In this document: positions 1 through 64,000 of the stretch, in pieces | How positions within the stretch are numbered: position 1 is the stretch's first letter | Layout of the letters: each line of letters opens with the position of its first letter | Program-made: the position numbers and the translations under genes | Source: Candidatus Rifleibacteriota bacterium | Lineage (GTDB): Bacteria; Muiribacteriota; Ozemobacteria; Ozemobacterales; Ozemobacteraceae | Direction of reading: 5' to 3' | DNA: 64,000 bases | Assembly (NCBI GenBank): GCA_028689875.1 | Contig: JAQVCG010000004.1 | Location: 3,414-67,413 of the forward strand | Notes under the pieces: model-generated | What the model saw: the letters and a program-made list of their open reading frames with translations, nothing else | The model's database searches: none | Told to the model about the DNA's origin: nothing

Positions 1-127
1 TTCTGACTCTTAGGTGCAATGTGAGCTTGTTTGAAGGAAACACTCTTTTAATAAAGAAAACATATATGAGAAGTAATATCGAAAATCAGTCAGGTCGCAA
101 CGGTATCGGGCGATTTATGGAGGTCAG

Positions 128-1843
128 ATGAAAAAGAAAACCCACGAAGGGAATTTTGTAACGATAGACATCGGCTCCGTTTCAATTAAAGCCGTTGTTC
201 TTGAGATCAATGCAAAAACAAAGCGTTTAGTTACGGTTGAAGAAGAAAAATATGCTGCACCTTTACTAAATCGTGAAGACGAGCAATCAAAGGTTATTGT
301 AGTTAAGGCATTAAAACGTATATATGAAAGATTGTCGTCTTATAAAAACATTACCATCGGGGCCCTGTATTCAAGCAGAGAATTACAGGTAAAGATATTA
401 GATTTGCCGCAGCAAATTCAAGCCGACGTTTTAGAAAAGACTCTAAACTGGGAAGCAAGAAAAATGCTTTCTGCTTCATATAAAGACGCTCCATACTCAT
501 ATTCATACAAGATTATTCGCAATAATCCTTTTTCTGTTGTTTTATCTGTAGTTCCTGATTCTTTGCTCAAAAAGCACATTGATTTATTTAAGTCTGCCGG
601 TATAAAGCTGAACGGCTTGTATCCTGAGGTTTATTCGGGTGCGGCCTTGCTTGGAATGGCTGATATAACAGGATTGCCTGCAGTTTCTGTTGTTAATGTG
701 GGTTATGTCGGCACCCATTTACAGATCTTTTCTGCCGGAGAGCTAAAATTTTATCGATATATACCTTCGGGCATGAGCGAAATGTCTGCAAAACCTACTG
801 CTGCGGAGCTTGAGGTTTATTCTCAAAAGATAAGGTTTAGTTTTGATTATTTTAGAGCTGTGAGCAAGCTTAATCAAATAGATTTGCTCAGCTTTATGGG
901 CGGTGGTGCTGCTTCTGAAGGTTTTTTGCCGTATGAGCAAAGCTATTTTAGTCCCACGAAAATCAATGCGTTAGATGTTTCGTCGGGCATTGATATTGCT
1001 GCCGTTATGTCTAAAGCTCATAATGAAGCCGTAACTGCAGAAGCAAAGCAGAATTTTATTTTGTCGTTTATCCCTGCAATAGGCGGTTCGTTAGCCGCTT
1101 CTGCCGGTGATTCTGATAAGATGAATTTAATAGCTCAGATGACTGCTCGCGAAAAAGAACGGTTGTATGAAAATTTTGTGAACAAAATGCCGGTTTATGC
1201 GGCAGTTGGTATTGTGCTGACCGCATTAGTTGTTTCTTTTGCGTATAAAGGTCTTATTGACGAAAAAATATCTGAGCAGCGTAATCAGATAGCTATTCAG
1301 AAGCAAAAAGCAATTGAACTGGAATCTGAAGGGGAAATAATGAAAGATAAGAATGGAAGACCCATTCAAATATTGAAGCTTTCAGGAAAACTAGGCAAAA
1401 TTTTGAACCCGGTTGTTGAGCGACCTGACATTTCTGTGGCATTGGCCAGGGTTAGAATTTTGGCGCGAGAAAACGGTATAACACCCGAAGAAATTCTGGT
1501 AAAAACTGAGGCAGAAGCAAGCTTCATCAATTTACCGGCTTCAGAGGCCACTTCCAATAATTCTGAATTAAAAAAGGAAGAATCTGAGACGAATCCTTAT
1601 TTAAGTTCGTTAGAACAGACAGAAATGGGAGAACAAGAATTAGCGTCGTCTATTGATGGTGAAGTTTGTATTATAAAAGGGTTAGGTTCAGATGCTTCTT
1701 GTGTGGCAGAGTTTGCGAAAAGGCTCGTTGATGCGAGTGCTGGCAAACAGAGGAAAAAAGGTCCTTTGTTACGGATTGTAAGCGTTGCAAGCAGGCAAAC
1801 ACCCAAAGGAACAGAATTCCTTATAAAGGGGGTGCTCCCATGA
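128..1843 (+). CDS. PilM-like actin-fold ATPase fused to a PilN/GspL-like membrane-spanning C-terminal half (pilus / T2SS-type assembly-platform protein)
   Basis: 571-aa ORF with GGAGG a few nt upstream of the ATG. 'FVTIDIGSVSIKAVVLE' and 'VVNVGYVGTHLQIF' resemble the phosphate-binding motifs of PilM/FtsA-type ATPases. One hydrophobic helix 'VYAAVGIVLTALVVSFAY' lies near aa 355-375, followed by a coiled-coil/periplasmic part. The stop overlaps the next start (ATGA). Confidence 0.6.
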   Translation: MKKKTHEGNFVTIDIGSVSIKAVVLEINAKTKRLVTVEEEKYAAPLLNREDEQSKVIVVKALKRIYERLSSYKNITIGALYSSRELQVKILDLPQQIQADVLEKTLNWEARKMLSASYKDAPYSYSYKIIRNNPFSVVLSVVPDSLLKKHIDLFKSAGIKLNGLYPEVYSGAALLGMADITGLPAVSVVNVGYVGTHLQIFSAGELKFYRYIPSGMSEMSAKPTAAELEVYSQKIRFSFDYFRAVSKLNQIDLLSFMGGGAASEGFLPYEQSYFSPTKINALDVSSGIDIAAVMSKAHNEAVTAEAKQNFILSFIPAIGGSLAASAGDSDKMNLIAQMTAREKERLYENFVNKMPVYAAVGIVLTALVVSFAYKGLIDEKISEQRNQIAIQKQKAIELESEGEIMKDKNGRPIQILKLSGKLGKILNPVVERPDISVALARVRILARENGITPEEILVKTEAEASFINLPASEATSNNSELKKEESETNPYLSSLEQTEMGEQELASSIDGEVCIIKGLGSDASCVAEFAKRLVDASAGKQRKKGPLLRIVSVASRQTPKGTEFLIKGVLP

Positions 1844-2499
1844 AAAACTCAATGGTAGGAGTTTTGGTATCAGTTCTCGTGTCAGTCATGATTTCGTTTT
1901 TCTTGTGGAATCTGATTGTAGTAAGTGCAGAGAATACCAGTAAAAGGCTTGAGGCAGAGGTCTTGACACTTGAAACCGAGAACATGAAAGCTCAGATCAG
2001 TTATGAAACTTTAAAAAAGGAACAGAAAGCAATTTTAGATAACCCGCAAAAAATGTGGTCTTTGACAAGGCATTTGCTAAAGCCGGGTTTTGAAGAAGCT
2101 GCGTTGATGAAGATGATAACAGATTGTACCTATGATTGTTCAGACCGCTTTATAGTCAGAACTTTTGAGGTTTACAAGCCCTATTTTATTGAAGAAAAAA
2201 CTGCCGAAGAAGACAATGTGCCTGAAGTTGTAGATTTAAAGAATGTTCAATTAGACGAATTTGGGATGCCCATTGGAGCAGAAATTGATGATGGCACCTG
2301 GAAAGGCGCTGAAGTAGTGCCTGTGAAGATGACTTTTATAACATCTTTTAAAAGTTTTGCAGAGTTTTTCAGAAATATGAAGAATAGTAATCTGCCGCTT
2401 CATGTTATTCGTTCGCTTGATATGAATTTTGTTGACTCAGACAAGGTTAGAGGAACTCTGATAATTAGTTTTCCTTTAGCTGAAGCCGTTGTGCAATAA
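1840..2499 (+). CDS. PilO/GspM-like bitopic inner-membrane protein (tentative)
   Basis: 219 aa. N-terminal TM 'VGVLVSVLVSVMISFFLWNLIVV' followed by coiled coil 'RLEAEVLTLETENMKAQISYETLKKEQ'. Translationally coupled to the PilM-like gene. Assigned by architecture and position only. Confidence 0.4.
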   Translation: MKNSMVGVLVSVLVSVMISFFLWNLIVVSAENTSKRLEAEVLTLETENMKAQISYETLKKEQKAILDNPQKMWSLTRHLLKPGFEEAALMKMITDCTYDCSDRFIVRTFEVYKPYFIEEKTAEEDNVPEVVDLKNVQLDEFGMPIGAEIDDGTWKGAEVVPVKMTFITSFKSFAEFFRNMKNSNLPLHVIRSLDMNFVDSDKVRGTLIISFPLAEAVVQ

Positions 2500-2526
2500 C
2501 ACGCCTTACATTAGGGAGTTTAGATT

Positions 2527-2790
2527 ATGCATGGAAACGATAATTGGAAATGGGGAGTTGTGTTTATACTCTTGGCTATCTTTCTTGTTACAGCCAATCA
2601 GGCTTACAAGCATGTAGTAAGCCAAGAAGATTTTGAACCGCCCGATGATTATTTAAAAGGCGACTCATGGGATTTAGAGCAGCAGGCCGGCGAAACGGTT
2701 GCTCCGCCTGATGCAACCACCGGAACAGAGTCTCAGACTGATCCGCCAAATATTGAACATAAAGACGACATAGAGTGGGACAAACTTTGA
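2527..2790 (+). CDS. small membrane-anchored protein, unknown function
   Basis: 87 aa. GGGAG upstream. One TM 'WKWGVVFILLAIFLVTANQAY' followed by an acidic/Pro-rich tail. Same strand as, and close to, the preceding genes. Confidence 0.4.
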   Translation: MHGNDNWKWGVVFILLAIFLVTANQAYKHVVSQEDFEPPDDYLKGDSWDLEQQAGETVAPPDATTGTESQTDPPNIEHKDDIEWDKL

Positions 2791-2794
2791 TTTA

Positions 2795-3637
2795 ATGAAA
2801 AAATCGCAGTTTTTTATAATGATATTTGCTCTGACGGCTCTTTGCGCGGTTGAAGGCAGAGAGCTTGTTCCTCCTTTGCGAGAAGCGCAGAGGCTCTATG
2901 AGCAAAGGCATTACGAAGAAGCGGCAAGCAGGGCATATGAATATTATAAATATTACCCTGATGATGTGCAGGCAATGATTATATGCGGAATGAGCGAATT
3001 TCATGCCGGCAATTACTTTGAATCAATAGACATGTTTGTTTTGGCGAATCGAAAACAACCTAAGCATCCTATAATAGAGCGATATTTAGGTTTGCTTCGG
3101 GAATTAGAATACCGAAGCGAGCCTTTTACATCAGATATTGAAATAAAGTCTAAAGCCGACCCTAAAAAGACGGCAGAGTTTTATAAACGTCAGTTTTTTG
3201 GCCCCTCTTTTAATATAGTTTCAGGAAAAGGCGGCAATACAAATTTTATTTCATCTCTTGAGCCGCACCTGATGAAAACTCCGAGCGAGGCCCGTAATGT
3301 AAGGCTGGTTACAGCTCTTCCTGTCAGTGCCCCAGCTAAAAGTTTGTTGGGGCGTAACACTATGGAAAGCATGGCTGAAAAGGCCTTATCCGAGGGGCAG
3401 TATTTAAAATCATATTTGTTTTACTCACAGCTTCTGGCATCTAGCCCGCAAAGCAAGTTTTTTTTATTGGGTAAGGCCGAAAGTGCGTTTCATATGAAAC
3501 GATACGAGCAGGTTCTTGAAATGCTTGGCAATATTTCTATAACAGACGAAATAAAAGTCTACGACGAATCTCAGCGGCAAAAAATAGATAATATGCTGGC
3601 ATATTCGCGGTTGCGGGTTTTCAACAGCAATAATTGA
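2795..3637 (+). CDS. secreted TPR-like repeat protein
   Basis: 280 aa. Signal-like N-terminus 'MKKSQFFIMIFALTALCAVEG'. TPR-like helices ('YEEAASRAYEYYKYYPDDVQAMIICGMSEFHAGNYFESI', 'EGQYLKSYLFYSQLLASSPQS'). Confidence 0.5.
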   Translation: MKKSQFFIMIFALTALCAVEGRELVPPLREAQRLYEQRHYEEAASRAYEYYKYYPDDVQAMIICGMSEFHAGNYFESIDMFVLANRKQPKHPIIERYLGLLRELEYRSEPFTSDIEIKSKADPKKTAEFYKRQFFGPSFNIVSGKGGNTNFISSLEPHLMKTPSEARNVRLVTALPVSAPAKSLLGRNTMESMAEKALSEGQYLKSYLFYSQLLASSPQSKFFLLGKAESAFHMKRYEQVLEMLGNISITDEIKVYDESQRQKIDNMLAYSRLRVFNSNN

Positions 3638-3641
3638 TTTG

Positions 3642-4385
3642 TTAATCCCACGAGAAGTTTTTAATTTTTTTGACTTTTTCGTTCAAAATAATCAGTTCTA
3701 CACGTCTGTTTGTTTCTCTTGCTTCGGGCGTTGTTTCTGCCATTTTCGGTCGATTATTGGCAAACCCTTGTGCTGAAAAACGTTCAGGGTCTAGTCCGCA
3801 TTCATCTGTAAAATATCTTACGATTCTGCATGCTCTTCCGGCAGATAATTCCCAGTTTGTGGGGAAAATGCTGTTTTTTGTTGGTGTGTCGTCTGTGTGC
3901 CCATCGACCCTTATATAATTTTCCAGCGGAGCAATAACGGGGACCAGGGCTTTTAAAACCTCTTCTGAACCTGCTTTCATTTCGGTGCTTCCGCTTTCGA
4001 ACATAACGTTTGCGGGGATTTGAATTTTGACCATTTGATCGCTGTTTGTAACTTTAAGTCGGTCTGCCATACTGACCCTAGAGAGTTTGTTCTTTATAGT
4101 TTTGACCACATGGGGTATATCTTCTTTCTTTTTTACAAGAGATGATGAAAGTACCCCTTTCCCGCCGTTTGTAAGCCAAGTTTGAGCTGCTGTTTGGCTG
4201 TTGATAGAGAAGACTGTGGAATACATTTGTTCTTTGACTTCTGAAGTTTTGCGCTCTGTGGGGCTATCGAGACTTGAAAAAGCGAACAGCATTATAAAGA
4301 AACACAGCATGTTGGTAACCAAATCAGAAAAGGATACATACCAAAGCGCTGCGGTTGGCTCTTCAGGTTTTTTTCTTTCGCCCAT
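3642..4385 (-). CDS. motB: MotB-type stator subunit with OmpA-like peptidoglycan-binding domain
   Basis: 247 aa. 'WYVSFSDLVTNMLCFFIMLFAF' is the TM segment with the conserved Asp typical of MotB. C-terminal OmpA-like motif 'RVDGHTDDTP...NWELSAGRACRIVRYF...NRRVELII'. Starts 3 nt after the MotA stop. Confidence 0.8.
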   Translation of the reverse strand: MGERKKPEEPTAALWYVSFSDLVTNMLCFFIMLFAFSSLDSPTERKTSEVKEQMYSTVFSINSQTAAQTWLTNGGKGVLSSSLVKKKEDIPHVVKTIKNKLSRVSMADRLKVTNSDQMVKIQIPANVMFESGSTEMKAGSEEVLKALVPVIAPLENYIRVDGHTDDTPTKNSIFPTNWELSAGRACRIVRYFTDECGLDPERFSAQGFANNRPKMAETTPEARETNRRVELIILNEKVKKIKNFSWD

Positions 4386-4388
4386 TGC

Positions 4389-5183
4389 TTATTCTTTCAG
4401 CTCTTTTGCCAGATGTATTTCGTTAAATTTACTGCGTTCTTTTTGAGAAACGTAAGCAAGTAATCTTTCTTGAATAATTCTGGGGTGAACGCCACCCGCT
4501 ATCATCAGACAGCCTCTTGCAATTATTTCCATATACATGGCTTCTATGTTATTTCGTTGGTCAACTTTTTTCCCAAGCGGAATGAATATCGAGTTTGCGG
4601 CAACGGCGCCGTAAAAGGTTGTGATAAGTGCCACAGCCATGTTCGGTCCGATTGAAGCCGGGTCGTCAAGGTTCCCCAAAAGCAAAACCAGGCCCATAAT
4701 AGTTCCAATCATACCAAAAGCAGGTAGTGATGCACCAAAAAAGTCAATTGTTCCTTTAACTTCTGTGTGGCGGTTTGCAGTGGCACTAATTTCGGTATCC
4801 ATTATTTCTGCAATCAAGCCCACATCAACTCCGTCAACCACCATTTGCAGACCTCTTCGCATAAAATCGTTTTCAATTTCTGCCATTTTTGCGTCTAATG
4901 CCAGAACACCTTCTTTACGTGCTACTTCTGCTGTGCTGAGAATAGTGCTGATGATTTTGAGGTTGTCGAATTCTTCAGGTGCCATATATGATTGTTTAAT
5001 CATATACAGGGCCTTCATGACGGTTTCGGTCCTATAGGCGATAAACATAGAGAACAAACCGCCGCCGAAAACAATCAATATTGAAGGAACATCAAAAAAC
5101 GCGCTCAAGCTGCCGGCAAGCTTAATACTGCCGGTAATCAATAATGCTACTGCTAATGAGCCAAAAAACGTTGCCTTTTCCAC
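4389..5183 (-). CDS. motA: MotA/PomA-type proton-channel stator subunit (MotA/TolQ/ExbB family)
   Basis: 264 aa with four hydrophobic segments. C-terminal pair 'ASLPAFGMIGTIMGLVLLLGNL' and 'MAVALITTFYGAVAANSIFIPLGKK' is typical of MotA/PomA. Confidence 0.8.
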   Translation of the reverse strand: MEKATFFGSLAVALLITGSIKLAGSLSAFFDVPSILIVFGGGLFSMFIAYRTETVMKALYMIKQSYMAPEEFDNLKIISTILSTAEVARKEGVLALDAKMAEIENDFMRRGLQMVVDGVDVGLIAEIMDTEISATANRHTEVKGTIDFFGASLPAFGMIGTIMGLVLLLGNLDDPASIGPNMAVALITTFYGAVAANSIFIPLGKKVDQRNNIEAMYMEIIARGCLMIAGGVHPRIIQERLLAYVSQKERSKFNEIHLAKELKE

Positions 5184-5204
5184 AAAAATTACCCCAAAGA
5201 AAAT

Positions 5205-5831
5205 TTAGTTGTTGCGAGCTCCGCCGGCTATCCAATTTGAAATCAGGCCTTGGTCTGAAGTGGAAAGACTAGCTCTGTCAAGAGGCATTTTTGGTGTTTC
5301 TGTTCCTTTAATGCGTTTAACCAGTCTGCTGGTAGAAGAATCGAAAGGATAAATAACTGCTCCGGATTTACCGCCGGTCATAACGGCGCTGTAGCTGTTC
5401 AATCTGAGCTTGCCGGCAGCTGCGCTGTCGTTATGGCAACCTGAAATTGCGCAATTAACGGTAAAGATCGGCAGAATATTTCGCGAAAAACTTCCGCCGG
5501 TCGAAACCAATACTATATTTGTTGTTACGGACAAACCGCTGTCAACGCTGCAAGTAACAGAATTAGAGTTAAAGTCGCTTGCGTGAGCGGTTACGGTGTA
5601 AACACCCGCATTCACGTCGTTAATTGAAAATGCGCCGTTAATGTCGGTAATAACAGAACCGGTAGATGGTGATGTAACAACAGTTGCTCCGGCAATGCCT
5701 ATTCCCGTCTGAGAATCAATTATTGTTCCGACAATAGAGCCCCTAAGAGTGCTTTTTGTGCCGCAACCGACGAGTGTAATAAGCATAACGCTTAAAACTA
5801 AAGTCAGCATAATTTGAAATTTTTTAACCAT
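5205..5831 (-). CDS. lipoprotein with carboxypeptidase-regulatory-like beta domain and a PSCyt1-like (planctomycete cytochrome c-like) C-terminal domain
   Basis: 208 aa. Lipobox 'LITLVGC'. 'GSIVGTIIDSQTGIGIAGATVV...GVYTVTAHASDF' looks CarboxypepD_reg-like. 'ILPIFTVNCAISGCHN..GKLRLNS..GGKSGAVIYP..LVKRIKG..PKMPL' resembles PSCyt1, but with CX4CH instead of CXXCH. Confidence 0.55.
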   Translation of the reverse strand: MVKKFQIMLTLVLSVMLITLVGCGTKSTLRGSIVGTIIDSQTGIGIAGATVVTSPSTGSVITDINGAFSINDVNAGVYTVTAHASDFNSNSVTCSVDSGLSVTTNIVLVSTGGSFSRNILPIFTVNCAISGCHNDSAAAGKLRLNSYSAVMTGGKSGAVIYPFDSSTSRLVKRIKGTETPKMPLDRASLSTSDQGLISNWIAGGARNN

Positions 5832-5911
5832 ACCCGGCTCCTTTGAGCTATTATTAGTTTTCTATTAGAACATCGGCTTAACAAGCGAAAATGTTAAATA
5901 AAATATGTTTT

Positions 5912-7252
5912 TTAGTAATGATACTGCAGTAGAGCCTGCAGTCTGTAGTCGTAACCAAAGAACATATCGTTGCTGAGTGAAATTGGTGCGGCAAGTGTAA
6001 GCGACATTCCGGGCTTAACATGATAGCGCAGGCCAAGGGTCAGGTCAGTGCTTTTGCCTGCATTTACACGATTATAAAAGTTCACTTCGCCAATAAACGT
6101 AAATGAATCGTTAGCTCTGTGATCAAAACCGATGTTTACAAACACGCCTTCATGAGCTGTATTGCCGTCGCCCGCCTGATATCCGCCGTTAAGATGTAAG
6201 TTTCCGCCCTCTTTGCGCTTTGTTGATAAGCCCGCAAAAAGTTCCCATGCATTGTTGGTGTCGGTGTTGCCAATGCCAATGTCGCTGGTCGGGAAAATTG
6301 CCCCGAGACCTAAGCACGATGCCATTTCATCGCTTTCGGAGGTGAACTTAAATCTAAGCTGGCAGTCGCCCATTCCTGAATCGCTGCCGTCTTTAAAGTT
6401 GTAGGTTATGGGGGCATATACGTCATAAGATTCGAATGGAACCTTAAATGCCACTTCAAAGTTTTCGCCCGCATAAGTCATTAATATAGGGAATTCCCAA
6501 AAGTCACCGTCTTCGCCGTTCGCAAGTCTTTCGCCCTCGCGCTTCACTATCTTGTTCCAAGTCATACCAAATGCGGTTGAAAAGAGGTTCTCGCCCAGCG
6601 GATACGCGGCAAAAGTATTAACTAAGCCTGTAAGACCGTTAAAGGTAACATGGTTTCCTGTATCAACTTCTTTTTGAACCCTTTTTTCGCCCGGAAGTAT
6701 GATTTGGGGCAAACTTGAGCCTGAATACAAAACGGTGTCATCTGCTTTTGTAACCGGCGGCAGCGCTATATTTTGAGGTGCTGCATCGTAAGAAGTGTCT
6801 CTGATTGGGGGCAGTGGAGTCAGAGGCTGATACTGTACTGTTGGCTGATATTCAACTGTCGGTTGTGCGTAAGCCTGCACCGGTCTGTGCCTGACAAGAT
6901 TACCTTCGCCTCTTTCGAGGTTTGTTGTGGGTATTTCGATCATTTGGCCCACTTTAATTTTGCCCGGGTCGCTGATATTATTAGCTTTTGCGATTTCTTT
7001 CCACTTTGTTGTGGTTCCAAAGAATTTCTTTGAAATCGAGCCCAAAGTATCGCCGCTTTTTATGGTATAGGTCTGGTGGCCTGTGCTATAAGCGCTCGAA
7101 TTGGTTTCACCCAATGATTGCGCTTCAAAGTAGAAATTATTGCCGCCAAAACTGCCCGATGACATGGCATCGTAAGACTGCGCAAACGAAGACGCACTCA
7201 CAATCATTGCCAAAAACCCGCTTAAAATCAAAGAATTACGACGTCTGTTCAT
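5912..7252 (-). CDS. outer-membrane beta-barrel protein with N-terminal LysM domain and Pro/Gln-rich linker
   Basis: 446 aa. Signal peptide 'LILSGFLAMIVSASSFAQS'. LysM 'YTIKSGDTLGSISKKFFGTTTKWKEIAKANNISDPGKIKVGQMIEIP'. Alternating beta-strand pattern and aromatic C-terminus 'LQALLQYHY'. Paralogous to 57231-58430. Confidence 0.7.
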   Translation of the reverse strand: MNRRRNSLILSGFLAMIVSASSFAQSYDAMSSGSFGGNNFYFEAQSLGETNSSAYSTGHQTYTIKSGDTLGSISKKFFGTTTKWKEIAKANNISDPGKIKVGQMIEIPTTNLERGEGNLVRHRPVQAYAQPTVEYQPTVQYQPLTPLPPIRDTSYDAAPQNIALPPVTKADDTVLYSGSSLPQIILPGEKRVQKEVDTGNHVTFNGLTGLVNTFAAYPLGENLFSTAFGMTWNKIVKREGERLANGEDGDFWEFPILMTYAGENFEVAFKVPFESYDVYAPITYNFKDGSDSGMGDCQLRFKFTSESDEMASCLGLGAIFPTSDIGIGNTDTNNAWELFAGLSTKRKEGGNLHLNGGYQAGDGNTAHEGVFVNIGFDHRANDSFTFIGEVNFYNRVNAGKSTDLTLGLRYHVKPGMSLTLAAPISLSNDMFFGYDYRLQALLQYHY

Positions 7253-7343
7253 GGAACAAGAGTTCCTTTCAATATTTTACAATTTTTCTGAATCCACTTC
7301 GGCAGAACTTCAAAAAAGTTTAACGATAATTTTAGTAAAAAAT

Positions 7344-7372
7344 TTGTATTAAGCCCATTCTTTAACTATGAT
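7344..7372 (+). promoter_or_regulatory. sigma70-like promoter candidate (TTGTAT-17-TATGAT) for the 7411 gene
   Basis: Hexamers at 7344-7349 and 7367-7372 with a 17-nt spacer, about 40 nt upstream of the ATG. The GAGGAAAA RBS follows. Confidence 0.4.
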
Positions 7373-7410
7373 AGTAATGAACTTCGGTTTATACAAAACG
7401 CGAGGAAAAT

Positions 7411-8466
7411 ATGAAAAATATACGTGTTTTTTTTACGGTTTTAACCACACTATTTGCTTTTCTTGTGCTGATGCCTATTTGTGCAGATTCGTCGCAAAAT
7501 CAGAAAATTTACTTATACGGCGAATCTCATGGAATCAAAAAGATTTTAGAGAAAGAATTTGAATTGTGGCATAAACACTATCATACACAAGGTATGAGGC
7601 ATTTGTTTCTTGAATTGCCTTATTATACGGCACAGTTCTTGAACCTTTGGATGAAGTCAGACAATAATGACATATTGAATCAACTCTATGACGATATGGC
7701 CGGAACACAGGCTTGTGTGCCTGAATTAAAAGTTTTTTACGAAAACATTAAAAAGCAGTGCCCGCAGACTATTTTTTATGGAACAGATGTCGGCCATCAA
7801 TACGACACAACCGGTGCAAGATATCTTGAATATCTTAAAGATAAAGGGTTAGAGAAAACAGAAGAGTATACATTGGCATTAAAGGCTGTTGAACAGGGAA
7901 AACACTATTATTCGAATAAATCTGACCCTATTTACCGCGAGAATAAAATGACAGAAAACTTTGTTCAAGCGCTTGGCAGTTTAAAGGGTGAAAGTATCAT
8001 GGGAATTTATGGCAGTGCCCACACAGACCCCGAAGGAATGGACAACTTCACCCGTTCTGTGCCTTGCATGGCAAATCAGCTTAAAAAACAGTATAAAGAT
8101 GCGCTGTATACAGAAAGCCTAAGTTCGCTGGCGTTGAGGAGTATACCGCTTCGGGTTGATTCTATTAAAATTGCCGAAAAGTCATATAAAGCTTCTTATT
8201 TTGGAAAGCAGAATATGAGTGGGTTAAATAAGAATTTTAAGCACAGAGAATTTTGGCGTTTAGAAGATGCCTACGACGATTTTAAAGATATGCCAAAAAC
8301 CGGCGACGTGCTTCCATACAGAAATTTCCCCATGGTGGTAGAAAAGGGGCAGGTTATTATCATTGATTACGCAAGAGCAGATGATTCTCTTAAAAGAATG
8401 TATTACCGCTCTGACGGTAACGAATGGAAAAAGCAGCCAACCACCGAAGAGTTTAAGATTAAGTAA
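7411..8466 (+). CDS. secreted protein of unknown function (possibly ChaN/TIKI/erythromycin-esterase-like)
   Basis: 351 aa. Signal peptide 'VFFTVLTTLFAFLVLMPICADS'. 'IYLYGESHG...HLFLELPYY' loosely recalls the ChaN/TIKI superfamily. That family call is weak. Confidence 0.5.
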   Translation: MKNIRVFFTVLTTLFAFLVLMPICADSSQNQKIYLYGESHGIKKILEKEFELWHKHYHTQGMRHLFLELPYYTAQFLNLWMKSDNNDILNQLYDDMAGTQACVPELKVFYENIKKQCPQTIFYGTDVGHQYDTTGARYLEYLKDKGLEKTEEYTLALKAVEQGKHYYSNKSDPIYRENKMTENFVQALGSLKGESIMGIYGSAHTDPEGMDNFTRSVPCMANQLKKQYKDALYTESLSSLALRSIPLRVDSIKIAEKSYKASYFGKQNMSGLNKNFKHREFWRLEDAYDDFKDMPKTGDVLPYRNFPMVVEKGQVIIIDYARADDSLKRMYYRSDGNEWKKQPTTEEFKIK

Positions 8467-8492
8467 TGATGGGATTACTTATTGAGAATTCA

Positions 8493-8515
8493 GTTGCTCG
8501 AATTTTTCGAGTAAC
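8493..8515. terminator. hairpin between convergent genes (weak terminator candidate)
   Basis: GTTGCTCGAA / TTCGAGTAAC arms (one G-T pair) around a T-rich loop, with a T-rich tract a few nt downstream. Lies between the 8466 stop and the 8549 stop. Confidence 0.35.
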
Positions 8516-8548
8516 TGCAAAAGTTTTTTGGTTTGGTTTGAAAAAATA

Positions 8549-9775
8549 TCAGCTGTTTTTGATCAGGTTGTTCATTTTGATTGATAAAAGTATGGCGATT
8601 ACCTGGGTGATGCAGGTGAATGCGATGATTAGGCCAATTTGGTTTTGGTCGTAGAGAATGCCCATTATGGCTGCGCCTCCCATTAGGGCTAGGCCGTAGG
8701 CTGTGTTGAATACGCCGTAGCTGGTGCCGCGCTTGTGAAATGGGGTTATGTCGGCGATTGCCGAGCGCATTATTGTTTCATGGGTGCCCATAACGATTCC
8801 GAAAATCATCATTCCGATAACAATCAGCGGTATAGAACTTTTTAAAGTGAGAAACGGCAGCAGAAGCGTTATGAATGGAATTGCCATCAAAACTAAAATG
8901 CCTCCGGTTTTTTTCTGTGTTTTTTCTTTTAACCGGTCATAGGCTTTGCCGACAATTAATGCGGCAAAGGCGTCGATTAGCATTGCCAGCGAATATAAAA
9001 GTGTGATGTTGCTGTCAGAGACTAAACCTTGGGCTTTAAGATGGTAGCCGACCGTGCTGAAATTAACAAAGCCGAGCGTGCAAAAGAAGGTAAAGGCGGT
9101 GTAGATCCAAAATACCGGTTTGAGCTGATTTTTTTGAAAGTCTTTTGGCTCAACCGTCGGCAACATATTATCGCCATGAATTTTTCTGTAGGCATATGTT
9201 AGAAACAGCATCAGAGCGATGAAAGCAATAATCAGTGTGCGATATCCCAGTTGATATTCTGCAATGCCGTCTTTTCCCGTAAAATAGAAAATTGCGCTGA
9301 ATACGAGCGGCCCGGCGAAGGCACCGATTTGGTCTAAGGCTTCTTGTAAGCCGAATGCAAAACCGACACCGACTTGTTTTCCTGCAACACCCGATAAAAT
9401 AGTATCTTTAGCAGGACTTCGCAGAGCTTTTCCGATTCTTTCCATTAGAATCAATACTACGAGAATGTTCCAGTTCATAGTTAAGCCCATAAAAGGCACA
9501 ACAAGCAGCATGCCATAGCCGAGAAACAAAAATAGCCAGTATTTGCCGGTTTTATCTGACATAATGCCTGCTAAGAGTCTTAACGCATACCCGAGAAACT
9601 CTCCGATGCCGAATATGATTCCTACTTTAGTGGCGCTAAAGCCTAAGAGTTTTAAATATTGGCTGTTGGCGCTTCTGGCTGATTCATACAGCATATCGCC
9701 AAACATGCTAATAAAGCCGAAAATAATAATAACTATAACTGCCGGCGAAAAACGATTTTTTTCTTGATTGCTCAT
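8549..9775 (-). CDS. MFS-type transporter
   Basis: 408 aa, about 12 hydrophobic segments in a 6+6 layout with a central loop ('YRKIHGDNMLPTVEPKDFQKNQLK'). Confidence 0.7.
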   Translation of the reverse strand: MSNQEKNRFSPAVIVIIIFGFISMFGDMLYESARSANSQYLKLLGFSATKVGIIFGIGEFLGYALRLLAGIMSDKTGKYWLFLFLGYGMLLVVPFMGLTMNWNILVVLILMERIGKALRSPAKDTILSGVAGKQVGVGFAFGLQEALDQIGAFAGPLVFSAIFYFTGKDGIAEYQLGYRTLIIAFIALMLFLTYAYRKIHGDNMLPTVEPKDFQKNQLKPVFWIYTAFTFFCTLGFVNFSTVGYHLKAQGLVSDSNITLLYSLAMLIDAFAALIVGKAYDRLKEKTQKKTGGILVLMAIPFITLLLPFLTLKSSIPLIVIGMMIFGIVMGTHETIMRSAIADITPFHKRGTSYGVFNTAYGLALMGGAAIMGILYDQNQIGLIIAFTCITQVIAILLSIKMNNLIKNS

Positions 9776-9800
9776 ATTCTGCTTCTAATGGCTTGGTGCA

Positions 9801-9831
9801 AAAAAAAAGACCAGCTTTAAGCTGGTCTTTT
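9801..9831 (-). terminator. rho-independent terminator downstream of argF
   Basis: Arms AAAGACCAGC (9806-9815) and GCTGGTCTTT (9821-9830). On the minus strand the stem is followed by a T-run (plus-strand A-run 9801-9808). Sits 9 nt after the argF stop. Confidence 0.75.
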
Positions 9832-9839
9832 AATGTTTG

Positions 9840-10820
9840 TTATTTTACGCCGAGGGTGGCTACCATAACTGCTTTGATGGTGTGCAGGCGGTTTTCGGCC
9901 TGGTCGAATACTTTTGAGAATTTGCTTTCGAATACTTCTTCGGTTACTTCCATGGCACCGACTTCTTTTGATACGGTGGTGTCATTGTTGTGGAATGCAG
10001 GCAGGCAGTGCAAGAACAGTGGTTTTTCTTTGCCTGTTGCTTTGAGCATTTTCATGTTGACCTGGTAGGGAGACAACAATTTGATGCGTGCTTGCATTTG
10101 GTCTTCTTCGCCCATGCTTGCCCATACGTCTGTGTAAAGAACATCTGCGCCTTTTACGCCTTTGTTAACGTCGTCGGTTACAGTGATGCTAGCGCCGGTT
10201 TCTTTGCAGATATCTTTAACTAATGCAACGAGTTCTTTTTCGGGGAACAGTGATTTCGGAGATACGATTCTGCAGTCCATACCCATTTTTGCACAGCCGA
10301 TCATGAGGGAGTTGGCCATATTGTTGCGGCCGTCGCCTACGTATGCGAAGCTGATGCCTTTGAGGGTTCCAAAATATTCTTCGATTGTTAAAAGGTCAGC
10401 CAAAATTTGTGTGGGGTGGAATTTGTCGGTTAGGCCGTTCCATACGGGGACGCCGGCGTATTTTGCAAGTTCTTCAACGGTTTCGTGTTTGAAACCTCTG
10501 AACTGAATGCCGTCAAACATTCTGCCTAATACTCTTGCAGTGTCTTTAACTGTTTCTTTTTTGCCTAACTGAATGTCGTCTTTGCCAAGGTATTCGGGGT
10601 GGGCGCCTTCGTCAACAGCTGCTACAACAAAAGCGCATCTGGTTCTTGTAGAGGCCTTTTCAAAAATAAGTGCAATACTTTTGCCTTCCAAGTTTCTGGG
10701 CTTGATTCCGGCATATTTGAGTTTCTTAAGATTAGATGCTAAGTCGAGCAAATAGCGAATTTCTTCGGGGGTAAAATCTTTTAATGTTAAAAAATTACGT
10801 CCAATTAGATTAACTGCCAT
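9840..10820 (-). CDS. argF: ornithine carbamoyltransferase
   Basis: 326 aa. Motifs 'STRTRCAF', '[11 protein letters not shown]', 'HCLPAFHN', 'DVWASMGEE'. Confidence 0.9.
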
Positions 10821-10856
10821 AAATCGAATACCTTTCGGGTGATAATTTGTATATAT

Positions 10857-10885
10857 TTAATAGCACCTTGTTAGTTTATTGTCAA
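10857..10885 (-). promoter_or_regulatory. sigma70-like promoter candidate for argF (TTGACA-17-TATTAA)
   Basis: Minus-strand TTGACA at 10880-10885 and TATTAA at 10857-10862, with a 17-nt spacer. The -10 last base is non-consensus. Confidence 0.4.
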
Positions 10886-10901
10886 CAAACTGCGGTTGTT
10901 A

Positions 10902-10930
10902 TTGCGCATCAGAAGTAAAATCATTATAAT
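10902..10930 (+). promoter_or_regulatory. sigma70-like promoter (TTGCGC-17-TATAAT) for the 10972 gene
   Basis: Perfect -10 at 10925-10930 and a 17-nt spacer. GGAGG RBS and GTG start lie about 40 nt downstream. Confidence 0.55.
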
Positions 10931-10971
10931 TAAATAAATGTACAGGACTTTAGGTCGCCGGAGGTAGTTTT

Positions 10972-13293
10972 GTGAAAAAATTCAGGTCGGTAAAAATAGC
11001 AATATTGCTGATTTTGGCCATGTTTATCAGCACTGTTGCAACAGCAGCGGGAACATTTGTTGTTACCTCGAGCGGTATTCGTTATGTTATTACCGATTCT
11101 GCGGGCAAAATACAAAAGGTTTATACTCCGACTTACGATGTGGATTCCGGCTCCTATTTTGTAAGAGACTCTGATAATCGTGTAATAGCTTCGCAAAATC
11201 TGACAACTGAAGCTGCAATGGAGCAATTCAAAATTGTGGCTCCGCTTAATAGCGGCGGAATAAGTGAAACCAAAGATTTCTTGGGAAACAGTGTTCCTGT
11301 TTTGAGGGCCTTAGAAAGCTCTGACCCCAGATTTCAGCAGTTAAAAACTTACATAGAAAACAACGAAGGCTTGCGCCGAACGGTCGGCATGCAGATTGAA
11401 GCCCGAAACTATAAAATTAACAAATTACAAAAAGCGGTAAGCGAAGGCACCAAAGACCCGGCTTTTGCTCAGTGGCTTGTAAATGACTTAAAAAAGCCTG
11501 TTTACCTTGAAATAGACGAATCGGGTTATATCTGCCACGATTCTTCGGGCTTTGTTTTGGCAGAACGGGATTCTTCGGGGGCGATAAACTATCGCGATAA
11601 CTCTAATGTTAATCGCATCGTTGTGGCAGGCAACAGCGAAGTATTCACAGGTGGTATGAGGGATCCGTCGGGCGCTTCTGTCATTTCTCACGAAGTCGGC
11701 CACATGATAATGGATCAACTTTATGAATCGCCCAACTACCCTGCAACATCTTATCAGGGTGCCCACTCAAAGAACACCGTTTCAGACGGGGGTTTTGCTA
11801 TTTCTGAGGGCTGGGCAGAGGCAATCGAGGCCCTATCAACCAAGGAATATCGCGCAAACAATGACGTGAGTTCTTCCTGGCGACTTGAAACACAAAATAA
11901 TATTGAGCAGAACCGTTATATATTTGAAAATCAGGGCGTAACGGGCGCGGTTAACGACGGTATCTTAAAGTCTGCATCAGATATGCTTTCTACAGAAGGC
12001 GTTAATGCTTCTCTGTTTTATGATTTGTTGGACTCGTCAGATATTCAATACCCGTTCTCTAAGGTTTGCGAAGTATTCGAAACGACCAAACCGCAGAGCT
12101 ACACGGAATTTGTAAACGATTTTATCGAGATGTTCCCCGAAGATCGAAGTGCAATGATCGATCAGTTCTTGACCAACACAAAATATGCAACCGTAGATTC
12201 GGGTGCGCAATATCGGTATAAAGAGCTTCATGACGCACAGATGGCTTATTTGAGCGAATCTGATCCTATTGCCAAGTCGCAGTTAAAGTCGGCGTATGAG
12301 TCGAAACTCAGAGATTACGAAGCTTTGAACGAAAATCTTTATAAACAGGCCGTAGTTGAAGGAAAAATCGATGGCGTGCTTGATGGCAGCAACACGCAAG
12401 GTTACCGCTCTGTCAGATTAAGCGAAACCATTCTTAAGAGCCAAAAGGCTCTTGGGCAGGGCGTAAGACAGGCAGCCGACTCAATTAAACAGTCTTTTAG
12501 TGTTAAGAATATGGCTGTAACAGCCGGAACATCTATTGCCATAAACTTGGCAAGTCAGCTGATGAACGGCGAAAAGCCCAGCTTTAAAACCGCAGCTAAG
12601 GCAGTTTTTTCGATGCAGTTTTTGGGCAATTTCGTAGGTTCTTCTTTGGGTTCTGCAGCCGGTCAGGTTGTGGTTCCTTTGATTCAGGCTTTTGCCCCCG
12701 CAGTTGTAGGAAGCATTGCCGGCGCTCTAATACCGAGCATGACGGCACTTATTGGCGGTAATATCGGCAGCAGCTTAGGCTCAGGAATGACATTTAAAGA
12801 ATCTTTAAAAGCGATAGACTGGGTTGCTGTTTCGGGGCAGTCTATTGGCAGCGTCTTAGGTTCTATGCTTGGCTCACTGATACCTATTCCTGTGGTTGGC
12901 TCTATGTTGGGCGGTATATTGGGCGGAATAATCGGCGAGAAGGTCTTTACAAAGATAGCTTCGTGGTTTGGGCGCGATAAAAAAGCTAAACAGGCAGAAG
13001 CAAATATTTATATGCCAACGGGTAAAAACAGCTCGTCTTCTGTTTTAGTCTCTAGCAGCGTAGCTTCTTCGCAAGGTTCACAAAGTTTGTTGATACCTGA
13101 AGATGTCGAGTTGGCAGCTCAAAATATTGCCGGAAACGACCTGAAAAACTATAAAGAAGCTTATGAATCGGCGTATAAAGCCTATGTGAAAGCTGTTAAT
13201 TCGGGCGATCAAGACAAAGCACGCAAGAAATTAGAAAAATTTCAGGCAGCAAAAGCTGATTATGAAGCGGTTATAACTGCAATTGGCCAATAA
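10972..13293 (+). CDS. secreted gluzincin-like metallopeptidase-domain protein with long glycine-zipper hydrophobic region
   Basis: 773 aa. GTG start with GGAGG 8 nt upstream. Signal peptide 'IAILLILAMFISTVATAAG'. 'ISHEVGHMIMDQL' (HEXXH) followed by 'ISEGWAEAIEAL' (third-ligand Glu motif). aa ~520-660 are Gly/Ser/Ala-rich GxxxG repeats ('GSSLGSAAGQVVV','GSIAGALIPSMTALIGGNIGSSLGSG','GSVLGSMLGSLIPIPVVGSMLGGILGGIIG'). Confidence 0.6.
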   Translation: MKKFRSVKIAILLILAMFISTVATAAGTFVVTSSGIRYVITDSAGKIQKVYTPTYDVDSGSYFVRDSDNRVIASQNLTTEAAMEQFKIVAPLNSGGISETKDFLGNSVPVLRALESSDPRFQQLKTYIENNEGLRRTVGMQIEARNYKINKLQKAVSEGTKDPAFAQWLVNDLKKPVYLEIDESGYICHDSSGFVLAERDSSGAINYRDNSNVNRIVVAGNSEVFTGGMRDPSGASVISHEVGHMIMDQLYESPNYPATSYQGAHSKNTVSDGGFAISEGWAEAIEALSTKEYRANNDVSSSWRLETQNNIEQNRYIFENQGVTGAVNDGILKSASDMLSTEGVNASLFYDLLDSSDIQYPFSKVCEVFETTKPQSYTEFVNDFIEMFPEDRSAMIDQFLTNTKYATVDSGAQYRYKELHDAQMAYLSESDPIAKSQLKSAYESKLRDYEALNENLYKQAVVEGKIDGVLDGSNTQGYRSVRLSETILKSQKALGQGVRQAADSIKQSFSVKNMAVTAGTSIAINLASQLMNGEKPSFKTAAKAVFSMQFLGNFVGSSLGSAAGQVVVPLIQAFAPAVVGSIAGALIPSMTALIGGNIGSSLGSGMTFKESLKAIDWVAVSGQSIGSVLGSMLGSLIPIPVVGSMLGGILGGIIGEKVFTKIASWFGRDKKAKQAEANIYMPTGKNSSSSVLVSSSVASSQGSQSLLIPEDVELAAQNIAGNDLKNYKEAYESAYKAYVKAVNSGDQDKARKKLEKFQAAKADYEAVITAIGQ

Positions 13294-13295
13294 AG

Positions 13296-14609
13296 TTAAG
13301 GCTCTTTAGGCTTGAGCACAACTATGTTTTGTCCCTCGAAAACGGGAATCTCAATGGGCTGTACCATATAAGCGGAATATTCTGTGCTTATACCCGATAA
13401 ATCTTTAAATGATGAGGGTAAAACATACATTTGATCTGTTTGTGTGCCTTTTATACTGCTTATCGGAATCAATTTGCCTGATTCTCCGAATGATTCAACC
13501 TTGTTTCTAAAACACCATAATCCATTGTTTGCACAAGGGTCATCGACAGTCAGGGCCAAATTAAAGTCGAAAAGCAAATTGCCAAATGATTTGTCTAAGC
13601 AGAATAGCATGTGCTCAATGCCTGCTATTCCAGGGTCTCTTTTTTTAACCAGTTCTTTTAGGAAAAACTGCTGTAAAGTTTCGCTGTTTCCGCCGTATTT
13701 TTCGACAAGATATGCCACGAATATAAACGAACCACCATACTGCTTGTATAGATCGGGTTCTTTGAACCAAGCGGTTTCAGAATTATTTACTATGTCTATG
13801 TTCGGTTCATTAAGATATTTTTCAAGATGCGGTGCGGGGGGAATTTTTTGGCTGTCGTCACCGACACAGCCCGAGTAAATATACTCTGCAAACATCGAAT
13901 AGCCCTCGTCGAGCCATCTTTCTTGTTCTTCCATGTTTAACGCTTTTCTTAAAGTATAATTTGTTAAATGCTGAAATTCATGCACCAATGTTCTGTAAAA
14001 AGCGTTTGTTTTAAGATTTGTGTTATCTGTTTCGATGCCGGTCAAATTCATGAATAAAACCGGTTTTCTGTTTCCGCTTTTTGCTTCTAAATCGCGATGA
14101 TCAAAGTATCCGGCCACGTAGCCTTCAGAAAATTGCCCCTTGATTTCTGTAAGAAAAATATAAATGTCGTTGTCGGGCAGATTTAATTCAGCCGGAATTT
14201 GAGGGGTTCCAAACCATTTTGCGACCAGAGGGTAAATAATTTCGTCAAACTTCTCAGATACATCTGATGCATATGTTAGCGGGGCTTTTTTAAGTTTATC
14301 TATTGCTTCTTGTTCAACGAATATCTTGCAGAATTGCCCCTGTTTTAGAAAGAGCCCTTCTTTATATTCGTAGATTTTGTTTTCGAAGTTAAAAACTTGA
14401 AAGCCGACTTTTGATACTAATGGCTTAAGTTCAGACAAAACAGCAGAAGACCTTAAAAAGTCTGCTAAGTTTTGATTTGAATTGAGCCTGATTGATTTTG
14501 CGGCATTTTGTCTTAATCTGAAGGTGCCGTCTGCGGTTTGTGCATGGCTTATTTGAATAATGTTAAAAAATATGCAGATTAAAAGAAGTTTAATGCTTAA
14601 ATTTTTCAT
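13296..14609 (-). CDS. secreted gluzincin-like (peptidase MA-type) protein
   Basis: 'LVHEFQHLTNY' (HEXXH) followed by 'WLDEGYSMFAEY'. I prefer the ATG at 14609 (MKNLSIKLLLICIFFNIIQISHAQ signal peptide), which forms an ATGA overlap with the upstream gene's stop. The track ORF extends to 14651. Confidence 0.6.
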   Translation of the reverse strand: MKNLSIKLLLICIFFNIIQISHAQTADGTFRLRQNAAKSIRLNSNQNLADFLRSSAVLSELKPLVSKVGFQVFNFENKIYEYKEGLFLKQGQFCKIFVEQEAIDKLKKAPLTYASDVSEKFDEIIYPLVAKWFGTPQIPAELNLPDNDIYIFLTEIKGQFSEGYVAGYFDHRDLEAKSGNRKPVLFMNLTGIETDNTNLKTNAFYRTLVHEFQHLTNYTLRKALNMEEQERWLDEGYSMFAEYIYSGCVGDDSQKIPPAPHLEKYLNEPNIDIVNNSETAWFKEPDLYKQYGGSFIFVAYLVEKYGGNSETLQQFFLKELVKKRDPGIAGIEHMLFCLDKSFGNLLFDFNLALTVDDPCANNGLWCFRNKVESFGESGKLIPISSIKGTQTDQMYVLPSSFKDLSGISTEYSAYMVQPIEIPVFEGQNIVVLKPKEP

Positions 14610-15358
14610 TTTATTTGGATTATTGTAAGTGTTATATCGTCGGTTGCGCATTCGCTTGAGTTGTTAATTGATTTTGCCAAATCTTTAACAATATTTGCGG
14701 GGCTATCGTTGTTTTTAGACTTAAAATATTCTTTTAAAAACAGGTAGCCGTCTTCACATTTGTAGAGCGCTTCAAAGTAGTCTAACAGACCGTCTGAATA
14801 AAAATAGAGTCTGTCGCCTGTTTCGATTTTAACTGTTCTTGCGGTGTATTGGCTTTCTTTAAAAATACCGAGAAGTGTGCCTGTAGACGGGAGTTCACTG
14901 AAAGAATCTGTTTTTGCAGAATAATGCAAAGGAAAATCGTGTCCTGCATTGGCATAAATAAATTCCATTGCGGCAACATTAAACACACCCCATAATGCCG
15001 TTGAATTAAAGTGTGAGCCTGCACCTAAGAATTCTTTTAAAGAAACGTTAACTTCTGACATAAGTTCGGCGGGGTCTTTTGTTAAAGAAGATTTTTCCTT
15101 AAAAAGACAAAATACTACTGCCATTATAAGCGCTGCGGGCACACCTTTTCCGCACACGTCTCCGATAAGCAGTCCTAACCGTTGCCTATTTTCTGAGCCT
15201 AAGAATCTTATGAAGTCTCCGCCTATGTATCTGGCCGGATGAAAATATGCCGCAACTTCAAGATTTTCTACATCGGGAATTTCTCTGGGCATTGCTCCGT
15301 CTTGGACGATGCGTGCCATTTCGAGTTCCTTTTGTATCTGAAGTTCATAATTAGTCAT
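14606..15358 (-). CDS. PP2C-family serine/threonine phosphatase (SpoIIE/RsbU-type catalytic domain only)
   Basis: 250 aa. 'IGGDFIRF', 'LLIGDVCGKGVPAALIMAV', 'YANAGHDFPL', 'LYFYSDGL', 'TDDITLTII'. Confidence 0.8.
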   Translation of the reverse strand: MTNYELQIQKELEMARIVQDGAMPREIPDVENLEVAAYFHPARYIGGDFIRFLGSENRQRLGLLIGDVCGKGVPAALIMAVVFCLFKEKSSLTKDPAELMSEVNVSLKEFLGAGSHFNSTALWGVFNVAAMEFIYANAGHDFPLHYSAKTDSFSELPSTGTLLGIFKESQYTARTVKIETGDRLYFYSDGLLDYFEALYKCEDGYLFLKEYFKSKNNDSPANIVKDLAKSINNSSECATDDITLTIIQIK

Positions 15359-15360
15359 AA

Positions 15361-15591
15361 TTAAAGGCTACTATTAACAAAATTTTCGTTTTCTGCGTCG
15401 TATTCTGCTTGTTCATCTGTATAGCTTAAATCAAGCGAAGGTAATGTTTCGTTTCCGGGCATTTGCAAGAAACTTTTTCTTATGTATATAAGAAAGCTAA
15501 ATAGGGCAATAAAATAGCAGTTTGCAAAACTGACAATATAATCAAACATACCGAAAACTCCTTTTTCTGGTCTTGTTTTGATCTTAAACAC
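15361..15591 (-). CDS. small membrane protein, unknown function
   Basis: 76 aa. One TM 'IVSFANCYFIALFSFLIYI' followed by an acidic tail. Stop is 2 nt before the PP2C start. The true start may be an internal Met. Confidence 0.35.
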   Translation of the reverse strand: MFKIKTRPEKGVFGMFDYIVSFANCYFIALFSFLIYIRKSFLQMPGNETLPSLDLSYTDEQAEYDAENENFVNSSL

Positions 15592-15630
15592 AATCGCTGT
15601 ATCGGCAGATTGTTTTTTTATTGTAATAAT

Positions 15631-16287
15631 TTATAAGTTTTTTTTGTGGTTTGCGAATATTGAGGGCTCATCAGATACATCAATAACGCTTTCTGAAGCT
15701 TTTTCTAAGAAGTTAAGTTCAGTAAAGGTCTTGTTTGAGTTATTTTCATATTTAGGCATGAACGGCATTGCACACAGCATGGTTACTGGTACAACTTTTG
15801 GCACTTTCGAGTTATTTTCGAAAACTTTATCTGCTCCTGAAACGGCCATAAACAGTGTTTCTTTGAAATGTATTTTTTTAAAGGTTTTTGTTAGTTCGGT
15901 GCTTAACGAGTCGTTTTCGTTTTGTGAAATAACCAATATTATTTTTTCTTTGTTTTCAATAAGACCTTTAATGACTTTATAATCTTCTTCGAATGCGCCC
16001 GAAAGCAGAATTGGGTTTAATCCGCCCGACAAAGCCATGTTATACCATTTAGGATCAAGTTTTGTGTCTGCTATTACGAATCTGAGGGGTTTTTTAAAGA
16101 TGGCTAACGGCAAAAGCCATGTAGGCAGGCCAAAATTCTTAGTTATAAATACCTGTGCTCCTCGATTAAAGTTTGTTTCGCCAAAATGCTTGAAACAGGG
16201 TATGAAAAGGCTTACAAGATATCTGGCTAAACAACGAAAAACAAACCAAGCAAATTTGCTTGGTTTGTTTGCTAGGTAATTATTCAT
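15631..16287 (-). CDS. hypothetical protein
   Basis: 218 aa. No motif I can name (no HX4D). Overlaps the upstream gene by 8 nt, consistent with operon membership. Confidence 0.45.
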   Translation of the reverse strand: MNNYLANKPSKFAWFVFRCLARYLVSLFIPCFKHFGETNFNRGAQVFITKNFGLPTWLLPLAIFKKPLRFVIADTKLDPKWYNMALSGGLNPILLSGAFEEDYKVIKGLIENKEKIILVISQNENDSLSTELTKTFKKIHFKETLFMAVSGADKVFENNSKVPKVVPVTMLCAMPFMPKYENNSNKTFTELNFLEKASESVIDVSDEPSIFANHKKNL

Positions 16288-16720
16288 CTTTGTTAAAAGA
16301 AGGTATTCTTTCGTAGATTCTGTTCAGATCGTATCTCTGCATCAATTCTTTCATTACGAAAGCTCTTAGCAGGTCATCGCGGCCAAACGACACAGCCGGT
16401 TTTGTTGCTTTTTCTTCTGTATCCACTTTCATTTTAATATCATTTAAAATTGCGGATGCCTTTGCAATCTGTTCTTCTCTTTCAGCTTCGCTTGGTTTTT
16501 CCCTTTTTTTAGATGTTCTTTTTTTAAAGGGTTCCGGGTCAGAGATTGCTATAGAAGTATCGAGCGGAGCATTTCTTGACCTTGAAGTTCTTTTTGGTTT
16601 AATGCTCATATCAATATCGCTGAAGTCTATGTCTATTTCTTCGATATTTTTAGGTTTCTTTTTTATATTTGATATTACTGAAATAATCAGAAATAATATC
16701 ACTATAAGAATTTCGTCCAT
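16280..16720 (-). CDS. TM-anchored Lys/Glu-rich protein downstream of floA
   Basis: 146 aa. N-terminal TM 'ILIVILFLIISVISNI' followed by a charged region. Occupies the position held by yqfB after floA in Bacillus. Homology not verified. Confidence 0.45.
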   Translation of the reverse strand: MDEILIVILFLIISVISNIKKKPKNIEEIDIDFSDIDMSIKPKRTSRSRNAPLDTSIAISDPEPFKKRTSKKREKPSEAEREEQIAKASAILNDIKMKVDTEEKATKPAVSFGRDDLLRAFVMKELMQRYDLNRIYERIPSFNKDE

Positions 16721-16744
16721 TAAATAACCTGACTTCCTGTTTTA

Positions 16745-17746
16745 TTACTTGTGCATGTCAATTTTTTTGGTAGGATCTGCCATGTTTGAGAAAGAATGTC
16801 TCATTTCTGTGTCAGAGCTGATGTTTTTAAGAGTGTAATAGTCAAGTATGCCCATGTTGCCGTCTTTGAGAGCATCAGAGATTGCTTGCGGCACAGCTGC
16901 TTCAGCTTCAACCAATTTAGCTCTCATTTCTTGTTCATAGGCTTTCATTTCTTGTTCTCTTGCTTCAGCCATTGCGCGTCTTTCAGCTGCTTTAGCCTGT
17001 GCGATTTTCATATCGGCTTCTGATTGGTCGATCTGCAATTTTGCGCCGATGTTTTCGCCTATATCAACGTCTGCGATGTCGATTGACAATATTTCAAATG
17101 CGGTATTAGCGTCTAATCCTTTATTTTGGATTGTTTTGGAAATTTTGTCGGGGTTTTCTAATATTTCTTCGTGGGAAGCTGCAGAACCGATAGTTGTAAC
17201 GATACCTTCGCCAACGCGAGCTAATATTGTTTCTTCGGTTGCGCCGCCGACGAGTTTATTGATGTCGACTTTAACGGTAATTCTGGCTATTGCTTTAACT
17301 TGGATCCCGTTTTTAGCCATTGCAGCAACTAATGGAGTTTGTATAACCTTTGGTTTAACACAGAGTTTTACTGCATCGTAAACGTCGCGTCCTGCCAGGT
17401 CTATTGCTGTTGCTTGTTTATAAGACAGGTTGATTCCGGCTTTTTGTGCGGCAATCAAAGCAGATACAACTTTAAATACATTGCCTTTCGCCAAATAGTG
17501 TGATTCGAGGTCAGAGAGGCCTACGTTGATTCCGGCTTTTTTTGCCATAATTGCCGGGTCAATGATTTCTCTTGGAGAGACACGTCTAAATCGCATTCCG
17601 ATCAAGTCACCGAGGCCAACGCTGACGCCTGAAGCAATTGCGCTGATCCAGAGTCCAACTGGGACATAATAAGAGAGTACGAAGAACAGTATAATAACGC
17701 CAAAAGCAATTAAAGGAATTAATGATTCCACAAGTACAACCTCCAT
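16745..17746 (-). CDS. floA: flotillin-like protein FloA (SPFH/Band-7, YqfA family)
   Basis: 333 aa. Near-collinear with what I recall of Bacillus FloA: '[14 protein letters not shown]', 'LIGMRFRRV', '[11 protein letters not shown]', 'AIDLAGRDV', '[17 protein letters not shown]', '[19 protein letters not shown]'. Confidence 0.9.
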
Positions 17747-17812
17747 CCACTGATTTTCACATTCTAATATGGATTAAAACAGGGTTAAAAGTCAAGCAAA
17801 ATACAGATTATT

Positions 17813-17877
17813 ATGTGGTGTTTGGGTGGTGGCAACTGCGGTGAACTTCGAGGCGGGGGTTTGAGATTATTTGAGAG
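17813..17877 (+). repeat. dispersed intergenic repeat, copy A
   Basis: Contains GGCAACTGCGGTGAACTTCGA (17831-17851), identical to 58602-58622. Right end GAGATTATTTGA (17863-17874) is identical to 21669-21680. Overlaps the last codons of murG. Confidence 0.6.
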
Positions 17878-18964
17878 TTTGGGGGAAGAAGGGGGTTAGT
17901 TGGTCTAGGATTTTGTTTTCGACGTTGGCGGGTCTTGAGTTGCCCATTGCGGCGGACATGGCTTTTAGGGTTTGTTGATCTTGTAGTTCTATTAAGAGCT
18001 TGGAGACGGCGTCGAGGGTGAGTTGGTCGTCGCGCAGCATTTTGGCAGCGTTTAGGTCTTCTAGGACTTTAGCGTTTTTTTCCTGGTGGTTGTCGGTGGC
18101 GTAGGGGTAAGGCACAAGTATTGCCGGTTTTTTGCAGACTGCTATTTCGGCCAGAATTGTTGCGCCTGCTCTTGAGATTAAAAGGTCTGAGGCGTCGAAA
18201 ATTTCTTTCATTTCGTGGTGATAGGGCAAGAGCGTATAGTTTTCGGGCGGGTTTTTGACTGCGTTTTTAACCATTTCGTAGTCGCGTTCGCCCGAAATGT
18301 GGATAAGCTTAACGTTTTTATGTTCTGTGAGCCAAGTTTGTGCAAGTTCAATGCAGAGCTTGTTAAGTGACAGAGCGCCTCTTGAGCCGCCTACTACGGC
18401 TACGGTAAAGTCCTCGTTATTTTTTGCAAAAAGCTTGTTTGTGTCTGCTTTATTTTGGTTTAAAAATGCTTTTCTGACAGGATTTCCTGTTACAATAATT
18501 CTATCGTTATCGGGCTTGTAGGCTGATTCGTAGGTTAAAAAAACTTTTTTTGCCGACGAAACAAACAAACGGTTAGTGACTCCCATGGCTGCATTTTGTT
18601 CGTGCATCACAACGGGAATATTTAAAATTCCGGCTGCGGCGAGCACCGGAAAAGCCACGAAACCGCCGGTTGTAATGGCTAAATCAGGCTTGAACTCTTT
18701 TAAGTGTTTGTAAGCTTTGTAGATTCCTCTTAAGTTTACAAAAGGAAACGAAAACCATTTCAAACTAAGCTTTCTTGGCATTCCGAGAGCTTCAACGCCC
18801 ATAAAGAGAATGTCCTTCTCTCTTTCGACGATTTTTTCTTCTAACCCGCCGGTAACGCCTATGTATCCGGCTTCGAAATCGTATTTTTCTTTTAAAATTT
18901 CTTTAATAGCTAATGCGGGATAAATGTGTCCGCCGGTTCCGCCGCCGCTGAATACTACTTTCAT
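17867..18964 (-). CDS. murG: undecaprenyl-PP-MurNAc-pentapeptide GlcNAc transferase
   Basis: 365 aa. 'GGGTGGHIYPALAI'. GT28 two-domain layout. Overlaps the ftsW stop by 4 nt. Confidence 0.9.
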   Translation of the reverse strand: MKVVFSGGGTGGHIYPALAIKEILKEKYDFEAGYIGVTGGLEEKIVEREKDILFMGVEALGMPRKLSLKWFSFPFVNLRGIYKAYKHLKEFKPDLAITTGGFVAFPVLAAAGILNIPVVMHEQNAAMGVTNRLFVSSAKKVFLTYESAYKPDNDRIIVTGNPVRKAFLNQNKADTNKLFAKNNEDFTVAVVGGSRGALSLNKLCIELAQTWLTEHKNVKLIHISGERDYEMVKNAVKNPPENYTLLPYHHEMKEIFDASDLLISRAGATILAEIAVCKKPAILVPYPYATDNHQEKNAKVLEDLNAAKMLRDDQLTLDAVSKLLIELQDQQTLKAMSAAMGNSRPANVENKILDQLTPFFPQTLK

Positions 18965-20142
18965 TTTGCTTTCCTTATCGCGTGGCCGGGTGCTCTGAAT
19001 TGCACCGAGAACAGTGAAGGTTTGTGTTCTTCATACATACTTTTCGCAGAAGAATACTTAGAAATGTTAAGCAATACGCCAACACCCATTGCTAGGAATA
19101 CCAAGCTTGAACCACCGTAACTTATAAATGGCAGTGTAACGCCGGTTGTTGGAATAAGGCTTAATACAACGCCGATGTTAACCATTACTTGTAGGCCTAT
19201 AACGGTTGTTAAGCCTGATGCAAGCAAAAAGCCGAACATGTCGGGTGCGCGGCTTGCTATGTATAGACCGCGCCAAATAAGCACTAAAAATAGTAACAGC
19301 ACGAATATGCCGCCTATAAGGCCAAGCTCTTCACAAATTATTGCAAAGATAAAGTCTGTGTGACGCTCGGGCAAAATAAAAAACTTTTGCCTGCTTTGTC
19401 CGAGTCCGAAACCGAATAAACCACCGGAACCAATCGCCACCAGAGACTGGATAATGTGATACCCACTTCCTTGGGCATTTTCCCATGGATTAATGAATGC
19501 GAGCAAACGGCGCATGCGGTAACCGGCTCTGAAAATAAGCGCGAAAACCATGGCGACACCGCCAGCAGAGAGCCACGCTAAGTTCTTGATAGAGCCGTTT
19601 CCGAGAAAGTACATTGTGAGGTAGGTTCCCATTATGAGGGTGGCTGTTGAAAGGTTTGGCTCTTTGTATATGAGCAAAAATATAACGCCGGTAACAAGTA
19701 AATCAGGAAGCATACCTTGAGTGAAGCTTTTAATTTTTTCTTGCCTAAGCGAGATTGAGTGCGCCATATATAGGACAAAGCACATCTTCGCGAATTCTGA
19801 GGGCTGAAACCCAAAGCCGCCGAAGCGCAGCCAGCGTTTTGCGCCGCCGATATCGCGTGCTACTCCGGGGATTAAGATCAGTATGAGCAGAATAATCGAT
19901 ATTGCGAGCATCGGTACTGTAACTTTTTCAAGTTTTGTATAGGGAATAACGCTAAAACCGAGCATTCCCAGCAAACCAACGCAAACCCAGATTAACTGGC
20001 GTTTGAAGTAATACAGCCCGTCGGCCATTATGGCTATTGAGTTAAGCGAGCTCGCCGAATATACCATTATCAGCCCGATACCCATGAGGGCTATCACGAC
20101 GAATAAGAGTATATGGTCGCCTTGGTGAGTTTTAATGTTCAT
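18961..20142 (-). CDS. ftsW: SEDS-family peptidoglycan polymerase FtsW
   Basis: 393 aa, about 10 TM segments. 'GVTLPFISYGGSSLV' SEDS C-terminal motif. Position between murD and murG. Confidence 0.85.
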   Translation of the reverse strand: MNIKTHQGDHILLFVVIALMGIGLIMVYSASSLNSIAIMADGLYYFKRQLIWVCVGLLGMLGFSVIPYTKLEKVTVPMLAISIILLILILIPGVARDIGGAKRWLRFGGFGFQPSEFAKMCFVLYMAHSISLRQEKIKSFTQGMLPDLLVTGVIFLLIYKEPNLSTATLIMGTYLTMYFLGNGSIKNLAWLSAGGVAMVFALIFRAGYRMRRLLAFINPWENAQGSGYHIIQSLVAIGSGGLFGFGLGQSRQKFFILPERHTDFIFAIICEELGLIGGIFVLLLFLVLIWRGLYIASRAPDMFGFLLASGLTTVIGLQVMVNIGVVLSLIPTTGVTLPFISYGGSSLVFLAMGVGVLLNISKYSSAKSMYEEHKPSLFSVQFRAPGHAIRKAK

Positions 20143-20144
20143 CG

Positions 20145-21512
20145 TTAATTCTGTTTGTTATCAAGTTCGTGCACCAGTTCTTTGAATCTGGCGCCCCTTA
20201 TTTCGAAATTTAAAAACAAGTCGTAGCTGCTGCAAGCCGGAGAAAGCAAGACTGTGTCGCCCGGTTGCGCTGATTCATGCGCCATTTTGACAGCTTCTTC
20301 AAACGATAGCGCAATTTTTAAGGGAACAAGGCCCTCAAGTGCCGATCTGAATCGCTGCTTTGCCTCTCCGTAGAGTATTACCGTTTTACAGTTTAATCTA
20401 ATGGACTTAGCCCAGTCTGAGAGGTCTGTTCCTTTGTCTCTGCCGCCCGCAATCAGTATTAGTGGCTTTTTGCATGCTCTCATGGCGATAATCGAAGCTG
20501 CGCAGTTTGTGCCTTTTGAGTCGTTTATGTAGTCGGCTCCGTTAATTTTTTTAACGAATTCGAGTCTGTGTTCAACTCCGGTGAAGTTTCTTACGGCTTC
20601 TTCAATTTTATTTTCGGGTATTTGCAAAATAATTGCTGCCAGAGTGGCGCACATAATATTTTCAACGTTGTGTTCACCTAGGATTTTGGCAGCAGACAGC
20701 GGGAAAAGTATTTTTTCTGCGCCTGTTTCGGGCAGATAAACGTAACAATCATTTTTTACGGTTATGGCGGGTCTTAAGTTATCTACGTTTCTTCCGAACC
20801 AGGCAGTTTTGCATTTAACTTCCTTTGCCATGTTGCGCATTATTTCTTGTTCTGCGTTCAATATCAAATAATCGCCCTGCCTCATGTTCATGGCAATGCG
20901 TTTTTTGGCGTCAATATACGACTGGTAGGTCGGATAGCGGTCTAAATGATTTTCGAAAAAGTTAGTAATTATTGCTATATCGGGCTTAAACTGCGAGATG
21001 TTTTCTAGCTGAAAACTGCTTATTTCAAGCACTTGCACGGAATTGTCGGTAGTTTGCGAGGCAAATTTCATTACCGGAATTCCAATATTGCCGCCCAGAA
21101 ATACTTCTTTAAAATGGGATTCGCATATTATTGAGAGCAGTGTTGTCGTGGTGGTTTTGCCGTTACTGCCTGTTACAGCTATTCTTTTTCCTTTAGAAAG
21201 TCTGTACGCTGCTTCGATTTCGCTTAAAACGGGAACATTTTTTTGAGCAGCTTTTATTAAAATTGGCAGGTCACTTCTGACACCGGGGCTGAGTATTATA
21301 TAGTCTGAATCAAGGATTCTTTCTGAGTGGACTCCGGCTTCGAAGTTTACCGAGTCTATGATTCCTTCGCTGATTAGTGCTGCTTTAAGTTTGTCTTCCT
21401 TTTGTATGTCTGATATAAAGACGCTTGCGCCATTTTTTATAAGGTAATTAGCGGCGGCGAGTCCGCTTTTGGCTGCACCGACTATACTTACTTTTTTCCC
21501 TGCGACGTTCAT
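20145..21512 (-). CDS. murD: UDP-N-acetylmuramoylalanine--D-glutamate ligase
   Basis: 455 aa. 'VSIVGAAKSGLAAANYL', 'AVTGSNGKTTTTTLL', Mur ligase C-terminal 'DTVLLSPACSSYD'. Confidence 0.9.
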   Translation of the reverse strand: MNVAGKKVSIVGAAKSGLAAANYLIKNGASVFISDIQKEDKLKAALISEGIIDSVNFEAGVHSERILDSDYIILSPGVRSDLPILIKAAQKNVPVLSEIEAAYRLSKGKRIAVTGSNGKTTTTTLLSIICESHFKEVFLGGNIGIPVMKFASQTTDNSVQVLEISSFQLENISQFKPDIAIITNFFENHLDRYPTYQSYIDAKKRIAMNMRQGDYLILNAEQEIMRNMAKEVKCKTAWFGRNVDNLRPAITVKNDCYVYLPETGAEKILFPLSAAKILGEHNVENIMCATLAAIILQIPENKIEEAVRNFTGVEHRLEFVKKINGADYINDSKGTNCAASIIAMRACKKPLILIAGGRDKGTDLSDWAKSIRLNCKTVILYGEAKQRFRSALEGLVPLKIALSFEEAVKMAHESAQPGDTVLLSPACSSYDLFLNFEIRGARFKELVHELDNKQN

Positions 21513-21602
21513 TTAGTGCCTCGAATTTTTAATTTACAAAATCTTATCACAATAGGTTCGAGAATTAAAGAGCAAGAGAATGTTTTAGAGAAAATGTTGG
21601 CT

Positions 21603-21683
21603 ATGTGTATAGGGTGATTGCAGCGCCGGCTTTCAGCGGGGGTACTAATACTTGCTTAGCATGAATTGGAGATTATTTGATGG
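21603..21683 (+). repeat. dispersed intergenic repeat, copy C
   Basis: CAGCGCCGGCTTTCAGCGG (21621-21639) is identical to 58758-58776. Left flank ATGTGTATAGGGTGATTG and right end TTGGAGATTATTTGATGG parallel copy A. Confidence 0.6.
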
Positions 21684-21701
21684 GGCTTTTTTAAAAATGG
21701 C

Positions 21702-21730
21702 TTGTCAGTTTTGAAAATGGCGAGTAGACT
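21702..21730 (+). promoter_or_regulatory. sigma70-like promoter candidate (TTGTCA-17-TAGACT) for the GAPDH-family gene
   Basis: Hexamers at 21702-21707 and 21725-21730 with a 17-nt spacer, about 55 nt upstream of the ATG. Confidence 0.4.
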
Positions 21731-21784
21731 GTTTAGAGGTCGTGTGAATAGTTATTAGAAAAATATGAATAGGAGAGTAATGAA

Positions 21785-23056
21785 ATGGCAATTGATGTGT
21801 TCAAAAGTCGGAGGAAAATTCTTGGGATTAACAGTCTCGGTCGAATCGGCAAGTTGACTTTATGGCACCACATCGGAGCAAAATACTTCGATGAAATCAT
21901 TGTGAATCAGGGGCGTGAAATTGGGCGCGATTTGTATTCTGTGGCACAATTCATCGAAAAAGATTCTACATATGGCGCTATGCACAGGTTTATGTATGGT
22001 GTAAATGCCAAGCCATTTATTGAAGTTTTAGATAACGAAGCCGGTAAAATGCGAATAGATGGTATTCCTGTAACAATACTTCGCAAAGCACGAAACCCTA
22101 AAGATATTCCTTGGCGCGAATATGGTGTTGAAGTTGTAACAGAATGTACAGGCAAATTTATTGACCCCACAATCGACGCGGACGACCCAAAAGGCTCTAT
22201 AAGAGGCCATTTGGCGGCCGGTGCGCGTGTTGTTTTAAATTCATCGGCTTTTAAGATTAAAAATAAAGCTGCAACACAGCCCGAAGATGCGGTTACTCTT
22301 ATTTACGGCATCAATCACGGCGCGTTTGACCCCGAAAAACATCGTGTTATATCTGCAGCGTCCTGTACCACTACCGGTCTCGCGCATATGATTAAACCTT
22401 TGTTAGAAAATGAGTCGACAAGCAAAATTTTGACAGCCTCAATGTCTACTATCCACTCGGCTACCAATACGCAGTCTGTGCTTGATAGCGTCCCGGGCGC
22501 CGGCGAAAAGGATTTGCGCAAAAGCAGAAGCCTTTTGAATAACGTCATCCTAACATCGACTAATGCCGCCGAAGCTTTGGTTCAGGTTATTCCCGAAGTT
22601 AAAGAAATAGGTTTTATGGCTGACTCTATAAGAATTCCTACACCAACCGAGTCTTTGATAATTTTGAACGCAACTTTCCAGGCTCATCGAGAATTGGGAG
22701 CAGAAAAAACTGACATCAGCAGAGAAACAATCAATGGAATTTACAGCCGCGCTGCATCTATGCCCGACAGCTTAGTTGTTTATTCAGAAGAACAAAACGT
22801 TTCGACCGACGTGTCAGGCATGAATGCCGCGGTTGTAATCGAAGGTCAGTTTAACCACACTCGAACAACCTTCTTAAAGGCCGATTTATCGAGAGTGCCC
22901 GGTGTTCCTGCTGAAGTTATGAAGCTTATTCCTAATCAAGAGCTCGAAATACCCGTTGTTCATGCGAAAATCTTCGGGTGGTATGACAACGAATTCGGCA
23001 GTTACACCAATCGCTTGGGCGATTTGACGATTCACGCACACAAAAGTTTGCGCTGA
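21785..23056 (+). CDS. glyceraldehyde-3-phosphate dehydrogenase family protein (long, divergent)
   Basis: 423 aa. 'GINSLGRIGKLTLWH' (NAD fold), 'SAASCTTTGLAHMIKPL' (catalytic Cys), 'MSTIHSATNTQ' (catalytic His), 'WYDNEFGS'. Confidence 0.75.
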   Translation: MAIDVFKSRRKILGINSLGRIGKLTLWHHIGAKYFDEIIVNQGREIGRDLYSVAQFIEKDSTYGAMHRFMYGVNAKPFIEVLDNEAGKMRIDGIPVTILRKARNPKDIPWREYGVEVVTECTGKFIDPTIDADDPKGSIRGHLAAGARVVLNSSAFKIKNKAATQPEDAVTLIYGINHGAFDPEKHRVISAASCTTTGLAHMIKPLLENESTSKILTASMSTIHSATNTQSVLDSVPGAGEKDLRKSRSLLNNVILTSTNAAEALVQVIPEVKEIGFMADSIRIPTPTESLIILNATFQAHRELGAEKTDISRETINGIYSRAASMPDSLVVYSEEQNVSTDVSGMNAAVVIEGQFNHTRTTFLKADLSRVPGVPAEVMKLIPNQELEIPVVHAKIFGWYDNEFGSYTNRLGDLTIHAHKSLR

Positions 23057-23073
23057 TTAACAGTCTAAACACA

Positions 23074-23110
23074 AATAGTCTTTGACTTTAAGTCAAAGAC
23101 TATTTTTTTT
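23074..23110 (+). terminator. rho-independent terminator (usable from both sides)
   Basis: Perfect arms AATAGTCTTTGACTT (23074-23088) and AAGTCAAAGACTATT (23090-23104), followed by T8. Lies between convergent genes. Confidence 0.8.
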
Positions 23111-23134
23111 GTTTCCTTAATCGAGTGACGCCGT

Positions 23135-23857
23135 TTACATCTCGTAATCGGCAGGCTCAAGTTTTGGTATAGTTTGGTATGTTTCCCACATTTTTGTGAG
23201 GGGCGTCGAATTGGGCACTAAAATATCGCGATAAATTTGAAGCGCTCTTTCGGGCGAAAAAACATACCTAAAAAACCAAAACTCAAACGGGAAAAAGTTT
23301 ATCTCGCCTTTGCCCGGGTATGGCTCAAAAGCCTCTGAGTTTTCGGTTAATTTAAGCTGCAATTCGACTAAATAGTCTTGTGTTACGGTTTGTGGCGGAA
23401 AAGCCAAGTCGTTAACATTTTCGCATTCGCGCAAGCCATTTTCTTTTAAAAGTCCGAAGATTCTACAAGGGAAGGGGCGAACGGGGTGTATGAGACACAT
23501 TCGCGTGTGCTCGTCTCTAAACGTGCATCGCAGTCGCTTTTCATCGCCGACTGTTGCTTTGCGGCTTTCGAGATCCATTATCGAAGAAGCGAGTCTTCTG
23601 ATTCGTTCGGGTTGCCATGTGGTCATTATTTCTCTCATGATGCGGTGGTATTCAAGAGAGTAAATAGACACTGAATTGCAGCAATTGCCGCAGTTCTCGC
23701 ATGAGGTCCGCGGAAGTTTGTCGTGAAGTCGATCAACCATTTCCATGCCGAAGGTTCCGTGCTCGGCAGAGGCACTTAAAGCTTTTACGACGTATTTATC
23801 AAGGTTTTTATCAGCCGCAAGTTTTATTTTTTTGATCAGATCATTCGACTCGGACAA
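23135..23857 (-). CDS. YkgJ-family cysteine-cluster protein
   Basis: 240 aa. 'CENCGNCCNS' = CxxCxxCC signature, plus later Cys residues ('RLRCTF','MCLIH','FPCRIF'). Confidence 0.6.
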   Translation of the reverse strand: MSESNDLIKKIKLAADKNLDKYVVKALSASAEHGTFGMEMVDRLHDKLPRTSCENCGNCCNSVSIYSLEYHRIMREIMTTWQPERIRRLASSIMDLESRKATVGDEKRLRCTFRDEHTRMCLIHPVRPFPCRIFGLLKENGLRECENVNDLAFPPQTVTQDYLVELQLKLTENSEAFEPYPGKGEINFFPFEFWFFRYVFSPERALQIYRDILVPNSTPLTKMWETYQTIPKLEPADYEM

Positions 23858-23875
23858 TAGTTTTACTCATTTATT

Positions 23876-24127
23876 TTATTCTTGGGTTTTTGCAAGGCTT
23901 ACTGTTAGGTTCCTGCCTTCAAATTCTTTTGTATTCATTTCGTTTACAGCATTTTCTGCTTCGTTGAGCTGTTCGAATTCAACAAAACCATATCCGCGTG
24001 AACGATTGGTTTTTCTGTCTATAATTACTTTTGCGCCCACAACTTTTCCGAATTGTGCAAAAGCCTTTTCAAGACCATTTTTGTCTACGCTGAATGGAAG
24101 ATTGCCCACAAAAATTTTAGAAGCCAT
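23876..24127 (-). CDS. RRM-type RNA-binding protein
   Basis: 83 aa. RNP2 'KIFVGNLPF' and RNP1 'RGYGFVEF'. Confidence 0.85.
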   Translation of the reverse strand: MASKIFVGNLPFSVDKNGLEKAFAQFGKVVGAKVIIDRKTNRSRGYGFVEFEQLNEAENAVNEMNTKEFEGRNLTVSLAKTQE

Positions 24128-24319
24128 TTAGAAGTTCTCCTCGTGCAATTAAATAAATTGCTATCCACCACAGAAAGCAACTATTAATCATTTTCTAACA
24201 AATTACGCAAAATTTCAACAAAAAAATAATAATATGTTAATAAAGACTTGTATATTATATGATTACCATTGTAATTTATAGGCTGGATAGCTTTAAAAAA
24301 GTCTCGAGGTTATATCGAA

Positions 24320-25318
24320 ATGAAAAAATTGACAGCCAGAATCAACCTTATTTTAATTTTAGTGCTCGTTGCGGGCGGTTATTACGTTAGTGTTAATAAA
24401 ATAGACCCTTTATCAAGTCTTATAAAACAATTACGTGATTTTGTTCTTTCAGTTGCCGGTGTTGAGGCCTATGCCAGCGTATACTATATAAGTTTGTTGA
24501 TTCTTTTGTTCTCAGTGTTTGTGTCTTTGTATGCCGCCTTTGAAGGGGTTTCTAAGAAAGAAATCGCATTAGAAAAAGAAATTAAGTTTTTAAAAGAAGA
24601 TGCAGAAGAATACGAAAACAAAAAAGTCGAATATATGACTGAAATTAAAAAACTTAATTTAAGGCTACAAGAGCTTCATATTTCGCTTGAACAAAAGGTT
24701 TCAATCGATAAATACGAAAAAGTTCAGGCAAAGGCCGAAGAAAGCGAAAGCGCATTAGAGGTCGAAAAAGCTAAAAGCGATGAATTATCAAACAAAATTA
24801 AAAAATTGTCGCAAAAAATTGAAGATCTTAACTCTGAAAAAACAAAATTAACTGAACAAGAACACGAATTAAACGAAAAACTTAAAGATTCAGAAGCAAA
24901 ACTTGCTTCTGCAAACGCAAACCTTAAGGGCGGCAAAGATGCGGTTCCGCCGGCAGCTTATCAGATTTTGTATCTCTTGCAAAAAGAGGGCAGACTGATA
25001 GATATGCTTCACGAGAACATAAGTGACTATGACGACGAAACTCTCGGAGGCGCTTTCCGCAAACTGCATGAAGACTTACAAGAATTGATCAAGGAACGCT
25101 TCATTTTGGAACCCGTGCTTAACGAAGAAGAAGGCAGCACGGTAACCCTTGATTCGATTGATCCTGATGCTGTAAAGGTTTCGGGTAAGGTTCCGGCTGA
25201 GGGGCCGTTTAAAGGTGAGTTGATTCATAAGGGCTGGCGGCTTAAAGAATGCAAATTGCCCGAAATGGTCGAAGGTTGGAAGGGCGACGTGATTGCTCAG
25301 GCTGAAATAGAAATCTGA
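24320..25318 (+). CDS. membrane-anchored coiled-coil protein with C-terminal DUF2760-like domain
   Basis: 332 aa. Two N-terminal hydrophobic segments. Long E/K coiled coil (aa ~85-210). C-terminal 'AAYQILYLLQKEGRLIDMLHENISDYDDETLGGAFRKLHE...GELIHKGWRL' matches my memory of DUF2760. Confidence 0.6.
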   Translation: MKKLTARINLILILVLVAGGYYVSVNKIDPLSSLIKQLRDFVLSVAGVEAYASVYYISLLILLFSVFVSLYAAFEGVSKKEIALEKEIKFLKEDAEEYENKKVEYMTEIKKLNLRLQELHISLEQKVSIDKYEKVQAKAEESESALEVEKAKSDELSNKIKKLSQKIEDLNSEKTKLTEQEHELNEKLKDSEAKLASANANLKGGKDAVPPAAYQILYLLQKEGRLIDMLHENISDYDDETLGGAFRKLHEDLQELIKERFILEPVLNEEEGSTVTLDSIDPDAVKVSGKVPAEGPFKGELIHKGWRLKECKLPEMVEGWKGDVIAQAEIEI

Positions 25319-25332
25319 TAAGGAGTTTTATT

Positions 25333-27135
25333 GTGGCAGCTGCAAAATACATTGTTGGTATAGACCTGGGAACGACGAATATGGTTTTGAGCTATTCGCG
25401 CATAACGAGCGGCTCTGACGACGAGGCTGACGACGGGCAGTCTATAGAATTTCTTCCGATAGTTCAGGAACAGCCTAAGAATGCCGTTGATACGGCAGAG
25501 GTTTTGCCATCGTTTATTTTTGAGCGCTTAAAAGAGAAGCCCGTTTTGCCCTGGGAAAGCGACAACGAGTTTATTATCGGAGAGTTTGCCCGTGAAAGGG
25601 GTGCCGAGGTGCCCGACAGGGTTATTTCTTCGGCTAAGTCATGGTTGTGCAATACGCGTGTAGACAGAACCAAAGCTATTTTGCCTTTTAACGGCGAAGA
25701 AAGCACAAAAAAGATATCGCCTCTGCAGGCTATGTCTATGTTTATAAGCCACTTGAAAAATGCGTGGCTGCAAGAGTTTCCAAAAGATAAGCTAGAAAAC
25801 CAAAAAGTTATCGTGACGATTCCGGCGTCTTTTGATGCTGCTGCCAGAGATTTAGTCATCGAAGCGGCAAAAATGGCCGGGTTGCCCTCTGTTTCGCTCA
25901 TCGAAGAGCCACAGTCGGCTTTTTATTCATGGATATCACAAAAAGAAAACCCTTGGCGCCAACAGGTGAAAAAGGGCGACGTTGTGCTTGTGGTTGATGT
26001 TGGTGGCGGCACCACAGACTTTAGTCTTATCGAGATAACAGAATCTGACGGCGATCTCAACTTAGACCGAGTTGCGGTTGGCAATCACATTTTGCTCGGC
26101 GGCGACAACATGGACCTGACTTTGGCTTACATTGCCGCTAAGAGGCTCGAAGATTCGGGCAAAAAAATCACTCGTTGGCAGACGGTTCAGTTAAGCCATC
26201 AATGCCGAAAAGCTAAAGAAATTTTACTGAGCGACTCTGAAAAAGATTCGGTGCCCGTAACTGTTTCGGGGCGCGGTAGCAGTGTTATAGGCGGCACAAT
26301 AAAAACACAGATTACCCGTGAAGACATTGAAAACAGCATTGTCGAAGGCTTTTTCCCGCACTGTTCGATTGATGACGAGCCTGCAGAAGACACAACCTCG
26401 GGTGTTCGCGAGCTTAACCTAATGTATGCGGCCGATGCGGCAGTTTCGAAGCATTTAGCAAAGTTTTTAAAAAGGCAGATGAATGACGCGCACAAAGAGT
26501 ATGGCTATCCTAATGCGATACTTTTCAATGGCGGCGTTTTTAAGGCTAAAATTTTCAGAGACCGTTTGGTGGCCATTATAGATAGCTGGTTAACCGAATC
26601 GGGCAAAGAACAAATTAAAATTCTTGAAGGAATTGAGCTTTCGAAGGCCGTTTCAAGAGGCGCTGTTTACTTCGGACAAGCTGTGTCGGGCAAAGGCATA
26701 AGAATAAGAGGCGGTGTTTCACAGTCTTATTATCTTGGAATCGAAACGCCTATGCCTGCTGTGCCCGGGTTTAAACCGCCGTTAAAAGCTTTGTGCGTAG
26801 CTAAGCAAGGCACCGAAGAAGGAACCGTTCTAAAGATAGAAAATCGATCGTTTGGTCTTATAATAGGAAAAACAGCGGAATTCAGATTTTTCAAGTCTAA
26901 TTGCCGCCGTGAAGACGAATTTGGCCAGATGATACCTGACATGGACGAAACTTTCGAAGAGACAAGCTTAATGATGGCCGAAATGCCTGCTTATGACGGC
27001 TTAAAAGCCGGTGATCTGGTAGATGTTGAGCTCGAAATTTCGGTTACTGAGATTGGCACATTAGAAGTTTATTGTATTTCGAAAGACAATGAACACCGCT
27101 GGAAGCTAGAGTTTAACGTAAGAGAAGCGGCATAA
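25333..27135 (+). CDS. Hsp70-family (actin-fold ATPase) protein, non-canonical C-terminal domain
   Basis: 600 aa. GTG start with AGGAG upstream. 'IVGIDLGTTN', 'VTIPASFDAAARD', 'VVDVGGGTTDFSLIE', 'LLGGDNMDL', 'ILFNGGVFKAKIF'. Confidence 0.8.
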   Translation: MAAAKYIVGIDLGTTNMVLSYSRITSGSDDEADDGQSIEFLPIVQEQPKNAVDTAEVLPSFIFERLKEKPVLPWESDNEFIIGEFARERGAEVPDRVISSAKSWLCNTRVDRTKAILPFNGEESTKKISPLQAMSMFISHLKNAWLQEFPKDKLENQKVIVTIPASFDAAARDLVIEAAKMAGLPSVSLIEEPQSAFYSWISQKENPWRQQVKKGDVVLVVDVGGGTTDFSLIEITESDGDLNLDRVAVGNHILLGGDNMDLTLAYIAAKRLEDSGKKITRWQTVQLSHQCRKAKEILLSDSEKDSVPVTVSGRGSSVIGGTIKTQITREDIENSIVEGFFPHCSIDDEPAEDTTSGVRELNLMYAADAAVSKHLAKFLKRQMNDAHKEYGYPNAILFNGGVFKAKIFRDRLVAIIDSWLTESGKEQIKILEGIELSKAVSRGAVYFGQAVSGKGIRIRGGVSQSYYLGIETPMPAVPGFKPPLKALCVAKQGTEEGTVLKIENRSFGLIIGKTAEFRFFKSNCRREDEFGQMIPDMDETFEETSLMMAEMPAYDGLKAGDLVDVELEISVTEIGTLEVYCISKDNEHRWKLEFNVREAA

Positions 27136-37123: not shown

Positions 37124-37573
37124 ATGAAAAATGCTTTATTTATATTACTTTTTTGTGGCTTTTTTTTATGCACAGCATTTACCGAATGTTTAGGTGCTTA
37201 TCCTCCCTTGATAAGGGCACACGCATTCGCCGACGTTACCAGGCTCGAAAAAGGACAATACTTCGTTACGATTTTCCTTGAAATACATAATGACGACAAT
37301 CGCATACCGCTAATTATCGAATCATTGACGGCTGACTCTTGGCGGGGTACGCGAAAAGCTACGGTCGGTGAAAACTGGTTTGAGTCACCGCAGCCGATTG
37401 TTTTGATGCAAAATACGAAGCAGAAGATAGTGAACCGCTCGTTTTACGTTAATAAAGGTTTTACGGCGAATTATTGGGTCAGGTGGCTTAAATTTAAAAT
37501 AAAAACGAACCGAGGAGTTTTTGAATCAAACTATGTCGGTTCGCCTTATTCAGCTAATATAACGAGCAAATGA
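37124..37573 (+). CDS. secreted hypothetical protein
   Basis: 149 aa. Signal-like 'ALFILLFCGFFLCTAFTECLGA'. Confidence 0.45.
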   Translation: MKNALFILLFCGFFLCTAFTECLGAYPPLIRAHAFADVTRLEKGQYFVTIFLEIHNDDNRIPLIIESLTADSWRGTRKATVGENWFESPQPIVLMQNTKQKIVNRSFYVNKGFTANYWVRWLKFKIKTNRGVFESNYVGSPYSANITSK

Positions 37574-38566
37574 TCAACCCACCGGAGCAGCCGCACCGGC
37601 AGTCTGGATCAACATTACTGTGTAGGCTATGTATCCCACAAGCAAGATTAAACCTTCGAGTCTGACGATTTTCATACCGGTTTTCATTATTGGTAACAGT
37701 GCTAGGGCAGTTACAGTCATAATTGGTATGTGAAGACCGAGCATTTGCTCAGAAGCCGCAAGCGGTGCGATTTTGTCTGAAAACATTGGTATAGTTGCGG
37801 CAGTGCCGATAATCGCAAGTATATTAAATATGTTTGAGCCCACAACGTTGCCAACTGCGATTCCTGATTGGCCTTTGCGTGCGGCGACTATGCTTGTGGC
37901 AAGCTCGGGCAGTGAAGTGCCGATTGCTACGAGGGTTAAGCCGATAACTTCGTCAGAGACGCCCAGACTCTGCGCTATTTCGACAGCGCCTCTTACCAAG
38001 GCTTCTGCGCCTAATACCAAACCTATAAAGCCGATAATTACATAAACTGTACTTTTTAGATTTGAAGGAAGGGGCTTATCTGTGGCTTCTGCCGGTTCCG
38101 GGTTTTCTGCTGCCTCTTTTTTGCCTACTATATAGGTCATGATAAAGTATGAGAAAAATAACACTAAAAGGATTATTCCTTCATTGTAAGAGATGGTTTG
38201 GTTTGTGTAGGCAAGATACCAAACTAAAAGTGTCGCGCCTATCATCAGTGGGGTGTCGCGTTTTACCATAGTCTTTTCGCAGACTATCGGACATATTAAA
38301 GCCGAAACGCCAAGTATTAGGGCTATGTTCATGATGTTCGACCCAACGGCGTTACCAAGGGAGAGTGAGGCATTTCCCTTGATAGAAGCATTGATGCTTA
38401 CTACCAGTTCGGGCAATGACGTGCCGGCCGCTACGATTGTTAAGCCTACAACAGTCTTGCTTACTCCAAAACTCATTGCAAGATTTGAAGCGCCCTCTAC
38501 AAGCTTGTCAGCAGCATAAATGAGGACTATAAAGCCGATAACACACAAGATGATATTTGTAGCCAT
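37574..38566 (-). CDS. Ca2+/Na+ antiporter (CaCA family, YrbG-like)
   Basis: 330 aa. Duplicated alpha-repeats 'GTSLPELVVSI...GNAVGSNIMNIALILG' and 'GTSLPELATSI...GNVVGSNIFNILAIIG'. Confidence 0.85.
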   Translation of the reverse strand: MATNIILCVIGFIVLIYAADKLVEGASNLAMSFGVSKTVVGLTIVAAGTSLPELVVSINASIKGNASLSLGNAVGSNIMNIALILGVSALICPIVCEKTMVKRDTPLMIGATLLVWYLAYTNQTISYNEGIILLVLFFSYFIMTYIVGKKEAAENPEPAEATDKPLPSNLKSTVYVIIGFIGLVLGAEALVRGAVEIAQSLGVSDEVIGLTLVAIGTSLPELATSIVAARKGQSGIAVGNVVGSNIFNILAIIGTAATIPMFSDKIAPLAASEQMLGLHIPIMTVTALALLPIMKTGMKIVRLEGLILLVGYIAYTVMLIQTAGAAAPVG

Positions 38567-38691
38567 AAAAACTCCGACAATAATTAGTGATTGAATAGGA
38601 TTATAAGATTTGAACAGATATAAAGCAAATTTTTTATGTTTTTTGCATTAATCACATAAAAAGTCGGGTAAACCCAATTAAATACTAAATC

Positions 38692-38730
38692 AAAAAAACC
38701 GCTCAGTGTAGCCGACGACACTAAACGGTT
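38692..38730 (-). terminator. rho-independent terminator after tRNA-Gln
   Basis: Minus strand reads AACCG..TAGTGT..loop..ACACT..CGGTT followed by T7 (plus-strand A-run 38692-38698). Confidence 0.6.
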
Positions 38731-38737
38731 CTTTGGG

Positions 38738-38808
38738 CTGGGGTGCAGGGATTCGAACCCCAATAGGCAATTCCAGAGACTGCAGTCCTACCATTAGACG
38801 ACACCCCA
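38738..38808 (-). tRNA. tRNA-Gln (anticodon CUG)
   Basis: Folded by hand. Acceptor TGGGGTG/CACCCCA with U1-A72 and discriminator G, as in bacterial tRNA-Gln. D arm GTCT-AATGGTA-GGAC. Anticodon arm GCAGT-CTCTGGA-ATTGC. T arm with TTCGAAT loop. CCA is not encoded. Confidence 0.85.
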
Positions 38809-38822
38809 TCGGTGTAGAAAAG

Positions 38823-38851
38823 ATGATATCACTTTTAAATTTTGCTGTCAA
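38823..38851 (-). promoter_or_regulatory. sigma70-type promoter for tRNA-Gln (TTGACA-17-TATCAT)
   Basis: Minus-strand TTGACA at 38846-38851 and TATCAT at 38823-38828, with a 17-nt spacer. The -10 ends 14 nt before tRNA position 1. The -35 lies 4 nt downstream of the stop of the radical SAM gene. Confidence 0.65.
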
Positions 38852-38855
38852 TGAT

Positions 38856-40058
38856 TTATTTGATCTCTTGGTTCGTTCTAAAGTAACCAATGTGGTTTTC
38901 CCACCAGCCGTCGAGTTTGCCGGCTTTTTGCAGTGTTTGGATGCGCCTTTTTACCGACTCATCGATGGGCGATTGAAGTTTGTTTTCCCAGGGGGTCGAG
39001 GGCAGCGGAGTAAACGTGTGCATGTGCACCTTGATTTCAAATTCTTCTATCATTTGCTCCATGAAGTCTACTAATTCGATTTGCTCTTCTTGTGTTTCGT
39101 CAGGGTTGCCTACAATAAAATCTATGTGCGGCAAAAAGCCGAATTCGCGCAGTAAAGATATAGCGTTTATGGCTTGTTCTCTGGTATGTCCGCGATTCAT
39201 TTTGGCCAGCATTTTGTTTGACCCGCTTTGAACGCCCATTACAATTGTTTTGTTTGAAAGATAGGGGGTTACCAGTTCCATTACTTCGCGTGTAACATAG
39301 TCCGGGCGAACTTCTGAGGGAAAACTTCCTAGGTTGATTTCCGGGACATTTGCTTTTTTTAAGCCTTCGAGCAGTTCGTAAAGACAATTTAATTCAGGTT
39401 TGCCAGAAAAAGAGCCGTAAGCAAAGGCATTAGGAGCCAAAAATTTAATTCGTTTTCTGCCTGGTTTAAGCTTGAAATATTCTTTTACTATGGCGATTAT
39501 GGCGTCTATGCTTCTGTGTCTCACGGTTGCGGCATTAAGCCTCGGAACACCGCAAAACATGCACCCGCATCTGCAGCCTCGCGATATTTCAATGGGCGGC
39601 AAATACTCGGTGATAGGTGAAAAACCGGGGAACAAATCTAAGTTAACCTTTGCTTTAGGGGCATGGTGAATGCCTTTTTCAAAAGTATTGTCGAGCCATT
39701 TTTCTAAGAATTCGGAGAAAAATACTTCGCCTTCTCCGGCTAATACGTAGTCAAAGCCTATTTCTAAGATAGCTTGAGGTGCGCTTGTCGGCTGTGCGCC
39801 GCCGCATACGGTTTCGCAACTCGGATATCTTTCTTTAAGAGACTTCAGCTCGGTTGCAACTTCGGTTGTGTGGGGCAGCATAAAAGAATATACAACCAGA
39901 GTTTTATCGTGCTTAAGTTCTTTAGGCTCTTCAGCCGTGCTCACCCAGGTGATTAAGTTAAACTTCTGAAGCAAATTTTTGGGTGTAGCACCTAAAATGG
40001 CTCCTAAACTGACTCGGTTGTAATTTTGTATTCTTATTATTAGATTCGGGACAGACAT
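38856..40058 (-). CDS. radical SAM protein with N-terminal B12-binding-like domain
   Basis: 400 aa. 'EISRGCRCGCMFCGVP' contains CxxxCxxC. Preceded by a Rossmann-like N-terminal domain. Confidence 0.7.
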   Translation of the reverse strand: MSVPNLIIRIQNYNRVSLGAILGATPKNLLQKFNLITWVSTAEEPKELKHDKTLVVYSFMLPHTTEVATELKSLKERYPSCETVCGGAQPTSAPQAILEIGFDYVLAGEGEVFFSEFLEKWLDNTFEKGIHHAPKAKVNLDLFPGFSPITEYLPPIEISRGCRCGCMFCGVPRLNAATVRHRSIDAIIAIVKEYFKLKPGRKRIKFLAPNAFAYGSFSGKPELNCLYELLEGLKKANVPEINLGSFPSEVRPDYVTREVMELVTPYLSNKTIVMGVQSGSNKMLAKMNRGHTREQAINAISLLREFGFLPHIDFIVGNPDETQEEQIELVDFMEQMIEEFEIKVHMHTFTPLPSTPWENKLQSPIDESVKRRIQTLQKAGKLDGWWENHIGYFRTNQEIK

Positions 40059-40064
40059 GACATA

Positions 40065-40934
40065 TTATTTCCAATTTCTAAACGGTATTTTTGATTCGAC
40101 GATTTCTACTGTCGAGAGCTTGCGAGAAGCGAAAAAAGCTTCGAGACTGCTTCGGGCCAGTGCCATATGCGGCGAAGGGCCCACAGTGGTTTTAACAATA
40201 CAGTCTTTACCTTCTTCGTCGATAATTTTAAAATTAAGATAGGGTATTAGTGAATAGGTGCCTTCTCTGAACGCGAATAGCGGTGATTTCCCTGACAAAA
40301 CAGGTGACACCAGTCGCCATTCTTTTTCTTCAGAAAAACTTTCGTCCTTGATTATAGGGGCAAGCTGGCAAACACTCGTATGTATTATGTTGACCATCTC
40401 TTCGTGTGTTATGTGACGGTCAAAAAACTCTTCACACCAGCTTTCTATCAGGTAGTTTACAAGTTCGCTTTGCAAAACCGGGTTGTAAACGCAAGGCCAC
40501 AATACAAATGACTGTTTTTTTGCAATGTTTATGAGTCTTTCAAGGTTAAACCCTATTGCATAGCCCTTGCCAAGGTTGCCGTAACCTCTCCATTGGCTTA
40601 AAAGATCGCCCGCTTCGCAAAATGATGCAATGCAAATGTGCCATTGATCAACGTTTTGCAGGCTTCTTCTGATTTCGGTGAGCAGGTTTTTGTTTATTTG
40701 GTTTTGAGTTTTATCAATTTGCTTTTTAAGTTCACGATCGAGCAGTTTAAAAGTTAAAAAAACTTCGTTTTTGTCGTTTAAAAAATGCACTTGTGTTGCC
40801 CACATTTCTCTTAACGAGATTATGCCCAAAATGCCTTCTTGTGTGGTGTAGTGATAGATGGTTTTGGGGGGCCTTACGGGAAAAACTGTCTGGTATAGAT
40901 ACTTTTCAAATTTATTCAGCATAATAGGACTCAC
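40065..40934 (-). CDS. DUF2971-like protein
   Basis: 289 aa. 'IYHYTTQEGILGIISLREMWATQVHFLNDKNE' matches my recollection of the DUF2971 N-terminal signature. ATGA overlap with the cyclase gene. Confidence 0.5.
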   Translation of the reverse strand: MSPIMLNKFEKYLYQTVFPVRPPKTIYHYTTQEGILGIISLREMWATQVHFLNDKNEVFLTFKLLDRELKKQIDKTQNQINKNLLTEIRRSLQNVDQWHICIASFCEAGDLLSQWRGYGNLGKGYAIGFNLERLINIAKKQSFVLWPCVYNPVLQSELVNYLIESWCEEFFDRHITHEEMVNIIHTSVCQLAPIIKDESFSEEKEWRLVSPVLSGKSPLFAFREGTYSLIPYLNFKIIDEEGKDCIVKTTVGPSPHMALARSSLEAFFASRKLSTVEIVESKIPFRNWK

Positions 40935-43015
40935 TTAGACTGTATCTTAAAAATGCCGTCCCAGTTGTCGTCTGGCGGGTAGTTCTTAAGTTTTGTACTT
41001 CGCGCAACATAAAGATTTGCAACAAAATCATCGGGCAAAATTCGTAATATTTCTTCAAACTGCTCAATCGCATTTTCCCAGTTTCGGTTAAGATAGTTAG
41101 AAAAGGCATTATCTGTCAGTTCAGAAACTTTTTTTAACGACTCATAATTATCAGAGTCTGTCTCGCCTGTCAAACTGTAAATTTTAAGACTTTGTTCTCT
41201 GCCCTTAACAGTAACCAAGTCTAATAGCCTGAAAACAAAGAAATTTCTTGCCTCTTTAAAAGTATCTTCGCTCACGATTATTTCTGAACCGTAAATTTTG
41301 TTTAACCCCTCAAGCCTGCTGGCCAGGTTTACGCCGTCTCCTACAGCCGTGTAGTTAAATCGTTTCGAAGATCCAAAGTTGCCGACTAGCGCAACACCTG
41401 TGTTGATACCGATTCTTGTCTTAAACAGAGATTTGTTCTGCTGTTCCCATTTTTTGTTCAGTTTGTGAATTGCTTTCTCTATTTCTATTGCTGCTTTGCA
41501 AGCCTTTTTGGCCTGCTCTTCGTCTTTGGTCGGCGCGCCCCAAAAAGCCATTACCGAGTCGCCGATGTATTTATCAATGATTCCGTTATGGCTGTAAATT
41601 ATTGATGCTATAACGTCGAAGTATTCTGATAATTGCTGCACCAGCTCGCTTGGCGCTACGTGCTCTGTAATAGACGAAAAATTAGCTATATCGGTAAACA
41701 TCAGCGTAATCTTTTCAGCCTGTGCCTCAATTGCCGCCGCATTGCCGCTTTTAACCAGCCCGTGAACTATTTCAGACGGCACGTATTTGTTAAAAGAACC
41801 CAGCACTTTTTTCATTCCAACCATTGCGTCAGCCATCGTCTGAATCTCGGTTACAGATGATTTAATGTCTATACTGTCCTCAAAATCGAGGTTTTTGATT
41901 TTTACCACCTCGTTTGTGAGCTTGTTAATCGGGTCTGTCAGCTCTCTTGCGATGGCGGCTGTTAAAAATCCTGCAATTACCAAAAGCCAAAATGAGAACA
42001 GCAAGGTGGTTTCGTGTATTCGCGCTATCGGCCCTATAAAGTCGTCTTCAGGCACAATTATGCCAAGTGCCCAATTTCTGCCAAAATTTTCAGGGAAGGG
42101 GCGAAAGGAAGCGATGAATTTTTCGCCGCCGTGTGCGTATGTGAATCTCATCAGTTTCGTTTTTAAATATTTGTTCATCGCATTTTTTATGGGAGTGCTC
42201 AATATTTTTTGTTTGTCGGGCGATCTCGGCGTTCGCATATTATCTTTAATCAATGATTGCTCGGGATACGCTAAAACATTGCCTTCAAGGTCTATTATGA
42301 ACGCTGTTCCCGATTCGCCGATTTTCATGGTTCGCAAAAATTCAGAAATGTCGTTAAGTCTGAAATCTATGCCGATAACTCCTGCAAATGCGCCCGTTTT
42401 GTCATATAACGGGTGTGAGCATGTTACACCTTGAACCTGCTCCGTAAAAAGCTTGTATTCGCGGCTCCAGGTTATGTTGCCTTCGTTTCTGGCTAATATA
42501 TACCAAGCTCTGTCTCGCGGATCAAAATCGTCTTCTATATTCTCATTTGAGAGTTCCTGCATTCCCTGCGTGATTTCTTTTTCTGATACCTGTCTGGCAG
42601 ATGTTTTTGAAGCAAGCTCGCTTAAAATGGTTTTTACAGAATAATTACCGTTATTGAGTCTTCGGCACATCACAAAGTTTCCGTTTTTATCTCCGTAGTA
42701 AATACTCGAAAATTGCGTGTAGATTGAAAGTGTCTTAACCGAAAACGATTCAATAATGCCCGCCTGGGCGTTAAAATCATTTGTGTGCTTTTCTGTCAGC
42801 TGCTTTAAGAGGTTCCCCATTTTGTGGGCCGGGTCTAAATGATTGCTTGTTTGTCTAATAATTGTTTCTGAAATCTGATAAAGCAGTTCATCCGAAGATT
42901 GAAGCATCGCTTCTGAATTGCTTCTGTAGGCATATACAACAATACCGGCCACAATTAATGAAAAAAGTGCCAAAAATGAAAGAAAGATAACGACTTGAAG
43001 TCTGTATGTTTTCAT
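40931..43015 (-). CDS. membrane sensor class III adenylate/guanylate cyclase (Cache-like periplasmic domain, HAMP, cyclase, C-terminal TPR-like)
   Basis: 694 aa. TM1 'VVIFLSFLALFSLIVAGIVVY'. Second TM 'LLFSFWLLVIAGFLTAAIA' followed by HAMP. 'ITLMFTDIANFSSITE', 'KYIGDSVMAFWGAP', 'RIGINTGVALVGNFGS..RFNYTAVGDGVNLASRLE'. Confidence 0.85.
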   Translation of the reverse strand: MKTYRLQVVIFLSFLALFSLIVAGIVVYAYRSNSEAMLQSSDELLYQISETIIRQTSNHLDPAHKMGNLLKQLTEKHTNDFNAQAGIIESFSVKTLSIYTQFSSIYYGDKNGNFVMCRRLNNGNYSVKTILSELASKTSARQVSEKEITQGMQELSNENIEDDFDPRDRAWYILARNEGNITWSREYKLFTEQVQGVTCSHPLYDKTGAFAGVIGIDFRLNDISEFLRTMKIGESGTAFIIDLEGNVLAYPEQSLIKDNMRTPRSPDKQKILSTPIKNAMNKYLKTKLMRFTYAHGGEKFIASFRPFPENFGRNWALGIIVPEDDFIGPIARIHETTLLFSFWLLVIAGFLTAAIARELTDPINKLTNEVVKIKNLDFEDSIDIKSSVTEIQTMADAMVGMKKVLGSFNKYVPSEIVHGLVKSGNAAAIEAQAEKITLMFTDIANFSSITEHVAPSELVQQLSEYFDVIASIIYSHNGIIDKYIGDSVMAFWGAPTKDEEQAKKACKAAIEIEKAIHKLNKKWEQQNKSLFKTRIGINTGVALVGNFGSSKRFNYTAVGDGVNLASRLEGLNKIYGSEIIVSEDTFKEARNFFVFRLLDLVTVKGREQSLKIYSLTGETDSDNYESLKKVSELTDNAFSNYLNRNWENAIEQFEEILRILPDDFVANLYVARSTKLKNYPPDDNWDGIFKIQSK

Positions 43016-43071
43016 ATGCTATTTATAAACTTATACTAAATTAGCGAAAAATCCACTTAATTTGTTTTTCA

Positions 43072-43100
43072 TTGACTTGAGTAATGTTCTCAGATAGAAT
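43072..43100 (+). promoter_or_regulatory. sigma70-type promoter (TTGACT-17-TAGAAT) for the ABC-F gene
   Basis: Hexamers at 43072-43077 and 43095-43100 with a 17-nt spacer. The -10 ends 8 nt before the ATG at 43109, with no Shine-Dalgarno in between (TACGGCCC). Confidence 0.6.
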
Positions 43101-43108
43101 TACGGCCC

Positions 43109-44728
43109 ATGATAAACCTTTCAAACGTAAAAATTTCATATGGTAAACGCACCCTTTTCAAAAACGCAAATTTTCTTGTAAGACCGGGCGATAAAATAGG
43201 TCTTGTAGGGCCAAACGGTGCAGGCAAAACTACAGTTTTCAGACTTATTACCGGCGAAGAAAAGCCCGATGAGGGCGAAATTCAAATTAATGCCGGTTTA
43301 ACTTTGGGCTATTTTTCCCAGTCCGTAGGTGAAATGGGAGGCAAATCTGTCGTTGAACAGGTTTTGTCTTCTGCAGGCAGAGTTTACGAAGTAGGCAAAA
43401 AACTTCACGAATACGAACGAAAAATGTGTGAAGACCCTGAAGTAAGCATGAATACCGCGTTTATGGATAAATACGGCAAATACCTTGATGAATTTATGAG
43501 TTTAAACGGCTATGAAAAGGAATCTGAGGCTAAAGTCATATTAGCGGGGTTAGGTTTTTCTAACGACCAATTTGACGATCCCGTCGAAAGGTTTTCGGGC
43601 GGCCGCAAAATGCGAATCGCCTTAGCGGGTATACTTTTGCTTAACCCCGATGTGCTGCTGATAGACGAACCCACAAACCACCTCGATGTAGAAGCTATAG
43701 TCTGGTTAGAAAAATGGCTCAAAGATTTTAAGGGCGCATTGGTTATGACAAGCCATGACAGGGAGTTTATGACTTCTATCTGCTTCAGAACCATAGAGGT
43801 TGCGGGCGAAACCATTACGACCTATAACGGGGATTATGAATTTTACTTGCGCGAACGTGAAATTAGGCGCGAACAGCTTTTATCTCAGTATAAAAAACAG
43901 CAGACCACCCTTGCCAAAGAAGAAGAATTTATTGCAAGATTTGCCGCACGTGCTTCTCACGCTGCCCAAGTGCAGTCGCGAGTAAAAAATCTTGAAAAAA
44001 TCGAAAGAATAGTGATTCCGCCTGACCCTAAGGTTATTAAGTTCCAGTTTGCGCCCGTTACAAGAAGTGGCGAGATTGTTGTCGATTTTGATGACTTAGG
44101 CAAAGAATGGCCCCTCGATAATGGTAAAAAACTAAGAGTTTTTTCAAATGTAACCGGCAAAGTTATAAGAAAAAATAAAATTGCCGTTACCGGCATAAAC
44201 GGCGCCGGAAAGTCTACTTTGCTCAAAACTATTGCGGGTTTAACCAGCCCGACAGAGGGCAAATGCACTATAGGAGCCAGCGTAAATGTCGGATACTTCA
44301 GTCAGTACAGCTGCGATGTTTTAAGACCCGAAAACACCGTATTTGAAGAAGTGCAAAAACGATTGCCCATGGCCAGCGTCGGAACAATAAAAAACCTTTT
44401 AGGTGCTTTTCTTTTTTCGGGCGATGACTCCGATAAAAAAGTTTCAATACTTTCGGGTGGTGAAAAAAGTCGTGTCATGCTTGCCTGCATGCTGGCATGC
44501 CCCGTAAATTTCTTGATTCTGGACGAACCCACAAACCATTTAGACATAGTAAGCCGCGAAGTTCTGTTAGAAGCTTTACAAGATTTTGACGGCACTATAA
44601 TGATCGTAAGCCACGACAGATATTTCTTAAAGCACCTTGTAAACAGAGTTTTCCAAGTAGACAAAGGCGAGCTGAAATACTACGACGGCAACTACGACTA
44701 CTACTTAGAAAAAACCGCCTCGAATTAG
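43109..44728 (+). CDS. ABC-F family ATPase (translation-associated, YbiT/EttA-like)
   Basis: 539 aa. Two ABC cassettes and no TM domain. 'GPNGAGKTT','FSGGRKMRIALA','LLIDEPTNHLD'; 'GINGAGKSTL','LSGGEKSRVMLA','LILDEPTNHLD'. Confidence 0.9.
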   Translation: MINLSNVKISYGKRTLFKNANFLVRPGDKIGLVGPNGAGKTTVFRLITGEEKPDEGEIQINAGLTLGYFSQSVGEMGGKSVVEQVLSSAGRVYEVGKKLHEYERKMCEDPEVSMNTAFMDKYGKYLDEFMSLNGYEKESEAKVILAGLGFSNDQFDDPVERFSGGRKMRIALAGILLLNPDVLLIDEPTNHLDVEAIVWLEKWLKDFKGALVMTSHDREFMTSICFRTIEVAGETITTYNGDYEFYLREREIRREQLLSQYKKQQTTLAKEEEFIARFAARASHAAQVQSRVKNLEKIERIVIPPDPKVIKFQFAPVTRSGEIVVDFDDLGKEWPLDNGKKLRVFSNVTGKVIRKNKIAVTGINGAGKSTLLKTIAGLTSPTEGKCTIGASVNVGYFSQYSCDVLRPENTVFEEVQKRLPMASVGTIKNLLGAFLFSGDDSDKKVSILSGGEKSRVMLACMLACPVNFLILDEPTNHLDIVSREVLLEALQDFDGTIMIVSHDRYFLKHLVNRVFQVDKGELKYYDGNYDYYLEKTASN

Positions 44729-44761
44729 TTCAAATTGCTGATTTATCTGTTCAAACTTGCT

Positions 44762-44805
44762 AAAAAACAAAAGACTTCAGATTACTCTGAAGTCTTTTGT
44801 TTTTA
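44762..44805. terminator. bidirectional rho-independent terminator
   Basis: Arms AAAAGACTTCAG (44769-44780) and CTGAAGTCTTTT (44787-44798), flanked by an A-run and a T-run. Serves the ABC-F gene (+) and tRNA-Leu (-). Confidence 0.8.
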
Positions 44806-44810
44806 AACGG

Positions 44811-44892
44811 TGCCGGGAACGGGACTTGAACCCGTAAGGCTCTCGCCACACGCCCCTCAAACGTGCGTGTCTACCAGTTCCACCATCCCGGC
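44811..44892 (-). tRNA. tRNA-Leu (anticodon GAG)
   Basis: Folded by hand. Acceptor GCCGGGA/TCCCGGC, discriminator A. D loop GAACTGGTAGA. Anticodon arm CACGT-TTGAGGG-GCGTG. Long variable arm (GGC-GAGA-GCC). T arm ACGGG-TTCAAGT-CCCGT. Confidence 0.9.
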
Positions 44893-44905
44893 GGTTTGTA
44901 AGGGG

Positions 44906-44934
44906 ATTATATAATATTGCGGTTATGTTGTCAA
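44906..44934 (-). promoter_or_regulatory. consensus sigma70 promoter for tRNA-Leu (TTGACA-17-TATAAT)
   Basis: Minus-strand TTGACA at 44929-44934 and TATAAT at 44906-44911, with a 17-nt spacer. 13 nt to tRNA position 1. The -35 directly abuts the stop codon at 44935. Confidence 0.75.
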
Positions 44935-45288
44935 TTACTTTTTTAAAATATTTCTAAGATCCATTTGGGAGGTACCCATGGTATTTGACAAAATCGCAAT
45001 TTCGAGGTCGTGTTTTGATTTTTCAAACGCGGCTTTGTGTATATCAAGGTATCGGCTGCCTTTTTGCAGGGCTTTTTGGTATCTTAGATATGATTCGGTG
45101 TAATTTTCGTAAGCCTTTTGAAGATCGGGGACTGTGCAAGTTATATCAGCAGTATGGGTGGCGGTCTCTTTTTTTGTTTTTTCTGAGTTCATCGCCGAAG
45201 TGGTAAACAAAGCGGCGGCACTGATTGCTACACCGAGGCCGATTGTTATGGCGAGCCCGATTAAACCTTTTCGTTTGCTCTTCATCAT
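44935..45288 (-). CDS. small secreted/membrane-anchored helical protein
   Basis: 117 aa. N-terminal hydrophobic '[20 protein letters not shown]'. Last gene of the nine-gene string. Confidence 0.45.
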
Positions 45289-45296
45289 ACTATTAA

Positions 45297-45800
45297 TTAT
45301 ATCAGATAATCGTTATTAATGGAAGAATCGGCCCGGCTGTCGATGTATTTGATCATTTGAACTCTTGTTCCTGCGCCTACTGCCGTAATGACCTCAAATT
45401 CGTCGGTTAGTAGCTTCATTAATCCTAACCCGCGTCCTCGTATGGAATGCAGACATGTCAAGTCGTCGGGAACTTTTGTGGTATCTATGTCGAATCCGCA
45501 TCCGTTGTCTTCTACGATTATTTCAAGTTTGTCTTTGTAAATCATGAAATCAACGGTAACGCCGGAAGAATACTTTTTAGCGCCGTGCTCAACGGCGTTA
45601 ACAAAGGCTTCATCGACAATCAGCCCAATGTCGTAAACATGTTCTTCTTTAAATCCCATGTTTTTCGCAATAAGCTCGGCGTTTTTTTTTACTACCGAAA
45701 TGTATTTCGCATCGGGAAAATTAAAGCTTATGCATTCAGGAAATTTGCGTTTTGAGCTCATCCATTCGTGTTCTGGCATAATCTGCATTGAGTTGTGCAA
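45297..45800 (-). CDS. RsbW/SpoIIAB-like HATPase_c serine kinase / anti-sigma-type protein
   Basis: 'EAFVNAVEHG', 'IVEDNGCGFD', 'GRGLGLMKLLTDEF'. Start is uncertain: a TTG at 45800, or in-frame ATGs at 45788/45779/45761. All overlap the 3' end of the AAA+ gene. Confidence 0.7.
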   Translation of the reverse strand: MHNSMQIMPEHEWMSSKRKFPECISFNFPDAKYISVVKKNAELIAKNMGFKEEHVYDIGLIVDEAFVNAVEHGAKKYSSGVTVDFMIYKDKLEIIVEDNGCGFDIDTTKVPDDLTCLHSIRGRGLGLMKLLTDEFEVITAVGAGTRVQMIKYIDSRADSSINNDYLI

Positions 45801-47517
45801 ATTTCCCCGGTAAAAATCTTTTGTCAGTGCATTCTACTACCGCCGCCATGTCCATAAACTCAAGGCGTGCCGAATGTGCCATTGGACGGTATGATTCCAT
45901 GGCCTCACGAACAAAGTGTCCGATTGTTTTTCGATCAGGGCAGTCATCTTCCTGCAATTCATACATTCTTGAAGCCATTATTAAAATGCCTTCCATTTCG
46001 TTGCCGCCTATATCGAGTGATTCAGGAAAATCAGGTATTTCTTCGTCAATAATTTCGATCTTATTTTTCTTTGCTAATGCTTTGAACAAGTCTTTTTTGT
46101 CTTCGGTTGTTTGCGGTGCAAATAATGGAATGTGCACGTCAAGTCTTCCCACGCGTTTAAGGTCTATTTCAAGAAGATCAGGTCTCGATGTTGCAAATAT
46201 CCAGAATATTCTTCCTCGATTTCTTGTGTCGGCCATTTCTCGGGCAAGCATTGCATAAATTCTGCCGTTAACACCGGAATCATTGCTTCCGCTGTCTCTT
46301 TTGCCCGCTACTTGGTCTGCTTCGTCGATAAATACAATTACTTGCCCCATCGCGTGCAAAATTTTAAAAATTGCTTCTAAGTTGCCTTCTGTGGCACCGA
46401 CCCACTTATCTCTGAAATTTTTAAGCTCAACACAAGGCACGCCCGCCTCACCCGCAAAACACTCTACCAGGTATGTTTTGCCCGTTCCAATGCGTCCTGT
46501 AATCAGATACCCCATTGGTAACGCCTTGGTTCTGCCTCTTTTCATCAAAGAAGCATCCTGGCGCATCCATCTTTTGGCTTCACTGTGTGCTGCCACGTCA
46601 TCTAGTGTTCTTGTCGATTCGACAAACGTAATTCTGCCGTTAGCAGACTTTTCTATCATTTCTTTTTTAACATCGCGCAGGTAGTCCATTGAAATGCGTC
46701 TGTTATTCTTAATCGCGCGCTCAATCAGGTTTTGCACATCTAAGCACGAAAGCCCTTCGAGCTTTTGTGCAAGCGACTCTCTGTCGATATCGCATAGCTC
46801 TGAAAAGTCTTTAATCTCTGATGTGGCGGCTTTTACAAAATTTAAAACCTCGATTGAACCGGGCAAATCTATCTGAATTTTCGCAGAACGCTGATTTTCA
46901 ACCAACTGCTGATTTAAATCGTTCAGATTCTCGGCAATAAGGCACGTTGTAACATATGCATTCTTTATGTTAGGATCAGAAGCCCAGTCCATAATTCGTA
47001 TGAGCGTTTCGACCGATTCAGCGCTGGTATAAGCAACCTCTGAGCGCGGCAGCAAATATTGAACGTAATCAACAATAACGGCCACACGCATCGGGTTAGC
47101 AACGGTTTTGCCGCTTTTATCAATGCCTGTTCTTATTAAACCGTTTCTTATAAATCTGTCAATTAAAGCCAATGCCTTTTTAGGGTCTTTGGGAAGGGCG
47201 TTATCGATGCCATTGTCGTAGCCCGTTGAGTAAGAGGTGTGATGATAGGTGTCGTAAGTTTTTAAGAAATTAAAAAATAAACTGCTGCCCTTGGCTGTTC
47301 TGATGCCATGACCTCTGTCGTAGCTGAGCACAACTTCAAAAGGAGCGAACATTACGCGAGTCAGAAAATCTTTTAAAGAAAGACACTGAAGATTTTGCTC
47401 TTCACTTTCGGTAAAAGTAACCCAGTCATCAATGTTTCCGTATAACACAAACTGACTAATAGAGCCGCTTTTAAAAATTTCTGCCATTTCTCTGGCCCAA
47501 CTCGGGTAATGTGCCAT
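45736..47517 (-). CDS. classic-clade AAA+ ATPase with ~330-aa unassigned N-terminal domain
   Basis: 593 aa. Walker A 'GRIGTGKTYLVECFA', Walker B 'VIVFIDEADQV', second region of homology 'FATSRPDLLEIDLKRVGRLDVHIP'. No GAFTGA loop and no C-terminal HTH seen. Confidence 0.8.
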   Translation of the reverse strand: MAHYPSWAREMAEIFKSGSISQFVLYGNIDDWVTFTESEEQNLQCLSLKDFLTRVMFAPFEVVLSYDRGHGIRTAKGSSLFFNFLKTYDTYHHTSYSTGYDNGIDNALPKDPKKALALIDRFIRNGLIRTGIDKSGKTVANPMRVAVIVDYVQYLLPRSEVAYTSAESVETLIRIMDWASDPNIKNAYVTTCLIAENLNDLNQQLVENQRSAKIQIDLPGSIEVLNFVKAATSEIKDFSELCDIDRESLAQKLEGLSCLDVQNLIERAIKNNRRISMDYLRDVKKEMIEKSANGRITFVESTRTLDDVAAHSEAKRWMRQDASLMKRGRTKALPMGYLITGRIGTGKTYLVECFAGEAGVPCVELKNFRDKWVGATEGNLEAIFKILHAMGQVIVFIDEADQVAGKRDSGSNDSGVNGRIYAMLAREMADTRNRGRIFWIFATSRPDLLEIDLKRVGRLDVHIPLFAPQTTEDKKDLFKALAKKNKIEIIDEEIPDFPESLDIGGNEMEGILIMASRMYELQEDDCPDRKTIGHFVREAMESYRPMAHSARLEFMDMAAVVECTDKRFLPGKFAQLNADYARTRMDELKTQIS

Positions 47518-47541
47518 ATTTTATTCCTTCTGCTTTTTCTA

Positions 47542-48435
47542 TTATTGATACTGCTTTGCTCTGTTGTGCGGTCTGGCGTCGGCATCAATATCCATCAACG
47601 GATCATCGCCTATTGCAGGCCCACTAAGCTTTCGTAAGAAGTCGCCGTGCGTGTTTATCCAATCTTGGGTTTCGCCCAATGTATTATTGATCATATCTAT
47701 GTTAGAGCTTAGACCTTCTGGACTGCTATCTAGTGCGATACCTTCTCTTACGAAGTTTACCTGATTTTCGATTCTTTGAAGTTCCATTTCTACAAGCATT
47801 TCATTTTCTTTTATTGCTTCAAAGTTTTCGAGGCGCTTTTGAAATATTTCCAGGTTGCCTCTTAGTGATTTTTCAAGTGCCGGGCTCAAATTTGGAGCCT
47901 TCAGTTGACTGTTAATTTTGTGTATTTGGTCTTCGATCTGTTTTGTGTTCGCTTTGTTCTGGCTCTCTTCAATGAGTTGTTTTGTGCGTAAGAGTTTTAA
48001 AAATATTATGGGCATTTGATTTAAGGTGTCCTGTCGGCTCATTACCATAAAGTCACCCTGTTGGTCGACATTCCAGTTCATTAACTTATTGATTTCGCTG
48101 ATATTGGCGTTTAATTTACCGAGTCTTGATGAGTGAACCGTTTTAAGTGTTCCGGCAATTTCGCTGAGCTTTTCGTTTCGCAACTGTTTAAGCTCTAAAG
48201 CTTTTTTACCGTCAACGTAGTTTCTGAAGCGTTGGCTTGATGTCATTACATATAAAAATATGACTTCGATTGCCACTCCAAAAAACCAAAATCCAACATT
48301 GCTCAGCCCTAATATAAGCATTCCGAGCAAAAACAATTTATTTACAGGCACATTTCCGATTCCCGTAAAACAGGTTGTAACATTAAATGCTTCACATACA
48401 TAGTCCGTATAGGTGAGTTTTGATTTAACCGCCAT
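47542..48435 (-). CDS. 2-TM membrane protein with ~220-aa cytoplasmic coiled-coil domain
   Basis: 297 aa. 'LFLLGMLILGLSNVGFWFFGVAIEVIFLYVM' forms two hydrophobic helices, followed by heptad-rich helical sequence. Start overlaps the ABC ATPase stop by 1 nt. Confidence 0.6.
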   Translation of the reverse strand: MAVKSKLTYTDYVCEAFNVTTCFTGIGNVPVNKLFLLGMLILGLSNVGFWFFGVAIEVIFLYVMTSSQRFRNYVDGKKALELKQLRNEKLSEIAGTLKTVHSSRLGKLNANISEINKLMNWNVDQQGDFMVMSRQDTLNQMPIIFLKLLRTKQLIEESQNKANTKQIEDQIHKINSQLKAPNLSPALEKSLRGNLEIFQKRLENFEAIKENEMLVEMELQRIENQVNFVREGIALDSSPEGLSSNIDMINNTLGETQDWINTHGDFLRKLSGPAIGDDPLMDIDADARPHNRAKQYQ

Positions 48436-49307
48436 TACTCTGATCCGCCGATTCTTAAGAATTCGTCAGTTATATCTTTAAGATAATTTTTAAACTTACT
48501 GCTTTCTTGCACTTCTAAGGGGGACATACCTTCTTCTTTTCCTATTTCTTCGGGTTTTATGAATCGCTGTGATACAAGTCTGCCCGGATTAGCTTTGAAC
48601 ATAAATATTCTATCGCTCAAATAAAGCGCTTCCGCTAAAGAGTGAGTAACGATAAATACCGTAGCCTCAACTTCGTGCCACAAATTCGTTATCAACTGCT
48701 GCATTTCGATTCTTGTGGGTTCATCAAGAGCTGAAAAAGGCTCGTCCATAAGTATTATTCTCGGTTTTAACACCAAAGTTCGCGCAATTGCCACACGCTG
48801 CTGCTGACCGCCTGAAAGCTGATAGGGGTATTTATCTTCGTGCCCGCTCATTCCAACTTTCGCAATCATTTCACGCGCTATGCTTTCCATTTTGCTTTGT
48901 TTATAGCCTAGTGTGTGGTTATTAAGCTGCAGTCCGAACATTACGTTCTGCAAAACCGTTAAATGCGGAAAACTGCTGTATTTTTGAAATATCATTCCGC
49001 GGTCACGGCCCGGCCCTTTTACTGGCTTATTTCTTATAAGAATTTCGCCTTCAGTGGGCGGACCCACTTCTTGAAACCCTTGAATTAAATTCAATACCGT
49101 CGATTTACCGCAGCCTGAAGGCCCTACCAACGCAATGAACTCGCCTACGTCAGGCAGGTCTTCAATATTAAAAGTTACATCTTTCAAGGCCATAAACTCA
49201 TTTGGAGTGCCCTGATTGAAAATCTTTGTGACGTTTTTGAAGCTTACAATAGACGGATATCTAACTTCATTTTTAACTTCATCTTTTACTTCAATATTTT
49301 CGTTCAT
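48435..49307 (-). CDS. ABC transporter ATP-binding protein (NitT/TauT-type importer)
   Basis: 290 aa. 'GPSGCGKST', 'LSGGQQQRVAIAR', 'ILMDEPFSALD', 'VTHSLAEA'. Confidence 0.85.
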   Translation of the reverse strand: MNENIEVKDEVKNEVRYPSIVSFKNVTKIFNQGTPNEFMALKDVTFNIEDLPDVGEFIALVGPSGCGKSTVLNLIQGFQEVGPPTEGEILIRNKPVKGPGRDRGMIFQKYSSFPHLTVLQNVMFGLQLNNHTLGYKQSKMESIAREMIAKVGMSGHEDKYPYQLSGGQQQRVAIARTLVLKPRIILMDEPFSALDEPTRIEMQQLITNLWHEVEATVFIVTHSLAEALYLSDRIFMFKANPGRLVSQRFIKPEEIGKEEGMSPLEVQESSKFKNYLKDITDEFLRIGGSE

Positions 49308-50572
49308 CGTTTAAGGCTCCTATAGGGGAAAAGGCTATTGCCGCATTTTTCCCATATTTTATCGGTTATGAATGCCATCACGACTATTGCTATAAGCACT
49401 AAGTAGATATCTTCTCTCGGCCCGCGTCTTTGGCTGGTCAGAATAAGCGCGCCTACGCCATAACTGCCCATATCAACCATTTCGGCCAAGATAATGTAGC
49501 CCCAACCGACTCCAAAGCCCATTCGCATTGCATCGAAAATAGAGGGCATTGCTACAGGCAAAAGAATTTTATTCAGAGTTTGATATTTGCTTGCGCCCAA
49601 TGTGTAGCCTGTTTGCAGATAAACATTATCTACATCATCAATTGCTTTAACAAAAAGTGGAAGCAGATATATTGCAAAGCCTATAGCGAGAAACATAATT
49701 TTTTGAGTTTCGTTGGTTCCGAATAAACACATAGTAAGTGGAACCAATGCGGGTATGGGCAGATAGCCGCTGAAAAGAACCAAAGGTGAGAACAGCGCTT
49801 TAATTTTGCTGAAAGTGCCCATAAGCAATGCTATGGGGAAAACCACTATGAATGCAGTTAAAAAGCCTGCGCTGACACGTAAAAAGCTGTAAAGAATATT
49901 TTTGGGAAGCAATCTGACAGACCACAACTGTGGTAGTGAAGAAAATACTTCAGAGGGGCTCGGTAATATAACCGGCGCAAAAACTCTTGTTTCAACTACC
50001 TCGTATCTGTATTCAAAAAGCTTTATATTAGAGTTTGCGGTTTTGTTTGATGTGTTAAGCGAAACCGACCCGGCAATACCCGGTTCGTTCATTTCGCCAT
50101 TTACTTCGCCTTCAACAGTGTTAACCGGCTTGTTTTCGTCTTCGCTGCTTTTGTTAGCAGAAGTCGGTTTTGAGTATCTGATAATTTTACCCGGAGGTAG
50201 TGTTATAACTGCATTCTTGCCGCGTTTAATAACGGGCAAGCCAACCAGGCTGAACTGTTGGTTTTGGTAAGAAAGGGTAGGAGATAAGTCCTTTTCGTCG
50301 TAGTTTTCGCCTTCGGGGACTTCAGGATACAAAACGTCAGCACCTTCTATGGTCAGTCTGGTTTTGTCTTTAAAAAAAGTGCCTGTTTCAGGCGTCAACT
50401 GAGTGCCTTCAAAGTTCCCGACGGGCAGTTTTATTGTTTTTGCAGAACCTGAGGTTAGCAGATACCACAAAAACAATAATAAAATAATCGGAGCAACACC
50501 GAGAGTAATCTTGTCTTTAAGATTAACCTCGGTGCGTATTCCGAAAAAGTTTTTATGAGTGTCTATTTTCAT
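49304..50572 (-). CDS. ABC transporter permease with ~200-aa N-terminal extracytoplasmic extension
   Basis: 422 aa. One TM near aa 25-45, a hydrophilic ~170-aa segment, then a typical ~6-TM BPD-type permease core ('LPKNILYSFLRVSAGFLTAFIV...'). ATGA overlaps on both sides. Confidence 0.75.
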   Translation of the reverse strand: MKIDTHKNFFGIRTEVNLKDKITLGVAPIILLLFLWYLLTSGSAKTIKLPVGNFEGTQLTPETGTFFKDKTRLTIEGADVLYPEVPEGENYDEKDLSPTLSYQNQQFSLVGLPVIKRGKNAVITLPPGKIIRYSKPTSANKSSEDENKPVNTVEGEVNGEMNEPGIAGSVSLNTSNKTANSNIKLFEYRYEVVETRVFAPVILPSPSEVFSSLPQLWSVRLLPKNILYSFLRVSAGFLTAFIVVFPIALLMGTFSKIKALFSPLVLFSGYLPIPALVPLTMCLFGTNETQKIMFLAIGFAIYLLPLFVKAIDDVDNVYLQTGYTLGASKYQTLNKILLPVAMPSIFDAMRMGFGVGWGYIILAEMVDMGSYGVGALILTSQRRGPREDIYLVLIAIVVMAFITDKIWEKCGNSLFPYRSLKR

Positions 50573-52197
50573 TGCGACTCTGGTGAATAGACAGATACTT
50601 CAACTCTTCTGTTGAGAGCATGATTCTTGGGGTCTAATTCATCAGCAGGTTCATCCCAGCCTTTTCCTTCAACAACAAATTTGTCCGGTGAGAACTTATA
50701 TTTGTTGACGATGGCTTGCTTTACAGCTTCAGCTCTGTCTTTGCTAAGTTTGTTAACGATGCTGCTGTTTACTTTACCCTTCATTGAGCTGTCAGTATGA
50801 CCAACAATGCTCACTATGGCTCTGTCATAGGCACCCGACAATCTTGCAACTCTATCGAGGGTTGCTTCGATGTTTTTGTCGTAGAGCGTGTTAGGAATAA
50901 TTCTGCCTGTAAGGTCATGGGCCGGCTCGTAAATATTGCTCGAATTTGGGTAGAAGTTTATTCTGACAGTTTGAGTAATAATCGGTGCTTCAGCCATTAC
51001 TTTTGAGTAAGTGCTAGGCACATATGAGCTTACATACTTGTCTTTGTGGTGACTGAATTTGCCCTGTTTCTTGAGTTCTTTGATAACCGAGAAATCCATT
51101 ATTTGATTAAATGGAATCATATCTTTAATTAAACCTGCTTCTTTGTAGACGCTGCTTACGCTTTTCCAGGTTTGTTCAAAGTTGGTCGGGTTGTTTGCAT
51201 TCAAGAAAAACTGTTCATTTTCGGCAAAGTTTGTGGGGTGAGCATCGGCTTCCATTGACATGGCTTCTTCTACGCTCATTCCATAACCATCTGCCATAAA
51301 TTGAAACGCCATGGTTTTGGTTGTTGAATTTTCTAGCATATCCATGCCTTCGAAAATACCGGCTACGAGGCCCTTAACTATGTCGGGGTGGTCTTTGGCA
51401 AAGTCGGCTCTTACTGCCCAAACGTCAGCTATAAGCTTGTTTGCGTCTGCAGTTGTGGTGAGTATTCTTGTGCCTGCAACCTTTTCGGGGATAGTGTAGA
51501 TATCGGGTGCCCAGCTTACGCAAGCATCGATAGATTTATCAGAAACAAATGCGGCCGCTGCTTCAAAAGCAGTAGAAGTGTATTTGTGAGTAACTTCGTT
51601 AAGGCCGATACCTGCATTTATGAGCAGGGTGCTGATAAAATATTGTGATGCGCTGTTTTGTGCGTAAACGATGGTTTTGCCTTTAAGATCTTTTACCGAT
51701 CTAATTTTATTTCGGGTTACGATCCCGTCTCCACCGCTTGACCAGTCGATTTGTTGGTATACTCTGGGCGCTGTTCTCGAATCTTTAAAGAGTTCGGGAG
51801 CGAACAGAGCCAGAATGTCCATGGTGCACCATAACACATGGCTTTCGCCGCTTGCGTAACTGTCACGGGCTACAACGGGGTCATCGATGAGCTTTAAGTT
51901 AACTTTAAAACCGTATTTTTTGTAAAAAACACTGTTTTCGTTGGGGGCAAAACCGTGGTTAGCTGCTATGATAGGTAGCCAGCCGGACCAAACGTTAATT
52001 GGAAAAACGACAACTTTTTCTTTGTCGTCCCACTTATAGTTTGAGGTGCCGCGAACCGGGGGAAGAGTTTCTTTTAAAACATATTTATATTCTTTAACTG
52101 TTGTTATCGAATTTTTGTCGGGAGCTTCTTGCGCTGTTGCTGAGCCTGCAAAGGCAAAGCAAAACATCAGCGAAAAAGCTGCAATTAGTTTTTTCAT
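50569..52197 (-). CDS. periplasmic substrate-binding protein (NMT1/NrtA/TauA-like) fused to C-terminal OmpA-like domain
   Basis: 542 aa. Signal peptide 'LIAAFSLMFCFAFAGSATAQ'. SBP core. C-terminus 'IVGHTDSSMKG...LSKDRAEAVKQAIV...NRRVEVSVY' is the OmpA-like peptidoglycan-binding motif. Confidence 0.7.
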   Translation of the reverse strand: MKKLIAAFSLMFCFAFAGSATAQEAPDKNSITTVKEYKYVLKETLPPVRGTSNYKWDDKEKVVVFPINVWSGWLPIIAANHGFAPNENSVFYKKYGFKVNLKLIDDPVVARDSYASGESHVLWCTMDILALFAPELFKDSRTAPRVYQQIDWSSGGDGIVTRNKIRSVKDLKGKTIVYAQNSASQYFISTLLINAGIGLNEVTHKYTSTAFEAAAAFVSDKSIDACVSWAPDIYTIPEKVAGTRILTTTADANKLIADVWAVRADFAKDHPDIVKGLVAGIFEGMDMLENSTTKTMAFQFMADGYGMSVEEAMSMEADAHPTNFAENEQFFLNANNPTNFEQTWKSVSSVYKEAGLIKDMIPFNQIMDFSVIKELKKQGKFSHHKDKYVSSYVPSTYSKVMAEAPIITQTVRINFYPNSSNIYEPAHDLTGRIIPNTLYDKNIEATLDRVARLSGAYDRAIVSIVGHTDSSMKGKVNSSIVNKLSKDRAEAVKQAIVNKYKFSPDKFVVEGKGWDEPADELDPKNHALNRRVEVSVYSPESQ

Positions 52198-52223
52198 CTT
52201 ATAATCCTTAAATGCCAGATATT

Positions 52224-52982
52224 TTAGTTTTGTTCAATATTGCCCATTCCGCGATCTGGAACAGATACCGGTTCAACATCGATTGATTCTGGAACTGAAG
52301 GACTTGCCATGCCATTCATTGCCATAAATTCTGCCAGTGCTGCATCGCCCATAGCTTCCATTTCGGCTTCTTTCATAATCTGATCGGTTGAGTCAACTCC
52401 CGCTGTGGTAGCAACTCTAGAACGACCGATAGCTTTGTCGCGTTTTTCTTCTAACAGAGAGGATACACGGCTGATAGAGTCTCCGCTGCTGCCAATTCCG
52501 CTGATCATGCCTTTTGCCATTTCTTGCAGTTCAGCTTGAGCTTCATGCATTCTGGTTTCGCTGACCATTGTTTCGAGTTTGGAAATTTTAGCTTGTGCTT
52601 CTTTTACAGCTATATCGCGTGATTTAGAGAGATCTTTGAAAGTTTTTTCTGCAATTTCAAACTGAGACTGATTATCTGCAAGTTGTTGTTTAACAGATTG
52701 GAGCTGCATTGCTAACTGACCGGCTACTTTTTGGTTGTTAGCTTTGATGTTAGCGGTAATTTTTGCTGTCAATTCTCTTTCTTTTGCCTGCAAATTCTTG
52801 ATTGTTCGGCTAAGTTTTTCAACAAAACCGGCATGGTTTGCCAAATTTTCATTGAATCGCCCTATTTGGCTGCGAAGATTTTCTTTTTCGCTTTCAATTA
52901 GAGCTTCGGGATTGTTTGCTTCAAGCCCGCTGATAAAGAGACCAAAGAACCCTCGGATAATGTTCATTAAACGTTTAAACAT
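52224..52982 (-). CDS. pspA: PspA/IM30 (Vipp1) family protein
   Basis: 252 aa, all-helical. 'MFKRLMNIIRGFFGLFISGLEANNPEALIESEKENLRSQI...' has the N-terminal amphipathic helix and heptad pattern of PspA/IM30. Confidence 0.7.
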   Translation of the reverse strand: MFKRLMNIIRGFFGLFISGLEANNPEALIESEKENLRSQIGRFNENLANHAGFVEKLSRTIKNLQAKERELTAKITANIKANNQKVAGQLAMQLQSVKQQLADNQSQFEIAEKTFKDLSKSRDIAVKEAQAKISKLETMVSETRMHEAQAELQEMAKGMISGIGSSGDSISRVSSLLEEKRDKAIGRSRVATTAGVDSTDQIMKEAEMEAMGDAALAEFMAMNGMASPSVPESIDVEPVSVPDRGMGNIEQN

Positions 52983-53002
52983 ACAAAAACTCCTTTTGGA
53001 AT

Positions 53003-54778
53003 TTATTTTTCAGGTGTAAATACTTGTACTTCAACCCTACGGTTGAGTGCTTGATTATGTGGATCATTTGAGTCTGCAGGTTCGTTCCAGCCTTTTCCTT
53101 CAATTATAAACTTATTGTCAGGAAATTTATAATTTCGGCTAAGGGCTTTAGAAACAGACTTAGCACGATCGAGCGATAAGTCTTTCACAGCTTTCTCAGG
53201 CACTTTCCCTTTCATAGAACTGTCAGAGTGCCCTACAATTGCAATTTGAGCTCTGTCGTATTGTCCGACCATGCGAGCTATCTTTTCGAGTGTGGCATCA
53301 ACTGTTGGGTCGTATCTTGTGTTTGGTATTGCGTTCCCAAATTCGTCATGTTCAGGCTCAAATATGTTGTCAGAGTTGGGATAGAAGTTTATTCGCACAG
53401 TTTGTGTTAAAACCGGTGCTTCAGCAGATATTTTTTTGTAGCTTGTAGAAACGAAATTGCTGACTTGAATTTCTTTTTGGTCAGGGAATTTATTTTCCTT
53501 TTCGAACTTTTGAATAATACTAAAATCAACTACTTCGTCAAATCTTGTCGGAGTGCCGATATTGCCCAAGGTTCTATAAACTTGGTTTATGTTTTTCCAG
53601 GTTCGTTCAAAGTTTGTGGGACTATTTTTATTCAAGAAGAAGTTTTTGTTTTCAGCAAAGTTCGTAATAAAAGCATCTGCTTCCATGGCCTTTACGTCAT
53701 CTACGTTCATTCCATAGCCTTCTGCCATTAAAGCGAACGCTTTAGCCTTTGTGGTTTCGCTTTTCTTAAGCATGCTCATACCTTCAAAAATCCCTGCTAC
53801 AAGCCCTTCGATGATGTCGGGGTGATCTTTTGCAAAGTCGGCACGTGCAGCCCATGAGTCGGCTATGAGTCTGTTTGCTTCGCCTGAAGTGGTAAGTATT
53901 TTTGTTCCGGCAATTTTTTCGGGTATCGTGTAAATGTCGGGAGCCCAGCTTACGCATGCATGAATGCTTTTATCTGCGACGAATGCTGCAGCCGCTTCAA
54001 ATGCTGTCGAAGTATATTTATGATTGACTTTGTTAAATGGAATTCCGGCGTTCAAGAGCAATGTGGAAATAAAATACTGAGACGAGCTATTTTGAGCATA
54101 AACTATTGTTTTTCCCTCAAGCTGCTTGACGTTATGAATATTGCTTCTGACAACGATTCCGTCGCCGCCGCTCGACCAGTCGATTATCTGATAAATGCGC
54201 GGTGATGTTCTGCTGTCTTTCATAAGGCCCGGCGCAAACAGTGCGAGTATGTCAAGTGTACCCCATAATATCTGTGATTCGCCTGATGCGAATGAATCGC
54301 GCGCTGCTACAGGGTCGTCGATGAGTTTCAGATTAACTTTGAAGCCGTATTTTTTGTAAAAAACGCTGTCGGTATTTGGCGCAAAACCGTTGTTTGCAGC
54401 GATAATCGGCAGCCAGCCCGACCAAACGTTAATCGGAAAGTTGACTATGCGCTCTTTGTCGTCCCATTTGTAGCCCGATACTCCCGAAACAGGAGGCAGG
54501 ATCTGTGTTGGAACGTAAGTATATTCTTTAACCGTAGTAACAGTGTTTGTGTCAGGTGCTTCAACGGATTTTGTAGACGCTGATGAAGAAGAACTTGAAG
54601 ATGAGGTCGCACTGCTGCCCGAGTTTTGGGCTGAAGTGCTGTTAGAATCGCCTTTGCTTGGCCAAAGTTTTTCTTTTAACTCAGGTTTAAAAGAGAATAC
54701 AGCCGCAGCTATGCACCCCAGTATCAATATAAACATTACGGCCTTGCCTAGGGGCGTTGGCCCGATATCGTTGCTCAC
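53003..54778 (-). CDS. membrane-anchored substrate-binding protein::OmpA-like fusion (paralog of 50569-52197)
   Basis: Long stretches are near-identical to the paralog ('FPINVWSGWLPIIAAN','KKYGFKVNLKLIDDPV','KYTSTAFEAAAAFV','CVSWAPDIYTIPEK'). TM anchor 'AVMFILILGCIAAAVFSF' plus Ser-rich linker. C-terminal 'IVGHSDSSMKG...NRRVEVQVF'. I prefer the GTG at 54778 (GAGGAGGG 4 nt upstream) over the track's TTG at 54814. Confidence 0.7.
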   Translation of the reverse strand: MSNDIGPTPLGKAVMFILILGCIAAAVFSFKPELKEKLWPSKGDSNSTSAQNSGSSATSSSSSSSSASTKSVEAPDTNTVTTVKEYTYVPTQILPPVSGVSGYKWDDKERIVNFPINVWSGWLPIIAANNGFAPNTDSVFYKKYGFKVNLKLIDDPVAARDSFASGESQILWGTLDILALFAPGLMKDSRTSPRIYQIIDWSSGGDGIVVRSNIHNVKQLEGKTIVYAQNSSSQYFISTLLLNAGIPFNKVNHKYTSTAFEAAAAFVADKSIHACVSWAPDIYTIPEKIAGTKILTTSGEANRLIADSWAARADFAKDHPDIIEGLVAGIFEGMSMLKKSETTKAKAFALMAEGYGMNVDDVKAMEADAFITNFAENKNFFLNKNSPTNFERTWKNINQVYRTLGNIGTPTRFDEVVDFSIIQKFEKENKFPDQKEIQVSNFVSTSYKKISAEAPVLTQTVRINFYPNSDNIFEPEHDEFGNAIPNTRYDPTVDATLEKIARMVGQYDRAQIAIVGHSDSSMKGKVPEKAVKDLSLDRAKSVSKALSRNYKFPDNKFIIEGKGWNEPADSNDPHNQALNRRVEVQVFTPEK

Positions 54779-54832
54779 TATACCCTCCTCAGAAATATTT
54801 AATATACACTGCAAAAATACACATAAATTATT

Positions 54833-54861
54833 ATACTACTGGTTTTTTACGCCTACTACAA
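54833..54861 (-). promoter_or_regulatory. sigma70-like promoter candidate (TTGTAG-17-TAGTAT) for the nine-gene operon
   Basis: Minus-strand hexamers at 54856-54861 and 54833-54838 with a 17-nt spacer. The -35 abuts the stop of the upstream gene. Confidence 0.45.
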
Positions 54862-55569
54862 CTATTTTTTTGAAATAGCGAAATTTGATTCAATGGCTTT
54901 GGCCAGTTCAAAGTCTTGCGGTGTGTCTACGTCAAGCGATTCTAAGTCTGACATAATATATGCCCCGTGGTTGTCGAAGTCGTACATGCTTTTTTGTTTT
55001 GTCAGATAATCGTATTTTGTGAAATAGATCGCTCCGTTTTCTATGTACCTTTTGGGAATTAGCGTAGATGGTTTTGTGAGTCCGGCGCGGTCTACGGGTG
55101 ATGCCTTGCCTTTTTCGTTCGCTAATTCATATTGCCATTCTACATACTGATCAACCTTTCGCATTGACGAAAGGCTGTTGAAATTTTCTGTTTCAAATTT
55201 ATTCTTAGCTTCAATCAAGTGTTTTACCGACAAAAACGGCGATGTAACCTGCAACAGACATACAGCGCTCGGTGCAGGCAGCCTCTGTTTATTAACAACT
55301 GTCTCAAGAGCGTGCAGCAACACATCTAATGAAGTGGCTATGTCGGTTGCAAGTTCTGCGGGGCGTATGAAAGGAACTTCTGCCCCATATTTTTTCGCTT
55401 CGTCGGCTAATTCATTGTCGTCTGTCGAAACAAAGATTTTAGCAAAAATATTAGCGGCACGTGCCGTTTCAATGCACCGCGCGGTCAGTGATTTGCCGCA
55501 AAAATCTATAATGTTTTTGCGCGGCAATCGTTTTGACCCGGCTCTAACAGGTATTACGGCATAAAGCAT
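54862..55569 (-). CDS. acylneuraminate (nonulosonic acid) cytidylyltransferase family protein
   Basis: 235 aa. 'AVIPVRAGSKRLPRKNI' is the CTP-transferase-3 N-terminal signature. Confidence 0.7.
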   Translation of the reverse strand: MLYAVIPVRAGSKRLPRKNIIDFCGKSLTARCIETARAANIFAKIFVSTDDNELADEAKKYGAEVPFIRPAELATDIATSLDVLLHALETVVNKQRLPAPSAVCLLQVTSPFLSVKHLIEAKNKFETENFNSLSSMRKVDQYVEWQYELANEKGKASPVDRAGLTKPSTLIPKRYIENGAIYFTKYDYLTKQKSMYDFDNHGAYIMSDLESLDVDTPQDFELAKAIESNFAISKK

Positions 55570-55571
55570 TA

Positions 55572-57077
55572 CTAGCCTAGCTTTTTCTTTTGGTCTTCGA
55601 GCTTTTTGAAAAGTTTTTCGTAAATAAGGTAGGGTGCTTCTAAGGTCTGCGGCGTAAACTCTTTGTTTTCATATTTTTTAACAGTGAGTTTTCCCATTTT
55701 TACGAGAAGATCATCTTTTCTTTGTGCAAATTTTTTGGCATGATTTGCATTGCTTTTTTGTTCGGGCGTCGAAACGGTAAATAGGTTTTTTAGTTGTGCA
55801 AAAAAACCTGTTTCTTTTTTTGCTTCTGATTTGTCTTCTTGTTCTGTGTATTTTTGTATAAAGAAATTCATTTTAAGAATTTCGTTACCTACACTGATTA
55901 AATCAATAAATTCAATGTCGCCGGCCTGATACATGTCAAATACCGTGCTTCCGATTGATTTAAGCTGCTCGTCTATTTCTTTTTGAGTATCGTTCACCGA
56001 AAAATTCAGTGCTGTTCTGTTTGATAACTCAATTGCTTCGTCTTTGCCTTTTCTGAAAAAGTTGCTGACTGTAGTTGCAAGGTCATCGGACTTTGCAACG
56101 CCGTCGCCTTGATTTTGTCCTTTTTCATCAGATACACTGCCTTCTTGTATGTTTAAAATAGTCGTCTCCGGCGGATTCGGGCCGAATTTTTCTTCCATGA
56201 GCTTAATCGCTTTTGCAGCTGTTTCTTTAAATATTCCATCGCTGTTGGCTTCTAAGCCCCTTAAAAAAGCATAGGTGCTTTGGTCATAATAGTTGGCTAA
56301 TGCAATAATTGCTTTTATTCTGGTTTCAGGATGCTGCGTCGCTTTTGCCGTTTCAATGAGCATTTCGATTGATTCGGGAGCGGTAATGTGCGAAAGTGCG
56401 TATATGGCGCTTCCTTTCATCCATTCTTCAGGTGACTCAAGCATTTTTTTGAGCTCACCGAAAACTTTTTCTTCGCCAAAACTTTGCAGTGCTTTTGCAG
56501 CCGCAGCTCTTATTCGGTTGTCGGGGTCTCTTAGTGCTGTAAACAGGGCCGGAATAGCTTCTTGTGCCTTAATATGCTCAAGTGCTTCAATTGTGTTTGC
56601 TCTGACCCTGCTGTCTGAATCTTGTAAATACTTAATCAATATGTCGGCTTCGGCATCGCTCAAAAATAGCTTTAAACAGCTGATCATCCCGGCTTTAACA
56701 AAATTATGTTCTTCTGATTTAATCAGCTCTAATAGTTTGTCTTTGTATTCTGCCAGATTTTTGTTTTTTATTTCCATGGCAGCGCTGAGGCGGTCTCTGT
56801 AATCTTCTGAATACAGTCTCTCATCGACCGGAATCTCAAAAACTTCGCCCATTTTTGATAATTTGTCGGCTTTTCTGATTTTATCTAATGCTTTTCGTGC
56901 AAAAAACCTGACTGCTACGTTTTGATCTAAAGTGGCTTTAATAAGTTCTTCAGTTACTTCGCGCCTGGTTTCCTTTTCGGGGTAGTCGAGCTTCATTAGA
57001 GTCATGGCCGAAAGGGCTCTTAAGTCGTCATCAGTGTTGGACAAATCTTTTACAAGTTTTTTTGTTTTTATATCCAT
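55572..57077 (-). CDS. HEAT-repeat protein
   Basis: 501 aa. Repeated 'D.D..VR..A..AL' units ('DQNVAVRFFARKAL','DSDSRVRANTIEALEHI','DPDNRIRAAAAKALQSFG'). Confidence 0.65.
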   Translation of the reverse strand: MDIKTKKLVKDLSNTDDDLRALSAMTLMKLDYPEKETRREVTEELIKATLDQNVAVRFFARKALDKIRKADKLSKMGEVFEIPVDERLYSEDYRDRLSAAMEIKNKNLAEYKDKLLELIKSEEHNFVKAGMISCLKLFLSDAEADILIKYLQDSDSRVRANTIEALEHIKAQEAIPALFTALRDPDNRIRAAAAKALQSFGEEKVFGELKKMLESPEEWMKGSAIYALSHITAPESIEMLIETAKATQHPETRIKAIIALANYYDQSTYAFLRGLEANSDGIFKETAAKAIKLMEEKFGPNPPETTILNIQEGSVSDEKGQNQGDGVAKSDDLATTVSNFFRKGKDEAIELSNRTALNFSVNDTQKEIDEQLKSIGSTVFDMYQAGDIEFIDLISVGNEILKMNFFIQKYTEQEDKSEAKKETGFFAQLKNLFTVSTPEQKSNANHAKKFAQRKDDLLVKMGKLTVKKYENKEFTPQTLEAPYLIYEKLFKKLEDQKKKLG

Positions 57078-57166
57078 CTTCAGTTTCCGATTTTTATTGG
57101 TTTCTTAAATACTAGCATAAACTTAATCAAATTAAAAATCAAAGTCAAAAAAAGAGAGCAATAGCA

Positions 57167-57195
57167 AACGCCACAGCCGAGGCGGCTGTGGCGTT
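57167..57195 (-). terminator. strong hairpin downstream of the OMP gene (terminator candidate)
   Basis: Perfect 13-bp arms AACGCCACAGCCG / CGGCTGTGGCGTT with a 3-nt loop. On the minus strand the T-run lies about 13 nt further on, so this is not a textbook intrinsic terminator. Confidence 0.5.
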
Positions 57196-57230
57196 GAGAT
57201 GCTTATAAGTTTTTTAGAGTTAGATAGCTT

Positions 57231-58430
57231 TTACTGGAAGAAAGTGGTCAGACCTACTACCAAGCGATAGTTGTAACCCCACTGCTGGTCGTTGGTGACG
57301 CTTATGGGAACAGCTACTTCGAAGGCGAAGTTTTCGGTGGGTGAATATCTTATACCGGGTATCACTTCGACCTTCATTCCGCATGAGCCCCAGTCTTCGC
57401 CGGCTACTTCGGCCATAACCGTAACATTATGAGTGTGCGGGTATTCAATGCCCAAGCTGTAATAAAACTTGTCGGCAAGGCCGTCAGGGTAGAACTGATT
57501 ATTGGGGTCACCCGTCATTACATAACCTAAGTTAAGGTGTCCGATAATTTTCTCGAAGTTTTTGCTGAAAGCTGTAAATATTTCAAAGTCGGTTTTGCCG
57601 GTGCCGAGCATTTTGTCATCGCTGCCGGTCGGGAACTTAAATGCTACGCCGAACGCGCCGCGCATTTGATACTCAGCGTTGTCGAAGACTCTGTATTTAA
57701 AGCCCAGCTTCATATCGCCGACACCCGATTCAGAGAGGTCTCTTGTCCATATTTCGCGGCTTTTTGCCGTGTAGTCGATAATCGGAATATTTAATACTGC
57801 TTCTAAATCGTCGGTCAGTGCATAGTTGAAGAACAAAGGCAGCTCAAGTTTTTCGCCGCTTTCGTTTGTGGCCAAACTGCGGTCATAAATTCGTTCCAAG
57901 TCAAACCAACTGCTGTGAAAGCCCATTTTAAACGATCCGGCTTTGCTTACGTCTGCTGAAACTGTATGTATAAGACCTGTAAAGCCGAGCATGTTGCAGC
58001 CTAATACTCTCGTTACTGCTTCATCTAGCGGCACGGTCATTAAAGTGTCTGAGTAAAGCGGCGGCAAAGCTGTCCTAGATGGCACGGGAAGTGTTGTCAC
58101 CGGCGGCAAATTTATGCTTTGCTGCGAATAAACATCGTTTCCGCGCGATTGAACAAGCTGTGTGCTTCTTGGTTGGTACTGCTGCGGTTGACGGTAGGTC
58201 TGTTGTGCTCCTGCACTGCGAATAATCGGAGGCTGACTTATCGACGGCAAAGCTGTGTTTCTGGCTGTTGCAGGTGCCGTTTGGGTTCGTGTAATTGGCG
58301 GCAAACTCATTTGCTGCGGTGCTCCGCTTTGTCCCGACATTGTAATCGGCGGCAAAACCGCTGACTGTCCATAAACTGCCGAGACCATAAACAGGCCGGC
58401 AATTGCAATTATTGCGGTATTTCGTTTCAT
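57231..58430 (-). CDS. outer-membrane beta-barrel protein with Pro/Gln-rich N-terminal repeats (paralog of 5912-7252)
   Basis: 399 aa. Signal peptide 'AIIAIAGLFMVSAVYGQS'. Repeated 'LPPIT/LPPVT' units. Shared C-terminal block 'PISVTNDQQWGYNYRL' versus 'PISLSNDMFFGYDYRL'. AAGGAG RBS. Confidence 0.7.
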   Translation of the reverse strand: MKRNTAIIAIAGLFMVSAVYGQSAVLPPITMSGQSGAPQQMSLPPITRTQTAPATARNTALPSISQPPIIRSAGAQQTYRQPQQYQPRSTQLVQSRGNDVYSQQSINLPPVTTLPVPSRTALPPLYSDTLMTVPLDEAVTRVLGCNMLGFTGLIHTVSADVSKAGSFKMGFHSSWFDLERIYDRSLATNESGEKLELPLFFNYALTDDLEAVLNIPIIDYTAKSREIWTRDLSESGVGDMKLGFKYRVFDNAEYQMRGAFGVAFKFPTGSDDKMLGTGKTDFEIFTAFSKNFEKIIGHLNLGYVMTGDPNNQFYPDGLADKFYYSLGIEYPHTHNVTVMAEVAGEDWGSCGMKVEVIPGIRYSPTENFAFEVAVPISVTNDQQWGYNYRLVVGLTTFFQ

Positions 58431-58558
58431 ACCTAACTCCTTTTCCCATTAGGGGTCCGCCACCCTCATCGGCAGGTTTCTAAAATAAATTAACGTTTTT
58501 TTCAAAAAAAAGTTATTAAATGTTTAGGCTGTCGTTTTGGCTTTTGTTTGGGCGATTA

Positions 58559-58630
58559 GGTGTGAAACAACGCTGGGGTAAGTGTTGGGCTTGCGGGTAA
58601 CGGCAACTGCGGTGAACTTCGATGCGGGCG
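58559..58630 (+). repeat. dispersed intergenic repeat, copy B1
   Basis: GGCAACTGCGGTGAACTTCGA at 58602-58622 is identical to copy A, and the flanks are related. Confidence 0.6.
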
Positions 58631-58750
58631 CACAACGCTCATAAGGGGAGAGTAGAGTTCACCGCGATTAAACAGCCGAAGCAGACCCTTTTACGCAAGT
58701 TGGAAGTTAATCGAGAGTTGCAGGTTAGTCGCGAGTTTTGTGAAAAATTG

Positions 58751-58827
58751 GTAAATTCAGCGCCGGCTTTCAGCGGTGTTGTTGTAAATAACTGTTTAGC
58801 GCGAGTTTGAAGTTTTTCGAAAGATGG
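58751..58827 (+). repeat. dispersed intergenic repeat, copy B2
   Basis: CAGCGCCGGCTTTCAGCGG at 58758-58776 is identical to copy C. The downstream ~50 nt align by eye with copy C. Confidence 0.6.
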
Positions 58828-58847
58828 TTTGCTGAAAAATATCGCTA

Positions 58848-58877
58848 TTGACTTTGTAAGCTTATTCGTACTAAGCT
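58848..58877 (+). promoter_or_regulatory. possible mfd promoter (TTGACT-18-TAAGCT)
   Basis: -35 at 58848-58853. Weak -10 at 58872-58877, only 11 nt before the ATG at 58889. Confidence 0.3.
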
Positions 58878-58888
58878 TTGGGGCTGAA

Positions 58889-61800
58889 ATGCTTTTCAAA
58901 AATATAAATTTTAAAGAAGTCTCTGATTTAACCGGCTGCAAAGGCGTGCTCGCGGCAATTATTATGGCCAAAATCGCCAGGCAGCCCGGCGTAACTTTGC
59001 TTGTGACGCAGAGCCCTGAACGTGCTAAAGAGATGCATGCGCAGATTTTGCCCTGGCTGGGGCCTCAGAGCGACCGTGCTGTGTGCATGCTGCCAGAACG
59101 CGAAACTGTCTACGACCAAACGGCTGCAGACCCTGATGTGCTTTTTTCTCGCATAACCGCAATGTCAATGGAAGGGCGTCTCGGGGGCCTTGTGATTGCT
59201 CCGGTTTCGGTGCTGTTAGAGAGGTTTTTTGCTCCCAAAATTTGGCTTAATGAATGTTTTGAAGTAAAACAAGGCACAGAAGTTAAACGCAGCGAATTTA
59301 TAAATAAACTGGTTAAAATCGGCTATAAACGAACGGCAACTGTCGAAGAAAGATCAACTTTCGCCGTAAGAGGCAGCTTGATTGACATTTTCCCGCCAAA
59401 CTCTGAATTTCCTTACAGATTCGATTTTTTCGGAGACGACCTCGAAAGCATAAAACTTTTTTCGCCCCAAACGCAAAGGTCGTTTGATAAACGCGACAAA
59501 GTTTTTATAACTCCCGTGTTTGAGTTCGTGGCTGACGAAGACGATTACTCTAAGGTCGCCGCAAAAGTCGAAGACGAAATAGTGGCACTCGACGAGCGCC
59601 GGGCAGCACTGCTCGAACGCAAACTCGAGCACTTCAGAAGCGCCGCCGATTCGCGCGACTTTAAAGAGCTGAAGCCATTTGTGCATAAGGCCGACGGCTA
59701 TTTGTTCGACTATTGGCAGAACCCTCACATCATTCTCGACGAGGCCGACCAAACCATTAAAGCGTTTGACGAGGTGTTCGAGAGCTTTGAACGCCGATTT
59801 GAGCAGTCGCAAGATACCACCCCTTTAAAGCAGCCTCACGCCTACTACCACAGGCCCAACGCTCTTATAGATTTGCTGAACAGCGCAAAATACGCAAGAA
59901 TGACGGTGTTCTCGCCAATTTCGAACCCTTTGTTCGAAAATGTCGAATACCTCACGCCGCCCACCGATTTGTCGCGCGAAACTCTTTTGAAAGACTTGAG
60001 AGCCCTTACAGAAGCCAATTGGTCGGTTGCGATAGCCATCGAAGACGAAGGGCGATTGAATAACCTGCGAGGCTTGCTCGGGGAACGAAAAGTTAAAATT
60101 CACTCGTCGGCGCAGCCATTTAATCTTAAAGCAGGATCGGTGCTGTTTTTAAAAGGACGCGCCAAAAGAGGATTCAAAGACCATAACCAAAAAATCGCCG
60201 TCTTTGCCGAAGAAGATATTTTTATGGGCCCCGCCCGCGAAAATACTGCGAAAAAGCGCACTGCTTCAAAAAATTTGATGCAAATCGATCAAATGGTGCC
60301 GGGCGACATTGTGGTGCACGCAGACCACGGAGTTGCCGAGTTTAGAGGCATTCTTACCATGACTGCCGGCGGAAACACCCGCGAATACATCTTTTTGCAA
60401 TACGCCGGGGCCGATAAACTCTATGTGCCTACCGACCAAGTGCATAAGGTCTCGAAATATCTTGGCGCCGAAGGATACGTGCCAAGGCTCCAAAGTTTAA
60501 ATTCAAAAACTTGGGTGACGCAAAAGGCAAAAGTTAAGAAAAATGTTGAATATATCGCGCGCGAGCTGCTTGAGCTTTATGCTGAGCGAATTGCAAACAA
60601 AGGTTTTGCCTTTGAAAAAGATAACGACATGATGCGTCAAATGGAAGAAAACTTCCCGTTTATCGAAACTCCCGACCAGATGAAGGCTATCGTGTCAGTC
60701 AAAGAAGACATGGAAAGCGAATCCCCAATGGACCGTCTGATTTGCGGAGACGTTGGTTACGGCAAAACAGAAGTGGCCATGCGCGCCGCATTTAAAGCCG
60801 TTTGTTCGGGCAAACAGGTCGCTGTTCTTGCTCCCACAACACTTTTGGCGTTTCAGCATTATCAAAGCTTTATAAAGCGATTTGAAGGTTTTCCCGTGTC
60901 GGTCGATATGATAAGCCGATTGAGAAAAGCTAACGAACAAAAAGACACCATTGCGAAACTTAAGGCCGGCATTCTCGATGTAGTAGTCGGGACCCACAGA
61001 ATTTTGTCGAGCGACATCAGATTTAAAGATTTAGGTCTGTTAATTGTTGACGAAGAGCAGCGATTTGGCGTTAAACACAAAGAAAAACTCAAAAAGTTTA
61101 AAACATTGGTTGATGTTCTGACCCTGACTGCAACGCCGATTCCGCGAACTATGCAGATGGCCATGTCTGGAATTCGCCAGATCAGTATTATCGACACGCC
61201 GCCCAAAGACCGCCGCCCCGTAAATACTTATGTGGCGCCATTTGACGCCGGTTGGATAAAGCGCGCCATAATCGAAGAGCTCAAACGTGGCGGGCAAATT
61301 TATTATGTGTATAATCGTGTTGAAACTATCGATAAAAAAGCCGCGTTTTTGCGCGAACTCGTGCCTGATGCGCGAATTATCACCGCTCACGGCCAAATGG
61401 ATGAAAACGAAGTCGAAAAAACAATGGTCGATTTTGTTAAGCGCGAATACGACATTCTTGTTGCCACAACAATTATTGAATCCGGGTTGGATATTCCAAA
61501 TGCTAATACACTGATAGTCGACGAAGCAGAGCGCCTCGGATTATCGCAAATGTATCAGCTGCGCGGAAGAGTAGGGCGAAGCGCAAGACAAGCTTGGGCC
61601 TATTTCTTTTATTCAAAAGGAAAACGCCTTTCAAAAGAAGCTAACGACAGACTTGAGACCATAGAAGAACATACCGCGCTCGGCTCAGGCTTTAAGATCG
61701 CCATGCGCGACCTGCAGATCAGAGGCGCCGGAAACATTTTGGGCGAATCACAAAGCGGGCATATCGCAAGCATAGGACTTTCATTATACATGGAAATGCT

Positions 61801-62299
61801 CGAAGACGCAGTTATTAAAGCCAAAACGGGCAATCGTGCTTACGAAAAAATCGATTCTGCAATCGAAATACCCGTTACCGCATATTTACCGAAAACTTAT
61901 ATTCCCGAAGAAGAAACGCGTGTTGAGCTTTATTCAAGGTTGGCGCGCTGCAAAGATCTCGAACTTTTGTCAGAAATTAAAGACGAGTGCGAAGACAGAT
62001 TCGGGCCGCTTCCTTCTGAAGCTATGGCATTATATGCGATCAGCCGGTTGAGAGTTCTTGCGGTAAACGCTAATGTGGTCAAGGTTACAAGGGTTATCAA
62101 TCACTTGCGATTCGAATTTTCGAAAAACAAACTCCCCGATATCGGCAGAGTCTTCTCGAGCGGTTCAGACATTTTGTCGGGCGTATATTTCGACAGCTTC
62201 GATCCCAACGCCATCAATTTGAAAATCGACGACAACACCCCCGAAATTATTTTCGACAACGCCGCAAATCTTCTAACTATCTTCGCCGATTCCTTTTAA
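58889..62299 (+). CDS. mfd: transcription-repair coupling factor
   Basis: 'DRLICGDVGYGKTEVAMRAAF' (Walker A), 'LLIVDEEQRFGV', 'LTATPIPRT', 'QLRGRVGRS'. UvrB-homology N-terminus. I prefer the ATG at 58889 (MLFKNINF...) over the track's TTG at 58829. Confidence 0.9.
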   Translation: MLFKNINFKEVSDLTGCKGVLAAIIMAKIARQPGVTLLVTQSPERAKEMHAQILPWLGPQSDRAVCMLPERETVYDQTAADPDVLFSRITAMSMEGRLGGLVIAPVSVLLERFFAPKIWLNECFEVKQGTEVKRSEFINKLVKIGYKRTATVEERSTFAVRGSLIDIFPPNSEFPYRFDFFGDDLESIKLFSPQTQRSFDKRDKVFITPVFEFVADEDDYSKVAAKVEDEIVALDERRAALLERKLEHFRSAADSRDFKELKPFVHKADGYLFDYWQNPHIILDEADQTIKAFDEVFESFERRFEQSQDTTPLKQPHAYYHRPNALIDLLNSAKYARMTVFSPISNPLFENVEYLTPPTDLSRETLLKDLRALTEANWSVAIAIEDEGRLNNLRGLLGERKVKIHSSAQPFNLKAGSVLFLKGRAKRGFKDHNQKIAVFAEEDIFMGPARENTAKKRTASKNLMQIDQMVPGDIVVHADHGVAEFRGILTMTAGGNTREYIFLQYAGADKLYVPTDQVHKVSKYLGAEGYVPRLQSLNSKTWVTQKAKVKKNVEYIARELLELYAERIANKGFAFEKDNDMMRQMEENFPFIETPDQMKAIVSVKEDMESESPMDRLICGDVGYGKTEVAMRAAFKAVCSGKQVAVLAPTTLLAFQHYQSFIKRFEGFPVSVDMISRLRKANEQKDTIAKLKAGILDVVVGTHRILSSDIRFKDLGLLIVDEEQRFGVKHKEKLKKFKTLVDVLTLTATPIPRTMQMAMSGIRQISIIDTPPKDRRPVNTYVAPFDAGWIKRAIIEELKRGGQIYYVYNRVETIDKKAAFLRELVPDARIITAHGQMDENEVEKTMVDFVKREYDILVATTIIESGLDIPNANTLIVDEAERLGLSQMYQLRGRVGRSARQAWAYFFYSKGKRLSKEANDRLETIEEHTALGSGFKIAMRDLQIRGAGNILGESQSGHIASIGLSLYMEMLEDAVIKAKTGNRAYEKIDSAIEIPVTAYLPKTYIPEEETRVELYSRLARCKDLELLSEIKDECEDRFGPLPSEAMALYAISRLRVLAVNANVVKVTRVINHLRFEFSKNKLPDIGRVFSSGSDILSGVYFDSFDPNAINLKIDDNTPEIIFDNAANLLTIFADSF

Positions 62300-63205
62300 G
62301 CCGGGCGGCGTTTTCCAAGTTTGCTCAGACGCTACCCAGTGAGTTTTATACTGCTTGTTTTGCATAACCGCGGTGTATGGTTGTTCTAAAAAAGCTCTAA
62401 TTGTGTCAATAACTGTTTTGAAATTGTCGACTTCAATTTTAACTTTTTTTGAAAAAGCTTTCCACTTCTTCTGCATAGCTTCATTAGTATAAAAACTCAT
62501 TATTTGTTCAAAATGCTCATTCGTAAATGAATGATTTCTATTTTTGAAAGTATTTTTTAAAGCTTTAACTAAAATATTACCTTCAAAATTGAAATGGTTT
62601 GCAAGGTAGTAAATATCATAATAATCTTTCATTCGGCTTGAAAATTCCATTAGTGTAAGTATTGCATCTAGCTTTTCTGCAATAGTGGTTTCAATTGAAT
62701 AAGCATTTATGTTTGGGGCTGTAAAATCTTCTAGTTGAGTGGGAACTTTTTGCTTTTGTTTTCGTGGAATAATAATATCACCCACTCCGATGTCAATTTT
62801 AAGTTGAATACGAGTATTTTTTATTCGTGCGGTAATGCTTGCTGAAACTCCTGTATATTTTTTGGTAACAGTAATTGGTTCTACACTTTTCAGCTCAAAT
62901 GTTATAAAGTCATTTTCTGATTCACAATTAATGATTTCATCCAATGTTTCTTTTAATTGCTGTGGTGTGTTAGGTAGCTTGAGTAGCAAAAAATCTATGT
63001 CTATAGTTACTCGACTCTCAAAATTTGTAATAGCATAAATAAGCAAGCCGCCTTTTAATACAAAATTATCCGCGTATTTTGACTTTTCTAGGCGACGTAA
63101 AAATTCTTCCTGACAGAAAAGTTGCAGGCATAGCTGAAAGCTTCTCCCGCTTTGCGTTGCTTTGTTCTTTAAACGTGCAAGGACTGACGCTGCTATGTCA
63201 GGCAT
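62273..63205 (-). CDS. abiEii: AbiEii/AbiGii-family nucleotidyltransferase toxin (type IV TA / abortive infection)
   Basis: 310 aa. 'VLARLKNKATQSGRSFQLCLQLFCQEEFLRRLEKSKYADNFVLKGGLLI' is the typical AbiEii (DUF1814) N-terminus. Overlaps abiEi by 8 nt. Confidence 0.8.
   Translation of the reverse strand: MPDIAASVLARLKNKATQSGRSFQLCLQLFCQEEFLRRLEKSKYADNFVLKGGLLIYAITNFESRVTIDIDFLLLKLPNTPQQLKETLDEIINCESENDFITFELKSVEPITVTKKYTGVSASITARIKNTRIQLKIDIGVGDIIIPRKQKQKVPTQLEDFTAPNINAYSIETTIAEKLDAILTLMEFSSRMKDYYDIYYLANHFNFEGNILVKALKNTFKNRNHSFTNEHFEQIMSFYTNEAMQKKWKAFSKKVKIEVDNFKTVIDTIRAFLEQPYTAVMQNKQYKTHWVASEQTWKTPPGLKGIGEDS
62289..62308 (+). repeat. 20-bp direct repeat, left copy (ATTCCTTTTAAGCCGGGCGG)
   Basis: Identical to 63882-63901. 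Contains the last codons and the TAA stop of mfd. On the other strand it encodes part of the AbiEii C-terminus. Confidence 0.9.
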
Positions 63206-63803
63206 TTAGTAAAACCTCAATCAATTCGTTAAGTTTTTTGTATACTTTCAGGCTTTTGGCATACTTTGAAAGGTTGATTAGGTTTTTATTGCTGTCAGCA
63301 ACATAAGCATTGAGTGCTTTGCTAAATGTCTCATTGTCCATTTTTGAGCGGTATTTAAAGCAATCACATATTGTTCTTTCACGATCGTATATTGAAAGCC
63401 TAACACCGTTGAAGTCGACAGCAGTTTTGCCTATGTTCAGCCATTTATCTTGAATGTAATAAACTTTTAAAAACAAAGTGTCTATTTTAAGTTTTGTTCT
63501 TGCTATGTCTCTTGGAACAGCTACTGCCCATGCTCTTGGTGCTAAATCGCTATACCCGTAATAAAAGAGCGCTGATTCCACACACACAATGCTCTCCGGA
63601 ATCAGTGTTGCGATTAAATATTCTTCGCTTATATTGTCTGACGTTTCAAGTTGGTAATAGCCATGACGAAGACGCCTGATTAGCCCTGCATTACACATGT
63701 TTGCAACATCATAATTAGAGAGCCCTTCAGCTTTAAAAGCGGATGTTTTGGCTATGCCGCCATTTTTCAAAATTATTTCTTTAATAAAATCAAATTTTGT
63801 CAT
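63198..63803 (-). CDS. abiEi: AbiEi-family antitoxin / transcriptional regulator
   Basis: 201 aa. 'IILKNGGIAKTSAFKAEGLSNYDVANMCNAGLIRRLRHGYYQL' is the winged-helix AbiEi N-terminal domain. Confidence 0.75.
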   Translation of the reverse strand: MTKFDFIKEIILKNGGIAKTSAFKAEGLSNYDVANMCNAGLIRRLRHGYYQLETSDNISEEYLIATLIPESIVCVESALFYYGYSDLAPRAWAVAVPRDIARTKLKIDTLFLKVYYIQDKWLNIGKTAVDFNGVRLSIYDRERTICDCFKYRSKMDNETFSKALNAYVADSNKNLINLSKYAKSLKVYKKLNELIEVLLNA

Positions 63804-63881
63804 TTTATTACCAATTTTTAATACACAATTTTGTTTATTTGTGTGTTAAAAATATTATAGCCCACATTTTATATATTTGCA

Positions 63882-63901
63882 ATTCCTTTTAAGCCGGGCG
63901 G
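63882..63901 (+). repeat. 20-bp direct repeat, right copy (ATTCCTTTTAAGCCGGGCGG)
   Basis: Identical to 62289-62308. Intergenic, 78 nt upstream of the abiEi start. Confidence 0.9.
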
Positions 63902-63949
63902 TTATTGATTGGTGTGGAGTTTGGGGATGTGGCGGTGTAAGACTTCGGC
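63902..63949 (+). repeat. dispersed intergenic repeat, degenerate copy D
   Basis: TTATTGATTGGTGTGGAGTTTGGGGATGTGGCGGTGTAAGACTTCGGC aligns by eye with copy A (TTATTATGTGGTGTTTGGGTGGTGGCAACTGCGGTGAACTTCGAGGC). Confidence 0.4.
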
Positions 63950-64000
63950 TAATACAATACCGAGTGCAGATGTTAGAAATTGAACGCCCAGCACAGGTAT

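Follow-up and report, generated by a model that had tools for sequence, protein, structure and literature searches.

The genes analysed here belong to a real and widespread bacterial cluster in which the membrane-repair protein PspA is combined with an ATPase that unfolds proteins and with an ABC importer anchored to the cell wall. We found it in a 64,000-nt stretch of a Candidatus Riflebacteria genome (the window), within a row of nine minus-strand genes that we number g1 to g9 in their direction of reading. Comparison of gene neighbourhoods indicates that the functional unit is a module of six of them (g2 to g7), encoding PspA, a binding protein fused to an OmpA domain (SBP::OmpA), a permease, an ABC ATPase, a membrane-hairpin helical protein and an AAA+ protein, which most likely would use ATP to turn over PspA assemblies, in a process linked to the wall-tethered importer. 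The initial annotation had considered that this combination did not correspond to any described system; however, Ravi et al. (mSystems 2024) had already reported, from comparative genomics, the exact six-gene architecture as PspA -> PBPB+OmpA -> permease -> ABC-ATPase -> TM+Snf7 -> inactive-AAA+AAA, with OGG56892.1 from Ca. Handelsmanbacteria as example, and had proposed ATP-dependent membrane remodelling tied to transport. Genes 2 to 7 match that operon in content and order, signal+PBPB+OmpA included, and the same role is proposed, whereas the window genus adds an SBP::OmpA paralogue upstream, an insertion in the permease, a small exported protein and a gene of RsbW-like type co-transcribed with the core. 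Our literature search found no experimental work on any cluster member, and recent reviews still describe bacteria as lacking a Vps4-like partner.

Gene organisation and flanking signals

All nine ORFs were found (9/9) between positions 44935 and 54778, and both their common orientation and the junction distances first reported were reproduced from the window sequence: +20 nt for g1/g2, +26 nt for g2/g3, -4 (ATGA) for g3/g4 and for g4/g5, -1 for g5/g6, +24 nt for g6/g7, an overlap for g7/g8 and +8 nt for g8/g9. The earlier domain calls were likewise all borne out by Pfam and NCBIfam. The genes, overlapping or close together, have good SD sequences, the one ahead of g2 (AAGGAG) being strong, and g1 starts at GTG 54778, preceded by GGAGG. 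Compared with a relative whose AAA+ protein is 95% identical, 9/9 genes are under purifying selection (dN/dS 0.02-0.10).

The 83-nt gap 5' of g1 holds a candidate promoter region, read from the sequence (54830..54861, minus strand). The promoter TTGTAG-17-TAGTAT suggested there is a weak one, matching just 7/12 consensus positions and falling below the scan threshold; a perfect -10 TATAAT at 54835-54830 was noticed on reading the sequence and is not among the consensus-scan matches. No riboswitch was found in the region upstream of g1. At the other end, a perfect TTGACA-17-TATAAT promoter (12/12; 44934-44906) starts at the g9 stop codon and serves a tRNA-Leu(GAG) at 44809-44892, detected by ARAGORN and by the Rfam tRNA model (48.8 bits), promoter and tRNA together covering 44809..44934 on the minus strand. 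The statement that no terminator occurs before the end of this tRNA-Leu is correct, because a strong intrinsic terminator, with a perfect 19-bp stem and a U run, comes after it (44763..44804, minus strand; -29.9 kcal/mol, z = -7.1); upon RNA folding, 0/200 shuffles were equally stable. It ends both the operon and the tRNA transcripts and is common to the convergent ABC-F gene.

Conservation of the cluster

A synteny scan seeded on the AAA+ protein returned at least 538 related loci, of which the best 80 were surveyed (L001-L080). All five AAA+ partners (PspA, SBP::OmpA, permease, ABC ATPase and g6) occur in the order g2-g3-g4-g5-g6-g7 in 48 of these best 80 loci of at least 538; when the loci with sufficient flank on both sides are considered (n=42), 30/42 are complete and 5/42 contain the PspA-AAA+ pair only. 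The neighbourhood check that had been proposed thus gave a positive answer, the 297-aa g6 product included: the six genes co-occur in one order, which together with the strand is maintained in more than 10 phyla at protein identities of 30-67%. It was seen in Riflebacteria, Acidobacteriota, Planctomycetota, Gemmatimonadota, Proteobacteria, Eremiobacterota, Armatimonadota and several candidate phyla. Permuted orders are found in Planctomycetota, where the pairs g6-g7, g2-g3 and g4-g5 still stay together. The PspA-AAA+ pair occurs without transporter genes in 7 of the best 80 loci, and PspA-AAA+ is the minimal unit, because PspA lies immediately 5' of the AAA+ gene wherever the transporter block is absent. 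Median identity to the orthologues across phyla is 67% for SBP::OmpA, 60% for the ABC ATPase, 57% for the permease, 50% for AAA+ and 31% for g6.

The conserved unit has six genes and not the nine initially proposed, as three of the genes, for the second SBP::OmpA, the RsbW-like protein and the small exported protein, occur in Riflebacteria alone. The first of these, g1 (53003..54778, minus strand; 591 aa; Pfam OmpA 2.5e-10, NMT1 2.9e-5), encodes an SBP(NMT1/SsuA-like)::OmpA fusion that is held in the membrane by a TM anchor and contains a Ser-rich linker. It shares 68% identity with g3 over 524 aa and, by its sequence, is a Riflebacteria-specific paralogue of g3; such a second fusion was seen in Riflebacteria loci only among the best 80 of at least 538. 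The RsbW-like HATPase_c_2 protein g8 (45297..45788, minus strand; 154-163 aa; HATPase_c_2 6.3e-19) reaches 75 bits on the RsbW model against a cut-off of 145 bits and is under purifying selection (dN/dS 0.07). Its start is most likely ATG 45761, at the onset of a conserved 'KRKFPE' region, with an overlap of 26 nt with g7; in close relatives the start is called at the equivalent of ATG 45788, which gives an overlap of 53 nt. The gene is co-oriented with the core in the closest relatives only and convergent in sister genera such as Rifleibacterium, no gene of this type was found near the core in other phyla among the loci surveyed, and a scan of 20 flanking proteins, reaching about 20 kb in the downstream and 9 kb in the upstream direction, revealed neither a STAS nor a sigma partner. 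On these data g8 is a lineage-specific neighbour outside the conserved core. Finally, g9 (44935..45288, minus strand) encodes a genus-specific protein of 117 aa, without family match, with an N-terminal signal or anchor sequence; relatives with an AAA+ protein 95% identical retain the gene, with a dN/dS of 0.10 that indicates purifying selection, and no homologue was found beside the cluster in the 80 loci surveyed (best 80 of at least 538).

Components of the six-gene core

The AAA+ protein g7 (45736..47517, minus strand; 593 aa; PF00004 1.8e-27, residues 338-464) is a type-II classical AAA+ and, as was first stated, not a PspF-type activator: its pore loop is intact, and neither HTH nor GAFTGA was found by Pfam/NCBIfam and motif analysis. 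Its build differs from that of Vps4. Neither an MIT domain nor any other module known to bind ESCRT-III turned up in the Pfam scan and model alignment, and the protein is best described, from its motifs, as a Cdc48-like tandem in which D1 is degenerate, with Walker A and B both absent, and D2 has intact catalytic motifs, an arrangement of degenerate D1 and active-type D2 as in Cdc48/p97. D2 contains GRIGTGKT, the KWVG pore loop, VFIDEADQ and the KRVGRLD arginine fingers; the segment SRPDLLEIDLKRVGRLD corresponds to residues 444-460. Across 66 AAA+ sequences there is no variation in Walker A, the KWVG loop, Walker B or either arginine finger, and a conserved, family-specific C-terminal extension follows. 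The PDB matches are VAT, Cdc48 and p97 (phmmer to VAT 7e-35), and the full-length model aligns to the D1-D2 tandem of p97/Cdc48/Rix7 (Foldseek E 5e-16). Family-model scores are 77 bits for Cdc48 (cut-off 803), 75 for FtsH and 45 for CdvC/Vps4 (cut-off 650), being both cut-offs above the scores of g7.

Its partner g2 (52224..52982, minus strand; 252 aa) is a PspA/IM30 protein of the ESCRT-III superfamily (PF04012 1.1e-10; PspA_IM30 42 bits, above the 33.9 cut-off, covering profile positions 3-216 of 220). PF04012 is matched by 24/24 scanned family members from many phyla, and the family profile matches the solved Vipp1 structure 7o3w (E 2e-4) with the alignment in register. Past the Pfam domain g2 has a C-terminal tail, and a finding that appears to be new is that AAA+-linked PspAs conserve a C-terminal [KR][DE][MLI]GP motif: [MLI]GP occurs in the last 25 residues of 49/51 of them, vs 0.9 expected. 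The motif comes after a variable linker of 20-32 aa and is present in the dyad-only loci too; in the window's own PspA it is degenerate (RGMGN).

The membrane-hairpin protein g6 (47542..48435, minus strand; 297 aa) has no Pfam/NCBIfam match. Two short hydrophobic helices are linked by a conserved N-P-G turn, and the remaining ~200 aa are predicted to form long cytoplasmic helices followed by a disordered tail (AF2 model pLDDT 71). The family comprises 1178 cluster representatives, and g6, wherever present, lies immediately upstream of the AAA+ gene. An ESCRT-III-like fold had been suspected for this protein and could not be demonstrated: hmmscan, hhalign and Foldseek, all low-powered here, gave no link to Snf7/PspA. 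The protein was published as 'TM+divergent Snf7' (Ravi et al., mSystems 2024), a call that these low-power tests did not reproduce.

Among the importer genes, g3 (50569..52197, minus strand; 542 aa; Pfam NMT1 1.2e-9, OmpA 1.4e-9) encodes the secreted SBP(NMT1/SsuA/TauA-like)::OmpA fusion, with weak PDB matches to SsuA, TauA, NrtA and OmpA-like domains. A second finding that appears to be new is that this fusion, linker included, is conserved more strongly than any other cluster protein, judged by the identity across phyla to its non-Riflebacteria orthologues (median 67%). The type-I ABC permease g4 (49304..50572, minus strand; 422 aa; BPD_transp_1 1.7e-12) is NitT/TauT-like, its NCBIfam SaoP and TauC matches beginning at residue ~190. 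The extra extracytoplasmic segment formerly described as an N-extension does exist, but it lies behind TM1, where ~155 aa are inserted into the first periplasmic loop; this insertion is found in Riflebacteria only, and the length alignable to orthologues from other phyla is 54%. The ABC ATPase g5 (48435..49307, minus strand; 290 aa; ABC_tran 2.8e-31) is TauB/SaoA/NrtD-like and scores 198 bits on a TauB-type model.

Proposed role and alternative readings

Regarding the earlier suggestion of a remodelling machine wired to an uptake system, the co-occurrence of the six genes stands. Gene content, domain identities, the shared order, the complete catalytic motifs and the PspA tail motif were observed directly, while for the mechanism we infer all physical interactions and the direction of action. 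PspA would assemble at the cytoplasmic face of the inner membrane, where g6, with its short helical hairpin in the membrane and its long helices in the cytoplasm, may serve close to the membrane as a scaffold or nucleator. Through the active D2 ring and the KWVG pore loops, the AAA+ hexamer would grip a flexible tail and extract subunits, leading to polymer turnover; the most plausible handle would be the C-terminal linker of PspA together with the [KR][DE][MLI]GP motif. The ATPase would thereby act much as Vps4 does on ESCRT-III, with a Cdc48-like architecture. The NitT/TauT-type importer, its binding protein held to peptidoglycan via the OmpA domain, may bring in a solute required during envelope or osmotic stress, or signal periplasmic conditions to the module. 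To this module the genus has added a second, membrane-anchored SBP::OmpA, the small exported protein, the permease insertion and an RsbW-like kinase. We give about an even chance to such a membrane-maintenance machine, with AAA+-driven PspA turnover, attached to the tethered importer. Ravi et al. (2024) independently drew the same functional link; against it count the missing MIT domain, scores closer to Cdc48/FtsH than to CdvC/Vps4, a g6 unlinked to Snf7/PspA and the degenerate motif of the window PspA.

Known systems resemble the cluster in part. As in ESCRT-III/Vps4 (CdvB/CdvC), the gene of an ESCRT-III-superfamily polymer stands beside that of an AAA+ from the classical clade, which has SRH arginine fingers and a pore loop of the form K-W-hydrophobic-G, and the flexible C-terminal tail of the polymer subunit bears a short conserved motif; in contrast, the cluster AAA+ has two AAA modules instead of one, the polymer protein is PspA-type and not Snf7-type, ESCRT-II-like winged-helix genes are absent, and the coupling is to an ABC importer. 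Cdc48/p97/VAT proteins are the best sequence and structure matches of g7 over D1-D2, although g7 begins with D1 and lacks the double-psi-barrel N domain, besides its D1 losses and its C-terminal extension. In the archaeal Halo_adaptin/Meth_adaptin loci (Makarova et al. 2024), one type has an MIT-less Vps4-like ATPase beside a PspA-like gene, and a related type includes the ABC-type substrate-binding protein ProX (PMC11188069); those ATPases combine a VAT-N-like domain with just one AAA module, the winged-helix and adaptin-like genes of the loci are absent from our cluster, and the loci lack the OmpA fusion, permease and ABC ATPase.

The classical Psp response of Gammaproteobacteria (PspF-PspABC) also couples a PspA-family gene to an AAA+ gene, as the E. 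coli locus shows, and since E. coli PspA binds and inhibits the AAA+ protein PspF (PMC7619361), regulation here could run the other way: PspA would silence the AAA+ protein under normal conditions, and membrane stress would draw PspA to the membrane and free the ATPase to act on g6 or the ABC transporter. An example of such action would be the extraction or resetting of a stalled transporter. We regard this reading as rather unlikely. The PspA-AAA+ dyad as minimal unit and the constant adjacency of g6 to AAA+ agree with it, and the PspA tail motif could equally serve as an inhibitory docking peptide; yet g7 belongs to a clade different from that of PspF, the sigma-54 enhancer-binding protein, and has a threading pore loop, and the dyad-only loci have neither g6 nor a transporter nearby as substrate. 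PspB and PspC are absent from the cluster (Pfam/NCBIfam), and comparing g2 pairwise with E. coli PspA gave no significant similarity; the E. coli protein has no such C-terminal tail. As the SBP fusion, and not PspA or AAA+, is the most conserved protein, the transporter may instead be the centre of the system and not an accessory: uptake or sensing of a specific periplasmic solute with a wall-anchored SBP, where PspA, g6 and AAA+ would assemble, stabilise or quality-control the envelope-spanning complex and protect the membrane around it. The higher identities of the three importer proteins, the periplasmic side elaborated by Riflebacteria (second SBP::OmpA, permease insertion) and the presence of a ProX binding protein in archaeal ESCRT loci (PMC11188069) point in this direction, whereas the transporter-free PspA-AAA+ pairs, which include a published Clostridium example (Ravi et al. 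2024), and ligand similarities that are only weak (SsuA/TauA/NrtA) count against it; we regard this reading, too, as rather unlikely.

Compared with turnover of PspA, an anti-phage defence built on an IetA/IteA-like AAA+ is very improbable: the weak matches of the AAA+ domain to PADLOC IetA (40 bits) and NCBIfam IteA (35 bits vs a 510-bit cut-off) reflect generic AAA+ similarity, the partners of those systems are absent, the other cluster proteins have no defence-family match, and an order vertically conserved across phyla under purifying selection is housekeeping-like. That unrelated genes are adjacent by chance is extremely improbable and, for the six-gene core, already refuted by the synteny survey; g1, g8 and g9 are indeed lineage-specific and the orientation of g8 differs between genera, while the six core genes hold order and strand in the divergent phyla described above.

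Gene content and the conserved core

Reading of the ORFs bore out nine minus-strand genes at window positions 44935-54778 (g1 to g9 in transcription order), with the junctions given in the initial annotation. In Pfam and NCBIfam searches, g1 and g3 matched an NMT1/SsuA-like solute-binding domain fused to OmpA (SBP::OmpA), g2 matched PspA_IM30 (PF04012) over the whole domain with 42 bits against a cut-off of 33.9, g4 a TauC/SaoP-like permease (BPD_transp_1), g5 a TauB-like ABC ATPase (ABC_tran), g7 a classical AAA domain (PF00004) at residues 338-464, and g8 an RsbW-like HATPase_c_2 domain under the equivalog cut-off, while no family was found for g6 (297 aa) or g9 (117 aa). All nine genes are co-oriented in relatives with a 95% identical AAA+ protein and all are under purifying selection (dN/dS 0.02-0.10).

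Using an alignment of the AAA+ protein as seed, we scanned a single genome of each species; at least 538 related loci emerged, and the nine window proteins were compared with the six-frame ORFs of the best 80 (L001-L080). Among these best 80 loci, the order PspA, SBP::OmpA, permease, ABC ATPase, g6 and AAA+ recurs widely on a single strand. By record title, the full order is present in Riflebacteria, Acidobacteriota (Thermoanaerobaculia and Vicinamibacteria), Myxococcales, Eremiobacterota, Eisenbacteria, Fischerbacteria, Edwardsbacteria, and Gammaproteobacteria and Burkholderiales MAGs, and partial loci of Aminicenantes, Armatimonadetes and Holophagales contain the downstream portion of the same gene order. 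All five partners of the AAA+ gene were found in 30 of the 42 loci that had sufficient sequence on either side, and PspA alone, immediately upstream of the AAA+ gene, in 5 of these 42. The neighbourhood survey that the initial annotation proposed thus shows PspA, SBP::OmpA, the ABC genes and g6 recurring with the AAA+ gene in fixed order. Chance adjacency is rejected since the six-gene order recurs across phyla, and functional linkage of the six genes is strongly supported.

In Planctomycetota the same core genes occur as permuted blocks (g6-g7, g2-g3 and g4-g5). This permuted order, with g6-AAA+ first, then PspA-SBP::OmpA and then permease-ABC ATPase, was observed in L072, L073, L075 and L077 (Planctomycetota) and also in L074, L078 and L080, which shows that the genes form three stable blocks of two; in L078 the PspA gene is present as a tandem pair. 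Seven loci (L009-L011, L016, L017, L067 and L069) have only the PspA-AAA+ pair, with the transporter and g6 genes absent within 10 kb, and the first five of them belong to gut or rumen Riflebacteria. Beyond the six genes, no further neighbour was common across phyla in the 80-locus survey. Downstream of the AAA+ gene we also observed two kinds of lineage-restricted genes, one encoding a ~176-aa protein starting MADLHLMEYNESDRADYL (L061, L064, L065 and L068, ~0.7 kb downstream), which may be TerB-like, and the other a ~216-aa protein (L057, L059, L062, L068 and L076).

As the core order recurs and g1, g8 and g9 are restricted to Riflebacteria, the conserved unit consists of six genes. In this sense, the proposed nine-gene unit stands as nine real, co-oriented genes, three of which are lineage-specific additions to the core. 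The g1 gene is a paralogue of g3 (68% identity) found in Riflebacteria only, and no g9 homologue was detectable in the 80 surveyed loci. Within the survey g8 was likewise found only in Riflebacteria, where Rifleibacterium has it on the opposite strand and convergent with the AAA+ gene, and the window's genus has it co-oriented with, and overlapping, that gene. The RsbW-like gene stays beside the AAA+ gene in the Riflebacteria loci L001-L004 and L018 (e.g. L002, 11800-12270), as in the window (45297-45788). Like RsbW/SpoIIAB, g8 has the kinase domain (HATPase_c_2, PF13581, 6.3e-19), but it scores 75 bits against the RsbW equivalog, under the cut-off of 145, and their adjacent STAS antagonist or cognate sigma factor was not found among 20 flanking proteins (~20 kb downstream and 9 kb upstream), nor was a STAS/sigma partner found beside the Rifleibacterium homologue.

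The AAA+ protein and its candidate partners

The best sequence matches of g7 (593 aa) are VAT, Cdc48 and p97, and the alignment begins ~80 residues ahead of the AAA module, in the equivalent of a preceding domain's lid. In agreement, Foldseek aligned the AF2 model of g7 (pLDDT 76) with the D1-D2 tandem of p97, Cdc48 and Rix7 over ~620 columns (E 5e-16). Across 66 sequences, the first module (D1) has GNVxDLV at the Walker A site and DYAQF at the Walker B site, and the second (D2) shows invariant GRIGTGKT, KWVG pore loop, VFVDEADQ and KRxGRLD arginine fingers. The g7 protein thus has the inactive N-terminal and active C-terminal classical AAA modules of the operon described by Ravi et al. The MIT-like N-domain that the initial annotation asked about was not found: Pfam and NCBIfam gave no MIT match, and in the AF2 model the first 300 residues form a degenerate AAA module. 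The same searches returned no HTH or protease domain. Considered together, the tandem fold, the degenerate D1 and the intact D2 indicate that g7 is a distinct type-II classical AAA+ protein, with a D2 ring predicted to be threading-competent and unfoldase-like.

Compared with Vps4/CdvC (ESCRT-IV), g7 shares the classical-clade pore loop 1 and the SRH arginine fingers, but it lacks their N-terminal MIT domain and has a tandem instead of their single AAA cassette, scoring 45 bits against the CdvC equivalog (cut-off 650). The N-terminal double-psi barrel of Cdc48/p97/VAT is also absent, as g7 begins with D1, and whereas these proteins have two active AAA rings, D1 of g7 has no Walker A/B; against the CDC48 model it reaches 77 bits (cut-off 803). 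With 75 bits for FtsH, all family-model scores are far under their cut-offs, and by these models g7 appears nearer to Cdc48 and FtsH than to CdvC; it is outside the Vps4 family. Ycf46 occurs only as a COG-style label in source names, and a literature search on this link yielded nothing usable.

PF04012 was matched by all 24 members of the g2 PspA family scanned, from many phyla, and the family profile aligned in register with the solved Synechocystis Vipp1 in the PDB (E 2e-4). Past the Pfam domain, the PspAs beside the AAA+ gene have a conserved 'ALAEF' helix, then a linker, 20-32 residues long, variable and rich in Pro/Ala/Glu, and a short motif, [KR][DE][MLI]GP, 4-17 residues from the C-terminus. 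We found this tail motif in 49 of 51 AAA+-linked PspAs, where shuffled sequences predict 0.9, and also in PspAs of the loci with only the PspA-AAA+ pair. PspA of the window's genus carries the variant RGMGN (C-terminus at window 52224-52320). A search of plasmids for PspA homologues to serve as controls gave no match; the sole control was E. coli PspA, whose partner is PspF and which has no tail of this kind at its end. Docking sites for partners typically look like this, a conserved peptide carried by a flexible tail, and we infer that the partner here may be the AAA+ protein.

The g6 family comprises 1178 cluster representatives, all of ~280-300 aa. In g6 a conserved N-P-G turn connects two short hydrophobic helices (~13 and ~19 residues), after which come long helices spanning ~200 residues and a disordered tail. 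Basic residues after the second hydrophobic helix would place the helical domain in the cytoplasm. By position and membrane anchor g6 fits the operon member that Ravi et al. (mSystems 2024) called a divergent Snf7. We tried this assignment and it was not confirmed: hmmscan gave no Snf7 or PspA Pfam match in 76 diverse members, and g6 profile searches against PDB sequences gave no match either. With hhalign, g6 reached 5% probability against the operon PspA family and 1% against a Snf7 profile of 113 sequences (P = 0.057), where the reversed control did better, but these negatives are weak because the same set-up failed on accepted relationships, giving only 7.5% for PspA against Snf7 and not linking the g2 family to E. 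coli PspA. The best Foldseek matches of the g6 AF2 model were BAR-type bundles (Lsp1; E 0.03, TM 0.28), which are non-significant, and the helices of the model have lengths that would fit an ESCRT-III core.

Transport components and possible role of the cluster

Both g3 and g1 combine a solute-binding domain with an OmpA peptidoglycan-binding domain, as does the secreted fusion in the operon of Ravi et al.; a signal peptide is visible in the sequence, and an NRRVE motif is present. The permease and ABC ATPase genes sit between the SBP and g6 genes in conserved order. Median identity of window proteins to orthologues outside Riflebacteria is highest for SBP::OmpA g3 (67%), followed by the ABC ATPase (60%), the permease (57%), PspA (55%), the AAA+ protein (50%) and g6 (31%). 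The SBP::OmpA fusion (window 50569-52197; orthologues in L019-L077) is therefore the most conserved protein of the cluster, including its inter-domain linker (66%). Solute-binding proteins do not usually show such conservation between phyla. Among characterised proteins the fusion comes nearest to SsuA, TauA and NrtA, with weak matches, and NCBIfam and PDB matches gave only weak SsuA/TauA/NrtA/'urea' similarities as hints of a ligand. The permease (window 49304-50572) has, in Riflebacteria only, a hydrophilic insertion of ~155 aa between TM1 and the conserved LPSP segment, a position that the usual family topology assigns to the first periplasmic loop; the insertion gave no family match and is 33 aa shorter in a relative with a 95% identical AAA+ protein. 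The extreme conservation of SBP::OmpA suggests an unrecognised link from the periplasm or cell wall to repair of the cytoplasmic membrane.

The initial annotation did not recognise the cluster as a described system, and this was wrong. Exactly the same architecture is listed for a Handelsmanbacteria genome by Ravi et al. (mSystems 2024; preprint 2020), who also list a PspA-AAA+ dyad for Clostridium and propose that ATP-dependent membrane remodelling is coupled to transport, with the OmpA domain on peptidoglycan. A description of the system thus exists already, from comparative genomics only; we found no experimental study of the cluster in the literature searched, and the homologues looked up are all metagenomic proteins, with no cultured host among them. 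According to a 2025 review (PMC7619361), bacteria appear to lack a Vps4-like ATPase, and a 2024 survey limits ESCRT systems to archaea and eukaryotes while reporting archaeal loci in which a Vps4-like ATPase lacking MIT is encoded next to a PspA-like gene, and others that include a ProX binding protein (Makarova et al., 2024; PMC11188069). Anti-phage defence was rejected, as PADLOC gave generic P-loop/AAA similarity only (IetA, 40 bits).

Of the membrane-remodelling machine first proposed, the linkage of the genes stands, the claim of an undescribed system does not, and the mechanism is plausible. We give about an even chance to the reading in which the AAA+ protein threads PspA tails and turns over PspA assemblies organised at g6, functionally coupled to the wall-tethered importer. 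A regulatory pairing of PspA with the AAA+ protein, like that of E. coli PspA with PspF, would account for the two genes standing side by side, but the sigma-54 AAA+ domain, GAFTGA loop and C-terminal HTH of PspF-type enhancer-binding proteins were not found in g7, which matched PF00004-type AAA models and neither Sigma54_activat nor HTH, as the initial annotation had held; we consider this pairing unlikely. A role centred on the transporter has on its side the conservation of the binding protein and of the ABC genes, and against it the loci where PspA alone accompanies the AAA+ gene; it seems similarly improbable.

In the dock-and-thread reading, the Cdc48-like tandem AAA+ protein would dock on the [KR][DE][MLI]GP tail of its dedicated PspA and thread it, so dismantling PspA polymers organised at the hairpin-anchored helical scaffold g6. 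This cycle would be gated by the peptidoglycan-tethered binding protein and ABC transporter, which may read the state of the periplasm or the membrane-wall distance. That docking and threading, the g6 scaffold and transporter gating all hold together, as a working analogue of the ESCRT-III/Vps4 cycle in many bacterial phyla, is a tentative and rather doubtful proposition. If true, it would overturn the textbook limit of ATP-driven ESCRT-III turnover to archaea and eukaryotes. The cluster constitutes a concrete and widespread candidate for the missing disassembly activity on bacterial ESCRT-III-type polymers (PspA, Vipp1). Neither the architecture nor the hypothesis is new after Ravi et al.; our analysis adds a defined six-gene core, a mutable PspA tail motif and an ATPase with clear catalytic residues, as well as how widely the cluster occurs among phyla, how it divides into blocks and how its proteins rank by conservation, and it reclassifies g1, g8 and g9 as lineage-specific extras.

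Signals and neighbouring genes

The start of g1 is most likely GTG 54778, five bases past GGAGG, and a perfect TATAAT lies within the 83-nt gap 5' of the gene. The promoter previously proposed there, TTGTAG-17-TAGTAT, is weak (7/12 match) and is not reported by a consensus promoter scan. Good Shine-Dalgarno sequences precede g2, g3 and g7, and no riboswitch or leader hinting at a ligand was found 5' of the operon. A tRNA-Leu(GAG) 3' of g9 has its own perfect TTGACA-17-TATAAT, beginning at the g9 stop codon (window 44763-44934). As a 19-bp hairpin with a U run (z = -7.1 by RNA folding), common to the convergent ABC-F gene, follows the tRNA, the earlier statement that no terminator precedes the tRNA end was right. 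Weak Rfam sRNA matches in this region (BjrC68, E 4e-4, below gathering) are probably the terminator hairpin.

Directly upstream on the same strand (window 54862-57077) lie two genes, one for a cytidylyltransferase (CTP_transf_3), the other for a HEAT-repeat protein of 501 aa that gave faint adaptin/condensin-type matches; their synteny with the operon was seen in the closest relatives only. Elsewhere, window 24320-29876 contains a three-gene module in which a gene for a DUF2760 protein precedes two for Hsp70-like proteins, the last with a DUF3731 C-terminal domain, and an AbiEii toxin/AbiEi antitoxin pair (type IV toxin-antitoxin; window 62273-63803) adjoins mfd (58829-62299).
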